64,000 bases of DNA from a virus (lineage: Duplodnaviria > Caudoviricetes). The position numbers and the translations under genes were made by a program. This document shows, piece after piece, positions 1-64,000 of the stretch (positions within the stretch are counted from its first letter, which is position 1; each line of letters begins with the position of its first letter). The stretch is taken from IMG/VR virus record IMGVR_UViG_3300028591_000096. One strand, 5' to 3'. The notes under the pieces are model-generated. The model searched no databases and had not been told where the DNA came from. It was given only the letters and a program-made list of their open reading frames with translations.

Positions 1-224
1 TTATCTGAATACATAGCCTTAAATGTTATAGGACAGTCTTCTACACCATATAGTGTATAAGATTGAAATATAACGTCCTGTGAACGTTTATCTGGTTGTA
101 GCCTGAACCACATAACATCAACACCAGCTACTTGTGTAGCTGCTAAATTAAGATCACCTAAAATATCCTTAACGAATTTTTTTGCGGCCTCTTGTAATGA
201 TGCGACATCATTTACTACTAACAT
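1..224 (-). CDS. Partial (runs off window) neck/head-closure protein, T4 gp14-like
   Basis: Not in the ORF track. Manual translation from ATG at 224: MLVVNDVASLQEAAKKFVKDILGDLNLAATQVAGVDVMWFRLQPDKRSQDVIFQSYTLYG..., resembling the gp14 N-terminus (G.DV.y....D.iF). Late motif GATAAATA lies upstream at 244-251 (-). Confidence 0.5.
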   Translation of the reverse strand, partial: MLVVNDVASLQEAAKKFVKDILGDLNLAATQVAGVDVMWFRLQPDKRSQDVIFQSYTLYGVEDCPITFKAMYSD

Positions 225-308
225 TATCTGTAATTTCTTTCACTATTTATCTAATATAAAGCATTTCTGTCATTTTTGGATATGTACTATTTCCTGTGTT
301 AAAAAATT

Positions 309-323
309 GTTGTATATTTGCAA
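309..323 (+). promoter_or_regulatory. Class I (Bacteroidota sigma-A type) promoter GTTGTATATTTGCAA
   Basis: Contains the TAnnTTTG -7 element; 15-mer recurs at 7 intergenic sites. Confidence 0.75.
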
Positions 324-364
324 TTGAGATAAATAGTTAGAAAACAGAAAGAATTAAAGTAATA

Positions 365-1936
365 TTGCTTACAGCTAGATTAACAGAAGATAAGAATTGG
401 ATACTTGTTGAAGGTGATATCATTGAGGTTAGGCAACTTAGGTTGTGTTTCACAAAAAAGATACCATCTTGGTTTATTATAAAGAGCAAGAATCCTAATG
501 CCGTAGTTGAGGAGAATTTTATGAACAACTTCGGACTTATTCCTGTTGGGTTATGGATAGAACTTATAAATTCATGTAAAAGATTTGGATATCAGATATC
601 ATTTATTGATGATTTTGATAGGAAAATAAGAAATCCAAATATATCATATGAAACGTTTAACGAATATATAAAAAGACTTTTTCAGAATTCAAAACTCACA
701 CCAAGAGATTATCAGATTGATGGTGTATATAAAATGATTGAATTCATGAGATGTTGTGTTGAGGTTTCAACTTCTGGTGGTAAAACACTTATGGCTTATA
801 TGCTGTTTAGGTTTATGAAGGATTTTCTTCACTTTAACCACATATTATTCATAACACCAAAGACTAACCTTACTACACAATCAGCAAATAAATTTATAGA
901 ATATGATAAGACGAATCAAATGCTTACTGATTGGACTTATTATGAGGTTCATGCTAAAGCCAAGAAAAAAGAATCTTACGATGAAAACATAATCTTTGGT
1001 AACTATCAATCACTTTGTAGAAAAAGTAATGAGTTCTTCGAAAAATTTGATGCTGTAATTATCGATGAGTGTCATCACGCAACATCACCAAGTATAAGAA
1101 AAATTGTAAGAAAGTGTGTTAATGCTCAGTATAAACTTGGTATGACAGGAACATTCCCAGATGATGATTCTTATGATAGTTTTGTTTTGTCATCATATGT
1201 TGGTCCTGTTGTATTTAGACTGCCAAGCTATGAGTTGATTGAAAACAAAAAATCAGCAACACCTGTTTATATCAATTCATTCTTCCTAAGATATCTTGAT
1301 TATGAAACTCTTGATGGTCTTTATAAAATACGTTCTGTGAGTAAATCAGATGATCCTACAATTGGAAACAGAATCCTTGCTAAAGAAAGAGAAATTGCAA
1401 GAGACAGTACATTAAGATTAGGCTACATTTGTGATATGATAGGTAAAACTACAAAGAACACACTTGTGATTTTTTCTGATGTTGAGAACGGATACGGAAA
1501 AAGAATATATGATAGAGTAAAAGAATCAACAGATAAAACATGTTTCTATATTGATGGTAACACGAATACATCTGTTCGGGATGAAATGAAACAGTCAATG
1601 GAAGATGATTTGACTGGAAACACTATTATCGTTGCATCTATGGGATGTTTCTCAGAGGGTATTGATATTGCAAATATGTGGAACATATTTCTTGTTGAAA
1701 CTACAAAATCTGATACGATACTTGCACAGATTCTAGGTCGTGGCATGCGTAAATTTGAAGGAAAAGACAAGACGATAATGATTGATTTTGTTGATGATTT
1801 CAGATTTGGTGGAGGCTATTATAATGAGAATTATCTGTTTAAACATGGAATGGAGAGAATAGAAATATATAATAAAAGAGGATTTCCATGTAATACATTT
1901 GGAATAAATCTTACGCAAAAAAGTCTATTCAATTAA
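365..1936 (+). CDS. uvsW: UvsW-like SF2 DNA helicase
   Basis: PRDYQ Q-motif, STSGGKT Walker A, DECHH, GMTGT, SEGIDI, QILGRGMR; T4-like gene context; TTG start. Confidence 0.9.
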   Translation: MLTARLTEDKNWILVEGDIIEVRQLRLCFTKKIPSWFIIKSKNPNAVVEENFMNNFGLIPVGLWIELINSCKRFGYQISFIDDFDRKIRNPNISYETFNEYIKRLFQNSKLTPRDYQIDGVYKMIEFMRCCVEVSTSGGKTLMAYMLFRFMKDFLHFNHILFITPKTNLTTQSANKFIEYDKTNQMLTDWTYYEVHAKAKKKESYDENIIFGNYQSLCRKSNEFFEKFDAVIIDECHHATSPSIRKIVRKCVNAQYKLGMTGTFPDDDSYDSFVLSSYVGPVVFRLPSYELIENKKSATPVYINSFFLRYLDYETLDGLYKIRSVSKSDDPTIGNRILAKEREIARDSTLRLGYICDMIGKTTKNTLVIFSDVENGYGKRIYDRVKESTDKTCFYIDGNTNTSVRDEMKQSMEDDLTGNTIIVASMGCFSEGIDIANMWNIFLVETTKSDTILAQILGRGMRKFEGKDKTIMIDFVDDFRFGGGYYNENYLFKHGMERIEIYNKRGFPCNTFGINLTQKSLFN

Positions 1937-1983
1937 ACTCTTTCTAAGATAAATACTAAAAAACGATTTTTGGTTTTCATTGT

Positions 1984-2490
1984 ATGAAAAGAATACATAG
2001 ACAAGATAGAATGCTTCTTGAAAGCCTTGAAGACAAATATGGTACAGATGCAATTGCTACGGCTATAATGGCTATCGCAAATAAGCAAAATAATATAGAA
2101 GAAGAAACGATTACACCACAAGAGGCTGTTCTTGATTTTATAAAATATATCGAGGGTGTAAGAATTAGATTAAGGGAACTTCATTGGGTTGCAGAAAGAA
2201 ATTCAAAGCATTTGCTAACTGATGATATTATTTCCTCTCTTGAAGAATTTGAAGATAATGTTGCTGAAGATCTGATGGGTATTTGTGGTTTTAGAATACA
2301 AGTTGGTGCTATTGTACCTACAATGACAAATCAGGTTGAACTTAGTCCTCTTCTTTGTGAACTTCATGAGGCCGTTGTTCAATTATGTGCTTGCCTTGAG
2401 AATGATAAACTTTATGGTGGTATCGTAAATGAGCTTGAGGATCTTATGCATGATATAGGAAAATGGAAATATCTTGCAACTTTTAAATAA
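1984..2490 (+). CDS. Ferritin/Dps-like four-helix protein (DUF5856-like) with N-terminal leader
   Basis: LRELHW...H...DD...EEFEDNVAE metal-ligand pattern and C-terminal KYL; preceded by late motif GATAAATA at 1948. Confidence 0.65.
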   Translation: MKRIHRQDRMLLESLEDKYGTDAIATAIMAIANKQNNIEEETITPQEAVLDFIKYIEGVRIRLRELHWVAERNSKHLLTDDIISSLEEFEDNVAEDLMGICGFRIQVGAIVPTMTNQVELSPLLCELHEAVVQLCACLENDKLYGGIVNELEDLMHDIGKWKYLATFK

Positions 2491-2512
2491 ACAATATAAT
2501 ATTTTTTATATG

Positions 2513-2541
2513 AGGATGTAACTTTTGTTACATCCTTTTTT
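2513..2541 (+). terminator. Intrinsic terminator
   Basis: AGGATGTAAC-TTTT-GTTACATCCT stem followed by a T run. Confidence 0.85.
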
Positions 2542-2575
2542 AATCGTTTTTATATTGTAGTAGTATAATATTATA
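2539..2575 (+). promoter_or_regulatory. Class II bipartite promoter TTTAAT-N18-GTATAATANTATA
   Basis: Same motif and 18-nt spacing at five intergenic sites. Confidence 0.65.
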
Positions 2576-2599
2576 AAGGAAAACTTATTTTTAATAGAT

Positions 2600-2788
2600 A
2601 TGTTTAATGATGATCAGAATGATGTTTTATACGCTGATATAGAAATTGATAGCAACGACTTCTTCGTTATCACACCAGAAGGAAATTATTTTAATTTCCC
2701 AGCAGATAAATTTAATGAAAATAGTGACGATTTTACGATAGTTGATACAAAATCACATAAACCATATACAGTAAAGTTTCACGATTAA
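2600..2788 (+). CDS. Small hypothetical protein
   Basis: 62-aa ORF between a class-II promoter and the glycosyltransferase genes. Confidence 0.6.
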   Translation: MFNDDQNDVLYADIEIDSNDFFVITPEGNYFNFPADKFNENSDDFTIVDTKSHKPYTVKFHD

Positions 2789-2803
2789 ATACATTAATAA
2801 GTA

Positions 2804-3658
2804 ATGAGTAAAATCACAAAGCTTGGATATGGAGTTATAGTATTCGATGATGTGTGTCATTTGAGAAATATGCTTACAGAGGTTCGTCCAAATTGTGACG
2901 AAATTGTAGTTTGTTTACAAAATGAATCATATTATGGAATACCTATTAACCCTAAAGTTATAGATCATGTGAAATCCCTTGTTGAAGGAAAACTTGTGGA
3001 TGATGTTATCTGGTTTAATCCAACAGATATGCATGAAGATGAAGGAAATCATTCACCAAGATTCGTAGAAACCGATAAGAGAAACTTTATCCTGGATTAT
3101 TTAGAAAAAGAGAAAGGATGTTCTCATAGTATTGTTATAGATAGTGATGAGTTTTATGATGGAGAGGATTTTGCAAGAGCTAAAGAAATTATAGACAGGA
3201 CAGACAAGATAAAGATATCTTATTGTCAGTATATTAACTATTATAGAGATTACATACATCTTATGGTTTGGCCTTTCCTGTGTTATGTGCCTTTTATAAC
3301 GGAAAGTCACTATAGGTTTAATTTTAAACATGGAAGTTTTGATAAACCATCTGATCCAACAAGAAGATACATGATAACACAACAGGGTGAATTTTACAGT
3401 ATACTTAGTTTCAGTATAGTTAAGATGCATCATTTATCTTGGATTAGACAAGATATAAGATCTAAGATTGACAACTGGTCATCAAGAAAGTATTTTGACA
3501 ATGCTGTAGGATTAAGAGACAGAATACTTGATAGATATGATAATTATCAGGAAGGACAGAATGCTGTTATTATGTTTAATACGCCGAATTATGAAGTTGT
3601 TGTAAATAAATTACCTAAACAATACATTAACCCAAAGTACAATTTAACAGAAATATAA
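2804..3658 (+). CDS. GT-A fold glycosyltransferase (GT2-like)
   Basis: N-terminal beta strand with DEIVVC, KRN, IDSDEF (DxD) and C-terminal MHHLSW motifs. Confidence 0.7.
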   Translation: MSKITKLGYGVIVFDDVCHLRNMLTEVRPNCDEIVVCLQNESYYGIPINPKVIDHVKSLVEGKLVDDVIWFNPTDMHEDEGNHSPRFVETDKRNFILDYLEKEKGCSHSIVIDSDEFYDGEDFARAKEIIDRTDKIKISYCQYINYYRDYIHLMVWPFLCYVPFITESHYRFNFKHGSFDKPSDPTRRYMITQQGEFYSILSFSIVKMHHLSWIRQDIRSKIDNWSSRKYFDNAVGLRDRILDRYDNYQEGQNAVIMFNTPNYEVVVNKLPKQYINPKYNLTEI

Positions 3659-3661
3659 AAT

Positions 3662-4627
3662 ATGAAAATTGCAATTATGGTGATGGCAGCTCATGCTGAA
3701 CCATCTACAAGAAATCTTGATGCTATACAGAATACACTTGTTAAGTATCAGAATGAGCATAAGGATAGATTTAAGAATGAATATGATTTTTATTTCTACT
3801 GGTCTGGAGGAGAAAATATGGATGATGAAGTGAAAATTTCGGATTCAACCAAATATTCTAATTTGAAATTTGTAGAAGTAAAAGAAGAGGAGAGCGTTTA
3901 TAGAACATTTGAAAAGTCAATTAAAGCTTTTGATTATATTCATAGGAATAATGAATACGATTGGTATGTTCGTATGAACATTTCAATGTGGCTTAATATT
4001 GATCTTCTTGATGCTGTTATATCTACATTCAAATCTAATAGTATGTATGGAAACGCATTGAACAGTTATGTGAATCTTAATTGTGCATATTGTGATGACT
4101 TATATGTTCGTGGTGATTTGATGATTTTTGACAAGAATGTGATGAATGGTATTCTTGATAATGCTATGAAATTCCTTTATAGTGATTGGAACATGAAACT
4201 TCGTGATGGGGTAGATCATGTTGATGATTGTCTTATAGGTTGTTGTTTCATCGATTATGTTGGTCCAGAATACTACAAATCGTTGTATATGCTGTCTTAT
4301 ACGTATTTGCCAGATTATGATGTTAGTGATGAGTTGAAGCCGCAAAAATACAATATAGGTACACGTGTAAAGACTGTTCCACCTACAGAAACATACTCTG
4401 GATATTCCTGGGATGATAATGAATGGAGAAAGAAGGATTGTGATAAGATGTTTAAACTTACTGAATATGTAGAGAAAAATCCATTCACATATATAGGACT
4501 TAAGATGAAAGATGTATTGGTTGATAAGAAAAATTCAAGACAGACGTTATTCATATCAGCAAGCGGACAAAATGTGTTTGACGTATTTCATAGATTTTTA
4601 GAGCAAAAAAGAAAGGTTGGAAAATAA
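3662..4627 (+). CDS. Glycosyltransferase, GT31/galactosyltransferase-like
   Basis: KIAIMVM...TFEKSIKAFDYI...YDWYVRMN...RGDLMIF...DDCLIG follows the GT31 motif order. Confidence 0.6.
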   Translation: MKIAIMVMAAHAEPSTRNLDAIQNTLVKYQNEHKDRFKNEYDFYFYWSGGENMDDEVKISDSTKYSNLKFVEVKEEESVYRTFEKSIKAFDYIHRNNEYDWYVRMNISMWLNIDLLDAVISTFKSNSMYGNALNSYVNLNCAYCDDLYVRGDLMIFDKNVMNGILDNAMKFLYSDWNMKLRDGVDHVDDCLIGCCFIDYVGPEYYKSLYMLSYTYLPDYDVSDELKPQKYNIGTRVKTVPPTETYSGYSWDDNEWRKKDCDKMFKLTEYVEKNPFTYIGLKMKDVLVDKKNSRQTLFISASGQNVFDVFHRFLEQKRKVGK

Positions 4628-4639
4628 TTCCAACCTTTT
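4612..4639. terminator. Bidirectional intrinsic terminator between convergent operons
   Basis: AAAGGTTGGAA-AATAA-TTCCAACCTTT inverted repeat. Confidence 0.8.
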
Positions 4640-4664
4640 ATCGTATCTTTGGTGAATGGGATAA

Positions 4665-6203
4665 TCAAAATCCTCCGAATAATCCTCCGAATTTTGGATA
4701 TTGACATACTGTAACTATCCATTGTGACATAGCTGAACTTCCAGCATTAGGTCCATATGATAACGTATTATCTGTAGTTGTATGTACAAAATATGCATAT
4801 CTTACAGATCTAGTTTTGTTTTCGCTTGTAGCTTTATATACTAATTTATGATTAACATTATCATATGCACAATTACACCAATTTCCTGAACCAGCATTTG
4901 TTTGAATTGTTATGTGTTCTACATAAATATTATCTTTAAATGTTCCACGACCATAAGCATACATTGAAATTATGTTGGTGTTTTGTCCAGAATGTTCAGT
5001 GCCAGCATATTTAGTAACAGGTGATGGATCATGTGTTATATCGTTAATATAACCTTCATTTATTTCGTTAGTTGGATTTGTTCCGTATATACTTGAATCA
5101 GCTTCAAGTACAGCTGTATTAAATGTAGACGACATGTCTCTCATGAATATTTTTTCTTTTGAGCCGTTTGTTCCGTCTACGTAAAGATACAGTAAGCATT
5201 TATAAGGATGCCCAGCATTGTACGCGTTCTTTAGAACATCTATTGGTATAAATGTTGTTGTTTTGTATGATTGTTCTCCTATACCATCCGAATAATCTTT
5301 TATTGTAACTTCAAAGTTATCTAACTTTTCATCATCAAAATTTTCAGAAACAACTTCTGGATTTTTTGGTAATGGTGATGCATGATTACATGTGTTACAT
5401 AATCTTGCCCACCATCCATTAATCCATGATATATCTGTTGTGTTTCCACAAATTGGACATTTTGAATATTCCTCTGTTGATCCTTTACATGAATAATTTG
5501 TTATATATCCTCTCAATGTACATTTTTCGCCTGTTGATGAATCATAATCATTTAATCCAGAATACAATTTTGGTGTTTGGAATTTTTTAGCTATTCTTGT
5601 ATCCATACCAGGTGATATCCAATCTGTTATAAATTCAATTTGTAGCTTATATTCACCTAATAGAAATGAGTTTAAAGATGTTACCAAAAATGTAAATCCA
5701 CAAACAGAGTTGACGTATAAAGAATTTGGATCTTTTTCTCCTATAAACCTAGCTTGATCTATATCTGACGTTTCTGATATTGCATATACGATACTGCTCT
5801 TAAATCCATGATATATTTGAGATATATTATTTACACATGTAACATTAAGTTCTATATTTGATATATCTGTTTCTTGTTCATGAGATTTTGATAACCGTGT
5901 GTCCCATATATTTGAAATGTTCACAATATATGCACCAGTTATTTTTTCTGTTATATACAGTAAATATGTGCTATTTGGTTCAGAATATACAATACAATCA
6001 CCAATATCTGGAGTGATTGAATTACCGTAAATATTTGATATTGTTACAGAACTATCATTTAATCTGAATGTTATAGGATCGGATATTGATTCTTCATTAT
6101 ATGTTCCATAAAATGTTACAGCGGCTCTTTTGCCAGAGTTACCAGTACCTCCTGGTATAAATGTAGATGTTGATCCACTTTTATTTATGATGTTTGCTGA
6201 CAT
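4665..6203 (-). CDS. Putative tail/baseplate-associated protein with short collagen-like N-terminus, Zn-ribbon insert and C-terminal BACON-like domain
   Basis: PGGTGNSGKR; CPICG...CNTC; C-terminal WC...ENKTRSVRYA...TVCQ (W/N/R/Q BACON pattern); last gene of a late operon. Confidence 0.55.
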   Translation of the reverse strand: MSANIINKSGSTSTFIPGGTGNSGKRAAVTFYGTYNEESISDPITFRLNDSSVTISNIYGNSITPDIGDCIVYSEPNSTYLLYITEKITGAYIVNISNIWDTRLSKSHEQETDISNIELNVTCVNNISQIYHGFKSSIVYAISETSDIDQARFIGEKDPNSLYVNSVCGFTFLVTSLNSFLLGEYKLQIEFITDWISPGMDTRIAKKFQTPKLYSGLNDYDSSTGEKCTLRGYITNYSCKGSTEEYSKCPICGNTTDISWINGWWARLCNTCNHASPLPKNPEVVSENFDDEKLDNFEVTIKDYSDGIGEQSYKTTTFIPIDVLKNAYNAGHPYKCLLYLYVDGTNGSKEKIFMRDMSSTFNTAVLEADSSIYGTNPTNEINEGYINDITHDPSPVTKYAGTEHSGQNTNIISMYAYGRGTFKDNIYVEHITIQTNAGSGNWCNCAYDNVNHKLVYKATSENKTRSVRYAYFVHTTTDNTLSYGPNAGSSAMSQWIVTVCQYPKFGGLFGGF

Positions 6204-6204
6204 A

Positions 6205-7074
6205 TTATGATATTGTTATTTTCTTTATATATTCTTTATTGTTAACGTGGAATGATATATATCCAGAGCACATACATTTACTGTCTGATGTTGTAATGTT
6301 AGATTTTAAATAAACAGAGGTTGATGCGTCTTTTTCTTCATCATATGATGATATTGTTGATATATCCCACATTGTGCTTGTGTCTCTATGTCCAAATGGA
6401 TACAAATATCTGTTGTCTATAAATATGCTATTATTATAATTTTCTGATGTTATAACCTTTTCTATTCTAAGACCACTTATAAAGTTAAGAACAAATTTAC
6501 ACATGTGATTATCCATCTTATCTAAATATTTTGTGAAATTAGAAGGTGTGTCTAAACGTATGCTGTTTCCATAACATGAGCTGTCATTTGTATCTCTATG
6601 ATGATATAAAGGTGACGCACCATTCTCTATATAATTATAATCGTTTATAGCAGGAACAGGGTTAGAATCTATTTTGTATTCTATATTGATTTTATTATTG
6701 TTTTCCTCAAATATATCTTCACCTTCACCATCATCAGAAATTATTTTTATATATCCTATTTTTTTAATCGTACAGTTTGAAATATCATCTGAAATACTAC
6801 TATTATCTGAATTAGCTATTCTTAACATCATAGCATCTATTGTTATTATAACATCTCCTATTTTATAATTGATTACCTGACCTACACCATATTTTGGATT
6901 TGTCGATAACACTTTCTTCTGTTTTATAAGAAGTATCATGTCTTTAATACTATCTTCCGATGAATCAAATGAAGAATAATGAACAGAATATCCATCTTTA
7001 CCAGATGAACCAATGCTGCCTTGTGGAGCGTATCCACATATACCGTTTTGAAATTTATATAAGTTGTTCGACAT
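6205..7074 (-). CDS. Putative virion protein, N-terminus paralogous to neighbours
   Basis: QGSIGSSGKDGYSVHY Gly-X-Y start; position in late operon. Confidence 0.5.
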   Translation of the reverse strand: MSNNLYKFQNGICGYAPQGSIGSSGKDGYSVHYSSFDSSEDSIKDMILLIKQKKVLSTNPKYGVGQVINYKIGDVIITIDAMMLRIANSDNSSISDDISNCTIKKIGYIKIISDDGEGEDIFEENNNKINIEYKIDSNPVPAINDYNYIENGASPLYHHRDTNDSSCYGNSIRLDTPSNFTKYLDKMDNHMCKFVLNFISGLRIEKVITSENYNNSIFIDNRYLYPFGHRDTSTMWDISTISSYDEEKDASTSVYLKSNITTSDSKCMCSGYISFHVNNKEYIKKITIS

Positions 7075-7087
7075 TTTTTAATTCTTT

Positions 7088-8650
7088 TTATAATATTTGA
7101 TTCAACGATAATATTTTTGATTTTGTTCTACCAGTTCTTGTATCAACACATACAAGTTCAAATACATTATTTTCATTGAATATGAATTTATTCATTTCAT
7201 CACAAACATAATTTTTAACAACGTTTATTCTATTGTTGCAGAAAGTTTCAGATGAATCACCATATTCATCATTCAAGTTTAATTTTTTATTTAATGATCT
7301 TTGTGCCGCAACGTACTGATCAAACACAATAGGTGATAATGATGATATGCTCTTTGTATATGACCCTACTGTTTCGTTAAAGCAATAAGACGGAAAATAA
7401 TCATTTGATATCATACTTGAAAAATATGCAGATTCCCCGCTTCTATAATGAACTTCACAATATCCACATGATGAATTTACGTTTGGGTTTTTTGAATATT
7501 GTATTATTGATGAACTTGGGTTACCAATACTTGTGTAACTATAACAATGATTAGATACTGATATTATGTCATAAAGAATTGTATCGTTAGAATTAATGCT
7601 TGTTATATTTTTTCCAATACAATAATAACCAATGAACCTACTAACGAGATTTACAATGTATCTGAACATAAAAAGATGGAAAGGGTAACCCATACTATCT
7701 TTTACAGATGTTATATAACCGTTATTTCTATAAGGATCAAAAAATGATGAACTATAATTATTAATAGATGGGTGAAGTTTATCACATGCCATATCTGATA
7801 TGTAATATGATCTTTTTTCGTCTATCACTTCATCTTCATTTCCTTTACGCAATAATTTTGATACTGGAATTTCAATTACTTTTTCGAATAGAACATTATT
7901 AATATTGTTATTATCGGTAAAAGGTTCTTCATTTATGTTTGTTGCGTATGAATCAGAAAAGCCTTTCATTATAGGAAGATTGTTGCGACCTAATATGGTT
8001 TTTCTGTTTTTTATATGAATCTTCAGGTAAAAGTCATAATTTTGAATAATACTTTGATCGGTTAGTGATATTTTTGGTCCAATCTCAAAACCAAACAATA
8101 ATCTTAATGCTTCACTATAATATGAAATACATCCAGATGCATCCTTTACTTGAAGACCGTTAACATATGATAAATTATCTGCTCTAGAATATTCATATGA
8201 CCTATTTACGGGCACATGGCACTCAGTTGTAGTATATTCACCCCTGTTTAATTTAACGCTATGTATACAATCAAAAACATTGACTACATTTGTTTCGGAT
8301 TCTATATATCCCAATCTTTCAATATCGTATGGGTTTGATGTATTGTCTGTTTTTATTATTTTGTATATGTAATTGTATACACTTTCAGATATTTCACATA
8401 TAATCAAATCATTATTATGATATATTCTTGTATCACCAGATCCATTAAGATCTGTGGACTCATTTATTCGAGTCAACAATGTAGACTTTAAATCATCAGA
8501 TATCGTGCTGTAATTTATAAAGTACACTGTTGATCCGCTTAAACCGTCTTTACCTTCAACCCCACGTTCACCACATACAGACAGACCTGCTGGTTGTATA
8601 TCCTGGAACATTTTTGTTTGTTTGTATTCAAAATTAAAAGATTCTATCAT
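7088..8650 (-). CDS. Putative virion protein, N-terminus paralogous to neighbours
   Basis: GERGVEGKDGLSGSTVYF Gly-X-Y start; position in late operon. Confidence 0.5.
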   Translation of the reverse strand: MIESFNFEYKQTKMFQDIQPAGLSVCGERGVEGKDGLSGSTVYFINYSTISDDLKSTLLTRINESTDLNGSGDTRIYHNNDLIICEISESVYNYIYKIIKTDNTSNPYDIERLGYIESETNVVNVFDCIHSVKLNRGEYTTTECHVPVNRSYEYSRADNLSYVNGLQVKDASGCISYYSEALRLLFGFEIGPKISLTDQSIIQNYDFYLKIHIKNRKTILGRNNLPIMKGFSDSYATNINEEPFTDNNNINNVLFEKVIEIPVSKLLRKGNEDEVIDEKRSYYISDMACDKLHPSINNYSSSFFDPYRNNGYITSVKDSMGYPFHLFMFRYIVNLVSRFIGYYCIGKNITSINSNDTILYDIISVSNHCYSYTSIGNPSSSIIQYSKNPNVNSSCGYCEVHYRSGESAYFSSMISNDYFPSYCFNETVGSYTKSISSLSPIVFDQYVAAQRSLNKKLNLNDEYGDSSETFCNNRINVVKNYVCDEMNKFIFNENNVFELVCVDTRTGRTKSKILSLNQIL

Positions 8651-8652
8651 TA

Positions 8653-11600
8653 TTAAAACATAATTATCATTTCTGCATAGTATCTGTGAGGTTCAAGATT
8701 CTCAATATTCATGTAATATCTGTTTTCAGAGAATACAATAGTATTTTCAAGATTCTTCATTTCTTCATATGATGATGTGTCTGATGGCTTTTCATATTTG
8801 AACTCAAGTTTATCGCTTGACTTATCTACATATAATATAAACTTTGTGTTATTATTTATGTCTATAAGTTTAAGTATTGTGTTTTCTATATACTTTGACT
8901 TATAACTTGAATATGAAATATCTTTACTGTTTATGTATTTTTGATTTTTGCCCCATGAATCTGAATAACCATTACTCTTGTCACTATTTATGAAATTTAT
9001 AATGGATGATGTTATGTTGAGTACAATTTTTTTGTCACTTGGTGATTCTACAGTGTCAACCCATGTTGTTAGATCTATTCCGTGTATAATATTACCATTT
9101 TGATCTTTTGTTTTTAAGTTGATACCTCTAGATGCAATATAGTTGTTTTTTTCAAATCCTGAGAATGCTCCATAATATGAAATATATGTATCATATTTAC
9201 TGAATAATCTACACATATTTGTATACCAATATCCGATAAGTGGATCATGGTTTCTTAATAGTGTTACAGAATGTGATTGATTTATACTTTTTATCTCTTT
9301 AGTACTTGATTTGTCAATTGCGTTTTCAAACTTTATACGTGTAACAAGATCATCTACATTGGTTGTATTTTCAAGTATTCCATCAGTACTGTGTAAACGA
9401 CTATCAACATCTTCAGAATATAATAATATCGATGCATCTTGACATTTTTTCGTAGTCTCTATATTTGATACATTAAAATATATAAGCCTAGATAAACCAT
9501 TTTCTTCATATACTGGATTATCATTTTGATCAAATTTAATTGCATCAGAAGAAGAATCTTCTCGTGATTGAACAAAATACAAATATTTTAAATCTCCTAC
9601 ACTTATATCACCTACACTTACATCAAATGTTCTTAAATGTAGTTTTGTTCTTCCTTCAATTTTTTCTGTTCCGTCAAAATAAAATTCATATATGGTTGAA
9701 CTATCATTTTTACCATAAAGTAAACTATCAAATTGAAGTGTATCAATTATAGAGGAGTCATCAACAAAACCAGAAAGTGTCTTCGTATCAAAGCTGTATA
9801 TTCCCTTAATAACATTATCATTATCCACATTATCATTATTTGTTATAATTTTGCCAGAATATTTTCCTTCATTTTTTTCTAATTTCATATCTATAAAATC
9901 ATTAGGAAATTCAAGTGAATGATACTTATCTGCTATCCATTTTTTATATAGATCGTTTGGTTTTATAACCATATCATCAACGTAACATACATCTATTATT
10001 GAATCGTATGTATTTACTATAACATCTTTTATATAAAAGCCAAAATCATACAAACCGTTATCGATTTTTTCTTTATAAATATCTCCATTTATTTTTGGTG
10101 GAATAAACCAAGTACTAGCATCTGAAACACTAGCATCTGGAACCATTCTGATTTCATATGAAATATCTTTTTTTATTATCATTGTTGATGCGTCCTTATC
10201 GGAAATTTTCATTATGTTGTCTATATCTATTACTTTTTTCATCCATGTTTGATTTATATAATCTACATCATTTAATATTATATTACAACCATTAAACCAT
10301 GTTAAGAACGAGTCAGATATTTCTACTGGAGCTGCATATTCAAATTTAAACACATCTTTCATTACAGGTACAGAATATGATGGATGTGTGTATCCAGATG
10401 TGATTACTTCATATTTCGTATTCTCTCGTTCTATTTTAAACGGATCAACAAGATCTATACTTATTATACTTGCAACATTATTATATTTTTTTGTTTCGTT
10501 TTCATTTTTTATCGTTATTGCATAATATGATTTTAATTTTTTTAATTGTGATAATGATAACGAATTTGTTGCTATGTTAATACATGTAGATGAATCTATT
10601 TCAGACAGATTTATATACGCATCAACATTATTGTTACCTATGTCTAATGTTTTTATAATCTGATTACTATTAATTGTTTCTATTTTATCATCTTTTGCTA
10701 AAAAAAGATTAGAACTATCTAATCGAATATATCTTTCGTTTATATCTTCATCGAAATGTATCTCTTTTACATTTCCATATATAACAATTTGATTTGGTGA
10801 CGTACTTTCTGCTTTTTCACCGTTTGTTGTTGGTTTTGATATAAGAAATATATCTGATTTTTCATCTACAACTTTATCAATTCCTTCTATTTTTGTAAGA
10901 TATCCATCATCTTTTATTTTTAATCCACCACCGTCATATACACAATCTGATAACTTGATAGAATGTTTAATTCTATGTATTCCAGATGTGATTGTTTCTG
11001 GTCTTTGTATTTTGTTATTATCACTACTTAATCCGTTATATATAATAAGAGCAGCTTGCTCCTTTGTTTCATCTATGAATAGTTCATATGTTCCAGGCTG
11101 ATTTGCGTTGTTTCCGCTCATAGAAAGCAATATTACAGAATATCCAACATATTTTGATAGATTTATCTTTGATTTATCTGTTGATTTTATTCTTGCTTTT
11201 ATTCCACATGAAACAAATTCTATCGAATTATCTCCATATTTGTATATCTTTGAAAACTTGTTAAGATGATTTTCATTTCTATATAATAAATCTTCTATAG
11301 ATCCATTTTCTTCGCTATTGTAAATATAAGAGTTGAACCCACCTGTTTCATCTTCATCATAATAGTTGTAAATGTATTTTGTGTACTTCATATTGTTATC
11401 ATCTTCTCCTAGATTACATGAAACAAACCCTATATGAGTATTATCGTCACTTGGTATCCAGTATGAGCTACTGTCGACTAAAAATGGATTTTTACTATAG
11501 CTTTTTGATATTATTACTGTTGTTTTAAAATATGGAAGATACACCGAATAAGTTATTCTTATATAATTTGATATTTTTACAAGATCGGTATCAATAGCAC

Positions 11601-14600
11601 TTTTTCCATATCTTAACTCTATAGGAATAGTATTTATATCTGTATAATATGCTATTATATCAACTGGTACATTTGAGTTTATAATAATATCTTTATTTTC
11701 AGATATATCTATAAATGGAGATGTTTTAAAAGAATTATCTGGATTAATTATAGATCCAGAATAAGTTAAATATCCATATTCACAATCTGGATCATCTGGT
11801 GTATAAACTTTATATTGATTTTCTGCGAAGTTATACATTACTCTCATTCTATTTCCAGTTTCATCTGTTCCAAGTATTCTCCATTTACAGCAATATGGTG
11901 ATATTAGAGATATATCGAATTTATTGTGACCGTTTATTTGCATGTTTTCAAGAAATACAGCTAGATCTTCTATATTATTAAGATCCATATAGCCAAATCC
12001 ACTTGTGTTGATGTTATATGTTTTAAATTTATCACAATAATCTGCTATAAATTCTTCAGAATTCTGTATAATTTGTTTATTATATACATTTGTTTCAGTT
12101 TGAGTATACTCTCCTAAATTTCCTCCTACTTTTGTTCCTTCTTCTTGGTTGTTTTCATTATTAAGAAAGAAAACACTATCTTTATCAAGAACATCTAAAT
12201 AATAATCTTTTAATGGAAATATAGAGCAAATTCCAGAATTCATAGGGAAATTCTGATAAAATTGAAGTTTACCGTTTGCTTTTATTAATGGATTAAATTC
12301 AAATTTAATAATATATGATTCTTGGTATCCAAATCCTACAATACTATACATAGGATCTGTGTGTTTATGTACAATGAAATTACCATCTATAGAAATATAA
12401 TTTATCTCTATATTTTTTCTATATAGTTTGTTTTCATTGAATTTTGTTGTGTACAAAACAGTTTTGTATGGTGATATACTTTTTTGTATATCATCATTAA
12501 TAAGGACCATAGTTTCACCATTTTCATTATAAACTATATCCATAAAATTAACACAATATGCAACTCTTGTTCCTAGACTTTCAAATCCTATAGGATAATA
12601 TACTTTTATGTCCGTATTATCAAAACTATTCGATTTTGGATCAATGATCATTTTCTTTATAGAATCACAACCGAATATATATGAAGATTTGTCGATATAT
12701 TCATTATCTGGATTTGTATTTTTTATTATATCATCATTTTCCTTATTGAATCCACATATAGATGATATTTTCTCAAACATTACAGTTTGTTGACCAGTTG
12801 AGTTTTTCTTGTATAATAATGAGAATGACGATTTACCATCATCGTATGCACTTATATTGTTACTAAGCTTATTAAAAGCTTTTGTTATAAGACTTAGTTG
12901 CTTCTTTATTATTTCTGGTTTATCTTTCTCGTCAATGTTTGAACGATATTCTGTGTTTAATATAGATATTCTTATAATCTGGAATTCTTTTCCATTTATA
13001 TCGTACTGTGTATATGATATATCAGAAAGTTCATCATCATCAAAGAAATTAGAAACAATCACTTCATATATGGTGTTGTTTGTTAGATCCAAGATTCTAT
13101 AATGTTCACCTGGATCTAATACATCATTTAGCTTGTTTGAAGCATACACCCATAATCCATTATTATAACTGCTTATATCGTATGTGTCAACGGTAACTAT
13201 ACTTTTGTATGTTTCTAATTTGTGTGATTTTGCTTCTTCGCTTTTACTAATATTCTCTTTTAATCTTTTGAATTCTTTGTCTGTTGAAATCCCATAAATT
13301 ACAGTAGGATAGTATGATGGATCAAAATCTAATCCATGAATCGAACTATCAAATATAGCTGCTTCATCTGAATTTATATCTATGCATGTAAATGTTTCAT
13401 CTTCTCCATTAAGTCTTACATATACACCAAAATATGTAGGTAAAGAGAATAATCTTTCGCTTGTGTCATCAAACATAAACTCAAAGTTTATTATATCTTT
13501 ACTTACAATATGATTTCTCTGAAATCCAAGTGTATACCAATCATTCATAGACACTTGGTTGTTTATGCTTCTTTCTTGTGTTGTTTCTTCGTAAATATTA
13601 GATACAACACCATGCTCTAAAGATATACCATTAAATATATTGAAGTGATCGTAATCAGATCCTGTATAAACATCACCAACAAAATCTTTATTATTTTCTA
13701 ATATTCTTCGTATGTATGAACCAAGTTTTGTTCCTTGTCTGAAATCAAATGATTTTATAAGTTCACATTTATTACAGTCTATAAATTCTGTTCTGTCGGC
13801 TATTTCTATATTATTGTTATTAAATAAAGATTCATAATCATTTATTTTAAAAATAAGGAAGAAATCTGGAAGTACTTTTCTTATACACAATGGCGCAAGA
13901 AGTGAATAGTTTTCACTATACATTTTATCTGTATTTGTTCTTACACCATAGTTATATTTGTCATAATATTGCTCATCAAAATCATTAGCTGTAGCAAAAA
14001 GATCATAACATGAATCTTCAATTTTATAAAAATCATCAGTTGTTATAGATCTCATTTTAGACATAAGTGTTCTTCCATAATATTCTGATGGATTAATAGG
14101 AATATGTCTGTATTTATTCTGAGATAAACCTAATGACACTTTAAATGTATCAAGATACATGTTTGATTCTGAATCAACAACAACTTTAACATTACCTGTA
14201 AGTTTAGGATTTACACGAAGTATTGAATATGATGTATCATCATCGATCATCATATCCAATCTTTTATATTTCATTTTTTTGTATAGACTTGAATCTTCTG
14301 AATCAATAGGTGAATATTCATATTTTGTAGGTTCATCTTCAGATCCTTCTATCTTTGTCGAAAGTATTGAACCAGACTTAGATGAGAAATATATAACATA
14401 GTATCCATTAATTGGTTTTATCGTTTTTATGCTTTTTTTGTTCTTTATTATATCGTTTATTAAAACACTAGCATAAATAGAACTATCTCCGTTTGATATT
14501 ATATAACCAGAAAGATCTGGTGAATATATACTACCATCATCTGAATGTTCACCGTAAAGTATGCGTTCCTCGTTATCCAATATTACATATTTCCACTCTG

Positions 14601-14778
14601 GATTATCTATAGTATAAATTGTCTGAATATAATCCGCATAATGATGATCATCATTCGGACTTACAAGAATGGCAGAGTTTATATAAATATCTCCATCACC
14701 TTCCTCATATGTGAATTCTCTATTTTCTCCAGGATTATCTTGGAAATGTAATATTAAAGTCTTTTTTGTGATAACCAT
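8653..14778 (-). CDS. Very large (2041 aa) putative baseplate/tail structural protein
   Basis: Long ORF in a late minus-strand operon; shares a ~60-aa module with 34712-39793; 13 D-[S/A]-S motifs. Confidence 0.6.
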   Translation of the reverse strand: MVITKKTLILHFQDNPGENREFTYEEGDGDIYINSAILVSPNDDHHYADYIQTIYTIDNPEWKYVILDNEERILYGEHSDDGSIYSPDLSGYIISNGDSSIYASVLINDIIKNKKSIKTIKPINGYYVIYFSSKSGSILSTKIEGSEDEPTKYEYSPIDSEDSSLYKKMKYKRLDMMIDDDTSYSILRVNPKLTGNVKVVVDSESNMYLDTFKVSLGLSQNKYRHIPINPSEYYGRTLMSKMRSITTDDFYKIEDSCYDLFATANDFDEQYYDKYNYGVRTNTDKMYSENYSLLAPLCIRKVLPDFFLIFKINDYESLFNNNNIEIADRTEFIDCNKCELIKSFDFRQGTKLGSYIRRILENNKDFVGDVYTGSDYDHFNIFNGISLEHGVVSNIYEETTQERSINNQVSMNDWYTLGFQRNHIVSKDIINFEFMFDDTSERLFSLPTYFGVYVRLNGEDETFTCIDINSDEAAIFDSSIHGLDFDPSYYPTVIYGISTDKEFKRLKENISKSEEAKSHKLETYKSIVTVDTYDISSYNNGLWVYASNKLNDVLDPGEHYRILDLTNNTIYEVIVSNFFDDDELSDISYTQYDINGKEFQIIRISILNTEYRSNIDEKDKPEIIKKQLSLITKAFNKLSNNISAYDDGKSSFSLLYKKNSTGQQTVMFEKISSICGFNKENDDIIKNTNPDNEYIDKSSYIFGCDSIKKMIIDPKSNSFDNTDIKVYYPIGFESLGTRVAYCVNFMDIVYNENGETMVLINDDIQKSISPYKTVLYTTKFNENKLYRKNIEINYISIDGNFIVHKHTDPMYSIVGFGYQESYIIKFEFNPLIKANGKLQFYQNFPMNSGICSIFPLKDYYLDVLDKDSVFFLNNENNQEEGTKVGGNLGEYTQTETNVYNKQIIQNSEEFIADYCDKFKTYNINTSGFGYMDLNNIEDLAVFLENMQINGHNKFDISLISPYCCKWRILGTDETGNRMRVMYNFAENQYKVYTPDDPDCEYGYLTYSGSIINPDNSFKTSPFIDISENKDIIINSNVPVDIIAYYTDINTIPIELRYGKSAIDTDLVKISNYIRITYSVYLPYFKTTVIISKSYSKNPFLVDSSSYWIPSDDNTHIGFVSCNLGEDDNNMKYTKYIYNYYDEDETGGFNSYIYNSEENGSIEDLLYRNENHLNKFSKIYKYGDNSIEFVSCGIKARIKSTDKSKINLSKYVGYSVILLSMSGNNANQPGTYELFIDETKEQAALIIYNGLSSDNNKIQRPETITSGIHRIKHSIKLSDCVYDGGGLKIKDDGYLTKIEGIDKVVDEKSDIFLISKPTTNGEKAESTSPNQIVIYGNVKEIHFDEDINERYIRLDSSNLFLAKDDKIETINSNQIIKTLDIGNNNVDAYINLSEIDSSTCINIATNSLSLSQLKKLKSYYAITIKNENETKKYNNVASIISIDLVDPFKIERENTKYEVITSGYTHPSYSVPVMKDVFKFEYAAPVEISDSFLTWFNGCNIILNDVDYINQTWMKKVIDIDNIMKISDKDASTMIIKKDISYEIRMVPDASVSDASTWFIPPKINGDIYKEKIDNGLYDFGFYIKDVIVNTYDSIIDVCYVDDMVIKPNDLYKKWIADKYHSLEFPNDFIDMKLEKNEGKYSGKIITNNDNVDNDNVIKGIYSFDTKTLSGFVDDSSIIDTLQFDSLLYGKNDSSTIYEFYFDGTEKIEGRTKLHLRTFDVSVGDISVGDLKYLYFVQSREDSSSDAIKFDQNDNPVYEENGLSRLIYFNVSNIETTKKCQDASILLYSEDVDSRLHSTDGILENTTNVDDLVTRIKFENAIDKSSTKEIKSINQSHSVTLLRNHDPLIGYWYTNMCRLFSKYDTYISYYGAFSGFEKNNYIASRGINLKTKDQNGNIIHGIDLTTWVDTVESPSDKKIVLNITSSIINFINSDKSNGYSDSWGKNQKYINSKDISYSSYKSKYIENTILKLIDINNNTKFILYVDKSSDKLEFKYEKPSDTSSYEEMKNLENTIVFSENRYYMNIENLEPHRYYAEMIIMF

Positions 14779-14794
14779 AATTTTCTGTTTTTTA

Positions 14795-17116
14795 TTATTG
14801 GAATGAATTTAAAATTCTTGAGAAGAATGGGTAGATTTGTTGATTTGCGTAGTTGCTTATAGTTTCGTCTACTGTTCTTCTTCCTTCCTTCGTTAAATTC
14901 GGAGCTTTAATAACAAGTTTTCCTCCATATGTTGTATCATCTTTTTGTAAGTTGAATTCAACACTAGGAGATACATTATCTCCTCGGCCACTGATGGATC
15001 TTAACTTGTCGGCTAGCGACATTGTTATGATATTTGTATTTCCAGAAGCATCAATATCCGTCTCTGTATATTCGATATTATCTGCGCTGTGTTTATACTG
15101 AGAATTACTGTCGGATATATGTGTATAAAGTCCAGCCGCTGACAGTGTTTCCTGTAAAACTACAGATGTCATATCACTCTTTACATTATCAAGTATAGTT
15201 GTTACTGAGTCATTTGTACTCAAATTATCTGGGAATGATACGATTACAGAGTTACTCCATTCCGATTTAAGTGGTGAGTAAGGGTATCCAGCTTCAGATA
15301 TAGATCTAACTTTCAATTCAACTTTTTCACCAGATCTTATAGGAATATCAACTTGGTTTATTGTAACATGTGTTCCGTCTAGTGTTTCAGATTTCCATTC
15401 GAATGTATCGGTGTCCTCATTATATTGTTTATCGAGTATTGGTGATGATGCTATAGACCAGTCTGTGAAAACACCACTTTCTGTTGTAGCATTTGATGAG
15501 TCCGTATAATCGAATGTGTTCAGTTTAGCACCAGTTTCATCAACGTGCAGATATCTGTACATTGTCTCAAATCCGATAATACTTTGCTTTCCTATTTTTT
15601 GATCCTCTATTGAGTATTGTGGATCAGGAATAGCAAAGAATCCTCTGACGTGATATTTTGGTGTATAATTAATAGCACCAGCATCATTAAGCAACGTATT
15701 AAGTTCATCTACAAGTGAACTGAACTGAGTAGTAAGGTTATTGAGTTTTTCTGTGTCTGAATTTATAGAGTTTGTTATTATATCACGTCTATTAGCATCA
15801 TACTCGGTTATAAGTTTATTCTTGTTTGATGAAATTGTATTACGTGTCGCTGTTATATTAGATTTAACGGATGCTATTTCTGAAGTGATAGATGTGTATC
15901 TTTCGCTATCGAGAGTTGCATTAAGTTGTGTATTAATTTGTACAACACGTAAATCACCTTCATTTAATATAGGAGCAGAAGGAATCTTTCCTCCGTATGC
16001 TGGTATTCTTCCTTCTTTAACCTGAGCTATCCACATTCTACCAAAGTCGGCCACGTTCTTCACATAATATGTAAAGAGATTCATATCTGAATCCTTACTG
16101 TATATCAGTGTATTTGTTTCAAATACTACTGGATTTGACCATTCTCTTGAAAGAAGATTAAATTTTTCATTTACGCCTTTGATGTAGACAATGTTTATTT
16201 CATCTATTCCTATACCTACGCTTACAACCTTTTCTTTGAATGGATCATTATAGAATTCAAGGACATCATATAATCCAATTGTATCGTAACCTACATTGTA
16301 TTCCAATTTAACTCTCATCTCTTGTTGATTAATTTCCTTAATCTTGAAAAGAGAGTTATTAAATCTTAAATAATCGTCAACTTGTAGAACATGTCCAGCT
16401 TCATCGCTTTTACCATTATCATCAACTGTAGCGTAGTTAATGGTTGACAAATAGTACCATGTTGCATTTAAACCAGTTTCTTGATTTTTTATAAGATTTA
16501 TACCAGTAACCTGGAACTCACCATTAAACTTTTCGTATGTTAATGGTAATTTTATCTCATCTTTATCTTCTTTGTAAGTTATATAATTATCCTCAAGGAA
16601 TTTTATCATCTCTCCGTAAGGTAGAGTTGTATTCAAAATATCAGATTTAACACTGTCATTTAATCTTTCCTGATTTGTATCAATAATGATCCTAGTGACA
16701 TAGACTCTATCTGAATCTTCTTCTATTTTTCCAGCTAAATCAATTTTAACGTTGCATCTTGGGTATTGTAGACTCTCAAAGAACCAGTTAGGATCTATAT
16801 CAAACTGACTAACACTACCTAAATTTTCTATAGTGTTGGCTGGTCTTGATATTGTTTCGACATTTATTTTTCTATATGTTCCGTCACCAGTCTCTATAAC
16901 ACCTTTTCCAGCAGTAAATCTGGAAATTGTTCTTTCTGCTCTTTCAACCCTATTTACTATATTCTGATATGAAGGTAGAACAACATCATCTGTAACAACA
17001 ACTTCAGCGTTATTGCCAGTAATAGTTTCGTTCATGGCCTGAGCTACATCAAGCATATCACTTGCTGCCTTTGTTAATTGAGCCATGTTTTCGGAATAAC
17101 TGTTTGTATTAGCCAT
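14795..17116 (-). CDS. Putative structural protein with central coiled coil
   Basis: 773 aa; heptad-like segment (EIASVKSNITATRNTISSNK...); late motif at 17146-17153 (-). Confidence 0.55.
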   Translation of the reverse strand: MANTNSYSENMAQLTKAASDMLDVAQAMNETITGNNAEVVVTDDVVLPSYQNIVNRVERAERTISRFTAGKGVIETGDGTYRKINVETISRPANTIENLGSVSQFDIDPNWFFESLQYPRCNVKIDLAGKIEEDSDRVYVTRIIIDTNQERLNDSVKSDILNTTLPYGEMIKFLEDNYITYKEDKDEIKLPLTYEKFNGEFQVTGINLIKNQETGLNATWYYLSTINYATVDDNGKSDEAGHVLQVDDYLRFNNSLFKIKEINQQEMRVKLEYNVGYDTIGLYDVLEFYNDPFKEKVVSVGIGIDEINIVYIKGVNEKFNLLSREWSNPVVFETNTLIYSKDSDMNLFTYYVKNVADFGRMWIAQVKEGRIPAYGGKIPSAPILNEGDLRVVQINTQLNATLDSERYTSITSEIASVKSNITATRNTISSNKNKLITEYDANRRDIITNSINSDTEKLNNLTTQFSSLVDELNTLLNDAGAINYTPKYHVRGFFAIPDPQYSIEDQKIGKQSIIGFETMYRYLHVDETGAKLNTFDYTDSSNATTESGVFTDWSIASSPILDKQYNEDTDTFEWKSETLDGTHVTINQVDIPIRSGEKVELKVRSISEAGYPYSPLKSEWSNSVIVSFPDNLSTNDSVTTILDNVKSDMTSVVLQETLSAAGLYTHISDSNSQYKHSADNIEYTETDIDASGNTNIITMSLADKLRSISGRGDNVSPSVEFNLQKDDTTYGGKLVIKAPNLTKEGRRTVDETISNYANQQIYPFFSRILNSFQ

Positions 17117-17145
17117 CTTCTGTATAGATGTTTTTATCTTTTCAC

Positions 17146-17153
17146 TATTTATC
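17146..17153 (-). promoter_or_regulatory. Class III late promoter GATAAATA
   Basis: AGATAAATAGTGAAA is identical at 244, 17146 and 19809 (-); analogous to T4 late TATAAATA. Confidence 0.75.
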
Positions 17154-17191
17154 TGAAAAGAACGATTATGTACATTTTTTAAATGAAATAA

Positions 17192-17223
17192 AAATGATCG
17201 ACCCTTTATAAAGATCGATCATC
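17192..17223 (-). terminator. Probable intrinsic terminator
   Basis: ATGATCGA...TCGATCAT inverted repeat followed by a T run on the minus strand. Confidence 0.65.
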
Positions 17224-17322
17224 ATATATTATGGATATTTTGTTATACTATATTGTTTGTGTTTTTGAACGAGAAACTTGATCATAATAGTTTGCTATGG
17301 TTTCAGGTTTTATAGATGTTGT

Positions 17323-19179
17323 CTATGTTATACCAGATGTCCTCGAAACAAGTAAAGCTATAATAGATATTACATCAATATAATTATTTTCGTTTATACT
17401 TGTTTTCATTGTGTTTGCTATTTTTAATGGAACTCCAGATAAACCAGATTCGTCTATTTCCATATTAACTTTTCCTGTAGTGTAATTATATGAAACTCGT
17501 ATGCAATTCAACACCATTTTTGCTGTTGATGGCGTAACATCATATGAATATGTTCCTTCTTTTTTGTATATTTCTGATGCGGTGTATGGGAAATTTCCGT
17601 TTTTTATATTAGATATATCTGATTCTATTCCGTCTATTTTCTCCATAGTTGTAGAAACGAGCTGCTTGATGTCTTTACTGTCTTTAGACATAGAGTAAAG
17701 TGTTTTAGCATTCTCTTTCATTGTTGTTACGGCTGCTGTCAAATTTCTCAAAACATCATTAAAGTCTTCAGACATACTGTATCCAGCGGTAGAGTTATCA
17801 TTAACTGTAATATCTCCACTATATGCAGTAGAAGGTTTAACGTTTATTCGGAATGAGTATGATGAACCATTTTTGTTTGCACCAGATTTAGCCTTTAATA
17901 TTGATGGAAAATAGAACATTCCATCAATTTCTGATGATTCGATAGCACCATCAAGGATATAAAGACCATATGCATTAGTTGCTAGTCTTTTCGTCTTGTG
18001 AGCATCATATATTGAATAATATACCAATATAGCATTAAATCTGAAATCGTCATACATTTCTTGTTCGATCTCTTGATTTGATGTGTTGCCCATTCCTATA
18101 TCATCATAAGTTAATGAACTGTTTTCATAGTATGTTCTAAGTTTGTTTATATCAAATTCAACTTCAAACTTATCATAATCTTTGTTTTCACTTACTGTAT
18201 ATGTTGCATATGATGAATATTCAGAATCAGACTTCGAAATAGGGGATATACCAGTTGATTTTATAACATCATGAGAATTGTAATTAAAACTTTGATATGA
18301 TTGATTTTCATCATTTATTGTTAAATATCCTACCGATGGTAATTCTTCTGGTTCACCTATCCATTTTGCTGTTATTTTATAGTCAACTTTTTCTGTTTCA
18401 ATTACTTTAAATTGGCGTTCAGTTGATGTTTCTGTTATAATAGTACCGTATGACGGATATATAAAATCGTTACTAGTCATATGAAAATTAACAACATTAT
18501 CTGATTCTATCTGTGTTATTTCTGATTCATCTATATTTTCAATCCATCTGTTCACATTTGTTCCTTCATATGATGTTTCAATGTAGTTTTCATCTATTAC
18601 TTTTTTGAAAAGAACACGCATCTGTCCATATGATGATGGAATTTGTACAAACGTTTCATTATATAATCCGCTATCATCTGTTCTTTGTGAACCAGCCGAT
18701 ATTGCACCAAATGCTTTAGCTATAGCCTTTTCCTTTTTTTCATATATATAATTACCGTCTGTAACGAATCTGTCATCATCATTCTTCATTCTACCAAAAA
18801 GCCATTTCCAGAATGATCTTTCTGATACTGTTTTATTTGATGCATAATTGTAATTGTCCTGGTTTCTTAATACGGTTTCAAAGTTTAGGCAATAATTTTG
18901 GAATTGATCTGCAAAAATAAAGTCACCTTGTGTGCTTGAATCAATAGTATACTCAGATGAACTATAATCCATCTCACTTGTTAGATTCAAGAAAGTCTTG
19001 TCCGTATCTAGATCATTTGCAAAATTGGGTATATCTAACAGAACATAATGGGAAATTTCAACACTGTTATGACTTTCATTTATATTTAGACCAATATCTT
19101 CCATAGCAGAGCCGAATGTATAAAATGTTCCACCCTGTTTTCTTGGCATTATAATTGGTGTTCTAAGTTTCTTTGACAT
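17323..19179 (-). CDS. Putative structural protein
   Basis: 618-aa ORF in a late operon with C-terminal coiled coil. Confidence 0.55.
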   Translation of the reverse strand: MSKKLRTPIIMPRKQGGTFYTFGSAMEDIGLNINESHNSVEISHYVLLDIPNFANDLDTDKTFLNLTSEMDYSSSEYTIDSSTQGDFIFADQFQNYCLNFETVLRNQDNYNYASNKTVSERSFWKWLFGRMKNDDDRFVTDGNYIYEKKEKAIAKAFGAISAGSQRTDDSGLYNETFVQIPSSYGQMRVLFKKVIDENYIETSYEGTNVNRWIENIDESEITQIESDNVVNFHMTSNDFIYPSYGTIITETSTERQFKVIETEKVDYKITAKWIGEPEELPSVGYLTINDENQSYQSFNYNSHDVIKSTGISPISKSDSEYSSYATYTVSENKDYDKFEVEFDINKLRTYYENSSLTYDDIGMGNTSNQEIEQEMYDDFRFNAILVYYSIYDAHKTKRLATNAYGLYILDGAIESSEIDGMFYFPSILKAKSGANKNGSSYSFRINVKPSTAYSGDITVNDNSTAGYSMSEDFNDVLRNLTAAVTTMKENAKTLYSMSKDSKDIKQLVSTTMEKIDGIESDISNIKNGNFPYTASEIYKKEGTYSYDVTPSTAKMVLNCIRVSYNYTTGKVNMEIDESGLSGVPLKIANTMKTSINENNYIDVISIIALLVSRTSGIT

Positions 19180-19190
19180 TTTGAAATTAA

Positions 19191-19784
19191 TTAGTTATTT
19201 TTATAGCTACCAAGGTCAACCCAACGTTTTGTTTCCTCATCTCTTTGATAAATGTGAAGGTTTGATGCACATAAGTACATAACACCATCAGTTACAGTGG
19301 TATCGAACCAATCGTATTCGTGTGTTTCTGGATCTTCATCCCATACTGTAACACCAAACTCAGAAAGAACTTTACATCCATATTCTGGATTTGTAGGTCT
19401 GATCATGCAGAAATCAGCATAAAGAGGCCAAGGTTGGAATGGGTATGTTCCAAGAGAATCAATCTGATCTTTTGAGATGTTACTTATAGAATTTATCTTC
19501 TTTTCTATTTTATCAAGTATTGTACCAATATCATTGTAATTATACATTACACCATCAGATCCTTTGAATCGAAGATTCTGAGCAACGATGGTTGTTGCGT
19601 CTATATAACTAGCTTCCAATTTTGATATATTCTTTAAATGTATATCACCGTTGTCAGCAGTATAGAAACTAAAAATACAATCACATATAGTATTGAAAGC
19701 TTCATTCAGCATTCTTGGAAGATCAGCGACAAAATTCTTTATTGAGAAATTTGTGCATTTTGATCTAACTTCTGATTCTTTCAT
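19191..19784 (-). CDS. Hypothetical late protein
   Basis: 197-aa ORF directly downstream of GATAAATA at 19809-19816 (-). Confidence 0.6.
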   Translation of the reverse strand: MKESEVRSKCTNFSIKNFVADLPRMLNEAFNTICDCIFSFYTADNGDIHLKNISKLEASYIDATTIVAQNLRFKGSDGVMYNYNDIGTILDKIEKKINSISNISKDQIDSLGTYPFQPWPLYADFCMIRPTNPEYGCKVLSEFGVTVWDEDPETHEYDWFDTTVTDGVMYLCASNLHIYQRDEETKRWVDLGSYKNN

Positions 19785-19808
19785 TGTTTATCGTTTTATC
19801 TTTTTCAC

Positions 19809-19816
19809 TATTTATC
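19809..19816 (-). promoter_or_regulatory. Class III late promoter GATAAATA
   Basis: About 25 nt upstream of the structural operon. Confidence 0.75.
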
Positions 19817-19881
19817 TATAAATTATGATTAAGTAAATTTTTGAAATGCATTTTTAATTCGATAAATATTCGTAACGAAGT

Positions 19882-19918
19882 TTTAATCAATTTCGATAGT
19901 TTAACGTATAATAATATA
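19882..19918 (+). promoter_or_regulatory. Class II bipartite promoter
   Basis: TTTAAT-N18-GTATAATAATATA. Confidence 0.65.
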
Positions 19919-20179
19919 AAGAGTATAGTTTATAATAACATTAATATTTATAAAAATTCATGATATGTTTTTATATAATATATAAAAATAAAAGAAACAA
20001 AACGTAATATATTATTACAAGATTTAGGTACACATAAAAACTTCTATATTAAGTCGTTGGAATATATTATGATTTAAAAATCCAATACTATATAAACTTT
20101 TTCTATATGAAACACATACAGAGTTTTCAAGACGTTTTTCGAAGACTAGTCTAATATAAAATTTTATAACAATTTTGAT

Positions 20180-20470
20180 ATGATTAATAAAAAAACACGA
20201 TCTGAAAAAAGATCCAATGACTTAGCAAGATTGAAGCGACTGCTAAAAAACGGTGTCGTTGAATTTAGCTACAAGAAAAAGGATGGAAGTGTAAGAAAAG
20301 CAAAAGGAACTCTTAAGGATGAACTCATTCCAGAAACTGATAGGGATGATGAAAGAAAGAAAAACCTAAGTAAAGAATGCTTCTATTACTTTGATTTAAA
20401 ACGAGATGATTTCCGATGTTTCCTTAGAGATAATTTTTTAGAAATCAAGGAGAAGAAAGATAGAAAATAA
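20180..20470 (+). CDS. WYL_2/DUF2693-like SH3 beta-barrel protein
   Basis: GVVEFSYKKKDGSVRKAKGTL...YYFDLKRDDFRCF matches the family signature. Confidence 0.75.
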   Translation: MINKKTRSEKRSNDLARLKRLLKNGVVEFSYKKKDGSVRKAKGTLKDELIPETDRDDERKKNLSKECFYYFDLKRDDFRCFLRDNFLEIKEKKDRK

Positions 20471-20493
20471 ACAATAAAAACAATTATAGAAAA

Positions 20494-21456
20494 ATGGCAA
20501 AGAAAACATCAACAAAATCTACAGGTGGATCGATATTTGATATTGTGAAAAGTTTTGATGAATCGGCAGAGATTCTTGGTAAAAGTAAGACAGCAGTTAT
20601 CAGTGACTATATTGATACTGGTAGCTATATTCTTAATGCTTGCATATCTGGTTCACTTTTAAAGGGCGTTCCTGCTGGAAGATGTACTGTTTTGGCTGGA
20701 GATCCTGGAACTGGAAAAACGTTCCTCGCTATAAGTGTATGTAGAAATGCTCAAAAGAAAGGATATACACCGATATATTTGGATTCTGAATCTGCTATAG
20801 ATCTTGAATTTGTTAAACGTCTTGGATGTGATCCAGATAATTTTATCATAAAACAGGTTACAACAGTTTCAGAAGTATCGACTTTTATTGCTCGTACATG
20901 CAAATCTGTGTTAGATCTTCCAGAAAACGAAAGACCTAAACTTATTTTTGTTCTTGATTCTCTTGGAAACTTAACATCAGATAAAGAGTTAAATGATACA
21001 ATAGATGGAAATGACAAGAGAGATATGACAAGAGCACAAGCGGTAAAGGCTTTATTTAGAACTAATGCAACAGCATTAGGAAAAATACAAGCACCTTTTA
21101 TTGTAAATGCACATATTTATAAAACACAGGATCTTTTTGCAAAAACAATTGTCTCTGGTGGATGTTTGGTTCCAGAAGAAAAGATCATAACAAAAAATGG
21201 AATAAAATCTATAGAAAATATAGTTGTTGGTGATCAAGTTTTAACGGTTGATGGAACATTTAAGGATGTTGTGAAAACGTTTATTTATGAAAAACCAACA
21301 ATCAAATTTACATTCGAAGGAGGAAAAACAATAGAGTGTAGCGAAGATCATAAATTTTTGGTTGGAGAAGATCCAACAGTTGAAGAAAACTGGAAAGTAG
21401 CAAAAGATTTAAATGAAAATGATTTCGTTTATGAAATTGTTTCTGATGGTATTTAA
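20494..21456 (+). CDS. uvsX: UvsX/RecA recombinase N-terminal half (223 aa) fused to split-intein N-fragment (97 aa)
   Basis: IDTGSYILN, GDPGTGKT Walker A, LDSE, VLDSLGNL, RAQ; then ...SGG|CLVPEE (intein block A) and IECSEDHKFLV (block B). Confidence 0.9.
   Translation: MAKKTSTKSTGGSIFDIVKSFDESAEILGKSKTAVISDYIDTGSYILNACISGSLLKGVPAGRCTVLAGDPGTGKTFLAISVCRNAQKKGYTPIYLDSESAIDLEFVKRLGCDPDNFIIKQVTTVSEVSTFIARTCKSVLDLPENERPKLIFVLDSLGNLTSDKELNDTIDGNDKRDMTRAQAVKALFRTNATALGKIQAPFIVNAHIYKTQDLFAKTIVSGGCLVPEEKIITKNGIKSIENIVVGDQVLTVDGTFKDVVKTFIYEKPTIKFTFEGGKTIECSEDHKFLVGEDPTVEENWKVAKDLNENDFVYEIVSDGI
21163..21453 (+). mobile_element. Split intein N-fragment (IntN)
   Basis: Starts at Cys1 (TGT 21163); KSIENIVVGDQVLT and CSEDH motifs; acidic C-terminal tail; no endonuclease domain. 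Confidence 0.9.
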
Positions 21457-21535
21457 AAATTATTTTTACCTCCAGAATTAGTGATAGTTTTTTAAGGATA
21501 AAAAATTTTTGAAAACAGAAAAATTAATAAGATAA

Positions 21536-21661
21536 ATGAATCAATACAGAAAATTAAAAATACTACAGAAAGTAGAATCATGTTGTAGTAAAAAGGTGTG
21601 TGATTTGTGTGTTGATAAAAATCATACATATATTTCAGAAAACGGTATTATTAATCATAAT
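21536..21661 (+). mobile_element. Split intein C-fragment (IntC)
   Basis: Own ATG directly after an in-frame TAA; basic N-terminus; ends in HN followed by Ser. Confidence 0.9.
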
Positions 21662-22219
21662 TCTGGAATAAATTTTAACGCTTCAGTAACACTTCTATTA
21701 TCAACAGCAAAACTTGATGATAAGCAATCTGATAAGATAGCTGAAAATAAAGTTGGTGAATTTACGAAAACGGGTGTCGTTGTAACAGCAAAGCCAGAGA
21801 AGTCAAGATTCACAATTCCACAGAAAGTTAAATTCCAGATACCATTCTTTAAAGCACCAAATCCTTATGTTGGTCTTGAATCATATATAACTTGGGATAA
21901 TTCTGGTATAATGAGAGGAAAACTCATTACGGATAAAGAATATAATAAACTTTCTGATCTTGAAAAGAATCTTTGTTGTGAGATGAAGGATTCTGAAGGA
22001 AAACTTTGTTACGCTTATCCAAAAGAAACATCAAAGAACATTGTTGTGAAACATCTTGGTTGTGAGTTACCTGCTGTAGAATTATTCTCATCGAAAGTTC
22101 TCACCGAAGAAGTTTTAAGAAACCTGGATGAAACTATTATCAAGCCAAGTTTCGAGTTACCGTCAAATTCTGGTAATGATGACATTGAGGAACTCTTAAA
22201 TATTGATGATGGAGAATAA
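21536..22219 (+). CDS. uvsX: Split-intein C-fragment (42 aa) fused to UvsX/RecA C-terminal half (185 aa)
   Basis: KKVCDLCVDKNHTYISENGIINHN|S (blocks F/G, terminal His-Asn, Ser+1); then GINFNASVTLLL...KSRF (RecA C-terminal core). Confidence 0.9.
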   Translation: MNQYRKLKILQKVESCCSKKVCDLCVDKNHTYISENGIINHNSGINFNASVTLLLSTAKLDDKQSDKIAENKVGEFTKTGVVVTAKPEKSRFTIPQKVKFQIPFFKAPNPYVGLESYITWDNSGIMRGKLITDKEYNKLSDLEKNLCCEMKDSEGKLCYAYPKETSKNIVVKHLGCELPAVELFSSKVLTEEVLRNLDETIIKPSFELPSNSGNDDIEELLNIDDGE

Positions 22220-22667
22220 ATTTGAAGCTATAGAAAACAAATTTACAGAAAGACGTGATTATTGGATCAAATGGATAGAGGATATGAACAATAGCCTTAA
22301 ATCTATTGATACGGTTGTCAATCTTCAGGGTGTTGTTTATACAAAAAGACAGGAGGCTGTGGAGAATTATCATTCTCTTGCGGCAACTATTGCTAAATAC
22401 TCTAAGAAATATAAAGAAAATTCTGCAAGATTGTATAAAGACATCCGTCTTATGAAAACTGCACAAGGTGCTGCAACTTTCATGTTTACAACAGAATCTG
22501 CAATAAGAGAACAGATAGAATCTCAACTTTCAGATGATAAATATCTAATAGATATTATGGAGTCTCATCTTGGATATCTTGATAATACGATTAAAACTAT
22601 TGATGGAATTATATTTGCAATAAACAATCGTATTAGAATTGAAGAAATAAAGATAGGTAAAAACTAA
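22203..22667 (+). CDS. uvsY: UvsY-like recombination mediator
   Basis: Helical 154-aa protein immediately after uvsX; C-terminal TIKTIDGIIFAINNRI resembles UvsY. Confidence 0.6.
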   Translation: MMMENKFEAIENKFTERRDYWIKWIEDMNNSLKSIDTVVNLQGVVYTKRQEAVENYHSLAATIAKYSKKYKENSARLYKDIRLMKTAQGAATFMFTTESAIREQIESQLSDDKYLIDIMESHLGYLDNTIKTIDGIIFAINNRIRIEEIKIGKN

Positions 22668-23239
22668 TGAATACTCAAACGTATAAGAAAAATCACCCAC
22701 CAAAACATATAATGGAAAATGATTCTGGGAAACCACATCAAGGTATATACGTTCCACAGAATCCAGAGAAAGTTATAGGTGGTGATATCATATATAGATC
22801 TGGATGGGAACTTGCGTTTGCTCAATGGTGTGATAGAAATACATGTGTTGTTGAATGGGGTGGTGAGCCAATGTGTGTACAATACAGAAACCCAGCTGGC
22901 GTTGACTTTGATGCATGCAAGAAATTTGGCGCTAATCCGCAGGATCCAATGAATTGGCCAGTGGCAAATTATTACCCAGACTTCTATGTTAATCTTAAAA
23001 ACGATGAAGGTGACGAATTAAAGCTTATTATAGAAATTAAGCCTAAATATCAAACTGAACGTCCAGTGTCTTCGCTTTATGGATCAAAGCTTAAAGAACA
23101 GAAAGCATATGTGAATGCTGTAAAGACATATCTTCAGAACAAAGCTAAATGGGAAGCTGCTATAAAATGGTGTGAAGAAAAAGGATTTGAATTCAAAGTG
23201 TATACAGAGGATACTCTAGAAAAAATGGGTATTATTTAG
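22667..23239 (+). CDS. Head completion nuclease, T4 gp4-like (TnsA-like fold)
   Basis: YRSGWE, WCD, YYPDF, IEIKP, NKAKWEAA, FKVYTE motifs. Confidence 0.88.
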   Translation: MNTQTYKKNHPPKHIMENDSGKPHQGIYVPQNPEKVIGGDIIYRSGWELAFAQWCDRNTCVVEWGGEPMCVQYRNPAGVDFDACKKFGANPQDPMNWPVANYYPDFYVNLKNDEGDELKLIIEIKPKYQTERPVSSLYGSKLKEQKAYVNAVKTYLQNKAKWEAAIKWCEEKGFEFKVYTEDTLEKMGII

Positions 23240-23241
23240 AA

Positions 23242-23898
23242 ATGAAATATCTTGAGACTTATATGAATTCTGATAGAGGTCAAATAGAGAAAGAAGCATT
23301 TGACTTTCTTATTACAGATCTTCTATCAAGAAATTTAAGAGGTGTTGATAAACAGAGAACACTTACAGCACATAACATGGAAGATTCACTTAAAAATCAA
23401 TTCGTACCTTCTATGTTCTATCTTCTTATGTATGCTAAATCTGATAAACCAGAGGTAATAGGAAAAAATGAATTTTATGATGTGTGCCCTCTTATCATGT
23501 GTCTTAATGCGAATAATAAATTTGTAACTGGCCTTAACTTCAATTTCATACCTAATGATGTTAGAGCGAGAATAATGGATCTGATAGTAGAAAGTAATCA
23601 GAAGTTCTATCATGAAATGGAAACAAGTAACATCAATAGTATAAAGGCAAACAATCCATTAGGATCGATGCTTATATCAGATAAAGGTGTATCATCATTT
23701 TTGTTATTTGTAAAATCAAAAACTGGATTAGATATTTCTAAATGTGTAAGAACATATTATAGAAAGAATATCATGAATGTAAGGCTTATTGAATATGATG
23801 AGTGGCGTTATATACCATATTTGTCGTTTAAGGACTCAATTAGAGGTTCAAGTCTAGCAAGTGTTCAACGTGATGTAATTATTGGAAGTGATGCTTAA
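23242..23898 (+). CDS. DNA end protector, T4 gp2-like
   Basis: FYDVCPLI...GLNFNFIP...R motif; adjacent to gp4 and portal. Confidence 0.7.
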   Translation: MKYLETYMNSDRGQIEKEAFDFLITDLLSRNLRGVDKQRTLTAHNMEDSLKNQFVPSMFYLLMYAKSDKPEVIGKNEFYDVCPLIMCLNANNKFVTGLNFNFIPNDVRARIMDLIVESNQKFYHEMETSNINSIKANNPLGSMLISDKGVSSFLLFVKSKTGLDISKCVRTYYRKNIMNVRLIEYDEWRYIPYLSFKDSIRGSSLASVQRDVIIGSDA

Positions 23899-23900
23899 CA

Positions 23901-23908
23901 GATAAATA
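23901..23908 (+). promoter_or_regulatory. Class III late promoter GATAAATA
   Basis: Directly upstream of portal. Confidence 0.8.
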
Positions 23909-23933
23909 GTTAAAATAATAAAAGACATTATAG

Positions 23934-25718
23934 ATGCCTCGATATATATTAAAATCGCTTGGTTCTAGTATTGCTCAAGTAAATCAGGGAGCAAATAGAG
24001 CGTTTGAGAGAAACCTTCTCAATCTTAGTGCTCTTGGAATAAAATGGAATAGCTCTTTAATAAAGCAGATAAGAACGAATGATGATTTCGATGCTGCAAA
24101 TGATACAGGTCTCGGTAATGTAAACCGTTCAATGTTTGCTGGTGATGATTTGTTTACAAGACAGTACGAAAATCTTGCTGGAAATAACAAGTTCATAGCA
24201 TTCTACGATCAGACTTACCAAATGAGAAGAGACTTTCTTCGTAAATTTGCTTTGCAGGGTGAGATTGATTATGTGTTGGATACTATTGCAGATGAAGTGA
24301 TAGTTAATGATGAGATGCATTATTTTGCATATCCGAACACAAAGCAACTAAGATCAATACTGAAGCCAGAACATGGTAAGAAGATAGTTGATGAGATAAA
24401 TGCATCATATAGAAGAATTTATCACATGTTCCACTTTAATGAATCTAACGACGCATGGCACTATGTGAAGAAATTTCTCGTTGATGGATTCCTTGCATTT
24501 GAGATCATATATTCAGATAAGAAGTCAAATAAAAATGTTGCATCTGATATTATTGGATTCAAGGAACTTGATCCTATTACTTTACAACCAGAAATAAGAA
24601 TTAATAGTAAAGGTCAAGAATATAAAGTGTGGGTTATTAATAAGGGTGATAAGCAGAATGAAAGGGAACTTCTTGACACAAATGTAATTTATATTTCATG
24701 GGCTAAGACTAATTTCGTATCACATTTTTCATATTGTGAACGTCTTATTCGTTCATTTAATATGCTCAGAACACTTGAGAATAGCCGTATAATATGGAAT
24801 CTACAGAATGCGCAAAAGAGAATAAAGATTGTTGTTCCGATTGGAACCGAATCCGACCAGGTTGCGAGGACAAGACTTAGACAACTTGAAGCGTATTATA
24901 AGGAAGATATAGTTGTTGATAATATGTCTGGTGAAATCACTGTTAATGGGCAACCTAAGTTCACATTTGCAAAGACTATGGTTTTCCCATCAAAGGAAGG
25001 AACCACAACAGAGATAAGTGAGATTGGTATAGAGGGACATGACATGAATTCTACTGAACAACTTAAGTGGTTCTGGCAGAGATTCATGATTGAATCAAAA
25101 CTTCCAAAAGATCGTTTTAATATGATCTTTGATGGAAATGAAATGTCAGCTATTCCAGACAATAGCAATATGACACGAGAAGAATACAGATTCTCTCTGT
25201 TCATAAATCAGATTAGAGATATTTTCCAGGAAATAGTAATAAAACCAACATGGCTTCAGTTCTCACTTCATAATCCTTCTTTTGCTGGAAATGATGTTAT
25301 TAAGAATTCATTAGGTCTTGATTTTGTTGAGGAAAATATTTTTAAACTTGGAAAGGAGAATGCTGTTCTTCAAATTTCATCACAAATTATACAAACTCTT
25401 TCTGGATTAAACGGTACAGATGGAAAACCTGTATTTCCTATGAAGTATTTGTGTCAGAAATACCTTAACATCAATGATGACGAATGGAAGCTTATCGACA
25501 AGATGAAAAAACAGGAGGAAGAAGAAGCTCAGAATTCTGGAGCACAAGGTATAGAAGGACCTGATACTGGATTTGGAACAGGATCTGAATTTGGATTTGG
25601 AGGAGAATCTGGAGGATTTGGTGAAGGTGCAGGTGGTGGGTTTGAATCTGAACCAGAACCAGCACCAGAACCAGAAATGTCAACAGAACCAGAACCAGCA
25701 CCTGAGCCTACTATATAA
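23934..25718 (+). CDS. Portal vertex protein, T4 gp20-like
   Basis: EIDYVLDTIADEVIV, KKFLVDG, ELDP, RTLENSRIIW, TEISEI motifs; acidic Gly/Pro-rich tail; late motif at 23901. Confidence 0.9.
   Translation: MPRYILKSLGSSIAQVNQGANRAFERNLLNLSALGIKWNSSLIKQIRTNDDFDAANDTGLGNVNRSMFAGDDLFTRQYENLAGNNKFIAFYDQTYQMRRDFLRKFALQGEIDYVLDTIADEVIVNDEMHYFAYPNTKQLRSILKPEHGKKIVDEINASYRRIYHMFHFNESNDAWHYVKKFLVDGFLAFEIIYSDKKSNKNVASDIIGFKELDPITLQPEIRINSKGQEYKVWVINKGDKQNERELLDTNVIYISWAKTNFVSHFSYCERLIRSFNMLRTLENSRIIWNLQNAQKRIKIVVPIGTESDQVARTRLRQLEAYYKEDIVVDNMSGEITVNGQPKFTFAKTMVFPSKEGTTTEISEIGIEGHDMNSTEQLKWFWQRFMIESKLPKDRFNMIFDGNEMSAIPDNSNMTREEYRFSLFINQIRDIFQEIVIKPTWLQFSLHNPSFAGNDVIKNSLGLDFVEENIFKLGKENAVLQISSQIIQTLSGLNGTDGKPVFPMKYLCQKYLNINDDEWKLIDKMKKQEEEEAQNSGAQGIEGPDTGFGTGSEFGFGGESGGFGEGAGGGFESEPEPAPEPEMSTEPEPAPEPTI
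25560..25712 (+). repeat. Low-complexity Gly-Phe-Gly and EPEPAP repeats in portal C-terminus
   Basis: GGATTTGGA and GAACCAGAACCAGCACC units seen directly. Confidence 0.8.
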
Positions 25719-25721
25719 AAC

Positions 25722-25757
25722 AAAAAGGTTGGATTTTATGTCCAACCTTTATTTTTT
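25722..25757. terminator. Bidirectional intrinsic terminator
   Basis: AAAGGTTGGA-TTTTATG-TCCAACCTTT between convergent genes. Confidence 0.8.
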
Positions 25758-26484
25758 AATCTAAGCATATATAATCGTTTAAAAGACCAGGATACTTTGA
25801 AATAATTGAGTTTCTTGTTTTTGCTAAGTCGCTTTCGTAGTTAGGATTCGATGCATATCTATGACCGTTATGGTTTACAAAATTTTGCAAAAGTTGGTCA
25901 ATTTCCTTTTTTCCATTCATCAAATAGTCTCTTTTGATTATTTTTATAAATGGAATAATAGATGAATCTTGATCTGCGTACTTTACAACATCTCTTCCGT
26001 CATCATATGCACCAATAGAAAACATACTGTTTGTTTTTTGTGCTCTTTTTGTTGTGCCAAAATGCGATTCTATTTGTAATTGGGCTAATAGTAATGGTAA
26101 ATCATATCCATACTGATATGAAGCAAGAACTAAGTTGTCTGGGTTAAATCTCAAGTCTGATAATGTTTTACCGTGTTTAGATAGAATATCTGAAATATAT
26201 TCCTTAACAAGTTTCTCCTTTTTAACTATATTTTTATAGTCTATATTGTTTATTCCATATGGATTATTATATTCTATCATGTTATCTTCTTTCTTTGATC
26301 CATTTTTTGGAAGATCCATAATAGATGATCCAGCAATAATACCAGCTCCTATTAAAGCGGCTAATTTCTTTTTGCTGAATCCTTCATTTAATAACCGTTC
26401 TGCGCCATATCTTTCAACAAGAACGGTGAGTTTGTTTTCATCTATATTAGAAAGTTTTTTCAGATCATGTTTGTTATTAATCAT
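25756..26484 (-). CDS. GH73 glucosaminidase-like peptidoglycan hydrolase with N-terminal leader and hydrophobic segment
   Basis: LAQLQIESHFG...NSMFSIGAYD...YASNPNY motifs. Confidence 0.78.
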   Translation of the reverse strand: MINNKHDLKKLSNIDENKLTVLVERYGAERLLNEGFSKKKLAALIGAGIIAGSSIMDLPKNGSKKEDNMIEYNNPYGINNIDYKNIVKKEKLVKEYISDILSKHGKTLSDLRFNPDNLVLASYQYGYDLPLLLAQLQIESHFGTTKRAQKTNSMFSIGAYDDGRDVVKYADQDSSIIPFIKIIKRDYLMNGKKEIDQLLQNFVNHNGHRYASNPNYESDLAKTRNSIISKYPGLLNDYICLD

Positions 26485-26517
26485 ACCAGAAAAGTATTAT
26501 AATTCTTTAATATTAGA

Positions 26518-26754
26518 CTAGTCTTTAAAAACACCAGTCATACACCCCCAGCAAACATCACTAAGTCCTTTTGTTGTATATCCTGGTTTGAATCCATATG
26601 ATGTGGATGCTTGAAAACATTTGCTTGAATTATATTTCTTGTCTAGTTCATTTCTCATACTAGCATAACTTCCAGGTTGATTTGGGTTAAGGTTTCCCTG
26701 TGGGACCATTTTACCACAATTAACATCAACAAGTTTCATATCGTTGTTTTTCAT
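26518..26754 (-). CDS. Small hypothetical late protein
   Basis: 78-aa ORF downstream of GATAAATA at 26777-26784 (-). Confidence 0.55.
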   Translation of the reverse strand: MKNNDMKLVDVNCGKMVPQGNLNPNQPGSYASMRNELDKKYNSSKCFQASTSYGFKPGYTTKGLSDVCWGCMTGVFKD

Positions 26755-26812
26755 TTGTCAACATATAGTTTTTTATTATTTATCTTAAACGTATTTCCGA
26801 ATTGCAAAATAA

Positions 26813-26827
26813 GTTGTATATTTGCAA
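26813..26827 (+). promoter_or_regulatory. Class I promoter
   Basis: GTTGTATATTTGCAA upstream of the OFA transporter/ligA. Confidence 0.8.
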
Positions 26828-26879
26828 CATGATAAAATATTTTAATAAATAACTCACGCATAAAATAAAAAATAAAAGG

Positions 26880-28055
26880 ATGAGTTTTTTAAATAACAAA
26901 TGGTTTAGAGCTGCTATACCAGCATTATTTATACATGCTTGTATAGGCAGCGTTTATTGCTGGAGTCTACTAAAGGGAGAAATGGCTTCAGACATAGGAT
27001 GTTCTGTATCGTCAATAGAGTTTGCATTCTCTCTTGCTATTTTCTTTCTTGGCATGTCAGCAGCATTTGGTGGAGGATTTGTAGAAAGAAATGTAAAATT
27101 TGCATCGGTTACATCTCTTGCATGTTTTGTTTCTGGTTTGTTAGGATCCGTTCTATCAATAAAATTACATAGTTCAACTGGACTTATGTTAAGTTATGGG
27201 TGTCTTATGGGTATAGGACTAGGTATAGGATATCTTTCACCAGTAAAGACATTAATGCTATGGTTTAGTGAACATAAAGGATTAGCAACTGGTATAGCTA
27301 TATCTGGTTTTGGTTTATCAAAGGTTCTATTTTCTCCGTTTATTACATGGTGTAATGGTGCTTATTGTGTATGTACAACATTATCGTTAATGGCTGCAAT
27401 ATCTGTTGTTTTGATGTCTGTTGCAGCATATTTGATTAGAAAACCAGATGGATGGGTTGAACCAAAAACAAAACTCAGTATATCAGAGAGCTGGCATATA
27501 ATAAAAGATCTAACATACTTAAAAATATGGTTTATATTCTATATTAACATTACATGTGGTCTTGCTCTTATTTCGTTTGAAAAAAATTTAGGATTATCTG
27601 TTGGTATAGCTAGTGTAGGATTATTAGCGTCATTGACAGCGTTATTTAATACATTTGGAAGATTTTGTTATTCTACAGTATCAGATTATCTGAAGAAGAA
27701 AGAAATTATATATATGATTATTTTTGGATCTTCTGCTATATCAATAATACTTGGTATGTCTCTTATGACAATGCTTCCTATTGTAATTTTACTTTGTGTT
27801 ATCAATGCTGGTTATGGTGGAGGATTTTCTACTCTTCCAACGTTGCTTCAGAGTAAATTTGGAATGGAAAAGATAAGCACTATACATGGTTTTGCTCTAT
27901 CTGCATGGGCTTGGGCTGGATTATCTGGAAATCAGTTATCAAATTTAATAATAAACAGAATGAATCTTTCATATGAATATCTGTTTGTTGTTCTTCTTGT
28001 TTTGTATGTAACAAGTTTTATTGTAACTCTTAATCTTAAAAAGTCTTTACATTAA
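26880..28055 (+). CDS. OFA-family (oxalate:formate antiporter-like) MFS transporter
   Basis: About 12 hydrophobic segments; CIGSVYCWS, GIGLGIGYLSPVKTLMLWF, KGLATGIAISGFG, YGGGFSTLP, IHG motifs. Confidence 0.88.
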   Translation: MSFLNNKWFRAAIPALFIHACIGSVYCWSLLKGEMASDIGCSVSSIEFAFSLAIFFLGMSAAFGGGFVERNVKFASVTSLACFVSGLLGSVLSIKLHSSTGLMLSYGCLMGIGLGIGYLSPVKTLMLWFSEHKGLATGIAISGFGLSKVLFSPFITWCNGAYCVCTTLSLMAAISVVLMSVAAYLIRKPDGWVEPKTKLSISESWHIIKDLTYLKIWFIFYINITCGLALISFEKNLGLSVGIASVGLLASLTALFNTFGRFCYSTVSDYLKKKEIIYMIIFGSSAISIILGMSLMTMLPIVILLCVINAGYGGGFSTLPTLLQSKFGMEKISTIHGFALSAWAWAGLSGNQLSNLIINRMNLSYEYLFVVLLVLYVTSFIVTLNLKKSLH

Positions 28056-30230
<2,175 letters not shown>

Positions 30231-30304
30231 TTATCATATAATACATTAAACGATGGATTGATCAAAAAATAAAAAAGATAGATCCTTTCTTATTTGGATT
30301 AAAA

Positions 30305-30319
30305 GTTGTATATTTGCAA
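30305..30319 (+). promoter_or_regulatory. Class I promoter
   Basis: GTTGTATATTTGCAA upstream of the helicase-sigma operon. Confidence 0.8.
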
Positions 30320-30323
30320 CAGA

Positions 30324-32108
30324 ATGAATATAAATAAGCCAAAATCTCCAGGAATAGAAAAGATCAATGAACAAATTGATATTGTTGCTATGGAATCTTT
30401 CGGTCCAACTTTTAAATTTAGACCAAATCAGAAAGAAGCTGTAGCAACAACTATTGATAATTGGTTAAATGGTGTTGATAATGTTATTATATCAGCACCT
30501 ACTGGATCTGGTAAAAGTATTACAGCATTAACCATAGCTGGAGTTCTTACAAAATTCTATGATATGACTGGATATATTTTAGCATCAGATTTGAACCTTA
30601 TAGATCAATATTCAAGAGACGTTGAAAAATATTTTCCAAATTGGAGTGTCATAAAAGGACAACAGAATTATCAATGTATAGTTAATGGCTTTAATTTTAG
30701 TTCTGGTGCATGTAAGCTTAAAGGGTGTAAATCTTATGGAGATATTAAGAAAAAGTTTCCAGAGTGTTATTCAGAATGCCCGTATATAAAGGAAAGAGAA
30801 AAGGCAATGCATGCAGATCTATTGGTTTGTACTTACTCATTTTGGTTAATTCAACAAAACATTGTAAAGAAATTATTAGGTGAACAAGCACCATTTACAG
30901 AAAGAAATTTTACAATATGTGATGAGGCTCATAAACTTGTTGGAATAGTACAAAATCATTTTTCTCCAGCTATGAAACCTGATGATATAGGTAAAATGAA
31001 AAATATAGCTGAATTCGGACTTGATAACGACACGATTGTTGATGAAATTGAAGTAATTAGAAGAAAAATTGTTTCATCGTCAGACAATTCGTCTATTCTT
31101 GAATATCTTGAAGAATACAACGGAAAGATGAAGGTTATAAGTGATGGTATAGATACTATCAAACGAGATATTTCCGTAAAAACAGATAACAATGAACCTT
31201 TATCTAAAGAAGATAGAACTTCTGTGTATAATTGCGAATTTTTAGAAAATCATATTAGTTCTTTTTCTGATTATGTCGAAATAATAAAGAGTGTTGGTAT
31301 ACACAACATGGTAAAGAATTATGATGATCTTAGTCCAGATAATATAACATTTAATTGTATTGATGAATCTTATCTTATGAATAAGCATTTTCATACTCAT
31401 TGTAAGAATAAGATGTATATGTCTGCTACAATCGGTGAAGCTGATGCCTTTGCTAAAGACTGTTCATTTTCTGTGTACGATTCAATAGAAATACCATCCA
31501 CTTTTGATTTTACATACTCTCCTATATTTTATATTCCAGATTACAGATTATCATATAAAGAGAAAGAACAAAATTTACCAAAAGTTGCAGAGTTAATTGA
31601 AGCCACGATAAATATGTACGCTGGTAAGAGAGGTATAATTCAAACTGGAAGTTATCAGTTTGCGAAGCAACTTATAGATTATGTTGGACCAAATGTAAGA
31701 CAAAGACTGATATTATATGATGACACGAAAGGGAAAACAGAAGCTATAGAATATTTCAAATATTGCAATGACAAGGTTCTTGTTGGTCCAAGTCTTATAG
31801 AAGGTTTATCGTTTGATGATGATCTTTGTAGATTTCAAATAATAATGAAGGTCCCATATCCAAGCTTGGCTGATAAATTTGTAAAAGCTAAAAAAGATAT
31901 TAATCCTTCGTGGTATAGTAATACTACAGCCATATCTATTCTTCAGGGTGTAGGTAGAGGAATAAGAAATGAACACGATTGGTGTGTAACTTTTATATTT
32001 GATGGATGTTATTCGTATTTGTTGCAGGATTCATACAAAATGTTCCCTGATGATTTTATCAGAAGAATACAAGTTATACCACCAACATCAATAGTACAAA
32101 ATAATTAA
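30324..32108 (+). CDS. DinG/XPD-like SF2 helicase
   Basis: FRPNQ, APTGSGKS, Cys cluster, DEAH, MSAT, KVPYP, QGVGRGIR. Start moved to ATG 30324 because the track's TTG lies inside the promoter motif. Confidence 0.85.
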   Translation: MNINKPKSPGIEKINEQIDIVAMESFGPTFKFRPNQKEAVATTIDNWLNGVDNVIISAPTGSGKSITALTIAGVLTKFYDMTGYILASDLNLIDQYSRDVEKYFPNWSVIKGQQNYQCIVNGFNFSSGACKLKGCKSYGDIKKKFPECYSECPYIKEREKAMHADLLVCTYSFWLIQQNIVKKLLGEQAPFTERNFTICDEAHKLVGIVQNHFSPAMKPDDIGKMKNIAEFGLDNDTIVDEIEVIRRKIVSSSDNSSILEYLEEYNGKMKVISDGIDTIKRDISVKTDNNEPLSKEDRTSVYNCEFLENHISSFSDYVEIIKSVGIHNMVKNYDDLSPDNITFNCIDESYLMNKHFHTHCKNKMYMSATIGEADAFAKDCSFSVYDSIEIPSTFDFTYSPIFYIPDYRLSYKEKEQNLPKVAELIEATINMYAGKRGIIQTGSYQFAKQLIDYVGPNVRQRLILYDDTKGKTEAIEYFKYCNDKVLVGPSLIEGLSFDDDLCRFQIIMKVPYPSLADKFVKAKKDINPSWYSNTTAISILQGVGRGIRNEHDWCVTFIFDGCYSYLLQDSYKMFPDDFIRRIQVIPPTSIVQNN

Positions 32109-32120
32109 TTATTTACAGAA

Positions 32121-32435
32121 ATGAGTAATATTGCAAAATCTTCAGAAATGCCTGAACCTCAGGTTATAAATTATGGTCAACATTATAAGTTGTCTGATTT
32201 GTTTATTAATGATCTTAAGAAAGTTTTATCTGATGTCGCATATGTTGATGCACAAAAATTTTTTGATAAAATTGACAAAACAGAAAACAGAGTAATGCCT
32301 ATTGCACAGGTTAATGAGTTAGTAAGAGATCTATCGTATCTTCCATATAAAGTTGTTGCTCCATTTATGACGGTTATAAACAACAAGGAGAATTTCTTAA
32401 AATATTTTGTTCCAACAGAGCCTAAAAAACAATAA
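32121..32435 (+). CDS. Hypothetical protein
   Basis: 104-aa ORF tightly packed in operon. Confidence 0.6.
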   Translation: MSNIAKSSEMPEPQVINYGQHYKLSDLFINDLKKVLSDVAYVDAQKFFDKIDKTENRVMPIAQVNELVRDLSYLPYKVVAPFMTVINNKENFLKYFVPTEPKKQ

Positions 32436-32455
32436 TAGAAAATAAAGATAAGTCT

Positions 32456-33208
32456 ATGTCTAACAAAAACACTATATTTAATCCAGGTCATGTGGTTGAT
32501 CCTATTGAACAGAGGAAAAAGCAGAAAGATGATAATAAGGATATCCAACTTTTAGCGAAGAAATTCATTGAAGATCATAGCGAGAAAAATTTTAATGCTC
32601 TTATGAAACGATGTTCTTGGGGATTAAGAACTTATATTTTTGGTATGACTGGTAGTAAAGAAGATACAGAAAATATATTAAGTATCACAATGGAACATGT
32701 TTATTTTAGAATAGATACTTTCAAGGATGATGCTGGCAAGTTTTCTACATGGATGTATAGAATCGCACATAATGACACAGTTACTTATTTTAGGTATGGA
32801 GGATATAAGAGTAAAATAAACACAGTAAATATTGATCTTTCTGATGTACATGAGCGTATAGTATCTTCCGATGAAGGGTGTACATTTGATGATATGTTTT
32901 CGGATGAGGAAATTGAAAATATGTCATTTGATGGAAAAGAATTCAATACATATACAAAATCTAAAGTGTTATCTGATATATATGATGCATCAATTGAGTG
33001 TATGGGATATTTACCAGATCATTTGATGGTTGTAATGAAAGAGAGATATATAAATCAGAAGAAGGTTGATACAATTGCTGAAGAAAATAAAATATCCTCT
33101 GCAAGCGTTAAAAATTGGATCCGAAAGGGTTGTTCTGAACTTGCAAATGAAGTTAAACTTAGAAATAAAGAATTGTACAGAATCTTTGATGAAATGAGAA
33201 ATAGTTAA
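32456..33208 (+). CDS. Phage-encoded sigma-70 family (ECF-like) RNA polymerase sigma factor
   Basis: Region 2 KFSTWMYRIAHN; region 4 HTH (ERYINQKKVDTIAEENKISSASVKNWIRKG). Confidence 0.85.
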   Translation: MSNKNTIFNPGHVVDPIEQRKKQKDDNKDIQLLAKKFIEDHSEKNFNALMKRCSWGLRTYIFGMTGSKEDTENILSITMEHVYFRIDTFKDDAGKFSTWMYRIAHNDTVTYFRYGGYKSKINTVNIDLSDVHERIVSSDEGCTFDDMFSDEEIENMSFDGKEFNTYTKSKVLSDIYDASIECMGYLPDHLMVVMKERYINQKKVDTIAEENKISSASVKNWIRKGCSELANEVKLRNKELYRIFDEMRNS

Positions 33209-33212
33209 GAAC

Positions 33213-33668
33213 ATGGGATTTGATATATATGATAATAAGATAGTTCAGGCGTTTATGGATTTTAAGAATTTTTTTAAATTCAAAAAAGATATAAGCCGTG
33301 AATTAAGTGAGCCAAAATCAGGAATGAATACTTTAGGTATTAAAAGAAATTGGATTGGAAACATTTTATATGTTCAGATTAATTGTACTGACTCTGATTT
33401 AAGGAACGCTGATTATAACTTTGATCGAATGGTTATGACTAAACTTAAACCATTTGTTCAGTATCTTGGAAAAGATCTTGGGTGGAGCGACTATCTTGTC
33501 CCACAAGTTAGTAATTTTGTAGATGAAAACGACAATCCATCTTTATCATATGGTGTATTATTTGTTTTCACTGGATATAGTTTAACATTAACGAAACTAT
33601 TATATACTTTTCTGTTTATAATAGGGCTTATATTTGTTGGAATTTGGGCATTATGTCATTTCGTATAG
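33213..33668 (+). CDS. Hypothetical membrane protein
   Basis: C-terminal hydrophobic helix. Confidence 0.6.
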   Translation: MGFDIYDNKIVQAFMDFKNFFKFKKDISRELSEPKSGMNTLGIKRNWIGNILYVQINCTDSDLRNADYNFDRMVMTKLKPFVQYLGKDLGWSDYLVPQVSNFVDENDNPSLSYGVLFVFTGYSLTLTKLLYTFLFIIGLIFVGIWALCHFV

Positions 33669-33862
33669 ATAGATATAGAAATGTATACACAAAATATCAA
33701 AAGTTTCCTTATCAAAAATTATCAGGAACAAAAACAATGGTGTATACTGGAAAGATAATAACAGGTGTAAAAGGTATTCCAGAAGGATATGATAGCAAGA
33801 AGGACTATTATTTTAGTTGTGATTGTGATTATCCAGGATGGAGAGAAATAATTAAAGTTTAA
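33653..33862 (+). CDS. Small hypothetical protein
   Basis: ATG at 33653 overlaps the upstream stop region; fills the gap in the operon. Confidence 0.5.
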   Translation: MSFRIDRYRNVYTKYQKFPYQKLSGTKTMVYTGKIITGVKGIPEGYDSKKDYYFSCDCDYPGWREIIKV

Positions 33863-33893
33863 AACATATTTAAAAATAAATTTATAGATATAA

Positions 33894-34580
33894 ATGAGTA
33901 AGAAAACAGACAAGAATGAAGCTAATGTTGTCGATCAGACAGCAAAGCTTGAAGAGGAACGTAGAAAAGCAATTGCTGAATTTAATGTTCAGAATATGGG
34001 GAAGTTCTGGATAGATCCAGATAAGGTTCCTACAGATGAAGACATTGAGAACGTAAAGAAGGAATTCGAGGAAAGAACAAAGGCACTTCAGGAGAAAAAG
34101 GATTATCTTGTAGCTGACAAGAGTAATGCTCTACGTGTTGCTAAGTTCATGAAGGATTTTAATGATAATTCTGTATGGAGTCAGAGAATGTTCGTTGGTG
34201 TTCTTAATTTCTCAGCTTTGATGAGTGATTTTATCGAAAACTTTGATGAGAAAAATCCAAAGGATCTCATTATGGAATATGCACCTACACAGTATGCATT
34301 CCTTCTTTTTGAGAATTATGGTGGTGTAGGAATTGAAGCTGCACGCCACATGGCTGAAATTTGGGATGAATATCTTCCTATTTATGAGACATTGCACGAA
34401 CTCGTAGATTGGTATAAAAATGAAGCCGATAAGTGTGAAGCACTTAAAGAAAAGTGGGCGATGTTTGAACAAGGGTATTATCTTCATATACTTGAAGGAA
34501 CAGAAGAGGATCCAAGGGACGAAAAGAATTCTGTTGATGAACAATCAACTTCTAAAACAAAAGAAGTTTCAGAGCAATAA
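33894..34580 (+). CDS. Hypothetical helical protein
   Basis: 228-aa ORF followed by a terminator. Confidence 0.65.
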   Translation: MSKKTDKNEANVVDQTAKLEEERRKAIAEFNVQNMGKFWIDPDKVPTDEDIENVKKEFEERTKALQEKKDYLVADKSNALRVAKFMKDFNDNSVWSQRMFVGVLNFSALMSDFIENFDEKNPKDLIMEYAPTQYAFLLFENYGGVGIEAARHMAEIWDEYLPIYETLHELVDWYKNEADKCEALKEKWAMFEQGYYLHILEGTEEDPRDEKNSVDEQSTSKTKEVSEQ

Positions 34581-34586
34581 AAAAAT

Positions 34587-34616
34587 AAAAAGAGGTGATT
34601 TTATTCACCTCTTTTT
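34587..34616. terminator. Bidirectional intrinsic terminator
   Basis: AAAAGAGGTGA-TTTTAT-TCACCTCTTTT. Confidence 0.85.
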
Positions 34617-34711
34617 ATTTATAATATAAATTGTCTAGATTCAAAATTTGATCTTATGTTATGAATTTCGTTATAATTAATTTGTTCTTCTATATTATTT
34701 CCAGAAAAATA

Positions 34712-37700
34712 TTATGATTCGATATTATTTACTTGTGTATCACTTTCTTTATAGGTTATATATCCATCCATCTTCTTTTCGAACTTATTTCCATATGAAT
34801 CCCATAATGTCATTTCAATATCATATATACCATATTCTTTGAATTTAAGGAATAATACTTTGTTGAAACACTCAACTATAAGTTTTCTTGATGTACTTCC
34901 ATATTTTTTATATATCTTCCATCTTACAGTCATATTGTTTGATATCATATCTGATATGTTGTTTATATATCCAGGAATATGAGGTAAAATTTCAACATAT
35001 GGAATAGTTGTTGTTATTGGTGTTGTGTGTATATATTTTCCTTTTATGTTAAGATATGATGGATAATCATTCTGGTTGTATTCCCAAATTTCTATAGCAT
35101 CATTAGGATCGAAATTTCTTAAAGATACAGCATAATTTTGATCTATAAATTTTTGAGCATATTTATAATTTATATTGTTTATGATGTATAATGAGTTAGA
35201 TTGGTTATCGCTTAATTTCTCATTTATATCGCAATCATATATCATATAATCAAGACTTGGTGATCCAAACCAAGTAGAACCATCAAATCCAGATTGTTCT
35301 GATTCTCCTTTTCTCTTTTTACAGAGATATGCATATAATGTATATTCTGTTCCACTTTGTCTATTTTTAATCATATATGAACCTTTTCCGAAATAATCGG
35401 AATTATTCGTATTATAGAACAATGTCATCATTCTTCCATTTTTAAGACCATATATTTCATACAGAGTGTTGCTGAAAACTTGATGTGATAGTGTTATATC
35501 TATGATATTATTTTCCTGAGAAATTCTATCAACGTTACAAGGTATTGCCCATTGTGGGATAACATAATATGTTAATCTTGGTGTATCGTTATTGGAACAG
35601 TATGAACTTAATTTGTATGAAAGTGTTGAAGCGTCTGTTTTTGATGAAGGTATAGGCATAAAATAATAATCATCATATTCTGGATTTGATATATATGGCT
35701 TTCCAGGTAACATAACACCAGGAACAGAGAACAAAGGGTATTCACAAACCTCATCATAGACATATAACATTACATCTGCAAATGAACCATTCTTTTCTGA
35801 TAATGACTTATTGTATAATTGATCAAGATCTTTTTCTATTGTTGAGCTATCTATATTATAAGTACTTAATACATTATCAAAACTTTCGCTATCGTATACA
35901 CCAATATGTCCATAATATCCAGATGTTTTAACCAGTCTGAATATTTTAGATTGTGTATCGTGTTGTTTTGTGTCCTCTGCTATTATGTCATATCTGTCAC
36001 TCATAGATGATATAATGACTTTAGATAATGACTTTTCGTTTTCAAGGATATTTGTTCCAGTATCGTTTGTATCGTCATATGTCACTTGCTTTCCATAATA
36101 TTCTATATGATTGCTATCAACATTCGAAATTTGAAGTTTAGGAGCATGTTCAAATACGCATTCACTGACACCATATGTTCTATTGTTGAATATACCAAGT
36201 AAATTAGAAAGTATATCGGTCGACGCTAACTTACCAGATTGATTATATGGTGATCCTGAATTTTTCTCAGGACCGAATACGCTTGCATCTGCAAATTGAG
36301 GTAATACATTTACTTTATTTGAAGATCTTTTGGCAAATATGTTGTTAAATTCATCATAAAGAATAGCGTCTATTGTGTATTCTCCAGTATGATTAACATT
36401 TATGGTTTTTGTTCCATCGTATTCTACGTATTCATCAACATTGTTTTTATATCCATCTATAAAATAATTATATTCGTGTGATGGTAGGAATCTGTTTGTT
36501 GTTTCACTATCTGATATTTTGTATTTGTACATAGAAGACATTCCAGATTCCTTGAATGTATTAACATATATGTACTGATGCTTTTCATTATCATCATATA
36601 CAAAATTAAGTGTGATGACACTATTGTTTTCTGGATCATTGAATATCATTCTACCATTGATAATTTCAAGCATATATTCTAATCCAGGGTTTTCCTCTGT
36701 ACCAGATAATGAATTTGTATATGGAAATCTTATATGATCATTTGAGAAAAGCATATGTTTTTCTTCATACCCTAGAATTTTGAAACAAGGTATATTGTTT
36801 GTGTTATCAGTACAATATCTTAATCCATATGTATTTCCGTTTCTTTGATAATAATTTGAATCTGTTCCATATTTGTGGTTTTTGTAACGCTCTATTCTAG
36901 TGTCGTTTGATATTTTTGATATATATGAAAGAGGATCCAATTGGATAAAATCGTTGTCATTATTATCACTTTCTCCATCATAAGAATTTCTCTTGATGTC
37001 ATTTATAAGAATATCAACTCTTACAGTGTTTCCCTGACCATCACTTATAGTATACTCAGATAAATCTGGCGCATATTCCGTATAGTCTGTGTGAACACCG
37101 TAAAGTATATGCCCATCATGGTCTGTAATAACATATCTCCATTCTGTGTTATCAACATATTCCTGAATTTCTATGAACGATCTAAAGTTGAAATTTTGTG
37201 TTGGTGGGATGAAGGTTGGAACTTCAAGTATATCATATATTGTTCCAGATTGACCCCATTTATTTTGTTTTATATCTATTCTGTAATATGTTGTTTCGTT
37301 TTCTATATATGGAGAAATGTTTGCATAATATTCTTTTACTCCTATATTTTCATCTTTTTGTGAAAATCTTTTAATAACACCATTTTCGATCTGGATTACT
37401 GGAGGATTTAAAAATGCTGAATTTTTATATTTTTTAAAGCACTGATAATAATCAAACATGATTCTGTCATCATCAACTATAAGGTGTGGAGAATCTGTAT
37501 CGAGAAAACTTGTTCCGAATTTATAACTTGAATGTTTACCTCTAGTTCTTACTTCGAATGTGTTTATGTTATCATGAAGATCGAAACACTTTCCAAAATA
37601 AACATAACACGAAGAATCAATAACATCAATGTCGAAATCATGATAGTTATTATTATCATCAAAAAATCCGTCACAAAAATCAAGGAATTTTGAATCTTTA

Positions 37701-39793
37701 ATTTCCTCGATCATTACATCCTTATCGGATGTATGTATATCTACGTTTATATTTGTCGATCCGTTTGTTAATGTTACATATTCTTGTTGAGCTACAGCAG
37801 ATATAGCCTTTTCATTATCGTATTCGAATACTTTTTGATATGTTCCGTATTTTTGAAGATTGTATCTTTCAAAAACAAGACCTTCACCTCCAACGTCTGT
37901 TATATGGCAATTTACACCGATGGCATATTTCTCAAGCCAATTTTTAAGACTCAAGATTTTGGCTAGTCTATCGGTATTAAAATTTTTATAATTTGTTATA
38001 ACAGAAGGGAATCCCCATTTATCTTCTGGTTTATCTAATTCTTCATTGATTTTATAAACCATAGATACCCAGTTCATCTTTCTAAGATGAATTCTCTCGG
38101 ATAAATCAAGATTTGAGATAACATTTCTATTGTTTATATCTTTAAATGATATTTCATATGTAGTGTATCCACTATCATCAAGAGTAGAGTTACCTATCTC
38201 TTTATACCACTCTTTAAAGAAGATCTCATCTTCATAACCAAGTGTTTTAATTGCGTTTAGTAACCCTTTATAACTTCCGATGTATGGAAATATATCATTA
38301 TAGGCTAAGAACATCTTTTTAGAGTTCTTATTGATGCTTATGTAATCTGGAGAATCGTTGTTTATATCACTATCAATGAAAATATCATTGTAGTATTTTG
38401 GATCTGGAATTCCGAAATTTTCAAAAAATGTTCTATATCTTTCATCTTCGCCCTCAGTTTCACCAGACATTAATACCTCACCTATAGGGTACACTTCTCC
38501 AAGTTCACTATTTTCTGTGTTCGATTCGTCTACCAAACAAATGTATAGTGTATGTTCATAAACTCCATCGTTTTCTCCTGAGAATCCTATGTTTGCAGAG
38601 AATCCGTTATTGTTGCATCCATCTGTTGCTTTATTTTTGAAGTCAAGGAACTTTCTGTCGGTCCATGTCATTTCATCATATTTTACATCAAATAATCTGA
38701 AATCTTTCTGTTCTCTACAATCAATAAAGAACAACAGTTTAAATCTTTCTATGTAGTCTTTTACACTTTGGAAATAATCTCTTTTGTTATATAGATCATC
38801 AGCTTCAGATAAAAGATCATTTATCTCTTTTTCTGTTGATTCTTTTAGATTTGTAAAATCATCTATCAATCCGAAATGATAATGATCAGATTCGTATATA
38901 GCGTCTATACTTGAATCTAACAATGATATCTGTTCATCAAGTTCTCTTTTTCTTGCTGACAGTTGAGGATCAACAACACCATATGATTCAAACTTTTTAT
39001 TAAGTTCTCTCGTAACATAGCGAGCTTCGTTTTTTAGTATATTTTGCCTATCAGTAAGTTCATCTATTTCTGATATTTTATCTGATAGAATCAATTCAAT
39101 GTCAGATATACTTGAATCAATGTTGTTAATTTTATTTCTCAATTCTGATATACTGCTATCATATACAACGCAAGCATTTGCAAAATCATCATAGTGCTTA
39201 GCATATTCAGCAACAGAGACAAATTTTCCAGATCCATTTTTATCAACGGCATATTCATCATCAACAAGCACATATATGGTTTGAGTTTCAACTAATCCAG
39301 TCGAAACTTTGTTAAATTCAATTCTTGTGTTGAATGTATATGATGGGAAGAAATTTACACTTGTATCTAATGATAGATTGTTTCTGTCAAGAGTAAGTCT
39401 TCTCGTCTCGTCGTTTGTATCATTATATAGCGGATATGGATAATTTTCCTTTCCGAATGTTGATGTGTAATCTTTTAATTCATAAGTTCCTTTTCTTAAG
39501 AATGCGTCGCCTATATATTGTTCGTTTGCACTTGTGTCAGCAACAGATGTATATACTCTTAATGTTGTTCCATCTTCAATATTAAATCGCATACCAGATT
39601 TTATCTGAAATAAAGATGAGTTTGTTGCAGGATCTACTTCATCTGGTGTACTCTTTACAAGAGCATACTCTGCGTAAAATTCTGGAATGTTGTCATTAAT
39701 GATGTTGATTCTAACACCAGGTTTGTGTGAAAGAATCAATTCGTTTCCGTCTTTGTCAAAATAGTGAAATCTGCTGTAATTAAAAACACCCAT
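34712..39793 (-). CDS. Large baseplate protein (gp7-like wedge subunit candidate)
   Basis: FPYIGSYKGLLNAIKTLGY...EW resembles the gp7/tail-P2-I core; PKD/Ig-like segments (GEYTIDAILYD, GIYDIEMTLWD); late operon. Confidence 0.55.
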   Translation of the reverse strand: MGVFNYSRFHYFDKDGNELILSHKPGVRINIINDNIPEFYAEYALVKSTPDEVDPATNSSLFQIKSGMRFNIEDGTTLRVYTSVADTSANEQYIGDAFLRKGTYELKDYTSTFGKENYPYPLYNDTNDETRRLTLDRNNLSLDTSVNFFPSYTFNTRIEFNKVSTGLVETQTIYVLVDDEYAVDKNGSGKFVSVAEYAKHYDDFANACVVYDSSISELRNKINNIDSSISDIELILSDKISEIDELTDRQNILKNEARYVTRELNKKFESYGVVDPQLSARKRELDEQISLLDSSIDAIYESDHYHFGLIDDFTNLKESTEKEINDLLSEADDLYNKRDYFQSVKDYIERFKLLFFIDCREQKDFRLFDVKYDEMTWTDRKFLDFKNKATDGCNNNGFSANIGFSGENDGVYEHTLYICLVDESNTENSELGEVYPIGEVLMSGETEGEDERYRTFFENFGIPDPKYYNDIFIDSDINNDSPDYISINKNSKKMFLAYNDIFPYIGSYKGLLNAIKTLGYEDEIFFKEWYKEIGNSTLDDSGYTTYEISFKDINNRNVISNLDLSERIHLRKMNWVSMVYKINEELDKPEDKWGFPSVITNYKNFNTDRLAKILSLKNWLEKYAIGVNCHITDVGGEGLVFERYNLQKYGTYQKVFEYDNEKAISAVAQQEYVTLTNGSTNINVDIHTSDKDVMIEEIKDSKFLDFCDGFFDDNNNYHDFDIDVIDSSCYVYFGKCFDLHDNINTFEVRTRGKHSSYKFGTSFLDTDSPHLIVDDDRIMFDYYQCFKKYKNSAFLNPPVIQIENGVIKRFSQKDENIGVKEYYANISPYIENETTYYRIDIKQNKWGQSGTIYDILEVPTFIPPTQNFNFRSFIEIQEYVDNTEWRYVITDHDGHILYGVHTDYTEYAPDLSEYTISDGQGNTVRVDILINDIKRNSYDGESDNNDNDFIQLDPLSYISKISNDTRIERYKNHKYGTDSNYYQRNGNTYGLRYCTDNTNNIPCFKILGYEEKHMLFSNDHIRFPYTNSLSGTEENPGLEYMLEIINGRMIFNDPENNSVITLNFVYDDNEKHQYIYVNTFKESGMSSMYKYKISDSETTNRFLPSHEYNYFIDGYKNNVDEYVEYDGTKTINVNHTGEYTIDAILYDEFNNIFAKRSSNKVNVLPQFADASVFGPEKNSGSPYNQSGKLASTDILSNLLGIFNNRTYGVSECVFEHAPKLQISNVDSNHIEYYGKQVTYDDTNDTGTNILENEKSLSKVIISSMSDRYDIIAEDTKQHDTQSKIFRLVKTSGYYGHIGVYDSESFDNVLSTYNIDSSTIEKDLDQLYNKSLSEKNGSFADVMLYVYDEVCEYPLFSVPGVMLPGKPYISNPEYDDYYFMPIPSSKTDASTLSYKLSSYCSNNDTPRLTYYVIPQWAIPCNVDRISQENNIIDITLSHQVFSNTLYEIYGLKNGRMMTLFYNTNNSDYFGKGSYMIKNRQSGTEYTLYAYLCKKRKGESEQSGFDGSTWFGSPSLDYMIYDCDINEKLSDNQSNSLYIINNINYKYAQKFIDQNYAVSLRNFDPNDAIEIWEYNQNDYPSYLNIKGKYIHTTPITTTIPYVEILPHIPGYINNISDMISNNMTVRWKIYKKYGSTSRKLIVECFNKVLFLKFKEYGIYDIEMTLWDSYGNKFEKKMDGYITYKESDTQVNNIES

Positions 39794-40044
39794 TAGTTAA
39801 CTCTTGTATCGTTTTTATCTAGTGAGAACATATATTGAAGTCTTATCTGTTTAACGACTTCGATTATATATACAATCAAAGGCTCAATATGAGAAAGAAT
39901 CTCTTTGTTTCTCTTATTCTTCATAATAACTGGACTTATAGTATGATCATATATATGACCTTTATAGTCAAATCCCAAGTCTGTGTACATGTCTTGGTGA
40001 CGTGTACAGTACCAACGTCCACTTCTTTTGTTTGGATAATACAT
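39793..40044 (-). CDS. Small late protein coupled to the baseplate gene
   Basis: TAATG overlap with the next gene; late motif at 40072-40079 (-). Confidence 0.6.
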   Translation of the reverse strand: MYYPNKRSGRWYCTRHQDMYTDLGFDYKGHIYDHTISPVIMKNKRNKEILSHIEPLIVYIIEVVKQIRLQYMFSLDKNDTRVN

Positions 40045-40083
40045 TTATTATTCAAATTAAATCCTTTGGATTATTTATCTATA

Positions 40084-40120
40084 ATTAATAATTTAACGAC
40101 TTTTAACGTATAATATTATA
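40084..40120 (+). promoter_or_regulatory. Class II bipartite promoter (variant)
   Basis: ATTAAT-N18-GTATATAATTATA. Confidence 0.5.
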
Positions 40121-40156
40121 GAAACTATATGAAATGTTTTTTTAATCTAAATAAAA

Positions 40157-40171
40157 GTTGTATATTTGCAA
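40157..40171 (+). promoter_or_regulatory. Class I promoter
   Basis: GTTGTATATTTGCAA. Confidence 0.8.
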
Positions 40172-40210
40172 TAGAAAGATATAAGTTTAACGTTTAAAAA
40201 AGAAATAAAA

Positions 40211-40459
40211 ATGGGACTTTTAGAAAATGTTGTAAGTGGAGCAATTGGATACGGAATTGCAAGCGCACGTAAATCAAATGCATTGACCGAGTTGATCGAT
40301 CAGAAGATTAATTCTCATAATCACAATAAAACTTTACGTGATTTGATTGAGGAATATGCCAAATCAAGAGGAATATATACGCAAAATAATCAGCTAGCGC
40401 ATGAACTTCATAAGCTCGCTGAACAATATGAAGAGTATGACTACGATAGATATTATTAA
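40211..40459 (+). CDS. Hypothetical protein
   Basis: 82-aa ORF downstream of tandem promoters. Confidence 0.6.
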   Translation: MGLLENVVSGAIGYGIASARKSNALTELIDQKINSHNHNKTLRDLIEEYAKSRGIYTQNNQLAHELHKLAEQYEEYDYDRYY

Positions 40460-40474
40460 CTTTTTATAATATTC

Positions 40475-41614
40475 ATGGATAATTTAAAACTACATTACGA
40501 TGATATTAGCATCGTTCCTGAGGTTATAACAGATATTGATTCAAGACAAGAGTGTGATCCATTTATTGATGGAATGCTTCCAATTTTTGCATCTCCTATG
40601 GGTTCTGTTTTAGATGAATCCAATTGGAGATTTTTTATGGATCACTATATAAATGTAGTAATTCCAAGAACAATCAATCTTCATAAAAGATTAAATATTT
40701 TATATGAAACGACTGGAGTTGTTTCTAAAAATAAGCCATTTGTTTCTTTCTCGTTAAATGAGGCTAAAGATTTTATACTTTATGGTGATTCGTTAGACTT
40801 CGTTAGGTATAAAGATGAGGAAAACACCAAATACAGGATATGTGTTGATATCGCAAATGGACATATGCGTTCCTTACTTGAAGTAATTAAAGGTATTAAG
40901 GAAAAGTATGGAACTAAAGTAGAAATAATGTCTGGAAATATTGCTAATCCTAAATCATATAAACTATATAATGACGCTGGATGTGATTATGTAAGAACAT
41001 CTATAGGTACTGGAAGCGCATGCCTTACAGCTAGTAATACTGGTATATATTATCCTCCTTTTTCTATTCTTAAGGAAATTGATGAAATCAGAAAGCAATA
41101 TGATGGTAAATGTAAAGTTATTGCTGATGGTGGTATAAAAGGTTTCAGAGATATACAGAAAGCCTTGATATATGCTGATTATGTAATGATAGGTGGACTG
41201 TTTAATAGGTGTATTGAAAGCTCTGGTATAACAACGTATGGAAGATCATGGATCAAAATAGGAAAATTTAAAATAAGAAATTATATTCTTGATTTTTTCA
41301 GATATGGTAAGAAGATAGGTTTTGATAAATACGCTGATGTTATGCCTCTTATAAAATCTGGTTTTCTTGAGGTTAATAAGATGTTCTATGGAATGTCTAC
41401 AAAATATGCACAGCTTGAAACACATAGTAATGAGAAACTAAAAACATCAGAGGGTATTATTAAAAGACAGAAAGTTGAATATTCTCTTAATCAGTGGGTT
41501 GAAAATGAAATATCGTATTTAAGATCAGCTATGTCTTATACAAATAGTAGAACATTGGATGATTATAAAAGATCACAATGGGTTCGTATTAACGGCATTA
41601 CACATAATAAGTAA
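40475..41614 (+). CDS. guaC: GMP reductase / IMPDH-family enzyme
   Basis: LHYDDISIVP, PIFASPM, CVDIANGH, SGNIA, IGTGSACLT, IADGGI, VMIGG, FYGMS, SEG, LRSAMSY. Confidence 0.8.
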   Translation: MDNLKLHYDDISIVPEVITDIDSRQECDPFIDGMLPIFASPMGSVLDESNWRFFMDHYINVVIPRTINLHKRLNILYETTGVVSKNKPFVSFSLNEAKDFILYGDSLDFVRYKDEENTKYRICVDIANGHMRSLLEVIKGIKEKYGTKVEIMSGNIANPKSYKLYNDAGCDYVRTSIGTGSACLTASNTGIYYPPFSILKEIDEIRKQYDGKCKVIADGGIKGFRDIQKALIYADYVMIGGLFNRCIESSGITTYGRSWIKIGKFKIRNYILDFFRYGKKIGFDKYADVMPLIKSGFLEVNKMFYGMSTKYAQLETHSNEKLKTSEGIIKRQKVEYSLNQWVENEISYLRSAMSYTNSRTLDDYKRSQWVRINGITHNK

Positions 41615-41616
41615 AT

Positions 41617-42021
41617 ATGGCAAGAGTTAAGAAAATCACAACAGATCAATTCATCAGAGATGTAATTGATTTTGAGCTTAAACCTTATGGTATTAATTTT
41701 GAATATATTCTTAATTTACCAAAGGAACCTAAAAATAAAGACGAGATAGATCCTAATATAGAATATCAGGATAATTGGTTTTCAAGATACCAGTTTAAAA
41801 CTTTTGATGAATTTAACGCATTCAGAGAATATTTTTATGAGCATTGGAAAGATTATGCTCCGAAAAGAAATTGGAAAAAGTATATCCTATATAGGGAGTT
41901 TGAATGGTTTAACCTACAGTATGGATTAGCAACAGGTTATGATCTTGATGAACATTTATATAAAAAGAATGCAGATGATATGTATAAAAAAGTTTTTGGA
42001 TCAAAATCAAATACGAAATAA
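41617..42021 (+). CDS. Hypothetical protein
   Basis: 134-aa ORF in operon. Confidence 0.6.
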   Translation: MARVKKITTDQFIRDVIDFELKPYGINFEYILNLPKEPKNKDEIDPNIEYQDNWFSRYQFKTFDEFNAFREYFYEHWKDYAPKRNWKKYILYREFEWFNLQYGLATGYDLDEHLYKKNADDMYKKVFGSKSNTK

Positions 42022-42052
42022 ATAATCAGATAAAAGAAACAGCAAAGAATCA

Positions 42053-43204
42053 ATGGAAAACGTAAAGACAAGTGTACCTAATAAAATCGTTGGTGATAAT
42101 GGTTCGTCGTATGATAGTATACGTAAAATGGCGAAAGTATTACATGTTGACAGAAAAAGAATAAGACGTGATATAAACGATAATGGATATTTTGAACATA
42201 AAGGTATTGTTTATAGTTGCATAGGTGATAAACGTAATGATGATAACACAAAGGTTGTAGTTGTTGAGAAAAACCGTGATGGTGATAAAGAATATCAGGA
42301 ATTCCTTAAAGCTAAGGAGGTTAAATCTCAACCGTTCCAGATTTATAAATTCAAGCCTTTTTCAACAAAGAAAGGGAATAGATATGCTGTAGCATTGTTT
42401 AGCGATGCTCATATTGAGGAAACGGTAACACCAGAATCTGTTAACTTTCTGAATGAATATAATATTGAGATCGCTGAACAAAGAATAGAGACATATTTTC
42501 GTAATCTTGCTGCATGTCTTTCACAAGATGAGGTTAATGAGTTGATTTTTGCATCTCTTGGTGATACAATATCTGGTTATATTCATCAGGAACTTGAGCA
42601 GACAAATCAGCTTTCTCCTCTTGAAGCCACACTTAAAGCTCAATCTCTTATATATAGTGGATTGAAATATCTATGCGAAGATGCTGATCTTCCTAAACTT
42701 AAGAAGATTAGATTTATTGGTATCGTAGGAAATCACAGTAGAACATCTAAAAAGATTCAACACAGTAACGGATATAAAATGAGCTATGAGTGGATGATGT
42801 ATCAAAACATCAAGAAGCAGTGTGAACTCACAAACCTCCCTATAGAATTTTATATTCCAGAGAGTGAGTTAGCCATCGTTAACACTGTTGATGATAAGAC
42901 ATTTATTTTTGCTCATGGATTTCAGATTAAATCTGGAGGTACTGGAACAATATGTGGAATATATCCATCACTTAATAGACTTTGCTTAAAATATTCAAAG
43001 GTATTTCATCAAGATATGTTATTCATCGGACATTTTCACTCAAGTGTAAATACACCTAATGCAGTCGTAAATGGATCAATAATTTCATATAATTCATTTG
43101 CTCTGACCAACGGATTAGAATATGAACGTCCACAGCAGCAATACCTTGTTTATGATACGATTGTTGGAGGGCAGATCCTTGCAAGACAAATATATTGTAA
43201 CTAA
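42053..43204 (+). CDS. Calcineurin-like metallophosphoesterase with N-terminal HTH-like region
   Basis: SDAH, LGD, GNH, AHG, GHFH motifs. Confidence 0.8.
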   Translation: MENVKTSVPNKIVGDNGSSYDSIRKMAKVLHVDRKRIRRDINDNGYFEHKGIVYSCIGDKRNDDNTKVVVVEKNRDGDKEYQEFLKAKEVKSQPFQIYKFKPFSTKKGNRYAVALFSDAHIEETVTPESVNFLNEYNIEIAEQRIETYFRNLAACLSQDEVNELIFASLGDTISGYIHQELEQTNQLSPLEATLKAQSLIYSGLKYLCEDADLPKLKKIRFIGIVGNHSRTSKKIQHSNGYKMSYEWMMYQNIKKQCELTNLPIEFYIPESELAIVNTVDDKTFIFAHGFQIKSGGTGTICGIYPSLNRLCLKYSKVFHQDMLFIGHFHSSVNTPNAVVNGSIISYNSFALTNGLEYERPQQQYLVYDTIVGGQILARQIYCN

Positions 43205-43274
43205 GATTAGATTGTTTATGAGCAACTCAAAATAGAATAAGCTATTAAATCACGTTGTAAAACGTTATCTTCTT

Positions 43275-43302
43275 TTCCATTGCATATTTTGCAATGGATT
43301 TT
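43275..43302 (+). terminator. Intrinsic terminator
   Basis: TCCATTGCA-TATTT-TGCAATGGA followed by TTTTT. Confidence 0.7.
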
Positions 43303-43383
43303 TGTACCATATGTTATATAAATTACATTATATCGAATGTAGTTTTAATAATTGTTAAATAATGTTTTCTTATATAAGAAAAA

Positions 43384-43398
43384 GTTGTATATTTGCAA
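43384..43398 (+). promoter_or_regulatory. Class I promoter
   Basis: GTTGTATATTTGCAA upstream of dam. Confidence 0.8.
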
Positions 43399-43408
43399 TA
43401 AAGATCTA

Positions 43409-43445
43409 TTTAATTATTTATACGAAAATAACGTATAATAGTATA
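43409..43445 (+). promoter_or_regulatory. Class II bipartite promoter
   Basis: TTTAAT-N18-GTATAATAGTATA. Confidence 0.65.
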
Positions 43446-43476
43446 GATACAATTAAAATGAAGCAGAAAAGAAAAA

Positions 43477-44370
43477 ATGGCAAAGCCTTTTGTTAAGTGG
43501 GCTGGTGGTAAATCACAATTAATTAATATTATAGATGAGAAAATAGGAGATCTTAGACAGAAATCAAAAGAGTTTATATATGTAGAACCTTTTGTTGGTG
43601 GAGGATCTGTATTGTTTCATCTTCTTGAAACGTGTTCTAACATGAAGTATGCTGTCATAAATGATGCAAACAAACAACTCATGAATGTTTATAAAGTTAT
43701 AGCAGATGATAAAAAATATATAGAATTCAAAGATCATCTTTATAATATACAGATAGCATATAACAATGATTTAATGAAGAAAGAGAAATATATTCTCTAC
43801 AGATACCAATACAATCATTGGATAAAAGGTGAACTTACATTGTCTGATGCTTGGGGTGCTGCGGCTTTTATATTTCTTAATAAATGTGGATTCAATGGTT
43901 TATACAGAGTTAACCAGAAAGGTGAATTTAATGTTCCATGGGGGCAGAAAGAACACATTTATATTTTTAATGAGGATGAACTAGACAAGTGTCATATTGC
44001 TCTAGGATCAAAAGTTGCGTTTATGACTGGAGATTATAGAAGAACAGATGTAATACTTGATATAGCAAAAATGGAAAAATCAGATATAATATATTATTTC
44101 GATCCTCCATATAAACCAGTAAGTCAAACTGCATCGTTTACATCATATACAAAAGATTCTTTTAATGATCAAGAACAAGTGAATCTAAAGTTGTTTTGTG
44201 ATAAAATTGTAGAGAATGGCGGCAAATTTTTGCTAAGTAATTCTAAATGTGGAGATTATTTTGATAATCTTTATTCTGGATATACTATAGATACTATAAA
44301 CGCAAAAAGAATGATAAATTCTGTAGGCTCAAAAAGAGGAAATGTAGAAGAAGTACTAATTCATAATTAA
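43477..44370 (+). CDS. dam: DNA adenine methyltransferase (Dam family)
   Basis: KWAGGKSQL, EPFVGGGSV, FNGLYRVN, DPPY, LSNS motifs. Confidence 0.93.
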   Translation: MAKPFVKWAGGKSQLINIIDEKIGDLRQKSKEFIYVEPFVGGGSVLFHLLETCSNMKYAVINDANKQLMNVYKVIADDKKYIEFKDHLYNIQIAYNNDLMKKEKYILYRYQYNHWIKGELTLSDAWGAAAFIFLNKCGFNGLYRVNQKGEFNVPWGQKEHIYIFNEDELDKCHIALGSKVAFMTGDYRRTDVILDIAKMEKSDIIYYFDPPYKPVSQTASFTSYTKDSFNDQEQVNLKLFCDKIVENGGKFLLSNSKCGDYFDNLYSGYTIDTINAKRMINSVGSKRGNVEEVLIHN

Positions 44371-44376
44371 CATAAA

Positions 44377-44679
44377 ATGGACAAATTTAATATTAATAAT
44401 CATCAATCTGAATTATGTAATCGTCATTTTGATATTCAAAAACAAAATGGTTGGACGGATGCTTATACTGATGTTCCAGGTAAGCAGGCGTATGAGGATG
44501 GTCTTTACGCTGGTTTAATGAATGGTTATGCTGTAGCAGCATATGACATTAAGATGTACATTCAATGTCTTGTTGAAGAAAATCCAAAAATTGAAGCAAA
44601 AAAGATACTTGACCTTATAGTTTATTCTGATAATAAAAATAAAAAGAAAAAATATGATTTTGGTAGAACAAGAAGCTGA
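44377..44679 (+). CDS. Hypothetical protein
   Basis: 100-aa ORF in operon. Confidence 0.55.
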   Translation: MDKFNINNHQSELCNRHFDIQKQNGWTDAYTDVPGKQAYEDGLYAGLMNGYAVAAYDIKMYIQCLVEENPKIEAKKILDLIVYSDNKNKKKKYDFGRTRS

Positions 44680-45580
44680 ATATTTAAAGCAGGAACCTGG
44701 TGTAGAAGGTGTATATAAAATTATAGAAAAGGCTGCACGTACATGTTATAAGAGTGAAGCTAAATGCGATGGAACATTTGATGGAGCGAAGGCATTCGTT
44801 GAGCGAATGATAAAATCACATCACACAGCTATGTTGGAGAGTTGTGCTGTATATCTAAAATGTTACAGAGATTTTGAATATGAAAATAACATTGATCTGG
44901 TTGAGTTTCCATCTGATTTGGAATTCTATTCTACAAACAAGTATTCAAAATTTAATTTCGACAAAGATTATCATTATGTAACTACAAATCTTCGTGTGCT
45001 TGTTGAAAATAATAGACTTGATGATTTGAAATATTGGTCTGAGCCAACAGACATGCATGAGAAAAGATATACGTTCAGATTAGTTACAGATAGAGCTATA
45101 GCTAACGAGATTGTTAGACATCGTGCATTTTCATTTGCACAGGAGAGCACACGTTTTGTTGATTATTCTAACGAGAAATATGGTACAGACATTGCTTATA
45201 TAATGCCAGATTGGTTCCCTAGTGCAACACTACAACAACAGGAGGTGTTTATGCAGCTGATGAAAGACACAGAGGATGTATATGTCACATTACGTGGAAA
45301 ATGGGACGAAAGAAAACCAGATAAACGTTTCAAGACTGGTTTTAAGGATAATCCTCTTACACCACAGCAAGCAAGAGCGGTATTTCCTTTATGCCTAAAA
45401 ACAGAACTGTGTATTACAGGATATGTAACAGACTGGAGATTTTTCTTAGATTTGAGATTGTTTGGAAAAACAGGAAAACCACACACACAGATTGTTGAAC
45501 TTTCTGAGAAACTTGTTGAACAGATGAAGAAAGCAGGGATATATGAATCAGTTATTAATGCTAAAAGCAAATTTGATTAA
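44654..45580 (+). CDS. thyX: Flavin-dependent thymidylate synthase
   Basis: AARTCYKS, RHRAFSFAQESTR signature, QARAVFP, FFLDLR. Confidence 0.92.
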   Translation: MILVEQEAEYLKQEPGVEGVYKIIEKAARTCYKSEAKCDGTFDGAKAFVERMIKSHHTAMLESCAVYLKCYRDFEYENNIDLVEFPSDLEFYSTNKYSKFNFDKDYHYVTTNLRVLVENNRLDDLKYWSEPTDMHEKRYTFRLVTDRAIANEIVRHRAFSFAQESTRFVDYSNEKYGTDIAYIMPDWFPSATLQQQEVFMQLMKDTEDVYVTLRGKWDERKPDKRFKTGFKDNPLTPQQARAVFPLCLKTELCITGYVTDWRFFLDLRLFGKTGKPHTQIVELSEKLVEQMKKAGIYESVINAKSKFD

Positions 45581-45622
45581 GTCTTGGTTTTAAGCCAAAA
45601 CTTTTTCAGTTTTAATATAAAC

Positions 45623-45637
45623 GTTGTATCTTTGCAA
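45623..45637 (+). promoter_or_regulatory. Class I promoter
   Basis: GTTGTATCTTTGCAA upstream of the PolB subunit. Confidence 0.75.
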
Positions 45638-45661
45638 AAGAAGTATAATTAAAAAATAATA

Positions 45662-46954
45662 ATGGAAGAACAGAATTTTAACCCAGAAACATGTACTATT
45701 GATGAGCTTAAAGCTGTAATAGAAAAATATAAAGATGAAGAAGAGTATTATAACACTATGCAGTTGTCAGCAAAAACGTTCATTAACAGCGTATATGGAT
45801 ATTTTGGTACATCGTTTGGACAGCTCGCAAATTCGGATATTGCTGAATCTATTACACTTCAAGGTCAAGATTTGATCAAATTTTCTGTTATAGAGATTAA
45901 CAAATATATAAATGAGTTTTGGAACCAGGATTATGAAGGTCATAAACGTATAGCTGATAGACTTAGAAATATATTTGGTGATGCGTTCAAATATGATGAA
46001 TTTTTAGAGTTATCTAAACGTAACTCGCTGAAAATCAACACGTTACAAGTATATGGAGATACGGATTCTGCATATATCACATTACAACCAATTATCGATA
46101 CGTGTTGCATACCAGCAGATCAGCAGTTAGAATTTGATCTTGCTTTTTATGAGGAGATTCTCGAAGGTTATATGGATGAAAAGTTCGATGAATATGCTAA
46201 GAGAAATCATTGTAAGCATAATTATGAAAAGTTTGAGCTGGAAAAAATCTCAAGAACTATCATCATGCTTGCAAAGAAAAACTATATGTGTGATGTTGAA
46301 TGGATTGATACTGGAACAAGATTTGATCCTCTTGAACATATAACGTATACTGGATTTGATGTTGTAAAGGGTACAACAACAGATTACTGTCGTGAGGAAA
46401 TGAAAACGTTTGTAAACTACGTTATGGGTATTCTTAACTCAGGAAGAAAACCAACGCTAAGTGAAATTGTTTCAAAGTTGAAAGAAATAAAGAAACGTTT
46501 TATTATGCAGAATCCAAATGATATATCAATAACTAAAGGTATATCAAATTATGAGAATTTTGTAAAAAACGACAAGACACCAGATATTGAATATTATCAA
46601 TTTAAGACAAAAGTTGATGAAAACGGAAATGAATATCTTACAAAGGATAAACTTCCAATTCCAATCCATGTAAGGGCTGCTGCTGTTTATAACAATATGT
46701 TGTTCAATAAAGGTAAGAAATATAAGAGTAAGTATTCTCTTTTGAAATCTGGTGAAAAGGTTAGATTCTATTATACTGGTGAAGATACTGTTTTTGGGTT
46801 TGTTCCAGATTCTTTTCCAATTGAATTTGCACCAGCTATAGATATTGATATACAGTTTGAGAAAATGTTGCTTAGCCCATTAAATCGTATTATTTCTGCT
46901 ATGGGATATTTTGAAATTCCACCAACATTAACATATACTAAAAGTTTATTCTAA
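45662..46954 (+). CDS. Family B DNA polymerase, C-terminal subunit only (gp43B-like)
   Basis: Begins just before motif B (QLSAKTFINSVYGYFG); YGDTDS motif C; KKNY; lacks exonuclease domain and motif A; own promoter at 45623. Confidence 0.88.
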   Translation: MEEQNFNPETCTIDELKAVIEKYKDEEEYYNTMQLSAKTFINSVYGYFGTSFGQLANSDIAESITLQGQDLIKFSVIEINKYINEFWNQDYEGHKRIADRLRNIFGDAFKYDEFLELSKRNSLKINTLQVYGDTDSAYITLQPIIDTCCIPADQQLEFDLAFYEEILEGYMDEKFDEYAKRNHCKHNYEKFELEKISRTIIMLAKKNYMCDVEWIDTGTRFDPLEHITYTGFDVVKGTTTDYCREEMKTFVNYVMGILNSGRKPTLSEIVSKLKEIKKRFIMQNPNDISITKGISNYENFVKNDKTPDIEYYQFKTKVDENGNEYLTKDKLPIPIHVRAAAVYNNMLFNKGKKYKSKYSLLKSGEKVRFYYTGEDTVFGFVPDSFPIEFAPAIDIDIQFEKMLLSPLNRIISAMGYFEIPPTLTYTKSLF

Positions 46955-46958
46955 ACAC

Positions 46959-47141
46959 ATGAAAACGATTTCAAAATTAGTAGATGATAAATTTCCAGTA
47001 AATGATGAATCCACAATGATAGATAGAATAGTTTATAAAGCTGGAGCAGAAGACGCTTTGCATGAGTTTAAATTATATTGTGAAGAAAAAGGATTCTGGA
47101 ATGGTAAATTAGATGAGTTTTTAATAGAAATGTATAACTAA
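46959..47141 (+). CDS. Small hypothetical protein
   Basis: 60-aa ORF in operon. Confidence 0.55.
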   Translation: MKTISKLVDDKFPVNDESTMIDRIVYKAGAEDALHEFKLYCEEKGFWNGKLDEFLIEMYN

Positions 47142-47144
47142 ATA

Positions 47145-47621
47145 ATGATAAAATTATACACATCATATTATGCTAATATTAAGAATATTCCTACCAATTA
47201 TTTAATGGTAGGAATTTCTCAGTTTTGCCCAGAGTGGTTAAAATATGATGCACCAGATAATTTTCTTTTTGTTGCTTGTAATTTTCTTGCACCAACAAAA
47301 GAATTACTCAACGATATTAAATCTGGAAATATAGATCCATCAGAGTATAGAAAAAGATATAACGAACAATTTGATGAATTTTTTAAAAACTGTTCATATC
47401 AATACAAGACTGTAGATCAATGGTATCAAAAAGTTGATGAAGAGTTTTCTGATAAATATCAGGCAATCGTTTTTCTATGTTATGAAAAGCCGTCTGATTT
47501 TTGTCACAGACACATCTTGAGAGATATTCTTAATTATAAACATCATATAAGGATCGAGGAATTTACTTGCCAAGAAGAAACAAAAGAAAATAAAGAGCCA
47601 AAATCAAAAGCATTGTTCTAA
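47145..47621 (+). CDS. DUF488-like protein
   Basis: LYTSYYA...LAPT...LCYEKPSDFCHRHIL. Confidence 0.75.
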   Translation: MIKLYTSYYANIKNIPTNYLMVGISQFCPEWLKYDAPDNFLFVACNFLAPTKELLNDIKSGNIDPSEYRKRYNEQFDEFFKNCSYQYKTVDQWYQKVDEEFSDKYQAIVFLCYEKPSDFCHRHILRDILNYKHHIRIEEFTCQEETKENKEPKSKALF

Positions 47622-48487
47622 TGACAAATGATATAAAATATATTGTAGTTCCAGATGTACACGGTAGAGATTTTTATGAAAATGATGTTAATCTTTTTCT
47701 TGAAAACTATGAAGATACCAAGATAATATTTCTTGGTGATTATATCGATCCTTACCCTATAGAAAAAATAACACCAGAATCAGCATTAAAAAGATTTAAG
47801 AACATAATAAAGCTAAAGAAAAAATATCCAGAAAGAATAACTCTTATTATAGGTAATCATGATTTCCATTATATCGATGGATCTAGAAGAGGTTGCAGAA
47901 TGGATTATTACAATAAAGATGAAATCTGTAGTCTGTTTATCAATAATCTTGATTTGTTTGATTATATCAAGTGTGAAAGAATAGGAAATAAGAATTTTAT
48001 ATTCAGTCATGCTGGATTTTGTTTTCGGTGGTTCTCTTATCATTCTGACATTTTTGGGGTATGCGATCCAGATAATCATGATGAAGATGTTGAAAGAAAA
48101 GCATTTACATATAATACAATAAAGAGCACCGATATTAAAGCGTTATCGCATGATAGAAGTATATTAAATATTATAGGAGAGGTTGGAACATCACGAGGTG
48201 GTTGGTGTGATCATCCAAGTTTTATATGGGCTGATGTTACTGATATATTAATGAGCAATGATGTAAATGTTGCAAATTGTATTCAGGTGTTTGGTCACAC
48301 GATGCAAAATGTTGGCAGACCTTTGAGGTTTGATAATTGTTTCTGTTTGGATTGCCAGAAAGTTTTCTATATTAATGATAAAGGTACTGTATTAACAGAT
48401 CAATATAAGGTAATAAGACGAAACGGAGAAGAATACAAAAAAGCATATCTTGAATACTTGAAACGCTATTCTATATTTTTTCTTTGA
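47621..48487 (+). CDS. Metallophosphoesterase
   Basis: PDVHG, LGDYID, GNHD, SHAG, QVFGHT. Confidence 0.85.
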   Translation: MTNDIKYIVVPDVHGRDFYENDVNLFLENYEDTKIIFLGDYIDPYPIEKITPESALKRFKNIIKLKKKYPERITLIIGNHDFHYIDGSRRGCRMDYYNKDEICSLFINNLDLFDYIKCERIGNKNFIFSHAGFCFRWFSYHSDIFGVCDPDNHDEDVERKAFTYNTIKSTDIKALSHDRSILNIIGEVGTSRGGWCDHPSFIWADVTDILMSNDVNVANCIQVFGHTMQNVGRPLRFDNCFCLDCQKVFYINDKGTVLTDQYKVIRRNGEEYKKAYLEYLKRYSIFFL

Positions 48488-48639
48488 TAAATAGATAAAC
48501 AAGTAGTTTTTTACTATGCAAAGTATTGCATATAATTCGATAAATATCATAAATAGTTAAATAATGAAATGCAATCTCAGATGATCAAATAAAGATCTTA
48601 CGAGATAGAGGTGACATTGTATCACAAAATGTGTAAATA

Positions 48640-48839
48640 ACAGTTAAATAAATGTTTAAAACAAAACTTAACGTTTTTAGTGAAAACAAATAGGGTACAG
48701 TACACCCGAATTCATGCTTGTGGACTACCCAACTATGGATGACAGACTCAGTAATGAGGCACTAAAAAGTAGTGGTAGGTTGAAGCAAGAAGTTAATAAT
48801 GAACAAAACAGGTTTGTTCTGATTTTAACATACTGTTAA
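48640..48839 (+). mobile_element. Non-autonomous IS200/IS605- or IS607-type remnant: TnpB C-terminal tail / omega-RNA scaffold without nuclease gene
   Basis: 48690-48839 translates to IGYSTPEFMLVDYPTMDDRLSNEALKSSGRLKQE..., which I recognise as a TnpB C-terminal tail; several nested hairpins; boundaries approximate. Confidence 0.62.
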
Positions 48840-49011
48840 CTATTAGCCCTTAAATGAAATTATATAATTTATATTATGTATAAAAATATATGCTTTCAAT
48901 ACATTAAATCAAAAAAAAGATGTGGAGCATGTCCTCCAAAGAAAAATAAAAAATAGGCTTGTTTCATTAAAGATAAATAATGAAAATAGTAAATTCATTT
49001 TCTAAAATAAG

Positions 49012-49887
49012 ATGAAAAGATATAATTATAAAACAAAGAAAATCTATGAGTCTGTTTCTGTGTTCAGTTTATCACTGGATGAGTTCGACGCTAATGGTAA
49101 GTTGATAGATTCTAAAGACTTTGAAGATACATATAGCACTCTTGAAGATGCTATTGAAGACGCATATGATATTATGACCAATGTAGCAAAGAATGATAAT
49201 ATAGATGAAGATGATGTAGCATATGATGAAAACGGTAATACTGTTACGTTTACCGTTGATGGAGTTGGTAAGTGGGTGTTTACTGTAGAAAGTTCACAGA
49301 ATGAATGTGATAATGGTGTTTCTGAATGTGATGAAAATAAGTCTGAGAATAATTATTCTAGTGAAGTTAAAGATGGTAGCATCGAAGATAATGCAAACGA
49401 ATCTGTAGCGGAAAGATTTGCAAGACTTCGTAAGATGTTTGAATCTGATGATTCTGATGATTCTGATGATGAAACAGAAAATAATAACGAAGAATCCGAT
49501 GATACTTCAGACGAAAACAGCGAAGAAGATAAAGACGAAGAAATGAAAGCCGTAATCATCACAGTTAAGAAAGGTGATGAAGATAAATGTAAAGACGAAC
49601 TCATTGATGCTGGAATATCAGAAGATGATATAGAAATTCTTGAAGCCGACGAAGATGCGGATAATATTGATATTAGAATCGATGTAAATTCTGTAATGGA
49701 ACTTAAAGATTACCTGTCTAAGAAAGGTATTGATCTTGAAGAAGAGATTGGCGGTGAAATTGTAAGTGATGAAGATTCAGAAGATAGCGATGAAGAAAAC
49801 GACGATGAAAATAAAGAAGGAGATGACGAAGATGAATTTGACTTCGATAATCTCGGTGATATTTTCGGTGCCGAAGATGAAGAATAA
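49012..49887 (+). CDS. Highly acidic late protein (prohead core/scaffold-like candidate)
   Basis: Very D/E-rich; late motif at 48972; upstream of sheath. Confidence 0.5.
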   Translation: MKRYNYKTKKIYESVSVFSLSLDEFDANGKLIDSKDFEDTYSTLEDAIEDAYDIMTNVAKNDNIDEDDVAYDENGNTVTFTVDGVGKWVFTVESSQNECDNGVSECDENKSENNYSSEVKDGSIEDNANESVAERFARLRKMFESDDSDDSDDETENNNEESDDTSDENSEEDKDEEMKAVIITVKKGDEDKCKDELIDAGISEDDIEILEADEDADNIDIRIDVNSVMELKDYLSKKGIDLEEEIGGEIVSDEDSEDSDEENDDENKEGDDEDEFDFDNLGDIFGAEDEE

Positions 49888-49914
49888 TAAAAATAAAGAC
49901 TATTTAATAAATGT

Positions 49915-49943
49915 AGGCGATTCTATCAAGGATCGCCTTTTTT
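49915..49943 (+). terminator. Intrinsic terminator
   Basis: AGGCGATTC...GATCGCCT followed by a T run. Confidence 0.75.
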
Positions 49944-50001
49944 ATTGATCTTAAATAAATATATCTTTGCCTTTTTATAAAAAATATGGCAAACTGTCAA
50001 A

Positions 50002-50009
50002 GATAAATA
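50002..50009 (+). promoter_or_regulatory. Class III late promoter GATAAATA
   Basis: Upstream of tail sheath. Confidence 0.8.
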
Positions 50010-50054
50010 AAGAAAAGAATTTCAAATTAAAGTAAAATATAAAACTAGAAAGTT

Positions 50055-52550
50055 ATGTCACAAAAAATTAATTTTGCAGACTATCCTGCTTCTGGTGTTT
50101 ATTTCATTGAGATTGATAATTCTATAATTTCATCATCCAATGTGCAGACTGCACTTCGTATGGCTGTTGGTTTTAATATGCAGGGACCTTTTAATCGTCC
50201 TGTTTATATTTCTAACACCGATGAGTGTAATAAGCTTTTTGGTCCTATAGACAGAAAGATGGAGCGTAGAGGATGCTGGACTAATAGAAATATCCGCACG
50301 ATGTTGCAGAAAGCACCTGTGTATGTAATGAACATGCTCAATGTTGACACTAGTGATAAGGAAAGCAATAAGGATACTGTTGGATATACACTGTTATCGC
50401 TTGATCCTAATATCGAATCGCATACAACAAAAGCACCATATGCTTATATGTATGACAGAACTCGTTTCTGGATTGCAGATGATGACGCATTTGTGGAGAA
50501 TACATTTATTAATGGATCTGATGAGATGTTGAATAGTAATGACAGTTCTGTTGACGTTGACTCAATTGAAAAGGCTGCTTTGTTCGGTATTTCAAACTGT
50601 GGTACAAGAGACATTTCTGTTATTGTTAGAAAGTCAGAAGTCGTTAATGGATATAATGTAACATTCCTTGATTACTATGGAAATCAGGACGATATTCCTT
50701 ATAAGTGGATCAATCCTAATGATTATGTATCTGAATATTTCGTTGATGTTATCGCTATAGCTGGTAACTGGGATAAGTCTAAGTATGCTTCATTTGCAAG
50801 TGATGTTGTTTGGTCTGGATATTTCTCAGAAGAAGGTCTTATGAAGGATAAACTTTCTAAGTTCCTTAGACTTGATGCTGTTAATATTATAGGAACTTGG
50901 ACTGGATGTATTCTTCCTAACTTCACTGATAAGCAAGGAAACATGAAGTCTATTGACTATCTTGTTAATAAAAAGTGTAATGAGACTGGTTTGATGTTTG
51001 GTATTAACCAAAAAGCTCTGGATCTTATTGCGCTAGATGGATCAACATTCTTCTATGATGAGGTTGGTGACGGTAAGTATGATGGAAAAGCTGGTGATAC
51101 AGTTGCAAACTTTATCCCAGACATGGTTGGTCATAAACTTACAACAGATGCTTCTGTTCCGTTCACATTTATGTCTTATAATATTTCTGAACCAGAGAAG
51201 TACATTAAGGTATATGAGACTGTTGATGATGAAGGTATTGATTCCTCTACACAGTTTACTCTTAGCGAAACAGATGGTGTAAATGTAAACATAGGTGATT
51301 ATGTTCGTGCTCAGAGTGGATTGATGACACGCATCATAAAGAAACGTGGCACACGTACAAATCTGAATGATGAAACTAGTGAAATTATCTATCGCTTTAC
51401 TGCTGTTGATATAGTTCTTGGTGAAAGCTCACAGATGAATATTGAGATACATAAGTCATATAAGAATATGTATGATACACTTACTTTGTTCGCTCTTAGC
51501 GGATTGAAGATATGTAACAGACATATGCCTGGATATGATAAGGATGGTAACATTGATCCAGAGGCTGGTGTAGAGAAGATCTATTCAATGTTGAATGACA
51601 AGGGTATACGTAGAGGTCTGTTGAATAATGATTCTATTGAATTCCGTTATCTTGTTGATACAATGGCTTATGGTCTTGGTGAGAATTGTGGTGGTAAAGT
51701 TCACCTTGCAAATCTAGCACTTGATAAGAAGCATTGTACTGCTCTTCTGAATGCACCATCTATGACTCAGTTCGCTCAGTCTGATGCTCCATTCTTCGGA
51801 GATGATTGGGATAAATCAATGGGTGATTCTCGTCCTACGTTTGATGTTGCTTATATACCACAGGGTGGTAATCAGGATCTTGTTTATCCTGACGATACAA
51901 AATCCTTCACCCTTCCTGATTTTGAAAACGGTGCAGATCATATAGGTGTATTCTCTCCATTCTTCAAGTATGCGGACGGACAGAGAACAATTCTTGTTCC
52001 ACCAGCAGCAGATGTATCTAACACATTTATGAACAAGTTTACTGGTGGTGATCCTTATAAGACTGTTGCTAACATGAATGGTATTATAAATAATGTTCAA
52101 ATTGTTGGTCTTGAATATGATTTCGATGAGACAGATAGAGGATATATCGAGCCATTCGGTATCAATCCTATCATTAATAGAAATGGAAACATTCTTATAT
52201 ATGGTGACAGAACTGCATATCAGATTGTTAATTCAGATTTAAGCTTCTTGCACGTAAGAGAATTGCTAAACACAATTCAAATTAGTTGTAAGGCTGTTCT
52301 TGATGAATATGTGTTCACTTATAATATACCTACAACTCGTGCAGAAATTATCACACGTATCAATCCTATCCTTAGCGCAATGAAGGATTCTGGTGCTCTT
52401 GTCAAGTATGAGATTGAATGTGATGATCTTAATAACGATAAGGAGGTTATCGATAATAAGTTCTGTATTGTTGATATTGGTGTTTGGGTTTCACAAAATA
52501 TGGAAAAGATCGTTGTTCCTATCACACTCAACCGTTCAACGACCGCTTAA
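50055..52550 (+). CDS. Contractile tail sheath protein (gp18-like)
   Basis: SGVYFIEIDNS, GPFNRPV, VPPAA, INPII, GDRTA, LHVRELL, CDDLNN motifs. Confidence 0.92.
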   Translation: MSQKINFADYPASGVYFIEIDNSIISSSNVQTALRMAVGFNMQGPFNRPVYISNTDECNKLFGPIDRKMERRGCWTNRNIRTMLQKAPVYVMNMLNVDTSDKESNKDTVGYTLLSLDPNIESHTTKAPYAYMYDRTRFWIADDDAFVENTFINGSDEMLNSNDSSVDVDSIEKAALFGISNCGTRDISVIVRKSEVVNGYNVTFLDYYGNQDDIPYKWINPNDYVSEYFVDVIAIAGNWDKSKYASFASDVVWSGYFSEEGLMKDKLSKFLRLDAVNIIGTWTGCILPNFTDKQGNMKSIDYLVNKKCNETGLMFGINQKALDLIALDGSTFFYDEVGDGKYDGKAGDTVANFIPDMVGHKLTTDASVPFTFMSYNISEPEKYIKVYETVDDEGIDSSTQFTLSETDGVNVNIGDYVRAQSGLMTRIIKKRGTRTNLNDETSEIIYRFTAVDIVLGESSQMNIEIHKSYKNMYDTLTLFALSGLKICNRHMPGYDKDGNIDPEAGVEKIYSMLNDKGIRRGLLNNDSIEFRYLVDTMAYGLGENCGGKVHLANLALDKKHCTALLNAPSMTQFAQSDAPFFGDDWDKSMGDSRPTFDVAYIPQGGNQDLVYPDDTKSFTLPDFENGADHIGVFSPFFKYADGQRTILVPPAADVSNTFMNKFTGGDPYKTVANMNGIINNVQIVGLEYDFDETDRGYIEPFGINPIINRNGNILIYGDRTAYQIVNSDLSFLHVRELLNTIQISCKAVLDEYVFTYNIPTTRAEIITRINPILSAMKDSGALVKYEIECDDLNNDKEVIDNKFCIVDIGVWVSQNMEKIVVPITLNRSTTA

Positions 52551-52576
52551 AATAAAAGAAAATAAGATTAATAGAT

Positions 52577-53209
52577 ATGGCAAATGATGGCACTGGATTG
52601 ACTTCCGTCGGACTGATGGGACTTCCTCACTTTAAGACATCTCGTGTTTCTATGGAGATGTACGAGCCTGTTTATCAGAACTTGTTTACTGTTGAATTCC
52701 AGCTTCCAAAGGGCTTGACTGGTACAGGCGGTGTTTCAGACGATGACAAGAACCTGTTACTTGAAGGTGTTCAGAAGGTTGATGGGTTGGATACAAACAA
52801 GGTTCCAAGCACAGCACTCCAGCACTATAAGTTCGCTGATCGAAGCTTTGCTAACTCTGGTACAGAAACGACGTATATCGATGTAAAGCTTGATTTTGAA
52901 ATTAACGTGCGTGGATCCGCAGCTGGATCTCCTGATATATACACTTTGAAGATTCTCAGAAGATGGAACGATCTTATATGGGATCCTCTTACTGGTAGAC
53001 AAGGGTTGAAGGTAAATTATGTAGCTCCTACTGTTACTGTAACAATACATGATAAGGCTAATCAACCTTTCTGGCAGTGGACTCTTTATAATGTATTCCC
53101 AACTACAAATCTTCCTGTTCCTCAATTGGAATATTCAAATAAGAATACACTTTATAAGGTTACTGGATATACGTTACGTTGCGACTATTGGGATGAAGTA
53201 ATGTTGTAA
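52577..53209 (+). CDS. Tail tube protein (gp19-like)
   Basis: Follows sheath; EPVYQNLFTVEF, RRWNDLIWDPLTG, NVFPT, CDYW. Confidence 0.85.
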   Translation: MANDGTGLTSVGLMGLPHFKTSRVSMEMYEPVYQNLFTVEFQLPKGLTGTGGVSDDDKNLLLEGVQKVDGLDTNKVPSTALQHYKFADRSFANSGTETTYIDVKLDFEINVRGSAAGSPDIYTLKILRRWNDLIWDPLTGRQGLKVNYVAPTVTVTIHDKANQPFWQWTLYNVFPTTNLPVPQLEYSNKNTLYKVTGYTLRCDYWDEVML

Positions 53210-53251
53210 TAGACAGACTTTAAACTAGTTACAATTATATTTTAATTCAAT

Positions 53252-53288
53252 GAAAATGAATCACATTACGTGGTTCATTTTCTTTTTA
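53252..53288 (+). terminator. Intrinsic terminator
   Basis: GAAAATGAATCAC-ATTAC-GTGGTTCATTTTC followed by TTTTT. Confidence 0.8.
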
Positions 53289-53340
53289 GTATATAATTTA
53301 ATCTCAGTGAGATTAAAAATAATGATATTGTGGTTTTTAA

Positions 53341-53348
53341 GATAAATA
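53341..53348 (+). promoter_or_regulatory. Class III late promoter GATAAATA
   Basis: Upstream of the tape-measure-like gene. Confidence 0.78.
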
Positions 53349-53370
53349 GTAAAATGTTTAGATTAAAATA

Positions 53371-56300
53371 GTGCAAAATACTATAGACATATTATCAAGT
53401 ATTAACATTACCGTTAAAGAAATAGCAAAATCTATGGCTCCACAAAATGGTTCTGGTGAAGCTGCTATGTCTAAACTTTCAAAAGGTAATGTTACTACTA
53501 ATGCTGATGTTAATCCAGCTGCTGATGTAGCAAAACCAAATATATCAAAAGCTAACATTGGTGATATAATAAGTGTTCTTAATACTTTATCACCAAGTGT
53601 TTTGAGTATTGCTAAGCTTTCAAGATCTAATATTAAGAGATTTACAAAGGTTCTTGATACTATAATTAAAAGTGTCAATAAGTTATCAGAATGTGCTAAG
53701 AACAATAAAGATGCTGTAGCTAATGTTAAAATAATAACCGAATCGTTTGATATACTTAATGATTCTGTTGGAAAAGGTTCTGGGCTTGTTGTTAAGGCTC
53801 CTATTGCTACGTTAGGATTAAAGTTGGCTAATGGTACTATAAAGGCTATAGGTGCTATACTCACAACTGTTTCTAATATGTCAAATGTTAATGGCAGAAT
53901 AAAGAAACTTAATAACATAACAAAGGTTATAGATCCTCTTATAAAAGTTGTTACAAAAGCTGCATTACTAGTTGGTCTTTGTATGGGTTTGGGTATTCTT
54001 CTTATGATTGGTCCAACAAAAGATTTAATTATAGGTGGACTTCTTGTTCTTGGTGCTGTTCTTTTAACTACTACTGCTATAATTCTACTAACTGGACTTG
54101 CTGGAAAATTAATAAAGGGTGTTGGTGCATTTGATGCATTAAAGGACATAATGGCACTTACGTTAGCTTCAATATTACTTGTCGCCGTATGTTTTGGATT
54201 AGGTATGGCAATAGAAGCAATGGGGGGCTGGAAATCTCTTCTGTATGGACTTGGTGTTCTTGGAGCTGCGTTGATAACGCTATCTGTTATATTCTGGATT
54301 GTTGGTAAAGTAGGTAAGGTTGCTACATCCGCAGAAACAATAAGATCATATGCTGGTATTTTTGCACTTACGATCGCATCAATGATACTTATTGTTGGTG
54401 CTAAATATCTTGGCGATTACGCCACTGAACATTATGGGTCTATATTGATCGGTCTTGGGTATGTCGTAGTAACGATGTTAACATTAGTTGGAATTGGATG
54501 GGTTGCAAACAAAGTACTTTCAACTGCAAGACGAGCAATGATATCATTAGCAATACTTGAAGGATTAGCGTTAGGTGCTATGGCATTAGTATTTGTTGCT
54601 AGTCAACTTTCAGATATAACAAAAGGGCATGAAGGTGACATCTTAGCCGCTATAGGGTTGTCAATGTCTATAATTGTTGGTTTTGGGGCTTTGGCTGCTT
54701 TGGCTGGAAAGTTACAAAAAACAATTACGTCTGGTGTTGTTGCTATTGCTTCAATTGAACTTCTTGCAGCTAGTGCTATTGCTATTGCTGGTATTGTTGT
54801 TGGATTGGATTATATAAAGACACAGAACAATATAACATGGGAAGATCTTTATATTGATGTTCTTGGTGTAATGGGAATAATTACAGCATTTGGACTTTTA
54901 GCTGCTGCCGCTAGCTTTATTCTTCCAGAAATAGTGCTTGGTGTTATTGCTCTTATGTCTGTAGAACTTTTAATGGTTGGAGCAATAGGAGTATCACATT
55001 TGCTTATAAATTTGCATAATACCATAACAGAATCTGGAATATCATTTATGGATCTAGAAAAGGATGTGCTTGGCATATCTATGATTATGGGTACATTCGC
55101 TGTTCTTGCTGGTGCTATGGCTTTACTTGCTATACCTATTGCATTGGGTACTCCAGGAATGCTTGCTGTTACTGGATTCTCTCTTCTTGTTATAGGTGTT
55201 GTTCATAGTATAATTAATATATCAAAAGCTATAGAAGAAGCTGGAGGGGCTGATAAAATAGCACAAACGTTAAGCGTTGGTGTTCCAGCAATTCTGAAAA
55301 ATATAAACTCTGACAATTTCAGTGTAGATATGGGATTCTTGACAATCACTAAGATGATTGCAAAATATGCACTTCTTGCTGAACTTGTTACTAGCATTCT
55401 TACAGTAGCAGAGTCTATATCAAAAATTGCACAGATTGTTGGAATAGTTGATGATGCTGGAAGAATTAGACAAATATTATCTATAGATAAAGAAACTGGA
55501 GAAGTAAGATATGGTGAACCAGTTGATATAAAGAATCTTGCTACAGTTATAGCCCAAACTGTAAAGGCTTTTGTTGAGAATAGTCAATATAGTTTTAAGG
55601 ACGTTCTAAATATGTATAAAGCAAGAGAAATATTTCAAGTATTATCAGAAATAACTGAGCCAGTATCAAAATTTGTAGAGATGCTTACTGGCTTTACAAC
55701 TGGGGGTGATCCAAATACGCTTGCAACTGTAACTATAGATGAAAAAGGTGAAATTAAGGTAGGAAAACCAGTGAAAATAAAGGATGTTGCTGTTGTTATT
55801 GCTGGTGCTATCTCATCATTTGTTTCTGAACTTTATAAAAAAGAGAATACAGAAAATTGGGCTGAGCTTATATATGGTGATAGAACATTCTTTGAAGGAT
55901 TGTTCGGTCAAACAAACAAAAGAGCAGACTCTGTTAGAGAGGTTGCTGGTGTTCTTGGTGTTATTGTTGAACCTATATGTAAATTTGTAGATATGGTTTC
56001 AAGTCTTATGCCAGGATCAAACGGAACTCTTAGAAAGATATTTATAGATAATGATGGCAAGATACGTATTGGTCCAGAAGTTAATTTAAAACGAACAGGT
56101 AATATTATCGCTGGACTTATCACATCTTTCGTAACAGCTGTGTATAAGAATTCAGATCAATGGAAGAATATAAAATTTGCTGGTGATATGTCATTGGAGA
56201 AATTATTGAAACCTCTTAATGACATGGTTAAGTCTGCTACTGAAATGTCTAGTGAAAAGATAAATGCAGATTTGATAAAATCAAATACAGATGCAATAGT

Positions 56301-56955
56301 ATATTTTAACAGTCAACTTGTCACATCACTATTATCTATAGATACAGAAATAGCAAATGGAAAAGTTGCTGTAATACAGTCTATATTGAATGTTGCTGGA
56401 GGAATATCAAATCTTAGCAGCGCAATAATATTATCTAACAGTAAGTCTATAGTTTCATTCATGACTAACGTTGTGGATAAGAAAATGCCAAAGAGCAAGC
56501 CTACTGTTGATGCTTTCACAAAGAGTATTGAAAATCTTAAAAAATCTTTCAAAAGTCTTGATACGATACTCATTAAAGATGAACATAAGAGAACTAAAGC
56601 ACTGGATGAATTTGAGAAGAGAATAAAAGAAATAATAAATACATTCAAGGATGGTAAATCCGCTATGGATTCTTATAATGAGACATTGAAAAATACTCAG
56701 AATTATAAGACGCCAGATTATATCCCAACACAACAGTCTTACGTACAAATTCCTTATGCTCCAACTCAACAGAATAATACTGTTAATCAGAACATTAACA
56801 ATAACAATAATGTTACATCTGATTCATTACAATTTGTTAAATATTTTGTTGACGAATTACTAAGTAGGGGTGTTAAGATCACACCAGATCAATCATCTGA
56901 TGCTGGTGGAATGCCAGTTAAGATAACTACTGGGTTTAAAATAACAGGGGGTTAA
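53371..56955 (+). CDS. Tape-measure-like protein with many hydrophobic helices and internal repeats
   Basis: 1194 aa, Ala/Gly/Ile/Leu-rich; lies between tube and baseplate wedge; late motif at 53341; GTG start. Confidence 0.55.
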   Translation: MQNTIDILSSINITVKEIAKSMAPQNGSGEAAMSKLSKGNVTTNADVNPAADVAKPNISKANIGDIISVLNTLSPSVLSIAKLSRSNIKRFTKVLDTIIKSVNKLSECAKNNKDAVANVKIITESFDILNDSVGKGSGLVVKAPIATLGLKLANGTIKAIGAILTTVSNMSNVNGRIKKLNNITKVIDPLIKVVTKAALLVGLCMGLGILLMIGPTKDLIIGGLLVLGAVLLTTTAIILLTGLAGKLIKGVGAFDALKDIMALTLASILLVAVCFGLGMAIEAMGGWKSLLYGLGVLGAALITLSVIFWIVGKVGKVATSAETIRSYAGIFALTIASMILIVGAKYLGDYATEHYGSILIGLGYVVVTMLTLVGIGWVANKVLSTARRAMISLAILEGLALGAMALVFVASQLSDITKGHEGDILAAIGLSMSIIVGFGALAALAGKLQKTITSGVVAIASIELLAASAIAIAGIVVGLDYIKTQNNITWEDLYIDVLGVMGIITAFGLLAAAASFILPEIVLGVIALMSVELLMVGAIGVSHLLINLHNTITESGISFMDLEKDVLGISMIMGTFAVLAGAMALLAIPIALGTPGMLAVTGFSLLVIGVVHSIINISKAIEEAGGADKIAQTLSVGVPAILKNINSDNFSVDMGFLTITKMIAKYALLAELVTSILTVAESISKIAQIVGIVDDAGRIRQILSIDKETGEVRYGEPVDIKNLATVIAQTVKAFVENSQYSFKDVLNMYKAREIFQVLSEITEPVSKFVEMLTGFTTGGDPNTLATVTIDEKGEIKVGKPVKIKDVAVVIAGAISSFVSELYKKENTENWAELIYGDRTFFEGLFGQTNKRADSVREVAGVLGVIVEPICKFVDMVSSLMPGSNGTLRKIFIDNDGKIRIGPEVNLKRTGNIIAGLITSFVTAVYKNSDQWKNIKFAGDMSLEKLLKPLNDMVKSATEMSSEKINADLIKSNTDAIVYFNSQLVTSLLSIDTEIANGKVAVIQSILNVAGGISNLSSAIILSNSKSIVSFMTNVVDKKMPKSKPTVDAFTKSIENLKKSFKSLDTILIKDEHKRTKALDEFEKRIKEIINTFKDGKSAMDSYNETLKNTQNYKTPDYIPTQQSYVQIPYAPTQQNNTVNQNINNNNNVTSDSLQFVKYFVDELLSRGVKITPDQSSDAGGMPVKITTGFKITGG

Positions 56956-56982
56956 AATAATAGGTTAATTAATACGAAATAC

Positions 56983-58845
56983 ATGGCAAAATTAGATTTT
57001 AAAATATTTAAGACTAACAGAATAGGATTGACGCAGATGTATGAAGATGTTGTCAATTATCTTAAAACTGTTTATGCTGCAAACGATAGAGAGTTTACAT
57101 CAGCATCACCATTTGCTCAGATAATAAACGTTACAGTTAATCTTGGTAGAATGATATTGTTTTATGTTGAGAATTCTATCACAGAGATGAACATTAAAAC
57201 TGCATATCAAGCGAGATCAATAAGAGGTTTGGCAGAGTTAACAGGACATTCTCCATCTCTTGGTGTTGCTGCAAGAGGATCTTTGTATATGACTTATAAT
57301 ATGTCATCAGAATATGAGGGGCAGACAATATATATTAAGAATTACACAAAGATAACAAACGGATCAAACGGATTAACATATCTTGCTATTTTTCCACAAA
57401 ATACTATGCAGATAACTGTTGGGGCTTATGACTCAAAGGTTGAGATTCCTATAATACAGGGTGAGCTTAAATATCAGCAAGGTACTGGAACAGGAGAAGC
57501 TTTACAGTCATTTAATTTTGCGAACAAAAGAGATTCTATTATAGATGATTTCTTCCTAAACATATATGTTAATGGTAAGAGATGGGAAACGGTAAAATCA
57601 ATACTTGACATGGGATATGAGCAAGAGGCTTGTATTGTAAGAACAAGTATGAATGGTGGGATAGATGTTTTCTTTGGTACAGGAAACAACGGAAAGATCC
57701 CTGTTCTTGGTTCAACTATATTATGTGAATATATTGTTTGCAATGGATATAATGGAAATGTTGAACAGGTTGGTGATGAGAATTATTGGAGTTTTGCTGA
57801 TGGTGGATATGATATTAATAATGATTATGTTGATCTTAATAGCATATATAAATTATCATCTTCTTCTGATGTTTTATTTGGGTCTGATGGTGAAAGTATA
57901 GAGATGACAAGACAGCTTGCTCCTCACGCATCAAGAAATTTTGTTTTTGCGAATGTTGAAAATTATAAAACATTCTTGTCAAAATTGAATCTTTTTTCTA
58001 TAGTAGATGTGTTTTCAGGGTTTAACACAAAGGAAGATATAAAAATAGAAGAAGAATACACAACAAAGAAAGTAGAATATAATACTAAAAAGCAACTTTA
58101 CCATGATCAGGTTTCGCTTACTGGAATATCATCAAAGGAATCTCAAGATATACTTAACGAATTAAATAATTTGAAACTTGAGATTGATGCTCTTAGAATA
58201 AAATATGATGAATCTAAACTTGATGATAACGTGATATATTTGTATCTTATTCCAGATATAACAAAGAGACTTGGTGTAGGGGAAAACTATTTTACATGTT
58301 CAGAAGATAGATTCAAATTAACAGAAGATGAGAAATCCAATATTATAGAATTAATAGATAATTCTGGGCAAAAAATAATAACAGTTGATAATCAAATTAT
58401 AGATCCAGTTTATGTTAAGTTTGCAATGAACATATTTATACAGATGTGGAGTAATTATGATTTTAACTCAGTAAAAAGTTCAATTGTATCGAGTGTTTCT
58501 GATTATCTTATATCAAATGTTAGACGTGACAGAATACCAGTATCTGACATAATACGTATAGTTGAGTCTGTTGACGGAGTTGATTCTGTATCTGTATTCT
58601 TTGATGCTGACAAAAACAATCAGAATTATTTTGGAAAAGGTAAATATGGTATAGACCAATATGGCGATATAGTTCTTCAACGAAGTGTAACTGATAGGTT
58701 AGGTAACATGCTTGACATAAATGATATACAACCTCTATTCAGAGGAGGATTTACGTCAATGAATGATGTATATTATGAAGATGATTTGAATTCTATAGTT
58801 GGTCCTATAAATATAACATTGAGGGGCAAAACAAATATAAAATAA
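56983..58845 (+). CDS. Baseplate wedge protein (gp6-like)
   Basis: TAYQARSIRGLAELTG, IIQGE, VFFGTGNNGKIP, GSDGESIEMTRQLAP, VESVDGV motifs. Confidence 0.85.
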   Translation: MAKLDFKIFKTNRIGLTQMYEDVVNYLKTVYAANDREFTSASPFAQIINVTVNLGRMILFYVENSITEMNIKTAYQARSIRGLAELTGHSPSLGVAARGSLYMTYNMSSEYEGQTIYIKNYTKITNGSNGLTYLAIFPQNTMQITVGAYDSKVEIPIIQGELKYQQGTGTGEALQSFNFANKRDSIIDDFFLNIYVNGKRWETVKSILDMGYEQEACIVRTSMNGGIDVFFGTGNNGKIPVLGSTILCEYIVCNGYNGNVEQVGDENYWSFADGGYDINNDYVDLNSIYKLSSSSDVLFGSDGESIEMTRQLAPHASRNFVFANVENYKTFLSKLNLFSIVDVFSGFNTKEDIKIEEEYTTKKVEYNTKKQLYHDQVSLTGISSKESQDILNELNNLKLEIDALRIKYDESKLDDNVIYLYLIPDITKRLGVGENYFTCSEDRFKLTEDEKSNIIELIDNSGQKIITVDNQIIDPVYVKFAMNIFIQMWSNYDFNSVKSSIVSSVSDYLISNVRRDRIPVSDIIRIVESVDGVDSVSVFFDADKNNQNYFGKGKYGIDQYGDIVLQRSVTDRLGNMLDINDIQPLFRGGFTSMNDVYYEDDLNSIVGPINITLRGKTNIK

Positions 58846-58872
58846 AGCTGGGTTGAAATATCCAGATTTCTT

Positions 58873-58909
58873 TTTAATCGTTTTTTAAAAATATGCGTAT
58901 AATAATATA
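58873..58909 (+). promoter_or_regulatory. Class II bipartite promoter
   Basis: TTTAAT-N18-GTATAATAATATA. Confidence 0.65.
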
Positions 58910-58968
58910 AGAACTAACAAAAAACAACTTTATCATAAACAAAAATATTTTTCTGGTATGAAATATAA

Positions 58969-58983
58969 GTTGTATATTTGCAA
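58969..58983 (+). promoter_or_regulatory. Class I promoter
   Basis: GTTGTATATTTGCAA. Confidence 0.8.
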
Positions 58984-59022
58984 CAGGTAACAATATGTTT
59001 CACTTTTTTAAAAATTTTTTAA

Positions 59023-59901
59023 ATGACGTTAAAACTAAATTTAAATGGAAGTGCCGATCCATTTATTAATTATTTGAAGAGCTATCTCAGAATTAGAGAA
59101 TCGCTTCTTCTTGAAATCGACACAAATCTACGTGCATTCGTAGCAAAAACGTTTACAGAAGACAAATCGTCTATTAGGTTCTCTTCTATTTCTTTTGATG
59201 ATGCAAACATGTCAATTGTATCTGATAATGGTGAAGACGAAAGAAATGGATCGAGAATTAAAGTTGGTATTCTTATTCAGCTTAAGAAGTTTATTCAGAT
59301 CGTTGAAAGACTTGGTTCTGATATGAATGAGAAAGGCGAGTCTAATTTCAATATTGAAATTGATTATGAGCCTTTCCAAAATAAAAACGACAAGTCTGTT
59401 GATTTTGTAACTACATCAATTTCATTTAATTCAGAAATTCTGAAGATGAGAATGGACGGATTTCGTGTTTCAGAATTAACTTATCTTTCTGATGATACAT
59501 TTAAGAATGTTGTGTTTAATGCAACAGATGCGGTATCTATTGAAATTAGTTCATCAACAATTAATTCAATCATAAAAACTTCTGATATTGTTAAGATTGA
59601 TGTAAGAAAGGATGCTCTTGTTTTCTATAACGAGGATAAGATTCTTTATGTTAAAGATAGAGGCGTTGGATCTGAGAAGAAATCTAACTTCGTATATAAG
59701 ATTGGAGAACTTGACACTGAACCTCTTTATCCTATTAATATTCCAGTTACAAGAGATCGTTTCCTGAAGATGCTTGATAAATCTGATGAGAATTTTAAGA
59801 TCATTATTGGAAAAAACACAATAGATGGTAGTGTTGATCGTGTTCTTTTTGATGCGGTGAATTCAACAACAAAGATTGTTATTGCTGCAATGAATGAATA
59901 A
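59023..59901 (+). CDS. Possible sliding clamp (gp45-like)
   Basis: N-terminal FINYLKSYLRIRESLLLEI resembles the gp45 start; size and alpha/beta pattern fit; weak evidence. Confidence 0.4.
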   Translation: MTLKLNLNGSADPFINYLKSYLRIRESLLLEIDTNLRAFVAKTFTEDKSSIRFSSISFDDANMSIVSDNGEDERNGSRIKVGILIQLKKFIQIVERLGSDMNEKGESNFNIEIDYEPFQNKNDKSVDFVTTSISFNSEILKMRMDGFRVSELTYLSDDTFKNVVFNATDAVSIEISSSTINSIIKTSDIVKIDVRKDALVFYNEDKILYVKDRGVGSEKKSNFVYKIGELDTEPLYPINIPVTRDRFLKMLDKSDENFKIIIGKNTIDGSVDRVLFDAVNSTTKIVIAAMNE

Positions 59902-59935
59902 TTAATTATATTGTTTTACTTTAAATATTATATAA

Positions 59936-60982
59936 ATGGTACATACAAAGTATACTGATATACAGTCAGATTCGAATTTTGATTGGTCTCTGTATGAAAA
60001 CGGTTATAATGGGAAAAACCTAGTTCCTAATCGTAGTGTAAAAACAAATAATGGAGATGTTGTATATCGCAATGAGCCTTATGCACAGGAACTTTACGAT
60101 AGAATGGAGGCTAATTTCAGCGGACAGGTTTATACACCAAAGGATCAGATTACGGGATCTATTTATAATGTAAAATCTATCACACAGGTATCAGATCACG
60201 AGGTTCTTCTTGATACATTTGGAGGAATGTCTGCCGTTGTTGATATGAACAAAGAACATCAATTCATTGACTCTATTGGCTGCGGTAATGTAAAGAATTT
60301 TATGCTGGCATTGAAGGATCCAGAGTCTAAGGAGATTATTCTTCAACGGGCAAGAACAGCAAAGGTTGTTGAAAACCGTGTTTCTATTTGGGAGGGAGTT
60401 CGAGCAAACATCGAATATGACTTCATGGAACAAGTTAAGAGTGGAAATCCTAGTTATGGATATGCTGCTACAATACTCTCTGTAAATAACGGCGGATATA
60501 CCGTTGATATTAACGGAATCAAGTGCTTCCTTCCTGGTTCACTTGCTGCAAGCGGTCCTATTACAGATTTTGATGCACTTGTTGGTAAGACTGTAAATGT
60601 TTGTGTTGTTAACTTCTCTAAGCAGACGAATAACTTCGTTGTTTCACACAAGAAGTATCTTGAACTTACACTTCCTTCTCGTGTTGAGAATGAACTTACT
60701 CCTGGATTGAGAGTTAATGTTCGTGTTACTGGTCAATCTAAGAATGGATTATTCTGTGCTATTCGTGATGCACACGGTGATTATCCTTTCGCTAGCTTGA
60801 TGCATAGAAGCACAATGTCACCAGATATGGAGAGCAGCTTTGATAAAGGTGAGTATATTGTAGGCGATATGTTTATGGCATACGTACATCGTATTGACTG
60901 GACAGAAGATGGCAAATATCGCATCGTGATTGGCGATCAAATGCCAAAGAACGTTTCAGCAGAAAAAGAAACAGAGGAATAA
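59936..60982 (+). CDS. Ribosomal protein bS1-like multi-S1-domain protein
   Basis: NNGGYTVDINGIKCFLPGSL...LVGKTVNVCVVN...NNFVVSHKKYLE closely follows bS1 domain 2; flanked by two more S1-like domains. Confidence 0.78.
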   Translation: MVHTKYTDIQSDSNFDWSLYENGYNGKNLVPNRSVKTNNGDVVYRNEPYAQELYDRMEANFSGQVYTPKDQITGSIYNVKSITQVSDHEVLLDTFGGMSAVVDMNKEHQFIDSIGCGNVKNFMLALKDPESKEIILQRARTAKVVENRVSIWEGVRANIEYDFMEQVKSGNPSYGYAATILSVNNGGYTVDINGIKCFLPGSLAASGPITDFDALVGKTVNVCVVNFSKQTNNFVVSHKKYLELTLPSRVENELTPGLRVNVRVTGQSKNGLFCAIRDAHGDYPFASLMHRSTMSPDMESSFDKGEYIVGDMFMAYVHRIDWTEDGKYRIVIGDQMPKNVSAEKETEE

Positions 60983-61272
60983 TGGGAAATATAGAAAATC
61001 CAACTATTAATTATGGTGCAGTGATTGACTCACCAAATATTGTATGTGAGTGCGGATGTAAAACATTCACACCAGCAGCAATCCTGAAGAAGGTATCAAA
61101 AATTGTCACAATGACTGGAAGAGATGAGATAGTAGATATTCCAGTTTATGTGTGTACTAAATGTGGGAAGATTCCTCAAGAATATATGGATAAAGGGAAT
61201 GCTTCAAGAATTCTTGGTGAATCAAACGACTCTTCTTATAATAAAGAACAAAGTTCAAGTTTAATAATTTAA
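60982..61272 (+). CDS. Small Zn-ribbon protein
   Basis: CECG...CTKCG. Confidence 0.65.
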   Translation: MGNIENPTINYGAVIDSPNIVCECGCKTFTPAAILKKVSKIVTMTGRDEIVDIPVYVCTKCGKIPQEYMDKGNASRILGESNDSSYNKEQSSSLII

Positions 61273-61283
61273 AATAATAAATA

Positions 61284-61751
61284 ATGAGATCAAAAACATC
61301 AGAATGGTTTGAGTGTAAAGTTCAGTATGAAAAAGTCATGGAAGATGGCATACAGAAAAAGGTGACTGAACTATATACAGTTGAAGCTTTATCTTTTACA
61401 GAGGCTGAGGCTAGAATTATTGAAGAAATGTCTGCCTATATTAATGGTGAATATGAAGTAAAGGATATCAAGAAAGCTAAATATAAGGAGATTTGGTTTT
61501 CAGATGATACAAATGCTGATAGATTTTATCAAGCAAAACTTCAATTCATAACAATTGATGAAAAAACAGAAAAGGAAAAGCGTTCAAATTTTGTATGTCT
61601 TGTACAAGCAGCAACATTAAATGGTGCAATAAAAGGAATAGATGAAGTTATGGGTGGAACTATGATTGATTATACAAGTGTAGAAGCTAAAGAGACAAAA
61701 ATTTTGGATGTTATTGAACATGTAGTTAAAAATAAAGAGGAAGCTGAATAA
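61284..61751 (+). CDS. DUF4494 family protein (Bacteroidota-type)
   Basis: WFECKVQYEK...QKKVTELYTVEALSFTEAEARIIEEM...ETKILDV. Confidence 0.85.
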   Translation: MRSKTSEWFECKVQYEKVMEDGIQKKVTELYTVEALSFTEAEARIIEEMSAYINGEYEVKDIKKAKYKEIWFSDDTNADRFYQAKLQFITIDEKTEKEKRSNFVCLVQAATLNGAIKGIDEVMGGTMIDYTSVEAKETKILDVIEHVVKNKEEAE

Positions 61752-61765
61752 TATCAGCTTCCTTT
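61738..61765 (+). terminator. Probable terminator hairpin
   Basis: AGGAAGCTGA-ATAATA-TCAGCTTCCT; short T run. Confidence 0.6.
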
Positions 61766-61781
61766 AAACACTTGATAATAT

Positions 61782-62153
61782 ATGCCATTTTCGTTTGATT
61801 TCAGTTTAGCTAATGGTGAATTGCACACTGTTGAGGTTTCCCCAAAAGGATGGATAGGACCAATAACAATTGAATATATAGTTGCTCAGGCACATCAATA
61901 TGATACTATGGCTTCAGTTGTTTGGAGAATAAAAGGTACAGAACACTGTTTTACCATTGTTGAGCAAAGATTAAATCATATTTCACATGGAAATTATAAG
62001 GCGCATTTTCAAGAAGCTCTGGAGAATTTTAGGATTGACTACCTTAACTGGTTCAAAGATGAAAGATACGCCGAATGTGAATGGAAGTATGAATATGAAC
62101 AACAGTATGGTAAACTCATCATACCAGATAAAGATAACGGAAGTAAAAGTTAA
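61782..62153 (+). CDS. Hypothetical protein
   Basis: 123-aa ORF in operon. Confidence 0.6.
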   Translation: MPFSFDFSLANGELHTVEVSPKGWIGPITIEYIVAQAHQYDTMASVVWRIKGTEHCFTIVEQRLNHISHGNYKAHFQEALENFRIDYLNWFKDERYAECEWKYEYEQQYGKLIIPDKDNGSKS

Positions 62154-62168
62154 GAATATATCAATAAA

Positions 62169-62978
62169 ATGAAAAAACAGAGAAGATATTTTCAATGGAT
62201 TGATGGTGAGATGAAAGGTGACATCGTTACTCTTGAAAGTATAGAAGAGTTTGAAGGTGAAACTTTTTATAATTTTGATGATGGTGAATCGTGCAATTTG
62301 AGGTTTATTTCTAAGATGACTAATTCACAAATAGATCTTAAAAATAAATTTATGGTTGAAATTGAATCTCCATCTAATCCGTGGACATTCGAAACTATAC
62401 AACCAAAAAAATACGTAGATGAATCAATGAAAGGTGAAGATGTTGATATACCATCTCTTCATGATATTCTACAAGCACATGGTGATACAGCAAATATTGA
62501 AAATTCTGATATAGGTACAGAAAAACTTGTTCCTCCGAGAAAGGAACAGAGGTTGATTGATCTTCCATCAGTTTCTGATTTCGCTGTTAAATCTGATCCT
62601 ATTATTCCGAAGTCTACAGATAGCAATAGTGTTGTTGAAATCAGTAAACAAGAAGATACTTCAACACAACAGACAACTCAACAAAATATTGTCTTGGGAC
62701 AAAAAGAAAATAAAGGAAATGAAACAGTCAATTCATTTGATCCAGTTAGAATTCTTGTTGATTCGTGTAAAAAACATGACACCCCTGTTGAGTTATCTTT
62801 GAATATGAAGATTCCATCTAAGTATATTGCTAATATAGCGTCATCTGAATTTGAAGATGGATTTGATAAGTTTATAGATTGCATAGTAAAAGATATAGAT
62901 ACACAACTTATCATATCTGAATTAAAAAAAGCATTAAAAACAGCATATTCTGAATCTATCATGGTCGATGAAAATTGA
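62169..62978 (+). CDS. Hypothetical protein
   Basis: 269-aa ORF in operon. Confidence 0.65.
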   Translation: MKKQRRYFQWIDGEMKGDIVTLESIEEFEGETFYNFDDGESCNLRFISKMTNSQIDLKNKFMVEIESPSNPWTFETIQPKKYVDESMKGEDVDIPSLHDILQAHGDTANIENSDIGTEKLVPPRKEQRLIDLPSVSDFAVKSDPIIPKSTDSNSVVEISKQEDTSTQQTTQQNIVLGQKENKGNETVNSFDPVRILVDSCKKHDTPVELSLNMKIPSKYIANIASSEFEDGFDKFIDCIVKDIDTQLIISELKKALKTAYSESIMVDEN

Positions 62979-63042
62979 TCATCATAAAAAATAAAAATAA
63001 ATAACCGTAAGAAACAATAAAAATTTTCACGGTAATTTATTT

Positions 63043-63543
63043 ATGAAATTTTACGCAACAATAGAGCCTTTAAGAAAGCTTAAGAATCTTTTCAGTAATC
63101 TCAGTTCATTTTACATTATAGATGTAGATACAATACTTAAAGAATCTGGTTTGAATCCAGATAAACCAACACACAAATATCTTATAAACACAGAGCTTGA
63201 AAGGCTTATTGTGTCTGGTGCAAAATCCAAACGATATATTGGTATGATCTACATTAATAGTAATTTGAATTGTGATACTATCGTTGCTATAAAGAACTCT
63301 ATAAATGTAATTACAAATTCTGTTATAGAAAGCTATGTTATTCTTGATGATTTTGACATACCTAAGGTAAACGATTATTATTCTTTGTTTGATGAGGTTG
63401 TTTTCTTCCCATCTCTTAGAAAGACAAAATTGATCGAGTGTGTTCCTAGAATAATACCGAAAATAAACAATCTTATTAATGATAAAGAAAATAAAAAATT
63501 GGCTGAAGAAAATATTCTTAAAGAAGAATCTGAAGCCAAATAA
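63043..63543 (+). CDS. Hypothetical protein
   Basis: 166-aa ORF. Confidence 0.6.
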   Translation: MKFYATIEPLRKLKNLFSNLSSFYIIDVDTILKESGLNPDKPTHKYLINTELERLIVSGAKSKRYIGMIYINSNLNCDTIVAIKNSINVITNSVIESYVILDDFDIPKVNDYYSLFDEVVFFPSLRKTKLIECVPRIIPKINNLINDKENKKLAEENILKEESEAK

Positions 63544-63667
63544 GAATCCTAAACAGACAGAGTTGGTTGCTGGAGGATTTATAAAAGCACCAGAACAATA
63601 TTGCGTAAAGATTAAGGGATTTAATAATAATGATACTAAAAAGAGGAAAGTGGAAAAACATAAGTAA
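63479..63667 (+). CDS. Small basic hypothetical protein (overlaps both neighbours)
   Basis: MIKKIKNWLKKIF amphipathic start; bridges the gap between flanking genes. Confidence 0.4.
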   Translation: MIKKIKNWLKKIFLKKNLKPNKNPKQTELVAGGFIKAPEQYCVKIKGFNNNDTKKRKVEKHK

Positions 63668-64000
63668 TCTTGACAAATACCAACAAATGCGAGACCATAT
63701 TAGAAACAGCTATAATGGTCTCGTTTTTGTCAGTGACGGTCATAGATATTACTATAATGGGAAGCAACTTGAAAGTGTTAGTAATATAACACATCTGTTT
63801 ACTCCTAAATTTGACGCAGAATTAAAATCAAAGGAGATGTATGAAAAATATTATAATGATCCTACATCAAAATATTATCATATGACTCAGGATCAGATTA
63901 TTGAACAATGGATTACAATAAAAGATACTGCGTGTGATAACGGAACAAATGTACATGAGTTCGGTGAAAGTTGTTTCTATTTTATGACTTATCAGGATGA
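63630..64000 (+). CDS. Partial PD-(D/E)XK exonuclease-like protein
   Basis: Manual translation: MILKRGKW...LVFVSDGHRYYYNGKQLESVSNITHLF...QW...ACDNGTNVHEFGE, typical N-terminus of phage PD-(D/E)XK nucleases; runs off window. Confidence 0.65.
   Translation, partial: MILKRGKWKNISNLDKYQQMRDHIRNSYNGLVFVSDGHRYYYNGKQLESVSNITHLFTPKFDAELKSKEMYEKYYNDPTSKYYHMTQDQIIEQWITIKDTACDNGTNVHEFGESCFYFMTYQD

Follow-up and report, generated by a model that had tools for sequence, protein, structure and literature searches.

The short peptide D-[S/A]-S, which an initial annotation picked out by eye in the tail and baseplate proteins of this huge, Lak-related gut phage, belongs to a real, clade-wide short linear motif of the form D-x-S-hydrophobic. 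The best single explanation of the motif, and one that we put forward tentatively, is that it serves as a sequon for O-glycosylation by phage-encoded glycosyltransferases (GTs). In the window (the whole 64-kb stretch of DNA that was analysed) our own translation gives the reported total of 34 D[SA]S, spread over eight proteins with the same count in each:

4665..6203, minus strand: 512-aa tail-operon protein, 3 D[SA]S (0.43 expected), with homologues restricted to close relatives
6205..7074, minus strand: 289-aa tail-operon protein, 3 D[SA]S (0.50 expected)
7088..8650, minus strand: 520-aa tail-operon protein, 2 D[SA]S (0.48 expected)
8653..14778, minus strand: 2041-aa giant tail or fibre protein, 13 D[SA]S (2.1 expected)
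14795..17116, minus strand: 773-aa conserved baseplate-module protein, phrog_29329, 2 D[SA]S (0.67 expected)
17323..19179, minus strand: 618-aa tail-operon protein, 1 D[SA]S (0.80 expected), not enriched
34712..39793, minus strand: 1693-aa giant protein of unknown family, matchless in Pfam and PHROG searches, 7 D[SA]S (1.36 expected, p=0.001)
50055..52550, plus strand: tail sheath, 3 D[SA]S (0.61 expected), at residues 163, 365 and 396

The remaining 38 ORFs hold only 2 D[SA]S (in 25756-26484 and 32456-33208) against 6.8 expected. Pfam agrees with the gene identities that had been assigned by eye: UvsW-like helicase, NAD-ligase, DinG-like helicase, PolB, RecA/UvsX, Dam, ThyX, GuaC/IMPDH, and the T4-type portal and sheath.

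The excess survives correction for composition. For the 2041-aa protein whole-protein shuffles yield 2.1 D[SA]S (13 observed, p<5e-4), and for the 1693-aa protein they yield 1.4 (7 observed, p=0.001). When residues are shuffled locally, in windows of 20, 40 or 100 aa, the eight proteins together yield 7.2-7.8, and the highest of 1000 shuffles reaches 19 against the 34 observed. When all tripeptides are scanned without bias, DSS comes first (24 vs 5.3, p=2.5e-9) and DAS second (10 vs 1.65, p=9e-6); neither DS nor SS is enriched as a dipeptide. The reported tendency of I, T or V to follow is a pronounced preference at the fourth position: D[SA]S[TIV] occurs 23 times against 1.49 expected (p ~1e-19), about 15x above chance in the tail and baseplate proteins, and D-[SA]-S-[TIV] is the actual form of the motif in this phage. 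D[SA]T does not occur (4.9 expected), and no enrichment is seen for E[SA]S, N[SA]S or the reversed motif. The codons vary, as had been asserted (the 36 D[SA]S sites comprise 26 distinct 9-mers), the motif contexts are not copies of any internal repeat, and the coding frame holds 34 D[SA]S while the other five frames hold 0, 2, 0, 8 and 1. The motif is Asp- and Ser-specific, directional, under peptide-level selection and mostly context-free.

Next to the motif-rich operon lies a short unit with two genes that the initial annotation had assigned to GT-A glycosyltransferases:

2513..2541, plus strand: intrinsic terminator after the DUF5856 gene, read directly from the sequence
2540..2569, plus strand: promoter-like TTAATC-N18-TATAAT upstream of the GT unit, a pattern match
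2600..2788, plus strand: small 62-aa ORF that opens the GT unit
2804..3658, plus strand: P0001, GT2-like GT-A glycosyltransferase, candidate initiating enzyme (AF2 pLDDT 88.8)
3662..4627, plus strand: P0002, GT31-like GT-A glycosyltransferase, candidate extending enzyme (AF2 pLDDT 86.2)

The assignment holds for both genes by fold alone; sequence-family searches gave no match for either (for P0001: Pfam, PHROG, NCBIfam and PDB sequences). Foldseek matches of the P0001 model include SunS/ThuS, ColGalT1, SpsA and GalNAc-T (E down to 7e-6), the best being the glycocin S/O-glycosyltransferases SunS and ThuS (PDB 7msp, 7msk; VIA Z 12.8 and 13.4, with GalS1 at 12.9); P0002 best resembles the GT31 enzymes C1GalT1 and B3GalT5 (PDB 7q4i, 8zwp; E=2e-9 and TM 0.57 for B3GalT5) and also matches B3GNT2. 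Sequence identity to the SunS/ThuS and GT31 matches is 11-16%. The DxD-type residues, D113-S114-D115 of P0001 and H186-V-D-D-C190 of P0002, are invariant, and in Lak-type relatives the two kinds of domain form one fused ORF. Because peptide and polysaccharide GTs are tied within about 1-2 Z as neighbours of P0001, and its best matches lead the polysaccharide GT2 enzymes by only about 1 Z, its acceptor type cannot be read from the fold, with which a DNA or glycan substrate is equally compatible.

The terminator sits between the helicase unit and the GT unit; its inverted repeat, rich in G+C (GGATGTAAC/GTTACATCC), leads into a run of T. TTAATC-N18-TATAAT has three matches in the window (2540, 19883, 58874) against 0.37 by chance. 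The late motif AGATAAATAR (10 vs 1.5 expected) and the host-type promoter motif TTGTATATTTGCAA (7 vs 0.12 expected) are both absent upstream of the GT unit; late-type motifs lie at 17145 (773-aa gene), 19808 (upstream of the tail operon) and 40071 (1693-aa gene). On its sequence, then, the GT unit reads as a separate, terminator-bounded transcription unit with a putative non-late promoter. Its 62-aa first ORF has no Pfam match, and relative L002 has a 58-aa gene call in the equivalent position.

About 150 related loci were located with the 773-aa baseplate-module protein as anchor. Tail modules of four subclades with P0001-family GTs show 5-9x enrichment of the generalised D-x-S-hydrophobic motif; Lak phages show it weakly, and the equivalent tail proteins of a sister clade that lacks the GT stay at baseline (1.1-1.3x). 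The extension to D-x-S had been a guess and proved right: another GT-bearing subclade uses DVS, DAS, DPS and DGS. In subclade C, D[SAVGP]S[ILVT] occurs 416 times against 45.7 and in 33 of 62 protein clusters; D.T, E.S and N.S, tested there, stay at ~1.0, and the motif has hydrophobic neighbours at -1 and +3. In this phage's own clade 105 of 121 sites are isolated, their flanks are at background and no +/-5 periodicity was found among the 121; 504 sites of subclade C give the same picture. Relative L092 gets no further than 1.4x for the three-residue form and 2.8x for the generalised four-residue form; like the weak Lak types, it counts against the GT being sufficient for the motif.

Does the motif go with the GT? 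At the level of the clade it does, for the P0001 family. Compared regardless of phylogeny, records carrying the GT total 205 motifs vs 64.6, and GT-less records at least 40% complete total 58 vs 53.2; a 97%-complete, 425-kb genome without the GT stands at 0.7x, and four annotated relatives without it are likewise flat. This co-distribution may essentially be a single evolutionary event. It breaks down in L086, whose P0001 and P0002 homologues are intact, yet whose motif stands at 0.2-1.0x; its sister L083, with the same GT type, reaches 8x, and in an alignment the L083 sites face non-motif residues in the 65%-identical L086 orthologue. GT presence is not sufficient for the motif, and motif load does not track P0002 presence across the relatives. 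In genomic position, the GT adjoins structural genes in every subclade, is one to three short genes away from the most motif-dense protein in distant phages, and is the sole conserved enzyme consistently beside motif-rich genes across all subclades.

The sites turn over between orthologues and favour variable segments. In the 2041-aa protein the N-terminal anchor (residues ~186-500) is conserved and the distal parts vary; the ~50 motif sites of six orthologues coincide in only ~5 columns, the sites being lineage-specific, and density per 100 aa is 1.53 in lineage-specific and 0.33 in conserved segments (4.6x). Since sites turn over here and between L083 and L086, the fold does not require the motif. 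In the sheath all three sites fall outside the conserved C-terminal domain (Pfam Phage_sheath_1C, residues 726-823), and several sites keep their alignment columns within one subclade.

How might these observations be put together? D-[S/A]-S-[T/I/V] would be the local form of the clade-wide motif, borne on virion-surface tail proteins where its sites are probably exposed, and gained repeatedly through recognition by a phage-encoded trans-acting factor. Strict Asp and Ser favour recognition over a generic Asx/ST-turn because such a turn would tolerate Asn and Thr. This factor is most likely the presumably cytoplasmic, GT2-like P0001, which would act on protein, O-glycosylating the motif Ser as acceptor with a host nucleotide sugar; the GT31-like P0002 may, in this subclade, add a second sugar. 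One GT that initiates on peptide and another that extends the sugar would form a coherent pathway of two steps, and the benefit might be, for example, protease or immune shielding, or gut adhesion. The notion of an acceptor sequon, already present in the initial annotation, fares well on enrichment, GT-A folds and clade co-distribution, and poorly on L086, P0002, the non-late promoter and tandem motif arrays in distant relatives.

Cytoplasmic GTs that decorate many Ser residues are known: the autotransporter heptosyltransferases TibC and AAH act on the β-helical TibA and AIDA-I, where rung motif and glycosylation site can coincide; they differ in GT fold and family, in sugar, in acting on bacterial adhesins and in having no defined D-x-S sequon. 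Mycobacteriophage virions are glycosylated by phage-encoded GTs (Freeman et al. 2023, cited in PMC12619734), and mass spectrometry places their glycans on the C-terminal ends of capsid and tail-tube subunits. Phage GTs beside structural genes, a proposed virion-protein target and a proposed glycan shield are common to both cases; here the candidate is a defined internal tetrapeptide at sites dispersed through tail, baseplate and fibre proteins, with GTs of other families and a host that belongs to the Bacteroidota. The general O-glycosylation sequon of that phylum, D-(S/T)-(A/I/L/V/M/T) (PMC8550257; broader in Prevotella, PMC10897501), shares the obligatory Asp, the hydroxyl acceptor and the hydrophobic or β-branched residue that follows, whereas the phage motif has one extra residue between Asp and Ser and is found with Ser only, not Thr. 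The host system is periplasmic and en-bloc (its glycan is 1531 Da in P. intermedia), while the phage proteins are made in the cytoplasm and the candidate enzymes are soluble GT-As.

A somewhat less probable alternative is structural: D-x-S-hydrophobic could be a preferred β-arc or rung of the clade's β-solenoid and fibre tail folds, with small and hydrophobic residues inward, Asp and Ser capping the turn and the GTs doing an unrelated job. Tandem arrays of the motif with a 5/10-residue period in the distant relatives L037, L039, L049, L060 and L067 support it, and matches to Pentapeptide_4 (PF13599) sit exactly on them (best E=5.3e-8; 33 bits, below the cut-off of 38). Pentapeptide-repeat proteins likewise place small residues at i-2 and hydrophobic ones at i, the inward-facing solenoid positions, although Asp and Ser fall where classical repeats have D/N or a variable residue. 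The hydrophobic flanks at -1 and +3, the sheath columns, the motif-free L086 with its GTs, and the frequency of clade-specific enriched tripeptides in tail modules also speak for it. Against it, most sites are isolated and aperiodic with background flanks, the window's motif proteins have no Pentapeptide match in Pfam, Asn and Thr are not co-enriched (strict Asp/Ser being unusual for turns), orthologues at 41-65% identity carry unrelated residues at the sites on the same fold, the motif spreads across many non-homologous proteins, and the sister clade's equivalent proteins are at baseline.

More doubtful still is recognition by a different trans-acting factor, for another Ser modification or for docking of a decoration protein, chaperone or fibre by strand addition, the two GTs serving DNA modification or remodelling of host-surface glycans instead. 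It would equally produce short-linear-motif behaviour (context-free sites, turnover, many proteins, clade specificity) and fits the L083/L086 contrast, the non-late GT promoter and the fold neighbours of P0001; yet no candidate factor emerged, Pfam found no kinase or acyltransferase family among the window's ORFs, and only the GT consistently adjoins motif-rich genes. It is very improbable that the host's own O-glycosylation system uses the sites. The relatives infect Prevotella, and P. intermedia glycosylates D(S/T)(A/I/L/M/T/V/S/C/G/F/N/E/Q/D/P) (PMC10897501), which DSS fits; nevertheless DAS, as first reported, and the relatives' DVS, DPS and DGS fall outside D(S/T)X, canonical D[ST][AILVMT] is scarcer than expected here (19 vs 30.6), D[SA]T is missing, and host glycoproteins are mainly extracytoplasmic (PMC10897501), whereas virions assemble in the cytoplasm. 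Chance, composition or post-hoc choice would be the least probable reading of all: the motif was picked by eye and the protein set partly chosen for having it, but the unbiased scan, local shuffles that never reach 34, and recurrence in independent loci at hundreds of sites effectively refute it.

Other tail modules contain strongly enriched tripeptides of unrelated sequence, which are repeat-derived and clade-specific.

All eight counts of D[SA]S (Asp, Ser or Ala, Ser) in the initial annotation, 34 occurrences spread over eight motif-rich tail and other large proteins, were reproduced, and the excess survives the correction for composition that had been proposed as its check: shuffling within 20-, 40- or 100-residue windows yields an expectation of 7.2-7.8 and a maximum of 19 in 1000 shuffles. 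An unbiased scan of all tripeptides places DSS at the top (24 vs 5.3 expected, p=2.5e-9) and DAS second (10 vs 1.65), with no enrichment of the dipeptides DS and SS in the motif-rich proteins. The remaining 38 ORFs of the window hold only 2 further copies (6.8 expected, p=0.03), a deficit in non-tail proteins that owes part of its size to a general scarcity of the dipeptide DS. The frequent I, T or V at the next position, also remarked on at the outset, defines an effective motif, D-[SA]-S-[TIV], found 23 times against 1.49 expected (p ~1e-19). Its specificity is sharp: D[SA]T does not occur (4.9 expected), E[SA]S is found twice (5.3 expected), N[SA]S four times (7.8 expected) and, in the motif-rich proteins, the reversed motif four times (7.0 expected). 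Selection on the peptide, argued earlier from the variety of codons, also stands: the 36 sites comprise 26 distinct 9-mers with typical codon usage, and the coding frame gives 34 matches while the other five frames give 0-8, which rules out a signal at the level of DNA. The contexts of these sites are unrelated to one another; this, the local shuffles and the lack of periodicity rule out internal repeats or local composition as the source in the window's proteins. Beyond the window, the pattern holds across the clade as a highly specific D-x-S-hydrophobic motif.

Is this simply the O-glycosylation sequon of the host? Phage tail proteins assemble in the cytoplasm. The Bacteroidota sequon is D(S/T)(A/I/L/V/M/T) (PMC8550257), with a broader form in Prevotella, and the glycoproteins of that system are mostly extracytoplasmic (PMC10897501). 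The host sequon has no spacer residue and accepts Thr, whereas the phage motif is D-x-S, with Ser only: DAS, DVS, DPS and DGS cannot fit a rule that places Asp directly before the acceptor, and Ser and Thr are not both used, since D[SA]T is absent from the window and D.T stands at ~1.0x in all subclades of related phages. D[ST][AILVMT] is in fact under-represented in the motif-rich proteins (19 vs 30.6 expected), and the host sequon is out as an explanation. The only established case of phage virion glycosylation that we know of is that of the mycobacteriophages. There the glycans are carried by capsid and tail-tube subunits, at their C-termini (Freeman 2023, as relayed in PMC12619734). A literature search found no paper on this motif or on glycosylation in Lak phages.

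The two genes adjoining the tail operon, P0001 (2804-3658) and P0002 (3662-4627), had been called GT-A glycosyltransferases (GTs), and predicted structures bear this out, both folding confidently as GT-A. P0001 (AF2 pLDDT 88.8) is a single Rossmann-like alpha/beta/alpha GT-A domain with 56 PDB structure matches at E<=0.001, and among the matches listed all are GT-A or nucleotidyl-transferase folds. The best are ThuS (Z 13.4), GalS1 (12.9) and SunS (12.8) (VIA; ThuS and SunS are glycocin glycosyltransferases), a likeness to peptide GTs that is only a lead because many GT2 enzymes match at Z 11-12. The DxD metal/nucleotide-sugar motif is present as D113-S114-D115-E116, invariant in 20 homologues, and in each of the eight lineages compared this region reads DSDE or DADE. 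P0002 (AF2 pLDDT 86.2) lies nearest GT31 structures, matching B3GalT5 (E=2.2e-9, TM 0.57), C1GalT1, B3GNT2 and B3GalT6; these GT31 enzymes are elongating enzymes. H186-V-D188-D189-C190 and D146/D152 are invariant in it, and may correspond to the GT31 DDD motif, a comparison made by eye only. Assignment of both genes rests on folds because the sequence-family searches gave nothing: P0001 has no sequence match in Pfam (including Glycos_transf_2, PF00535), NCBIfam, PHROG or PDB, even as a profile, and P0002 none in Pfam (including per-member searches), PHROG, NCBIfam or PDB (phmmer and profile), with no match to Galactosyl_T (PF01762) or Fringe (PF02434) at E<=1 for it or 20 homologues. The sole sequence-family lead for P0001 is PF00535 in 13% of one neighbouring Atlas cluster; the Atlas neighbours of P0002 carry PF01762 or PF02434. 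In the window's subclade the two are separate neighbouring genes, while in Lak-type and some other relatives P0001-like and P0002-like domains share one ORF, joined without a stop, and this fusion points to a functional link between P0001 and P0002.

ORFs with fused P0001-like and P0002-like domains (614-683 aa)
L013, GT at ~10001
L017, GT at ~10001
L021, GT at ~10001
L023, GT at ~10001
L026, GT at ~10001

An alignment of the 773-aa baseplate protein (14795-17116) brought in 80 IMG/VR loci of relatives; the alignment was required, a single-sequence scan of IMG/VR with this protein having found nothing. Forty-three of their records were searched for the GT. Records with it hold 205 D[SA]S against 64.6 expected (3.2x); those at least 40% complete and without it hold 58 against 53.2 (1.09x), and one of the latter, a 425-kb genome that is 97% complete, stands at 0.7x. 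The two sets differ with a Mann-Whitney p=4e-4, phylogeny being left uncorrected. Enrichment is likewise seen in the GT-bearing tail module of Lak-A1 (~16 vs 5.3 expected), in the 1798-aa protein of GT-bearing L003 (13 vs 2.4) and in proteins of GT-bearing L002 (3 vs ~0.6 each), and the motif is flat in four annotated relatives whose entire records lack the P0001 family. In a second GT-bearing subclade the unbiased scan finds DVS dominant (28 vs 2.3, p=6e-21), with DAS, DPS and DGS. The top tripeptides of GT-less relatives are unrelated to the motif: TWD, ATG/GAT and GIG/NTG. (In the GT-less tail modules of L118, L136, L143, L146, L150 and L007, TWD reaches 9 vs 0.44, ATG/GAT up to 17 vs 2.3 and GIG/NTG 21-23 vs ~4.) These excesses probably stem from structural repeats, and are a reminder that tail proteins often show such enrichment. 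Pooling the generalised form D[SAVGP]S[ILVT] over the tail modules of each group gives the following ratios, with the controls D.T, E.S and N.S at ~1.0 in every group.

Observed/expected D[SAVGP]S[ILVT] in tail modules, by group of related phages
Window subclade (A): 5.4
L083 (B): 7.8
Subclade C: 9.1 (416 vs 45.7)
Lak type (D): 2.5
L086/L092/L094 (E): 1.7
L117 (F): 5.8
GT-lacking clade (G): 1.26

Subclade C collapsed to 62 protein clusters still gives 256 vs 29.1 expected, and 33 of the clusters are individually significant.

The expectation that motif and GT go together thus held on one side, GT-less relatives standing at baseline, and failed on the other: L086 has both GT homologues intact, yet its motif is at 0.2-1.0x. 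Because L086 is motif-free, L092 and the Lak types have a weak motif despite their GT, and the GT-less clade is at baseline, the P0001 family is, in this sample, necessary for the motif and not sufficient. L083, whose GT is of the same type as that of L086, has a strong motif (8.2x). P0002 is out as a better predictor, being present in motif-free L086 while its family was not detected among the subclade C records searched. GT residue 148, in the loop N-Y-Y-R/K-D, seemed to covary with motif strength in eight lineages; this was refuted by the identical NYYNAYDR loops of L083 (8.2x) and L086 (0.2x), and gene content also confounded the comparison across GT loci. Sheath orthologues hold 40 sites vs 9.5 expected with the GT and 10 vs 5.8 without it. 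The contrast is ambiguous: many of the sites sit in shared columns through inheritance, and the counts are 0 in Lak-A1 and 4 in GT-less PTm1. At the level of the clade, the association of GT and motif may be essentially one evolutionary event.

If the motif is not the host's sequon, might it be purely structural, a habit of beta-arcs or solenoids? This is a serious if somewhat unlikely rival. Distant GT-bearing phages encode, one to three short genes from the GT, a 550-775-aa protein with 9-12 copies of the motif, many of them tandem with a period of 5 or 10 residues.

Motif-dense proteins near the GT (9-12 D[SA]S copies each, many in tandem)
L037: 6746-9073, minus strand
L039: 12376-14520, minus strand
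L049: 6732-8480, minus strand
L060: 8812-10923, minus strand
L067: 11757-13421, minus strand

These look like solenoid fibres with D-S-S-I on the rungs: the small and hydrophobic positions of the motif match the inward-facing ones of pentapeptide-type solenoids, and sub-threshold Pentapeptide_4 matches fall on the tandem arrays; the Pfam pentapeptide models give nothing better than sub-threshold matches on these proteins. Several sheath sites, moreover, are conserved in alignment columns. In the window's clade, however, 105 of 121 sites stand alone, their flanks are at background and there is no periodicity at +/-5, and pentapeptide Pfam models find no match at E<=0.01 in the window's proteins. 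The 504 sites of subclade C share only the consensus [T]-hydrophobic-D-x-S-hydrophobic-[N/G], and for 177 the nearest other site is >40 residues away. Nor are the sites held in place: six orthologues of the 2041-aa giant tail/fibre protein (8653-14778) have ~50 sites and only ~5 columns in common, even within well-aligned blocks (FDSSIHG in the window faces FDTNVHG, FDTEIHG and FNYPVTG in others), and site density is 4.6x greater in lineage-specific segments. Between L083 and L086, whose baseplate orthologues are 65% identical and next proteins 41%, the 19 sites of L083 align to non-motif residues of L086. Intolerance of Asn and Thr, finally, is atypical for Asx/ST turns. Because the motif is lineage-specific and context-free, spread across many proteins and turning over between orthologues, a trans-acting factor is favored, and on balance we think it probable that such a factor recognizes it. 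Glycosylation by the neighboring GT is the best single candidate for the mechanism, and is proposed tentatively; that some other trans-acting factor reads the motif is rather unlikely.

A wider and still more tentative proposal is that the huge phages of one large clade, made up of Lak-related gut phages together with environmental relatives, have their own cytoplasmic, sequon-directed O-glycosylation pathway. The enzyme that glycosylates the Ser of D-x-S-hydrophobic would belong to an undescribed GT2-like family, and in some lineages the glycan would be lengthened by a GT31-like enzyme, fused to it or adjacent. Sequons would come and go on exposed segments of the tail fibres, in the manner of animal-virus glycan shields, and their middle residue would have drifted among subclades, S/A in the window's and V/A/P/G elsewhere. 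If the sequon is real, phage-encoded virion glycosylation would have its first defined acceptor sequence, and there would be a first indication that human and animal gut megaphages sugar-coat their host-recognition apparatus. This would bear on how the phages persist in mucus, how they withstand gut proteases and antibodies, and which hosts they infect. Even if it is structural, the tail proteins evolve by a rule that is unexplained: an Asp/Ser-specific tetrapeptide in 5-9-fold excess over dozens of non-homologous proteins, toggling from one sister lineage to the next. The motif can also serve as a marker in annotating outer virion proteins of uncultured huge phages.

The GT pair adjoins the tail operon in the window, L002 and L003; in distant relatives the GT comes after the sheath and tube genes. 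The order helicase, DUF5856, GT, GT, then opposite-strand tail genes is kept in relatives with 78% and 59% GT identity. The GT unit has parts of its own:

2513-2541, terminator
2540, TTAATC-N18-TATAAT element
2600-2788, small ORF

Three promoter-like sequence classes can be distinguished in the window, their listed sites spanning 243-53349. AGATAAATAR (10 matches vs 1.5 by chance) precedes structural genes, among them portal and sheath, and the tail operon; the host-type TTGTATATTTGCAA (7 vs 0.12) precedes MFS, ligase-side, Dam-side and other early-looking genes; and TTAATC-N18-TATAAT (3 vs 0.37) stands at 2540 (the GT unit), 19883 and 58874. The T4-type TATAAATA is only at chance level in the window. 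A late promoter common to GTs and tail genes was rejected, the late motif not being found at the GT unit.

Protein comparison shows that the window's phage is related to the Lak megaphages of Prevotella, with a sheath (50055-52550) 42-43% identical to those of Lak-A/B/C and a baseplate protein (phrog_29329) 36-37% identical. Farther relatives are the huge uncultured phages LR7565xx, Tenacibaculum, Flavobacterium and Chryseobacterium phages, and Sphingomonas phage PAU. The window (G+C ~30%) reads the standard genetic code, with 38 TAA, 4 TGA and 4 TAG stop codons, in contrast to the Lak-A1 tail genes with 7-26 in-frame TAG codons each. The code varies among close relatives (the window, Lak-A1, L083, L086 and L160 were considered): in L083 and L086 TGA occurs in frame, including 2-4 times within the GT homologue, and the two differ in G+C (25% and 48.6%) although their baseplate proteins are so similar. 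Pfam agrees with the genes first named in the window: UvsW-like helicase, RecA/UvsX, T4-type portal, NAD-ligase, DinG-like helicase, GuaC/IMPDH, Dam, ThyX, PolB and sheath. It adds a sigma factor gene and intein remnants in RecA/UvsX (20494-22219), where Hint and intein-splicing domain matches at the C-terminal end are followed by a short gap and the next ORF, consistent with a split or intein-interrupted recombinase. Directly downstream, 22667-23239 encodes a TnsA-like endonuclease domain (Pfam E=6e-18) that may be a homing or mobile-element nuclease. A full-length MFS transporter is also phage-encoded (26880-28055; Pfam MFS_1, E=3e-22), with a host-type promoter motif ahead of it at 26814.

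Follow-up and report, generated by a model that had tools for sequence, protein, structure and literature searches.

A probable naturally split class-1 intein in the recombinase gene uvsX of a Lak-related megaphage

We examine here a uvsX gene that is broken into two open reading frames at positions 20494-22219 of a 64-kb stretch of phage DNA (the window). It is highly likely that the uvsX of this Lak-related megaphage is fractured by a true and functional class-1 intein of the naturally split type, and that the recombinase would be rebuilt from its two pieces by protein trans-splicing. This reading follows from the catalytic residues, the homology to known inteins, the existence of collinear empty alleles, the recurrence of the arrangement, and the conservation of the N-terminal intein half (IntN). 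The match of IntN to gp41-1, the Pfam Intein_splicing matches of both halves and the collinearity with natural 408-aa alleles exceed by far what chance would give. The intein is very probably an active, canonically split intein of the gp41-1-like kind. It is important to point out that the arrangement is a further example of a known and common fractured-gene organisation. The novelty implied in an earlier note on this DNA was overstated, as dozens of phage sequences in public data have uvsX split at this same site, and several of them are endonuclease-free.

The window phage is, on sequence grounds, a relative of the Lak megaphages. Its proteins are ~50% identical to those of the Prevotella Lak megaphages, and a megablast comparison of 8 kb of the window with phages gave no nucleotide-level match.

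Gene layout and insertion site

The first reading frame, ORF1 (20494..21456, + strand), encodes 320 aa and ends in TAA. Its first part is the UvsX/RecA N-extein of 223 aa (20494..21162, +), which carries the Walker A motif GDPGTGKT and the Walker B motif IFVLDS and runs via loop L2 to ...IVSGG. The remainder is the acidic IntN of 97 aa plus TAA (21163..21456, +), with Cys1 and the block B residues S60-E-D-H63. The Cys1 codon, TGT at 21163-21165, lies directly 3' of the codons for ...DLFAKTIVSGG. Then follows an AT-rich spacer of 79 bp (21457..21535, +), closed in all three frames, after which ORF2 (21536..22219, +) encodes 227 aa. This frame opens with the 42-aa C-terminal intein half, IntC (21536..21661, +), which has its own ATG, a basic N-terminus, block F VCDLCVDKNHTY (containing Asp23) and block G ...NGIINHN. 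It continues with the C-extein of 185 aa plus stop (21662..22219, +), the first residue of which is the +1 nucleophile Ser (SGINFNAS...). The two exteins add up to 223 + 185 = 408 aa. The layout of the frames, the position of Cys1, the lengths of the two intein halves and the size of the gap all agree in their coordinates with what the earlier note had claimed.

The start codons of ORF1 and ORF2 are alike preceded by A-rich leaders. The two reading frames differ, and an in-frame TAA at 21533-21535 abuts the ORF2 ATG at 21536; both of these points had been claimed, and both are confirmed by the stops found in each frame. In the ORF1 frame the spacer holds three TAA codons, and in the ORF2 frame upstream of the ATG it holds TAA, TAG, TGA, TAG and TAA. 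With two frames and mixed stop codons in the spacer, a single stop-codon reassignment cannot join ORF1 and ORF2. No ORF lies between the intein halves in any frame of the 79 bp, which bears out the claim that no homing endonuclease is encoded there. The fold of the spacer shows no significant structure (z = -1.1), and the spacer and its surroundings contain no terminator, no promoter signal above chance, no Rfam family, no group I intron and no structured RNA. Compared with the ends of the inter-half region of Lak-B, the spacer shows a weak similarity (z = 1.9 and 3.0 relative to shuffled sequences) in what is AT-rich DNA, and the idea that it is a recognisable remnant of the Lak-B ORF was not retained.

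The identity of the host gene is clear from both pieces. ORF1 matches the Pfam RecA family PF00154 with 51.5 bits (curated cut-off 27) and phrog_97, a UvsX-like recombinase, at 1.3e-47. The C-extein matches the recombinase phrog_18112 at 6.8e-07, and tblastn aligns it with Lak phage UvsX over the C-terminal portion of the latter. An intein-less allele of the gene (P0035, see below) matches the phage UvsX 9gbg at 7e-41 and T4 UvsX 3io5 at 2.6e-20, and the individual domains of E. coli RecA in the 3cmu filament construct at E about 1e-7. The features of UvsX/RecA membership are found in order, namely Walker A, Walker B, the loop L2 region and then the GG motif. In the alignment with RecA, ...ivsgg|sginfnssv of the intein-less allele pairs with ...tttgg|nalkfyasv. 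This alignment puts the intein site at the GG motif, within the ATPase core and directly past loop L2, which is where the earlier note had placed it.

The intein halves and the predicted splicing

Among solved structures, the best match of IntN is the gp41-1 split intein 6qaz (E=3e-7, phmmer against the PDB), the aligned part being clearly diverged. Block B of IntN reads ECSEDH and includes His63, and the aligned motif of gp41-1 is CSEEH, so that the claimed resemblance to gp41-1, in particular of CSEDH to CSEEH, is well founded. In the TxxH motif of this block, Ser replaces the usual Thr, and the His is invariant across the aligned relatives. The IntN of one relative matches gp41-1 at 1.9e-10. 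It forms the last part of P0012, the central protein of a UvsX made up of three pieces; residues 63-171 of P0012 match another split intein, VidaL (6vgv), at E=2e-13.

Intein profiles, which the earlier note had named as a means of checking the assignment, give a consistent picture. Both halves match the Pfam Intein_splicing model at the model ends expected for each, and taken singly IntN and IntC score 23.9 and 15.5 bits, below the cut-off of 35.8. IntN also matches Hint_2 and Hint, in each case below cut-off. The IntC match covers model positions 127-155 of 155 (E=0.015). When IntC was compared singly with the PDB, no significant match was obtained. A profile built from the four IntC segments of the window, Lak-B5, SEA1 and VmeM-32 has intein C-termini as its best PDB matches, aligned through the terminal His-Asn, with the Pho RadA intein first (0.002), followed by DnaB (0.004) and the 36-residue chain of Npu DnaE IntC (0.012).

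The set of class-1 residues is complete, and consists of Cys1, His63, Asp23, His41 and Asn42 of IntC, and Ser+1. Cys1 is invariant in every aligned relative, and the Asp, His and Asn of IntC are invariant in the alignment of the four sequences named above. We take gp41-1 likewise to pair Cys1 with Ser+1.

The earlier note had also likened the fragment sizes and the charges to those of natural split inteins such as DnaE and gp41-1. The sizes are indeed broadly like those of gp41-1, as is block B (structures 6qaz and 6riz), and the charges of the two halves are complementary: the net charge of IntN is -9, with -6 in its last 35 aa, and that of IntC is +3, with +5 in its first 20 aa. The polarity, on the other hand, does not agree, since the interface strands of gp41-1 are positive in the N-half and negative in the C-half (Dassa et al., PMC2677866), opposite to the acidic IntN and basic IntC of the window. 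The two inteins differ also in their hosts, that of gp41-1 being the gp41 helicase.

A separate observation is that IntC is unusually rich in cysteine, with four Cys in ten residues. A redox- or metal-sensitive splicing by way of this segment is speculation.

We can now outline how the gene would be expressed and its product rebuilt. ORF1 and ORF2 would lie on one transcript, co-transcription being probable because no terminator is found between them, and they would be translated separately, given that both possess an ATG and that no frame stays open across the spacer. The two intein halves, an acidic IntN of 97 aa and a basic IntC of 42 aa, would associate to give the HINT fold, aided by their complementary charge. 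Cys1 would then undergo an N-S acyl shift, and the resulting thioester would be attacked by Ser+1. Cyclisation of Asn42, with the assistance of His41, followed by an O-N shift, would yield the peptide bond. The expected outcome is a 408-aa UvsX containing ...IVSGG-SGINFNAS... and a released intein of 139 residues. The association of the halves, the chemistry and rate of the splicing, and the co-transcription are what we infer from the sequence.

One alternative is that the halves associate and then ligate poorly or not at all, in which case the recombinase would be a non-covalent two-piece enzyme. Functional fractured genes without inteins do exist, an example being NrdA of phage Aeh1 (cited in PMC2677866), and the Ser in place of Thr in block B would also fit such a scenario. 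We nevertheless regard it as quite improbable. All catalytic residues are kept in the window and in its relatives, and gp41-1, which is the closest characterised homologue and among the fastest split inteins, is an active splicer (PMC13014065). In addition, uvsX is interrupted next to loop L2, inside the ATPase core, a location at which ~140 unspliced extra residues are unlikely to be tolerated, and this too counts against a two-piece enzyme that does not splice. The functional split intein is the reading that we retain.

Empty alleles, relatives and mobility

The 408-aa product predicted for splicing also occurs in nature, as an empty allele found within this phage population. The 90% cluster of ORF2 contains 227-aa proteins together with proteins of 407-408 aa, and the 408-aa alleles are uninterrupted UvsX that read ...AKTIVSGG|SGINFNAS... 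with no gap or added residue. They are 93% identical to the window over residues 1-223 (the N-extein) and 96% over residues 224-408 (the C-extein). The product that the earlier note had predicted, of 408 aa and with ...IVSGG-SGINFNAS... at the joint, is thus matched in both length and junction by natural intein-less alleles. On the DNA level, the uvsX of contigs L012-L020 is intein-less, and the empty site of the intein-less alleles is ...TCTGGAGGT|TCTGGTATT... The tryptic peptide across the junction, TIVSGGSGINFNASVTLLLSTAK, is identical for the spliced product and the intein-minus protein.

The fractured form is itself widespread. Proteins in the 90% cluster of ORF1 number 33 and are encoded on dozens of contigs, with Logan, ENA and JGI as the sources; the members listed are all 320 aa long except for one of 319 aa and one fragment of 94 aa. 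Other intein-plus contigs, roughly 70 in number, encode proteins of cluster 1 (P0001, P0022-P0033).

These data bear on the possibility that uvsX is dead and fragmented, and that another recombinase, of the phage or of the host, takes over. The intact 408-aa genes of close relatives could be seen as speaking for it, but a number of observations make it very improbable. Both ORFs are intact, and of the cluster members listed nearly all have a length of exactly 320 or 227 aa. Variation is lower in IntN than in the extein, with 8% vs 13% variable positions among 13 distinct cluster members and a mean pairwise identity of 98.3% for IntN vs 96.5% for the recombinase in the same set, selection on the intein being judged here from proteins only. 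Between the exteins of the window and the intein-less DNA alleles, synonymous differences outnumber non-synonymous ones by about 4 to 1 (for L012, 120 vs 27). Finally, the 64-kb window contains no second uvsX and no other intein.

The weakest alternative, that the break is an artefact of assembly or sequencing or that a single polypeptide is made by stop recoding or by ribosomal bypass of the 79 nt, can be practically dismissed: contiguous relatives do exist and the uvsX genes of Lak-A, Lak-B and Lak-C contain in-frame TAG codons, which Lak phages read as Gln, but TAA stops in both relevant frames and the difference between the frames rule out recoding or read-through, the spacer (z = -1.1, no terminator, Rfam family or group I intron) rules out bypass or a structured element, the same 320-aa end in nearly all listed members of the 33-member cluster, recurring on dozens of independent contigs, removes assembly error, and IntC starts with Met at all four split loci examined.

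We now turn from the split intein of the window to the state of the same site in other phages. In Lak-A1 and Lak-C1, uvsX is uninterrupted (431 and 430 aa), with the junction ...G|SGI.... In Lak-B5 this site carries the same split intein, with its halves separated by an ORF of 463 aa that shares 56 nt with the IntC gene. This ORF has no family match in Pfam or PHROGs and is probably a homing endonuclease. Contiguous versions of about 540 aa (P0007 and P0010) were obtained in a protein search directed at IntN. When IntN and IntC of the window are joined in silico, the resulting intein is collinear with the contiguous mini-inteins at the same uvsX site, to which it is 59% (P0007), 51% (P0010) and 41% (Salicola phage SCTP-2) identical. 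The split versions in the window, Lak-B5, SEA1 and VmeM-32 all break at one position. In a tree of the IntN segment, no branching was resolved that would give the number of splitting events. The likely evolutionary route would start from a contiguous mini-intein, which would be split by invasion of a homing-endonuclease gene, as in Lak-B, with this gene being lost later.

A scan of IMG/VR with an IntN profile returned 115 loci, of which 80 were kept; in 69 of the 80, uvsX is split at ...GG|C.... Both halves are present at 38 distinct loci. About 31 of these have a gap of 600-1060 bp with an ORF of roughly 85-300 aa, and in the other 7/38 the gap measures 3-286 bp and holds no ORF of this kind, as in the window. 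A few IMG/VR loci are contiguous. Cultured T4-like phages, too, carry a split-intein uvsX. Salmonella phage SEA1, where the annotation reads uvsX_2 / hypothetical / uvsX_1, and Vibrio phage vB_VmeM-32 both have the same site and the same split as the window, and in both a homing-endonuclease gene (phrog_7504, about 1e-20) lies between the halves. We found no open paper on a split intein at this uvsX site, and among the Lak megaphage papers listed by the search none was seen to mention inteins.

The close intein-less alleles also allow the recent history of the site to be considered. Compared with the intein-less contig L013, the uvsX of the window is 94-100% identical in DNA outside one divergent patch. 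This patch, at about 20778-21162 plus 21662-21777 (~500 bp), straddles the insertion site and is 74-88% identical to L013. The coexistence of intein-plus and intein-minus alleles at 93-96% extein identity, together with the patch, could mean a recent gain of the intein. A clean co-conversion tract was considered and rejected, because the intein-plus sequence P0001 holds the intein-minus variant in part of the patch, and P0044 does likewise in the C-extein. We take the patch as mosaic recombination, which is at most suggestive of co-conversion and compatible with a recent intein gain.

The stronger proposal, that the endonuclease-free intein is mobile within one Lak-related phage population and was recently gained by gene conversion, is a tentative one that we consider unlikely. 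The conversion would in that case be driven by a nuclease encoded elsewhere (trans-homing). Alternatively, ordinary recombination in co-infections may be responsible, catalysed by the very recombinase that the intein interrupts. The window holds no homologue of the nuclease-like ORFs that were found near uvsX in Lak-A and Lak-B.

Known systems and significance

Fractured genes with split-intein halves were described by Dassa, London, Stoddard, Schueler-Furman and Pietrokovski in 2009 (PMC2677866). The window resembles these in that a canonically split mini-intein interrupts a gene for phage replication or recombination at a conserved position, the gene being left as two neighbouring ORFs that each carry one intein half. 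There are also differences, as their loci belong to marine cyanophages and the window concerns uvsX in a Lak-related megaphage, at which, unlike the published loci, intein-less alleles coexist at 93-96% extein identity; in that study uvsX occurs as a neighbouring gene only (PMC2677866). A free-standing homing-endonuclease gene between the halves, which is a feature of the Dassa type, is absent in the window and present in SEA1 and VmeM-32. The gp41-7 locus, which has no endonuclease gene between its halves and is exceptional among their loci in this respect (PMC2677866), shares the endonuclease-free split with the window. In the gene-breaking model, a contiguous intein is invaded by an endonuclease and a split gene results (PMC2677866). 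The contiguous, endonuclease-bearing and endonuclease-free relatives of the window mirror this sequence.

The fractured uvsX loci of SEA1, VmeM-32, Lak-B and ~69 loci of IMG/VR carry an intein of the same family as that of the window, inserted at the same site (...SGG|C...) and split at the same point. They differ from it in that most hold a homing-endonuclease gene in a gap of 600-1060 bp, and their inteins are 37-52% identical to that of the window. A further split intein, VidaL (6vgv, 6vgw), which is already a characterised tool, has homologues in UvsX-like recombinases, and inteins of this type probably take their name from UvsX hosts. In relatives of the window gene the VidaL-like intein sits in the Walker A loop, where the uvsX of the window has no intein. 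The VidaL-like split is moreover atypical, with an IntN of 16 aa (PMC13014065).

Inteins recur in RecA and RadA (PMC4760082). The inteins of mycobacterial RecA and Pyrococcus RadA thus also reside in hosts of the RecA family, but they are contiguous and splice in cis. Their insertion sites are presumably other than that of the window.

As to practical use, the two halves may reasonably be considered as an orthogonal pair for trans-splicing, as one candidate among many, since their sequence has diverged from the fast gp41-1 and their charge polarity is opposite to it. This possible pair, the polymorphism and the series of states described below are points of interest, none of which would surprise a specialist.

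For the annotation of such phages, the finding matters because gene callers label such loci as two RecA fragments or as hypothetical proteins, as in the uvsX_1/uvsX_2 of SEA1 or the 'RecA/RadA recombinase' of JGI; once the split intein is recognised, the phage is seen to own a complete recombinase. The presence or absence of the intein is polymorphic inside a single species-level phage cluster. At this one site, public data hold four states, which are the empty site, the contiguous mini-intein, and the split intein both with and without an endonuclease gene. The site thus provides a compact set of natural variants on which the gene-breaking model of split-intein evolution can be tested.

Cysteine cluster, indel and genetic code in the window

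We begin with the C-terminal half (IntC) of the split intein in the window uvsX. Four cysteines are found here among ten residues (ESCCSKKVCDLC; residues 16-25, window 21581-21610), and in the alignment none of these positions holds a cysteine in Prevotella phage Lak-B5, in the Salmonella and Vibrio phages SEA1 and VmeM-32, or in Salicola phage SCTP-2. In the contiguous mini-inteins P0007 and P0010, the last of the four alone is kept. The window intein contains further cysteines, namely Cys1, and Cys59 adjoining block B. The cluster could make splicing sensitive to redox conditions or to metal, or else it could be meaningless.

At about 19930-20190, the window carries ca 250 bp that have no counterpart in L012 and L013, two contigs with an intein-less uvsX that are otherwise 80-98% identical. 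The difference is an intergenic indel between two divergent genes (19191-19784, minus strand, and 20180-20470, plus strand).

Recoding of TAG has been described for Lak phages. When TAG is read as a sense codon, the 30 long ORFs of the 64-kb window together gain just 132 residues. In-frame TAG codons, of which the uvsX genes of Lak-A, Lak-B and Lak-C contain 1-3, are absent from the window uvsX. There is thus no clear sign of TAG recoding in this part of the genome.

Spacing of the halves and candidate nucleases at related loci

In the fractured uvsX of L083 (IMGVR_UViG_3300034063_000394), just 3 nt separate the stop codon of the N-terminal intein half (IntN) from a possible start of IntC, and at 59 aa the ORF for IntC is long. 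This arrangement suggests either that translation of the two halves is coupled or that the split happened very recently.

In Lak-B5 (L001), a 463-aa ORF with eight in-frame TAG codons is located between the two halves (1781-3172, minus strand), overlapping the IntC gene by 56 nt. Searches of Pfam and PHROG gave no match for it. A homing endonuclease would be expected at this position, and the C-terminus of the ORF (...FEYDGGQGVFH...) recalls, by eye, nucleases of the Vsr/DUF559 type.

ORFs with repeated ...KYGV... modules flank uvsX in Lak-A1 (L002, 249-917 and 2255-3466), Lak-B5 (3-1007) and Lak-C1 (L003, 3-809). Those of Lak-A1 and Lak-B5 also have a C-terminal ...DFY...IEINA.WTHG... motif, a comparison restricted to these two phages, as the Lak-C1 ORF leaves the locus before this region. 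No homologue of these ORFs is present in the 64-kb window. The flanking ORFs may encode free-standing homing endonucleases, in which case selfish nucleases would have a hot spot at uvsX.

UvsX proteins with inteins at two sites

The 656-aa UvsX of SCTP-2 (gene 204, annotated as hypothetical; L006, 1886-3856) contains two contiguous mini-inteins, the first in the Walker A loop (GDSG|C...SHN|SGKS) and the second at the GG|S site, identical to the insertion site in the window.

Outside the window, the relatives P0012 and P0016 each look like the central part of a UvsX made in three pieces. In both, a long IntC from an intein with an atypical split (Walker A site) is followed by the middle extein and then by a gp41-1-like IntN (GG site). 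In P0012, the match to VidaL (6vgv) covers residues 63-171 (E=2e-13) and that to gp41-1 covers residues 312-386 (E=1.9e-10). If this reading is true, a recombinase of this kind would require two trans-splicing events.
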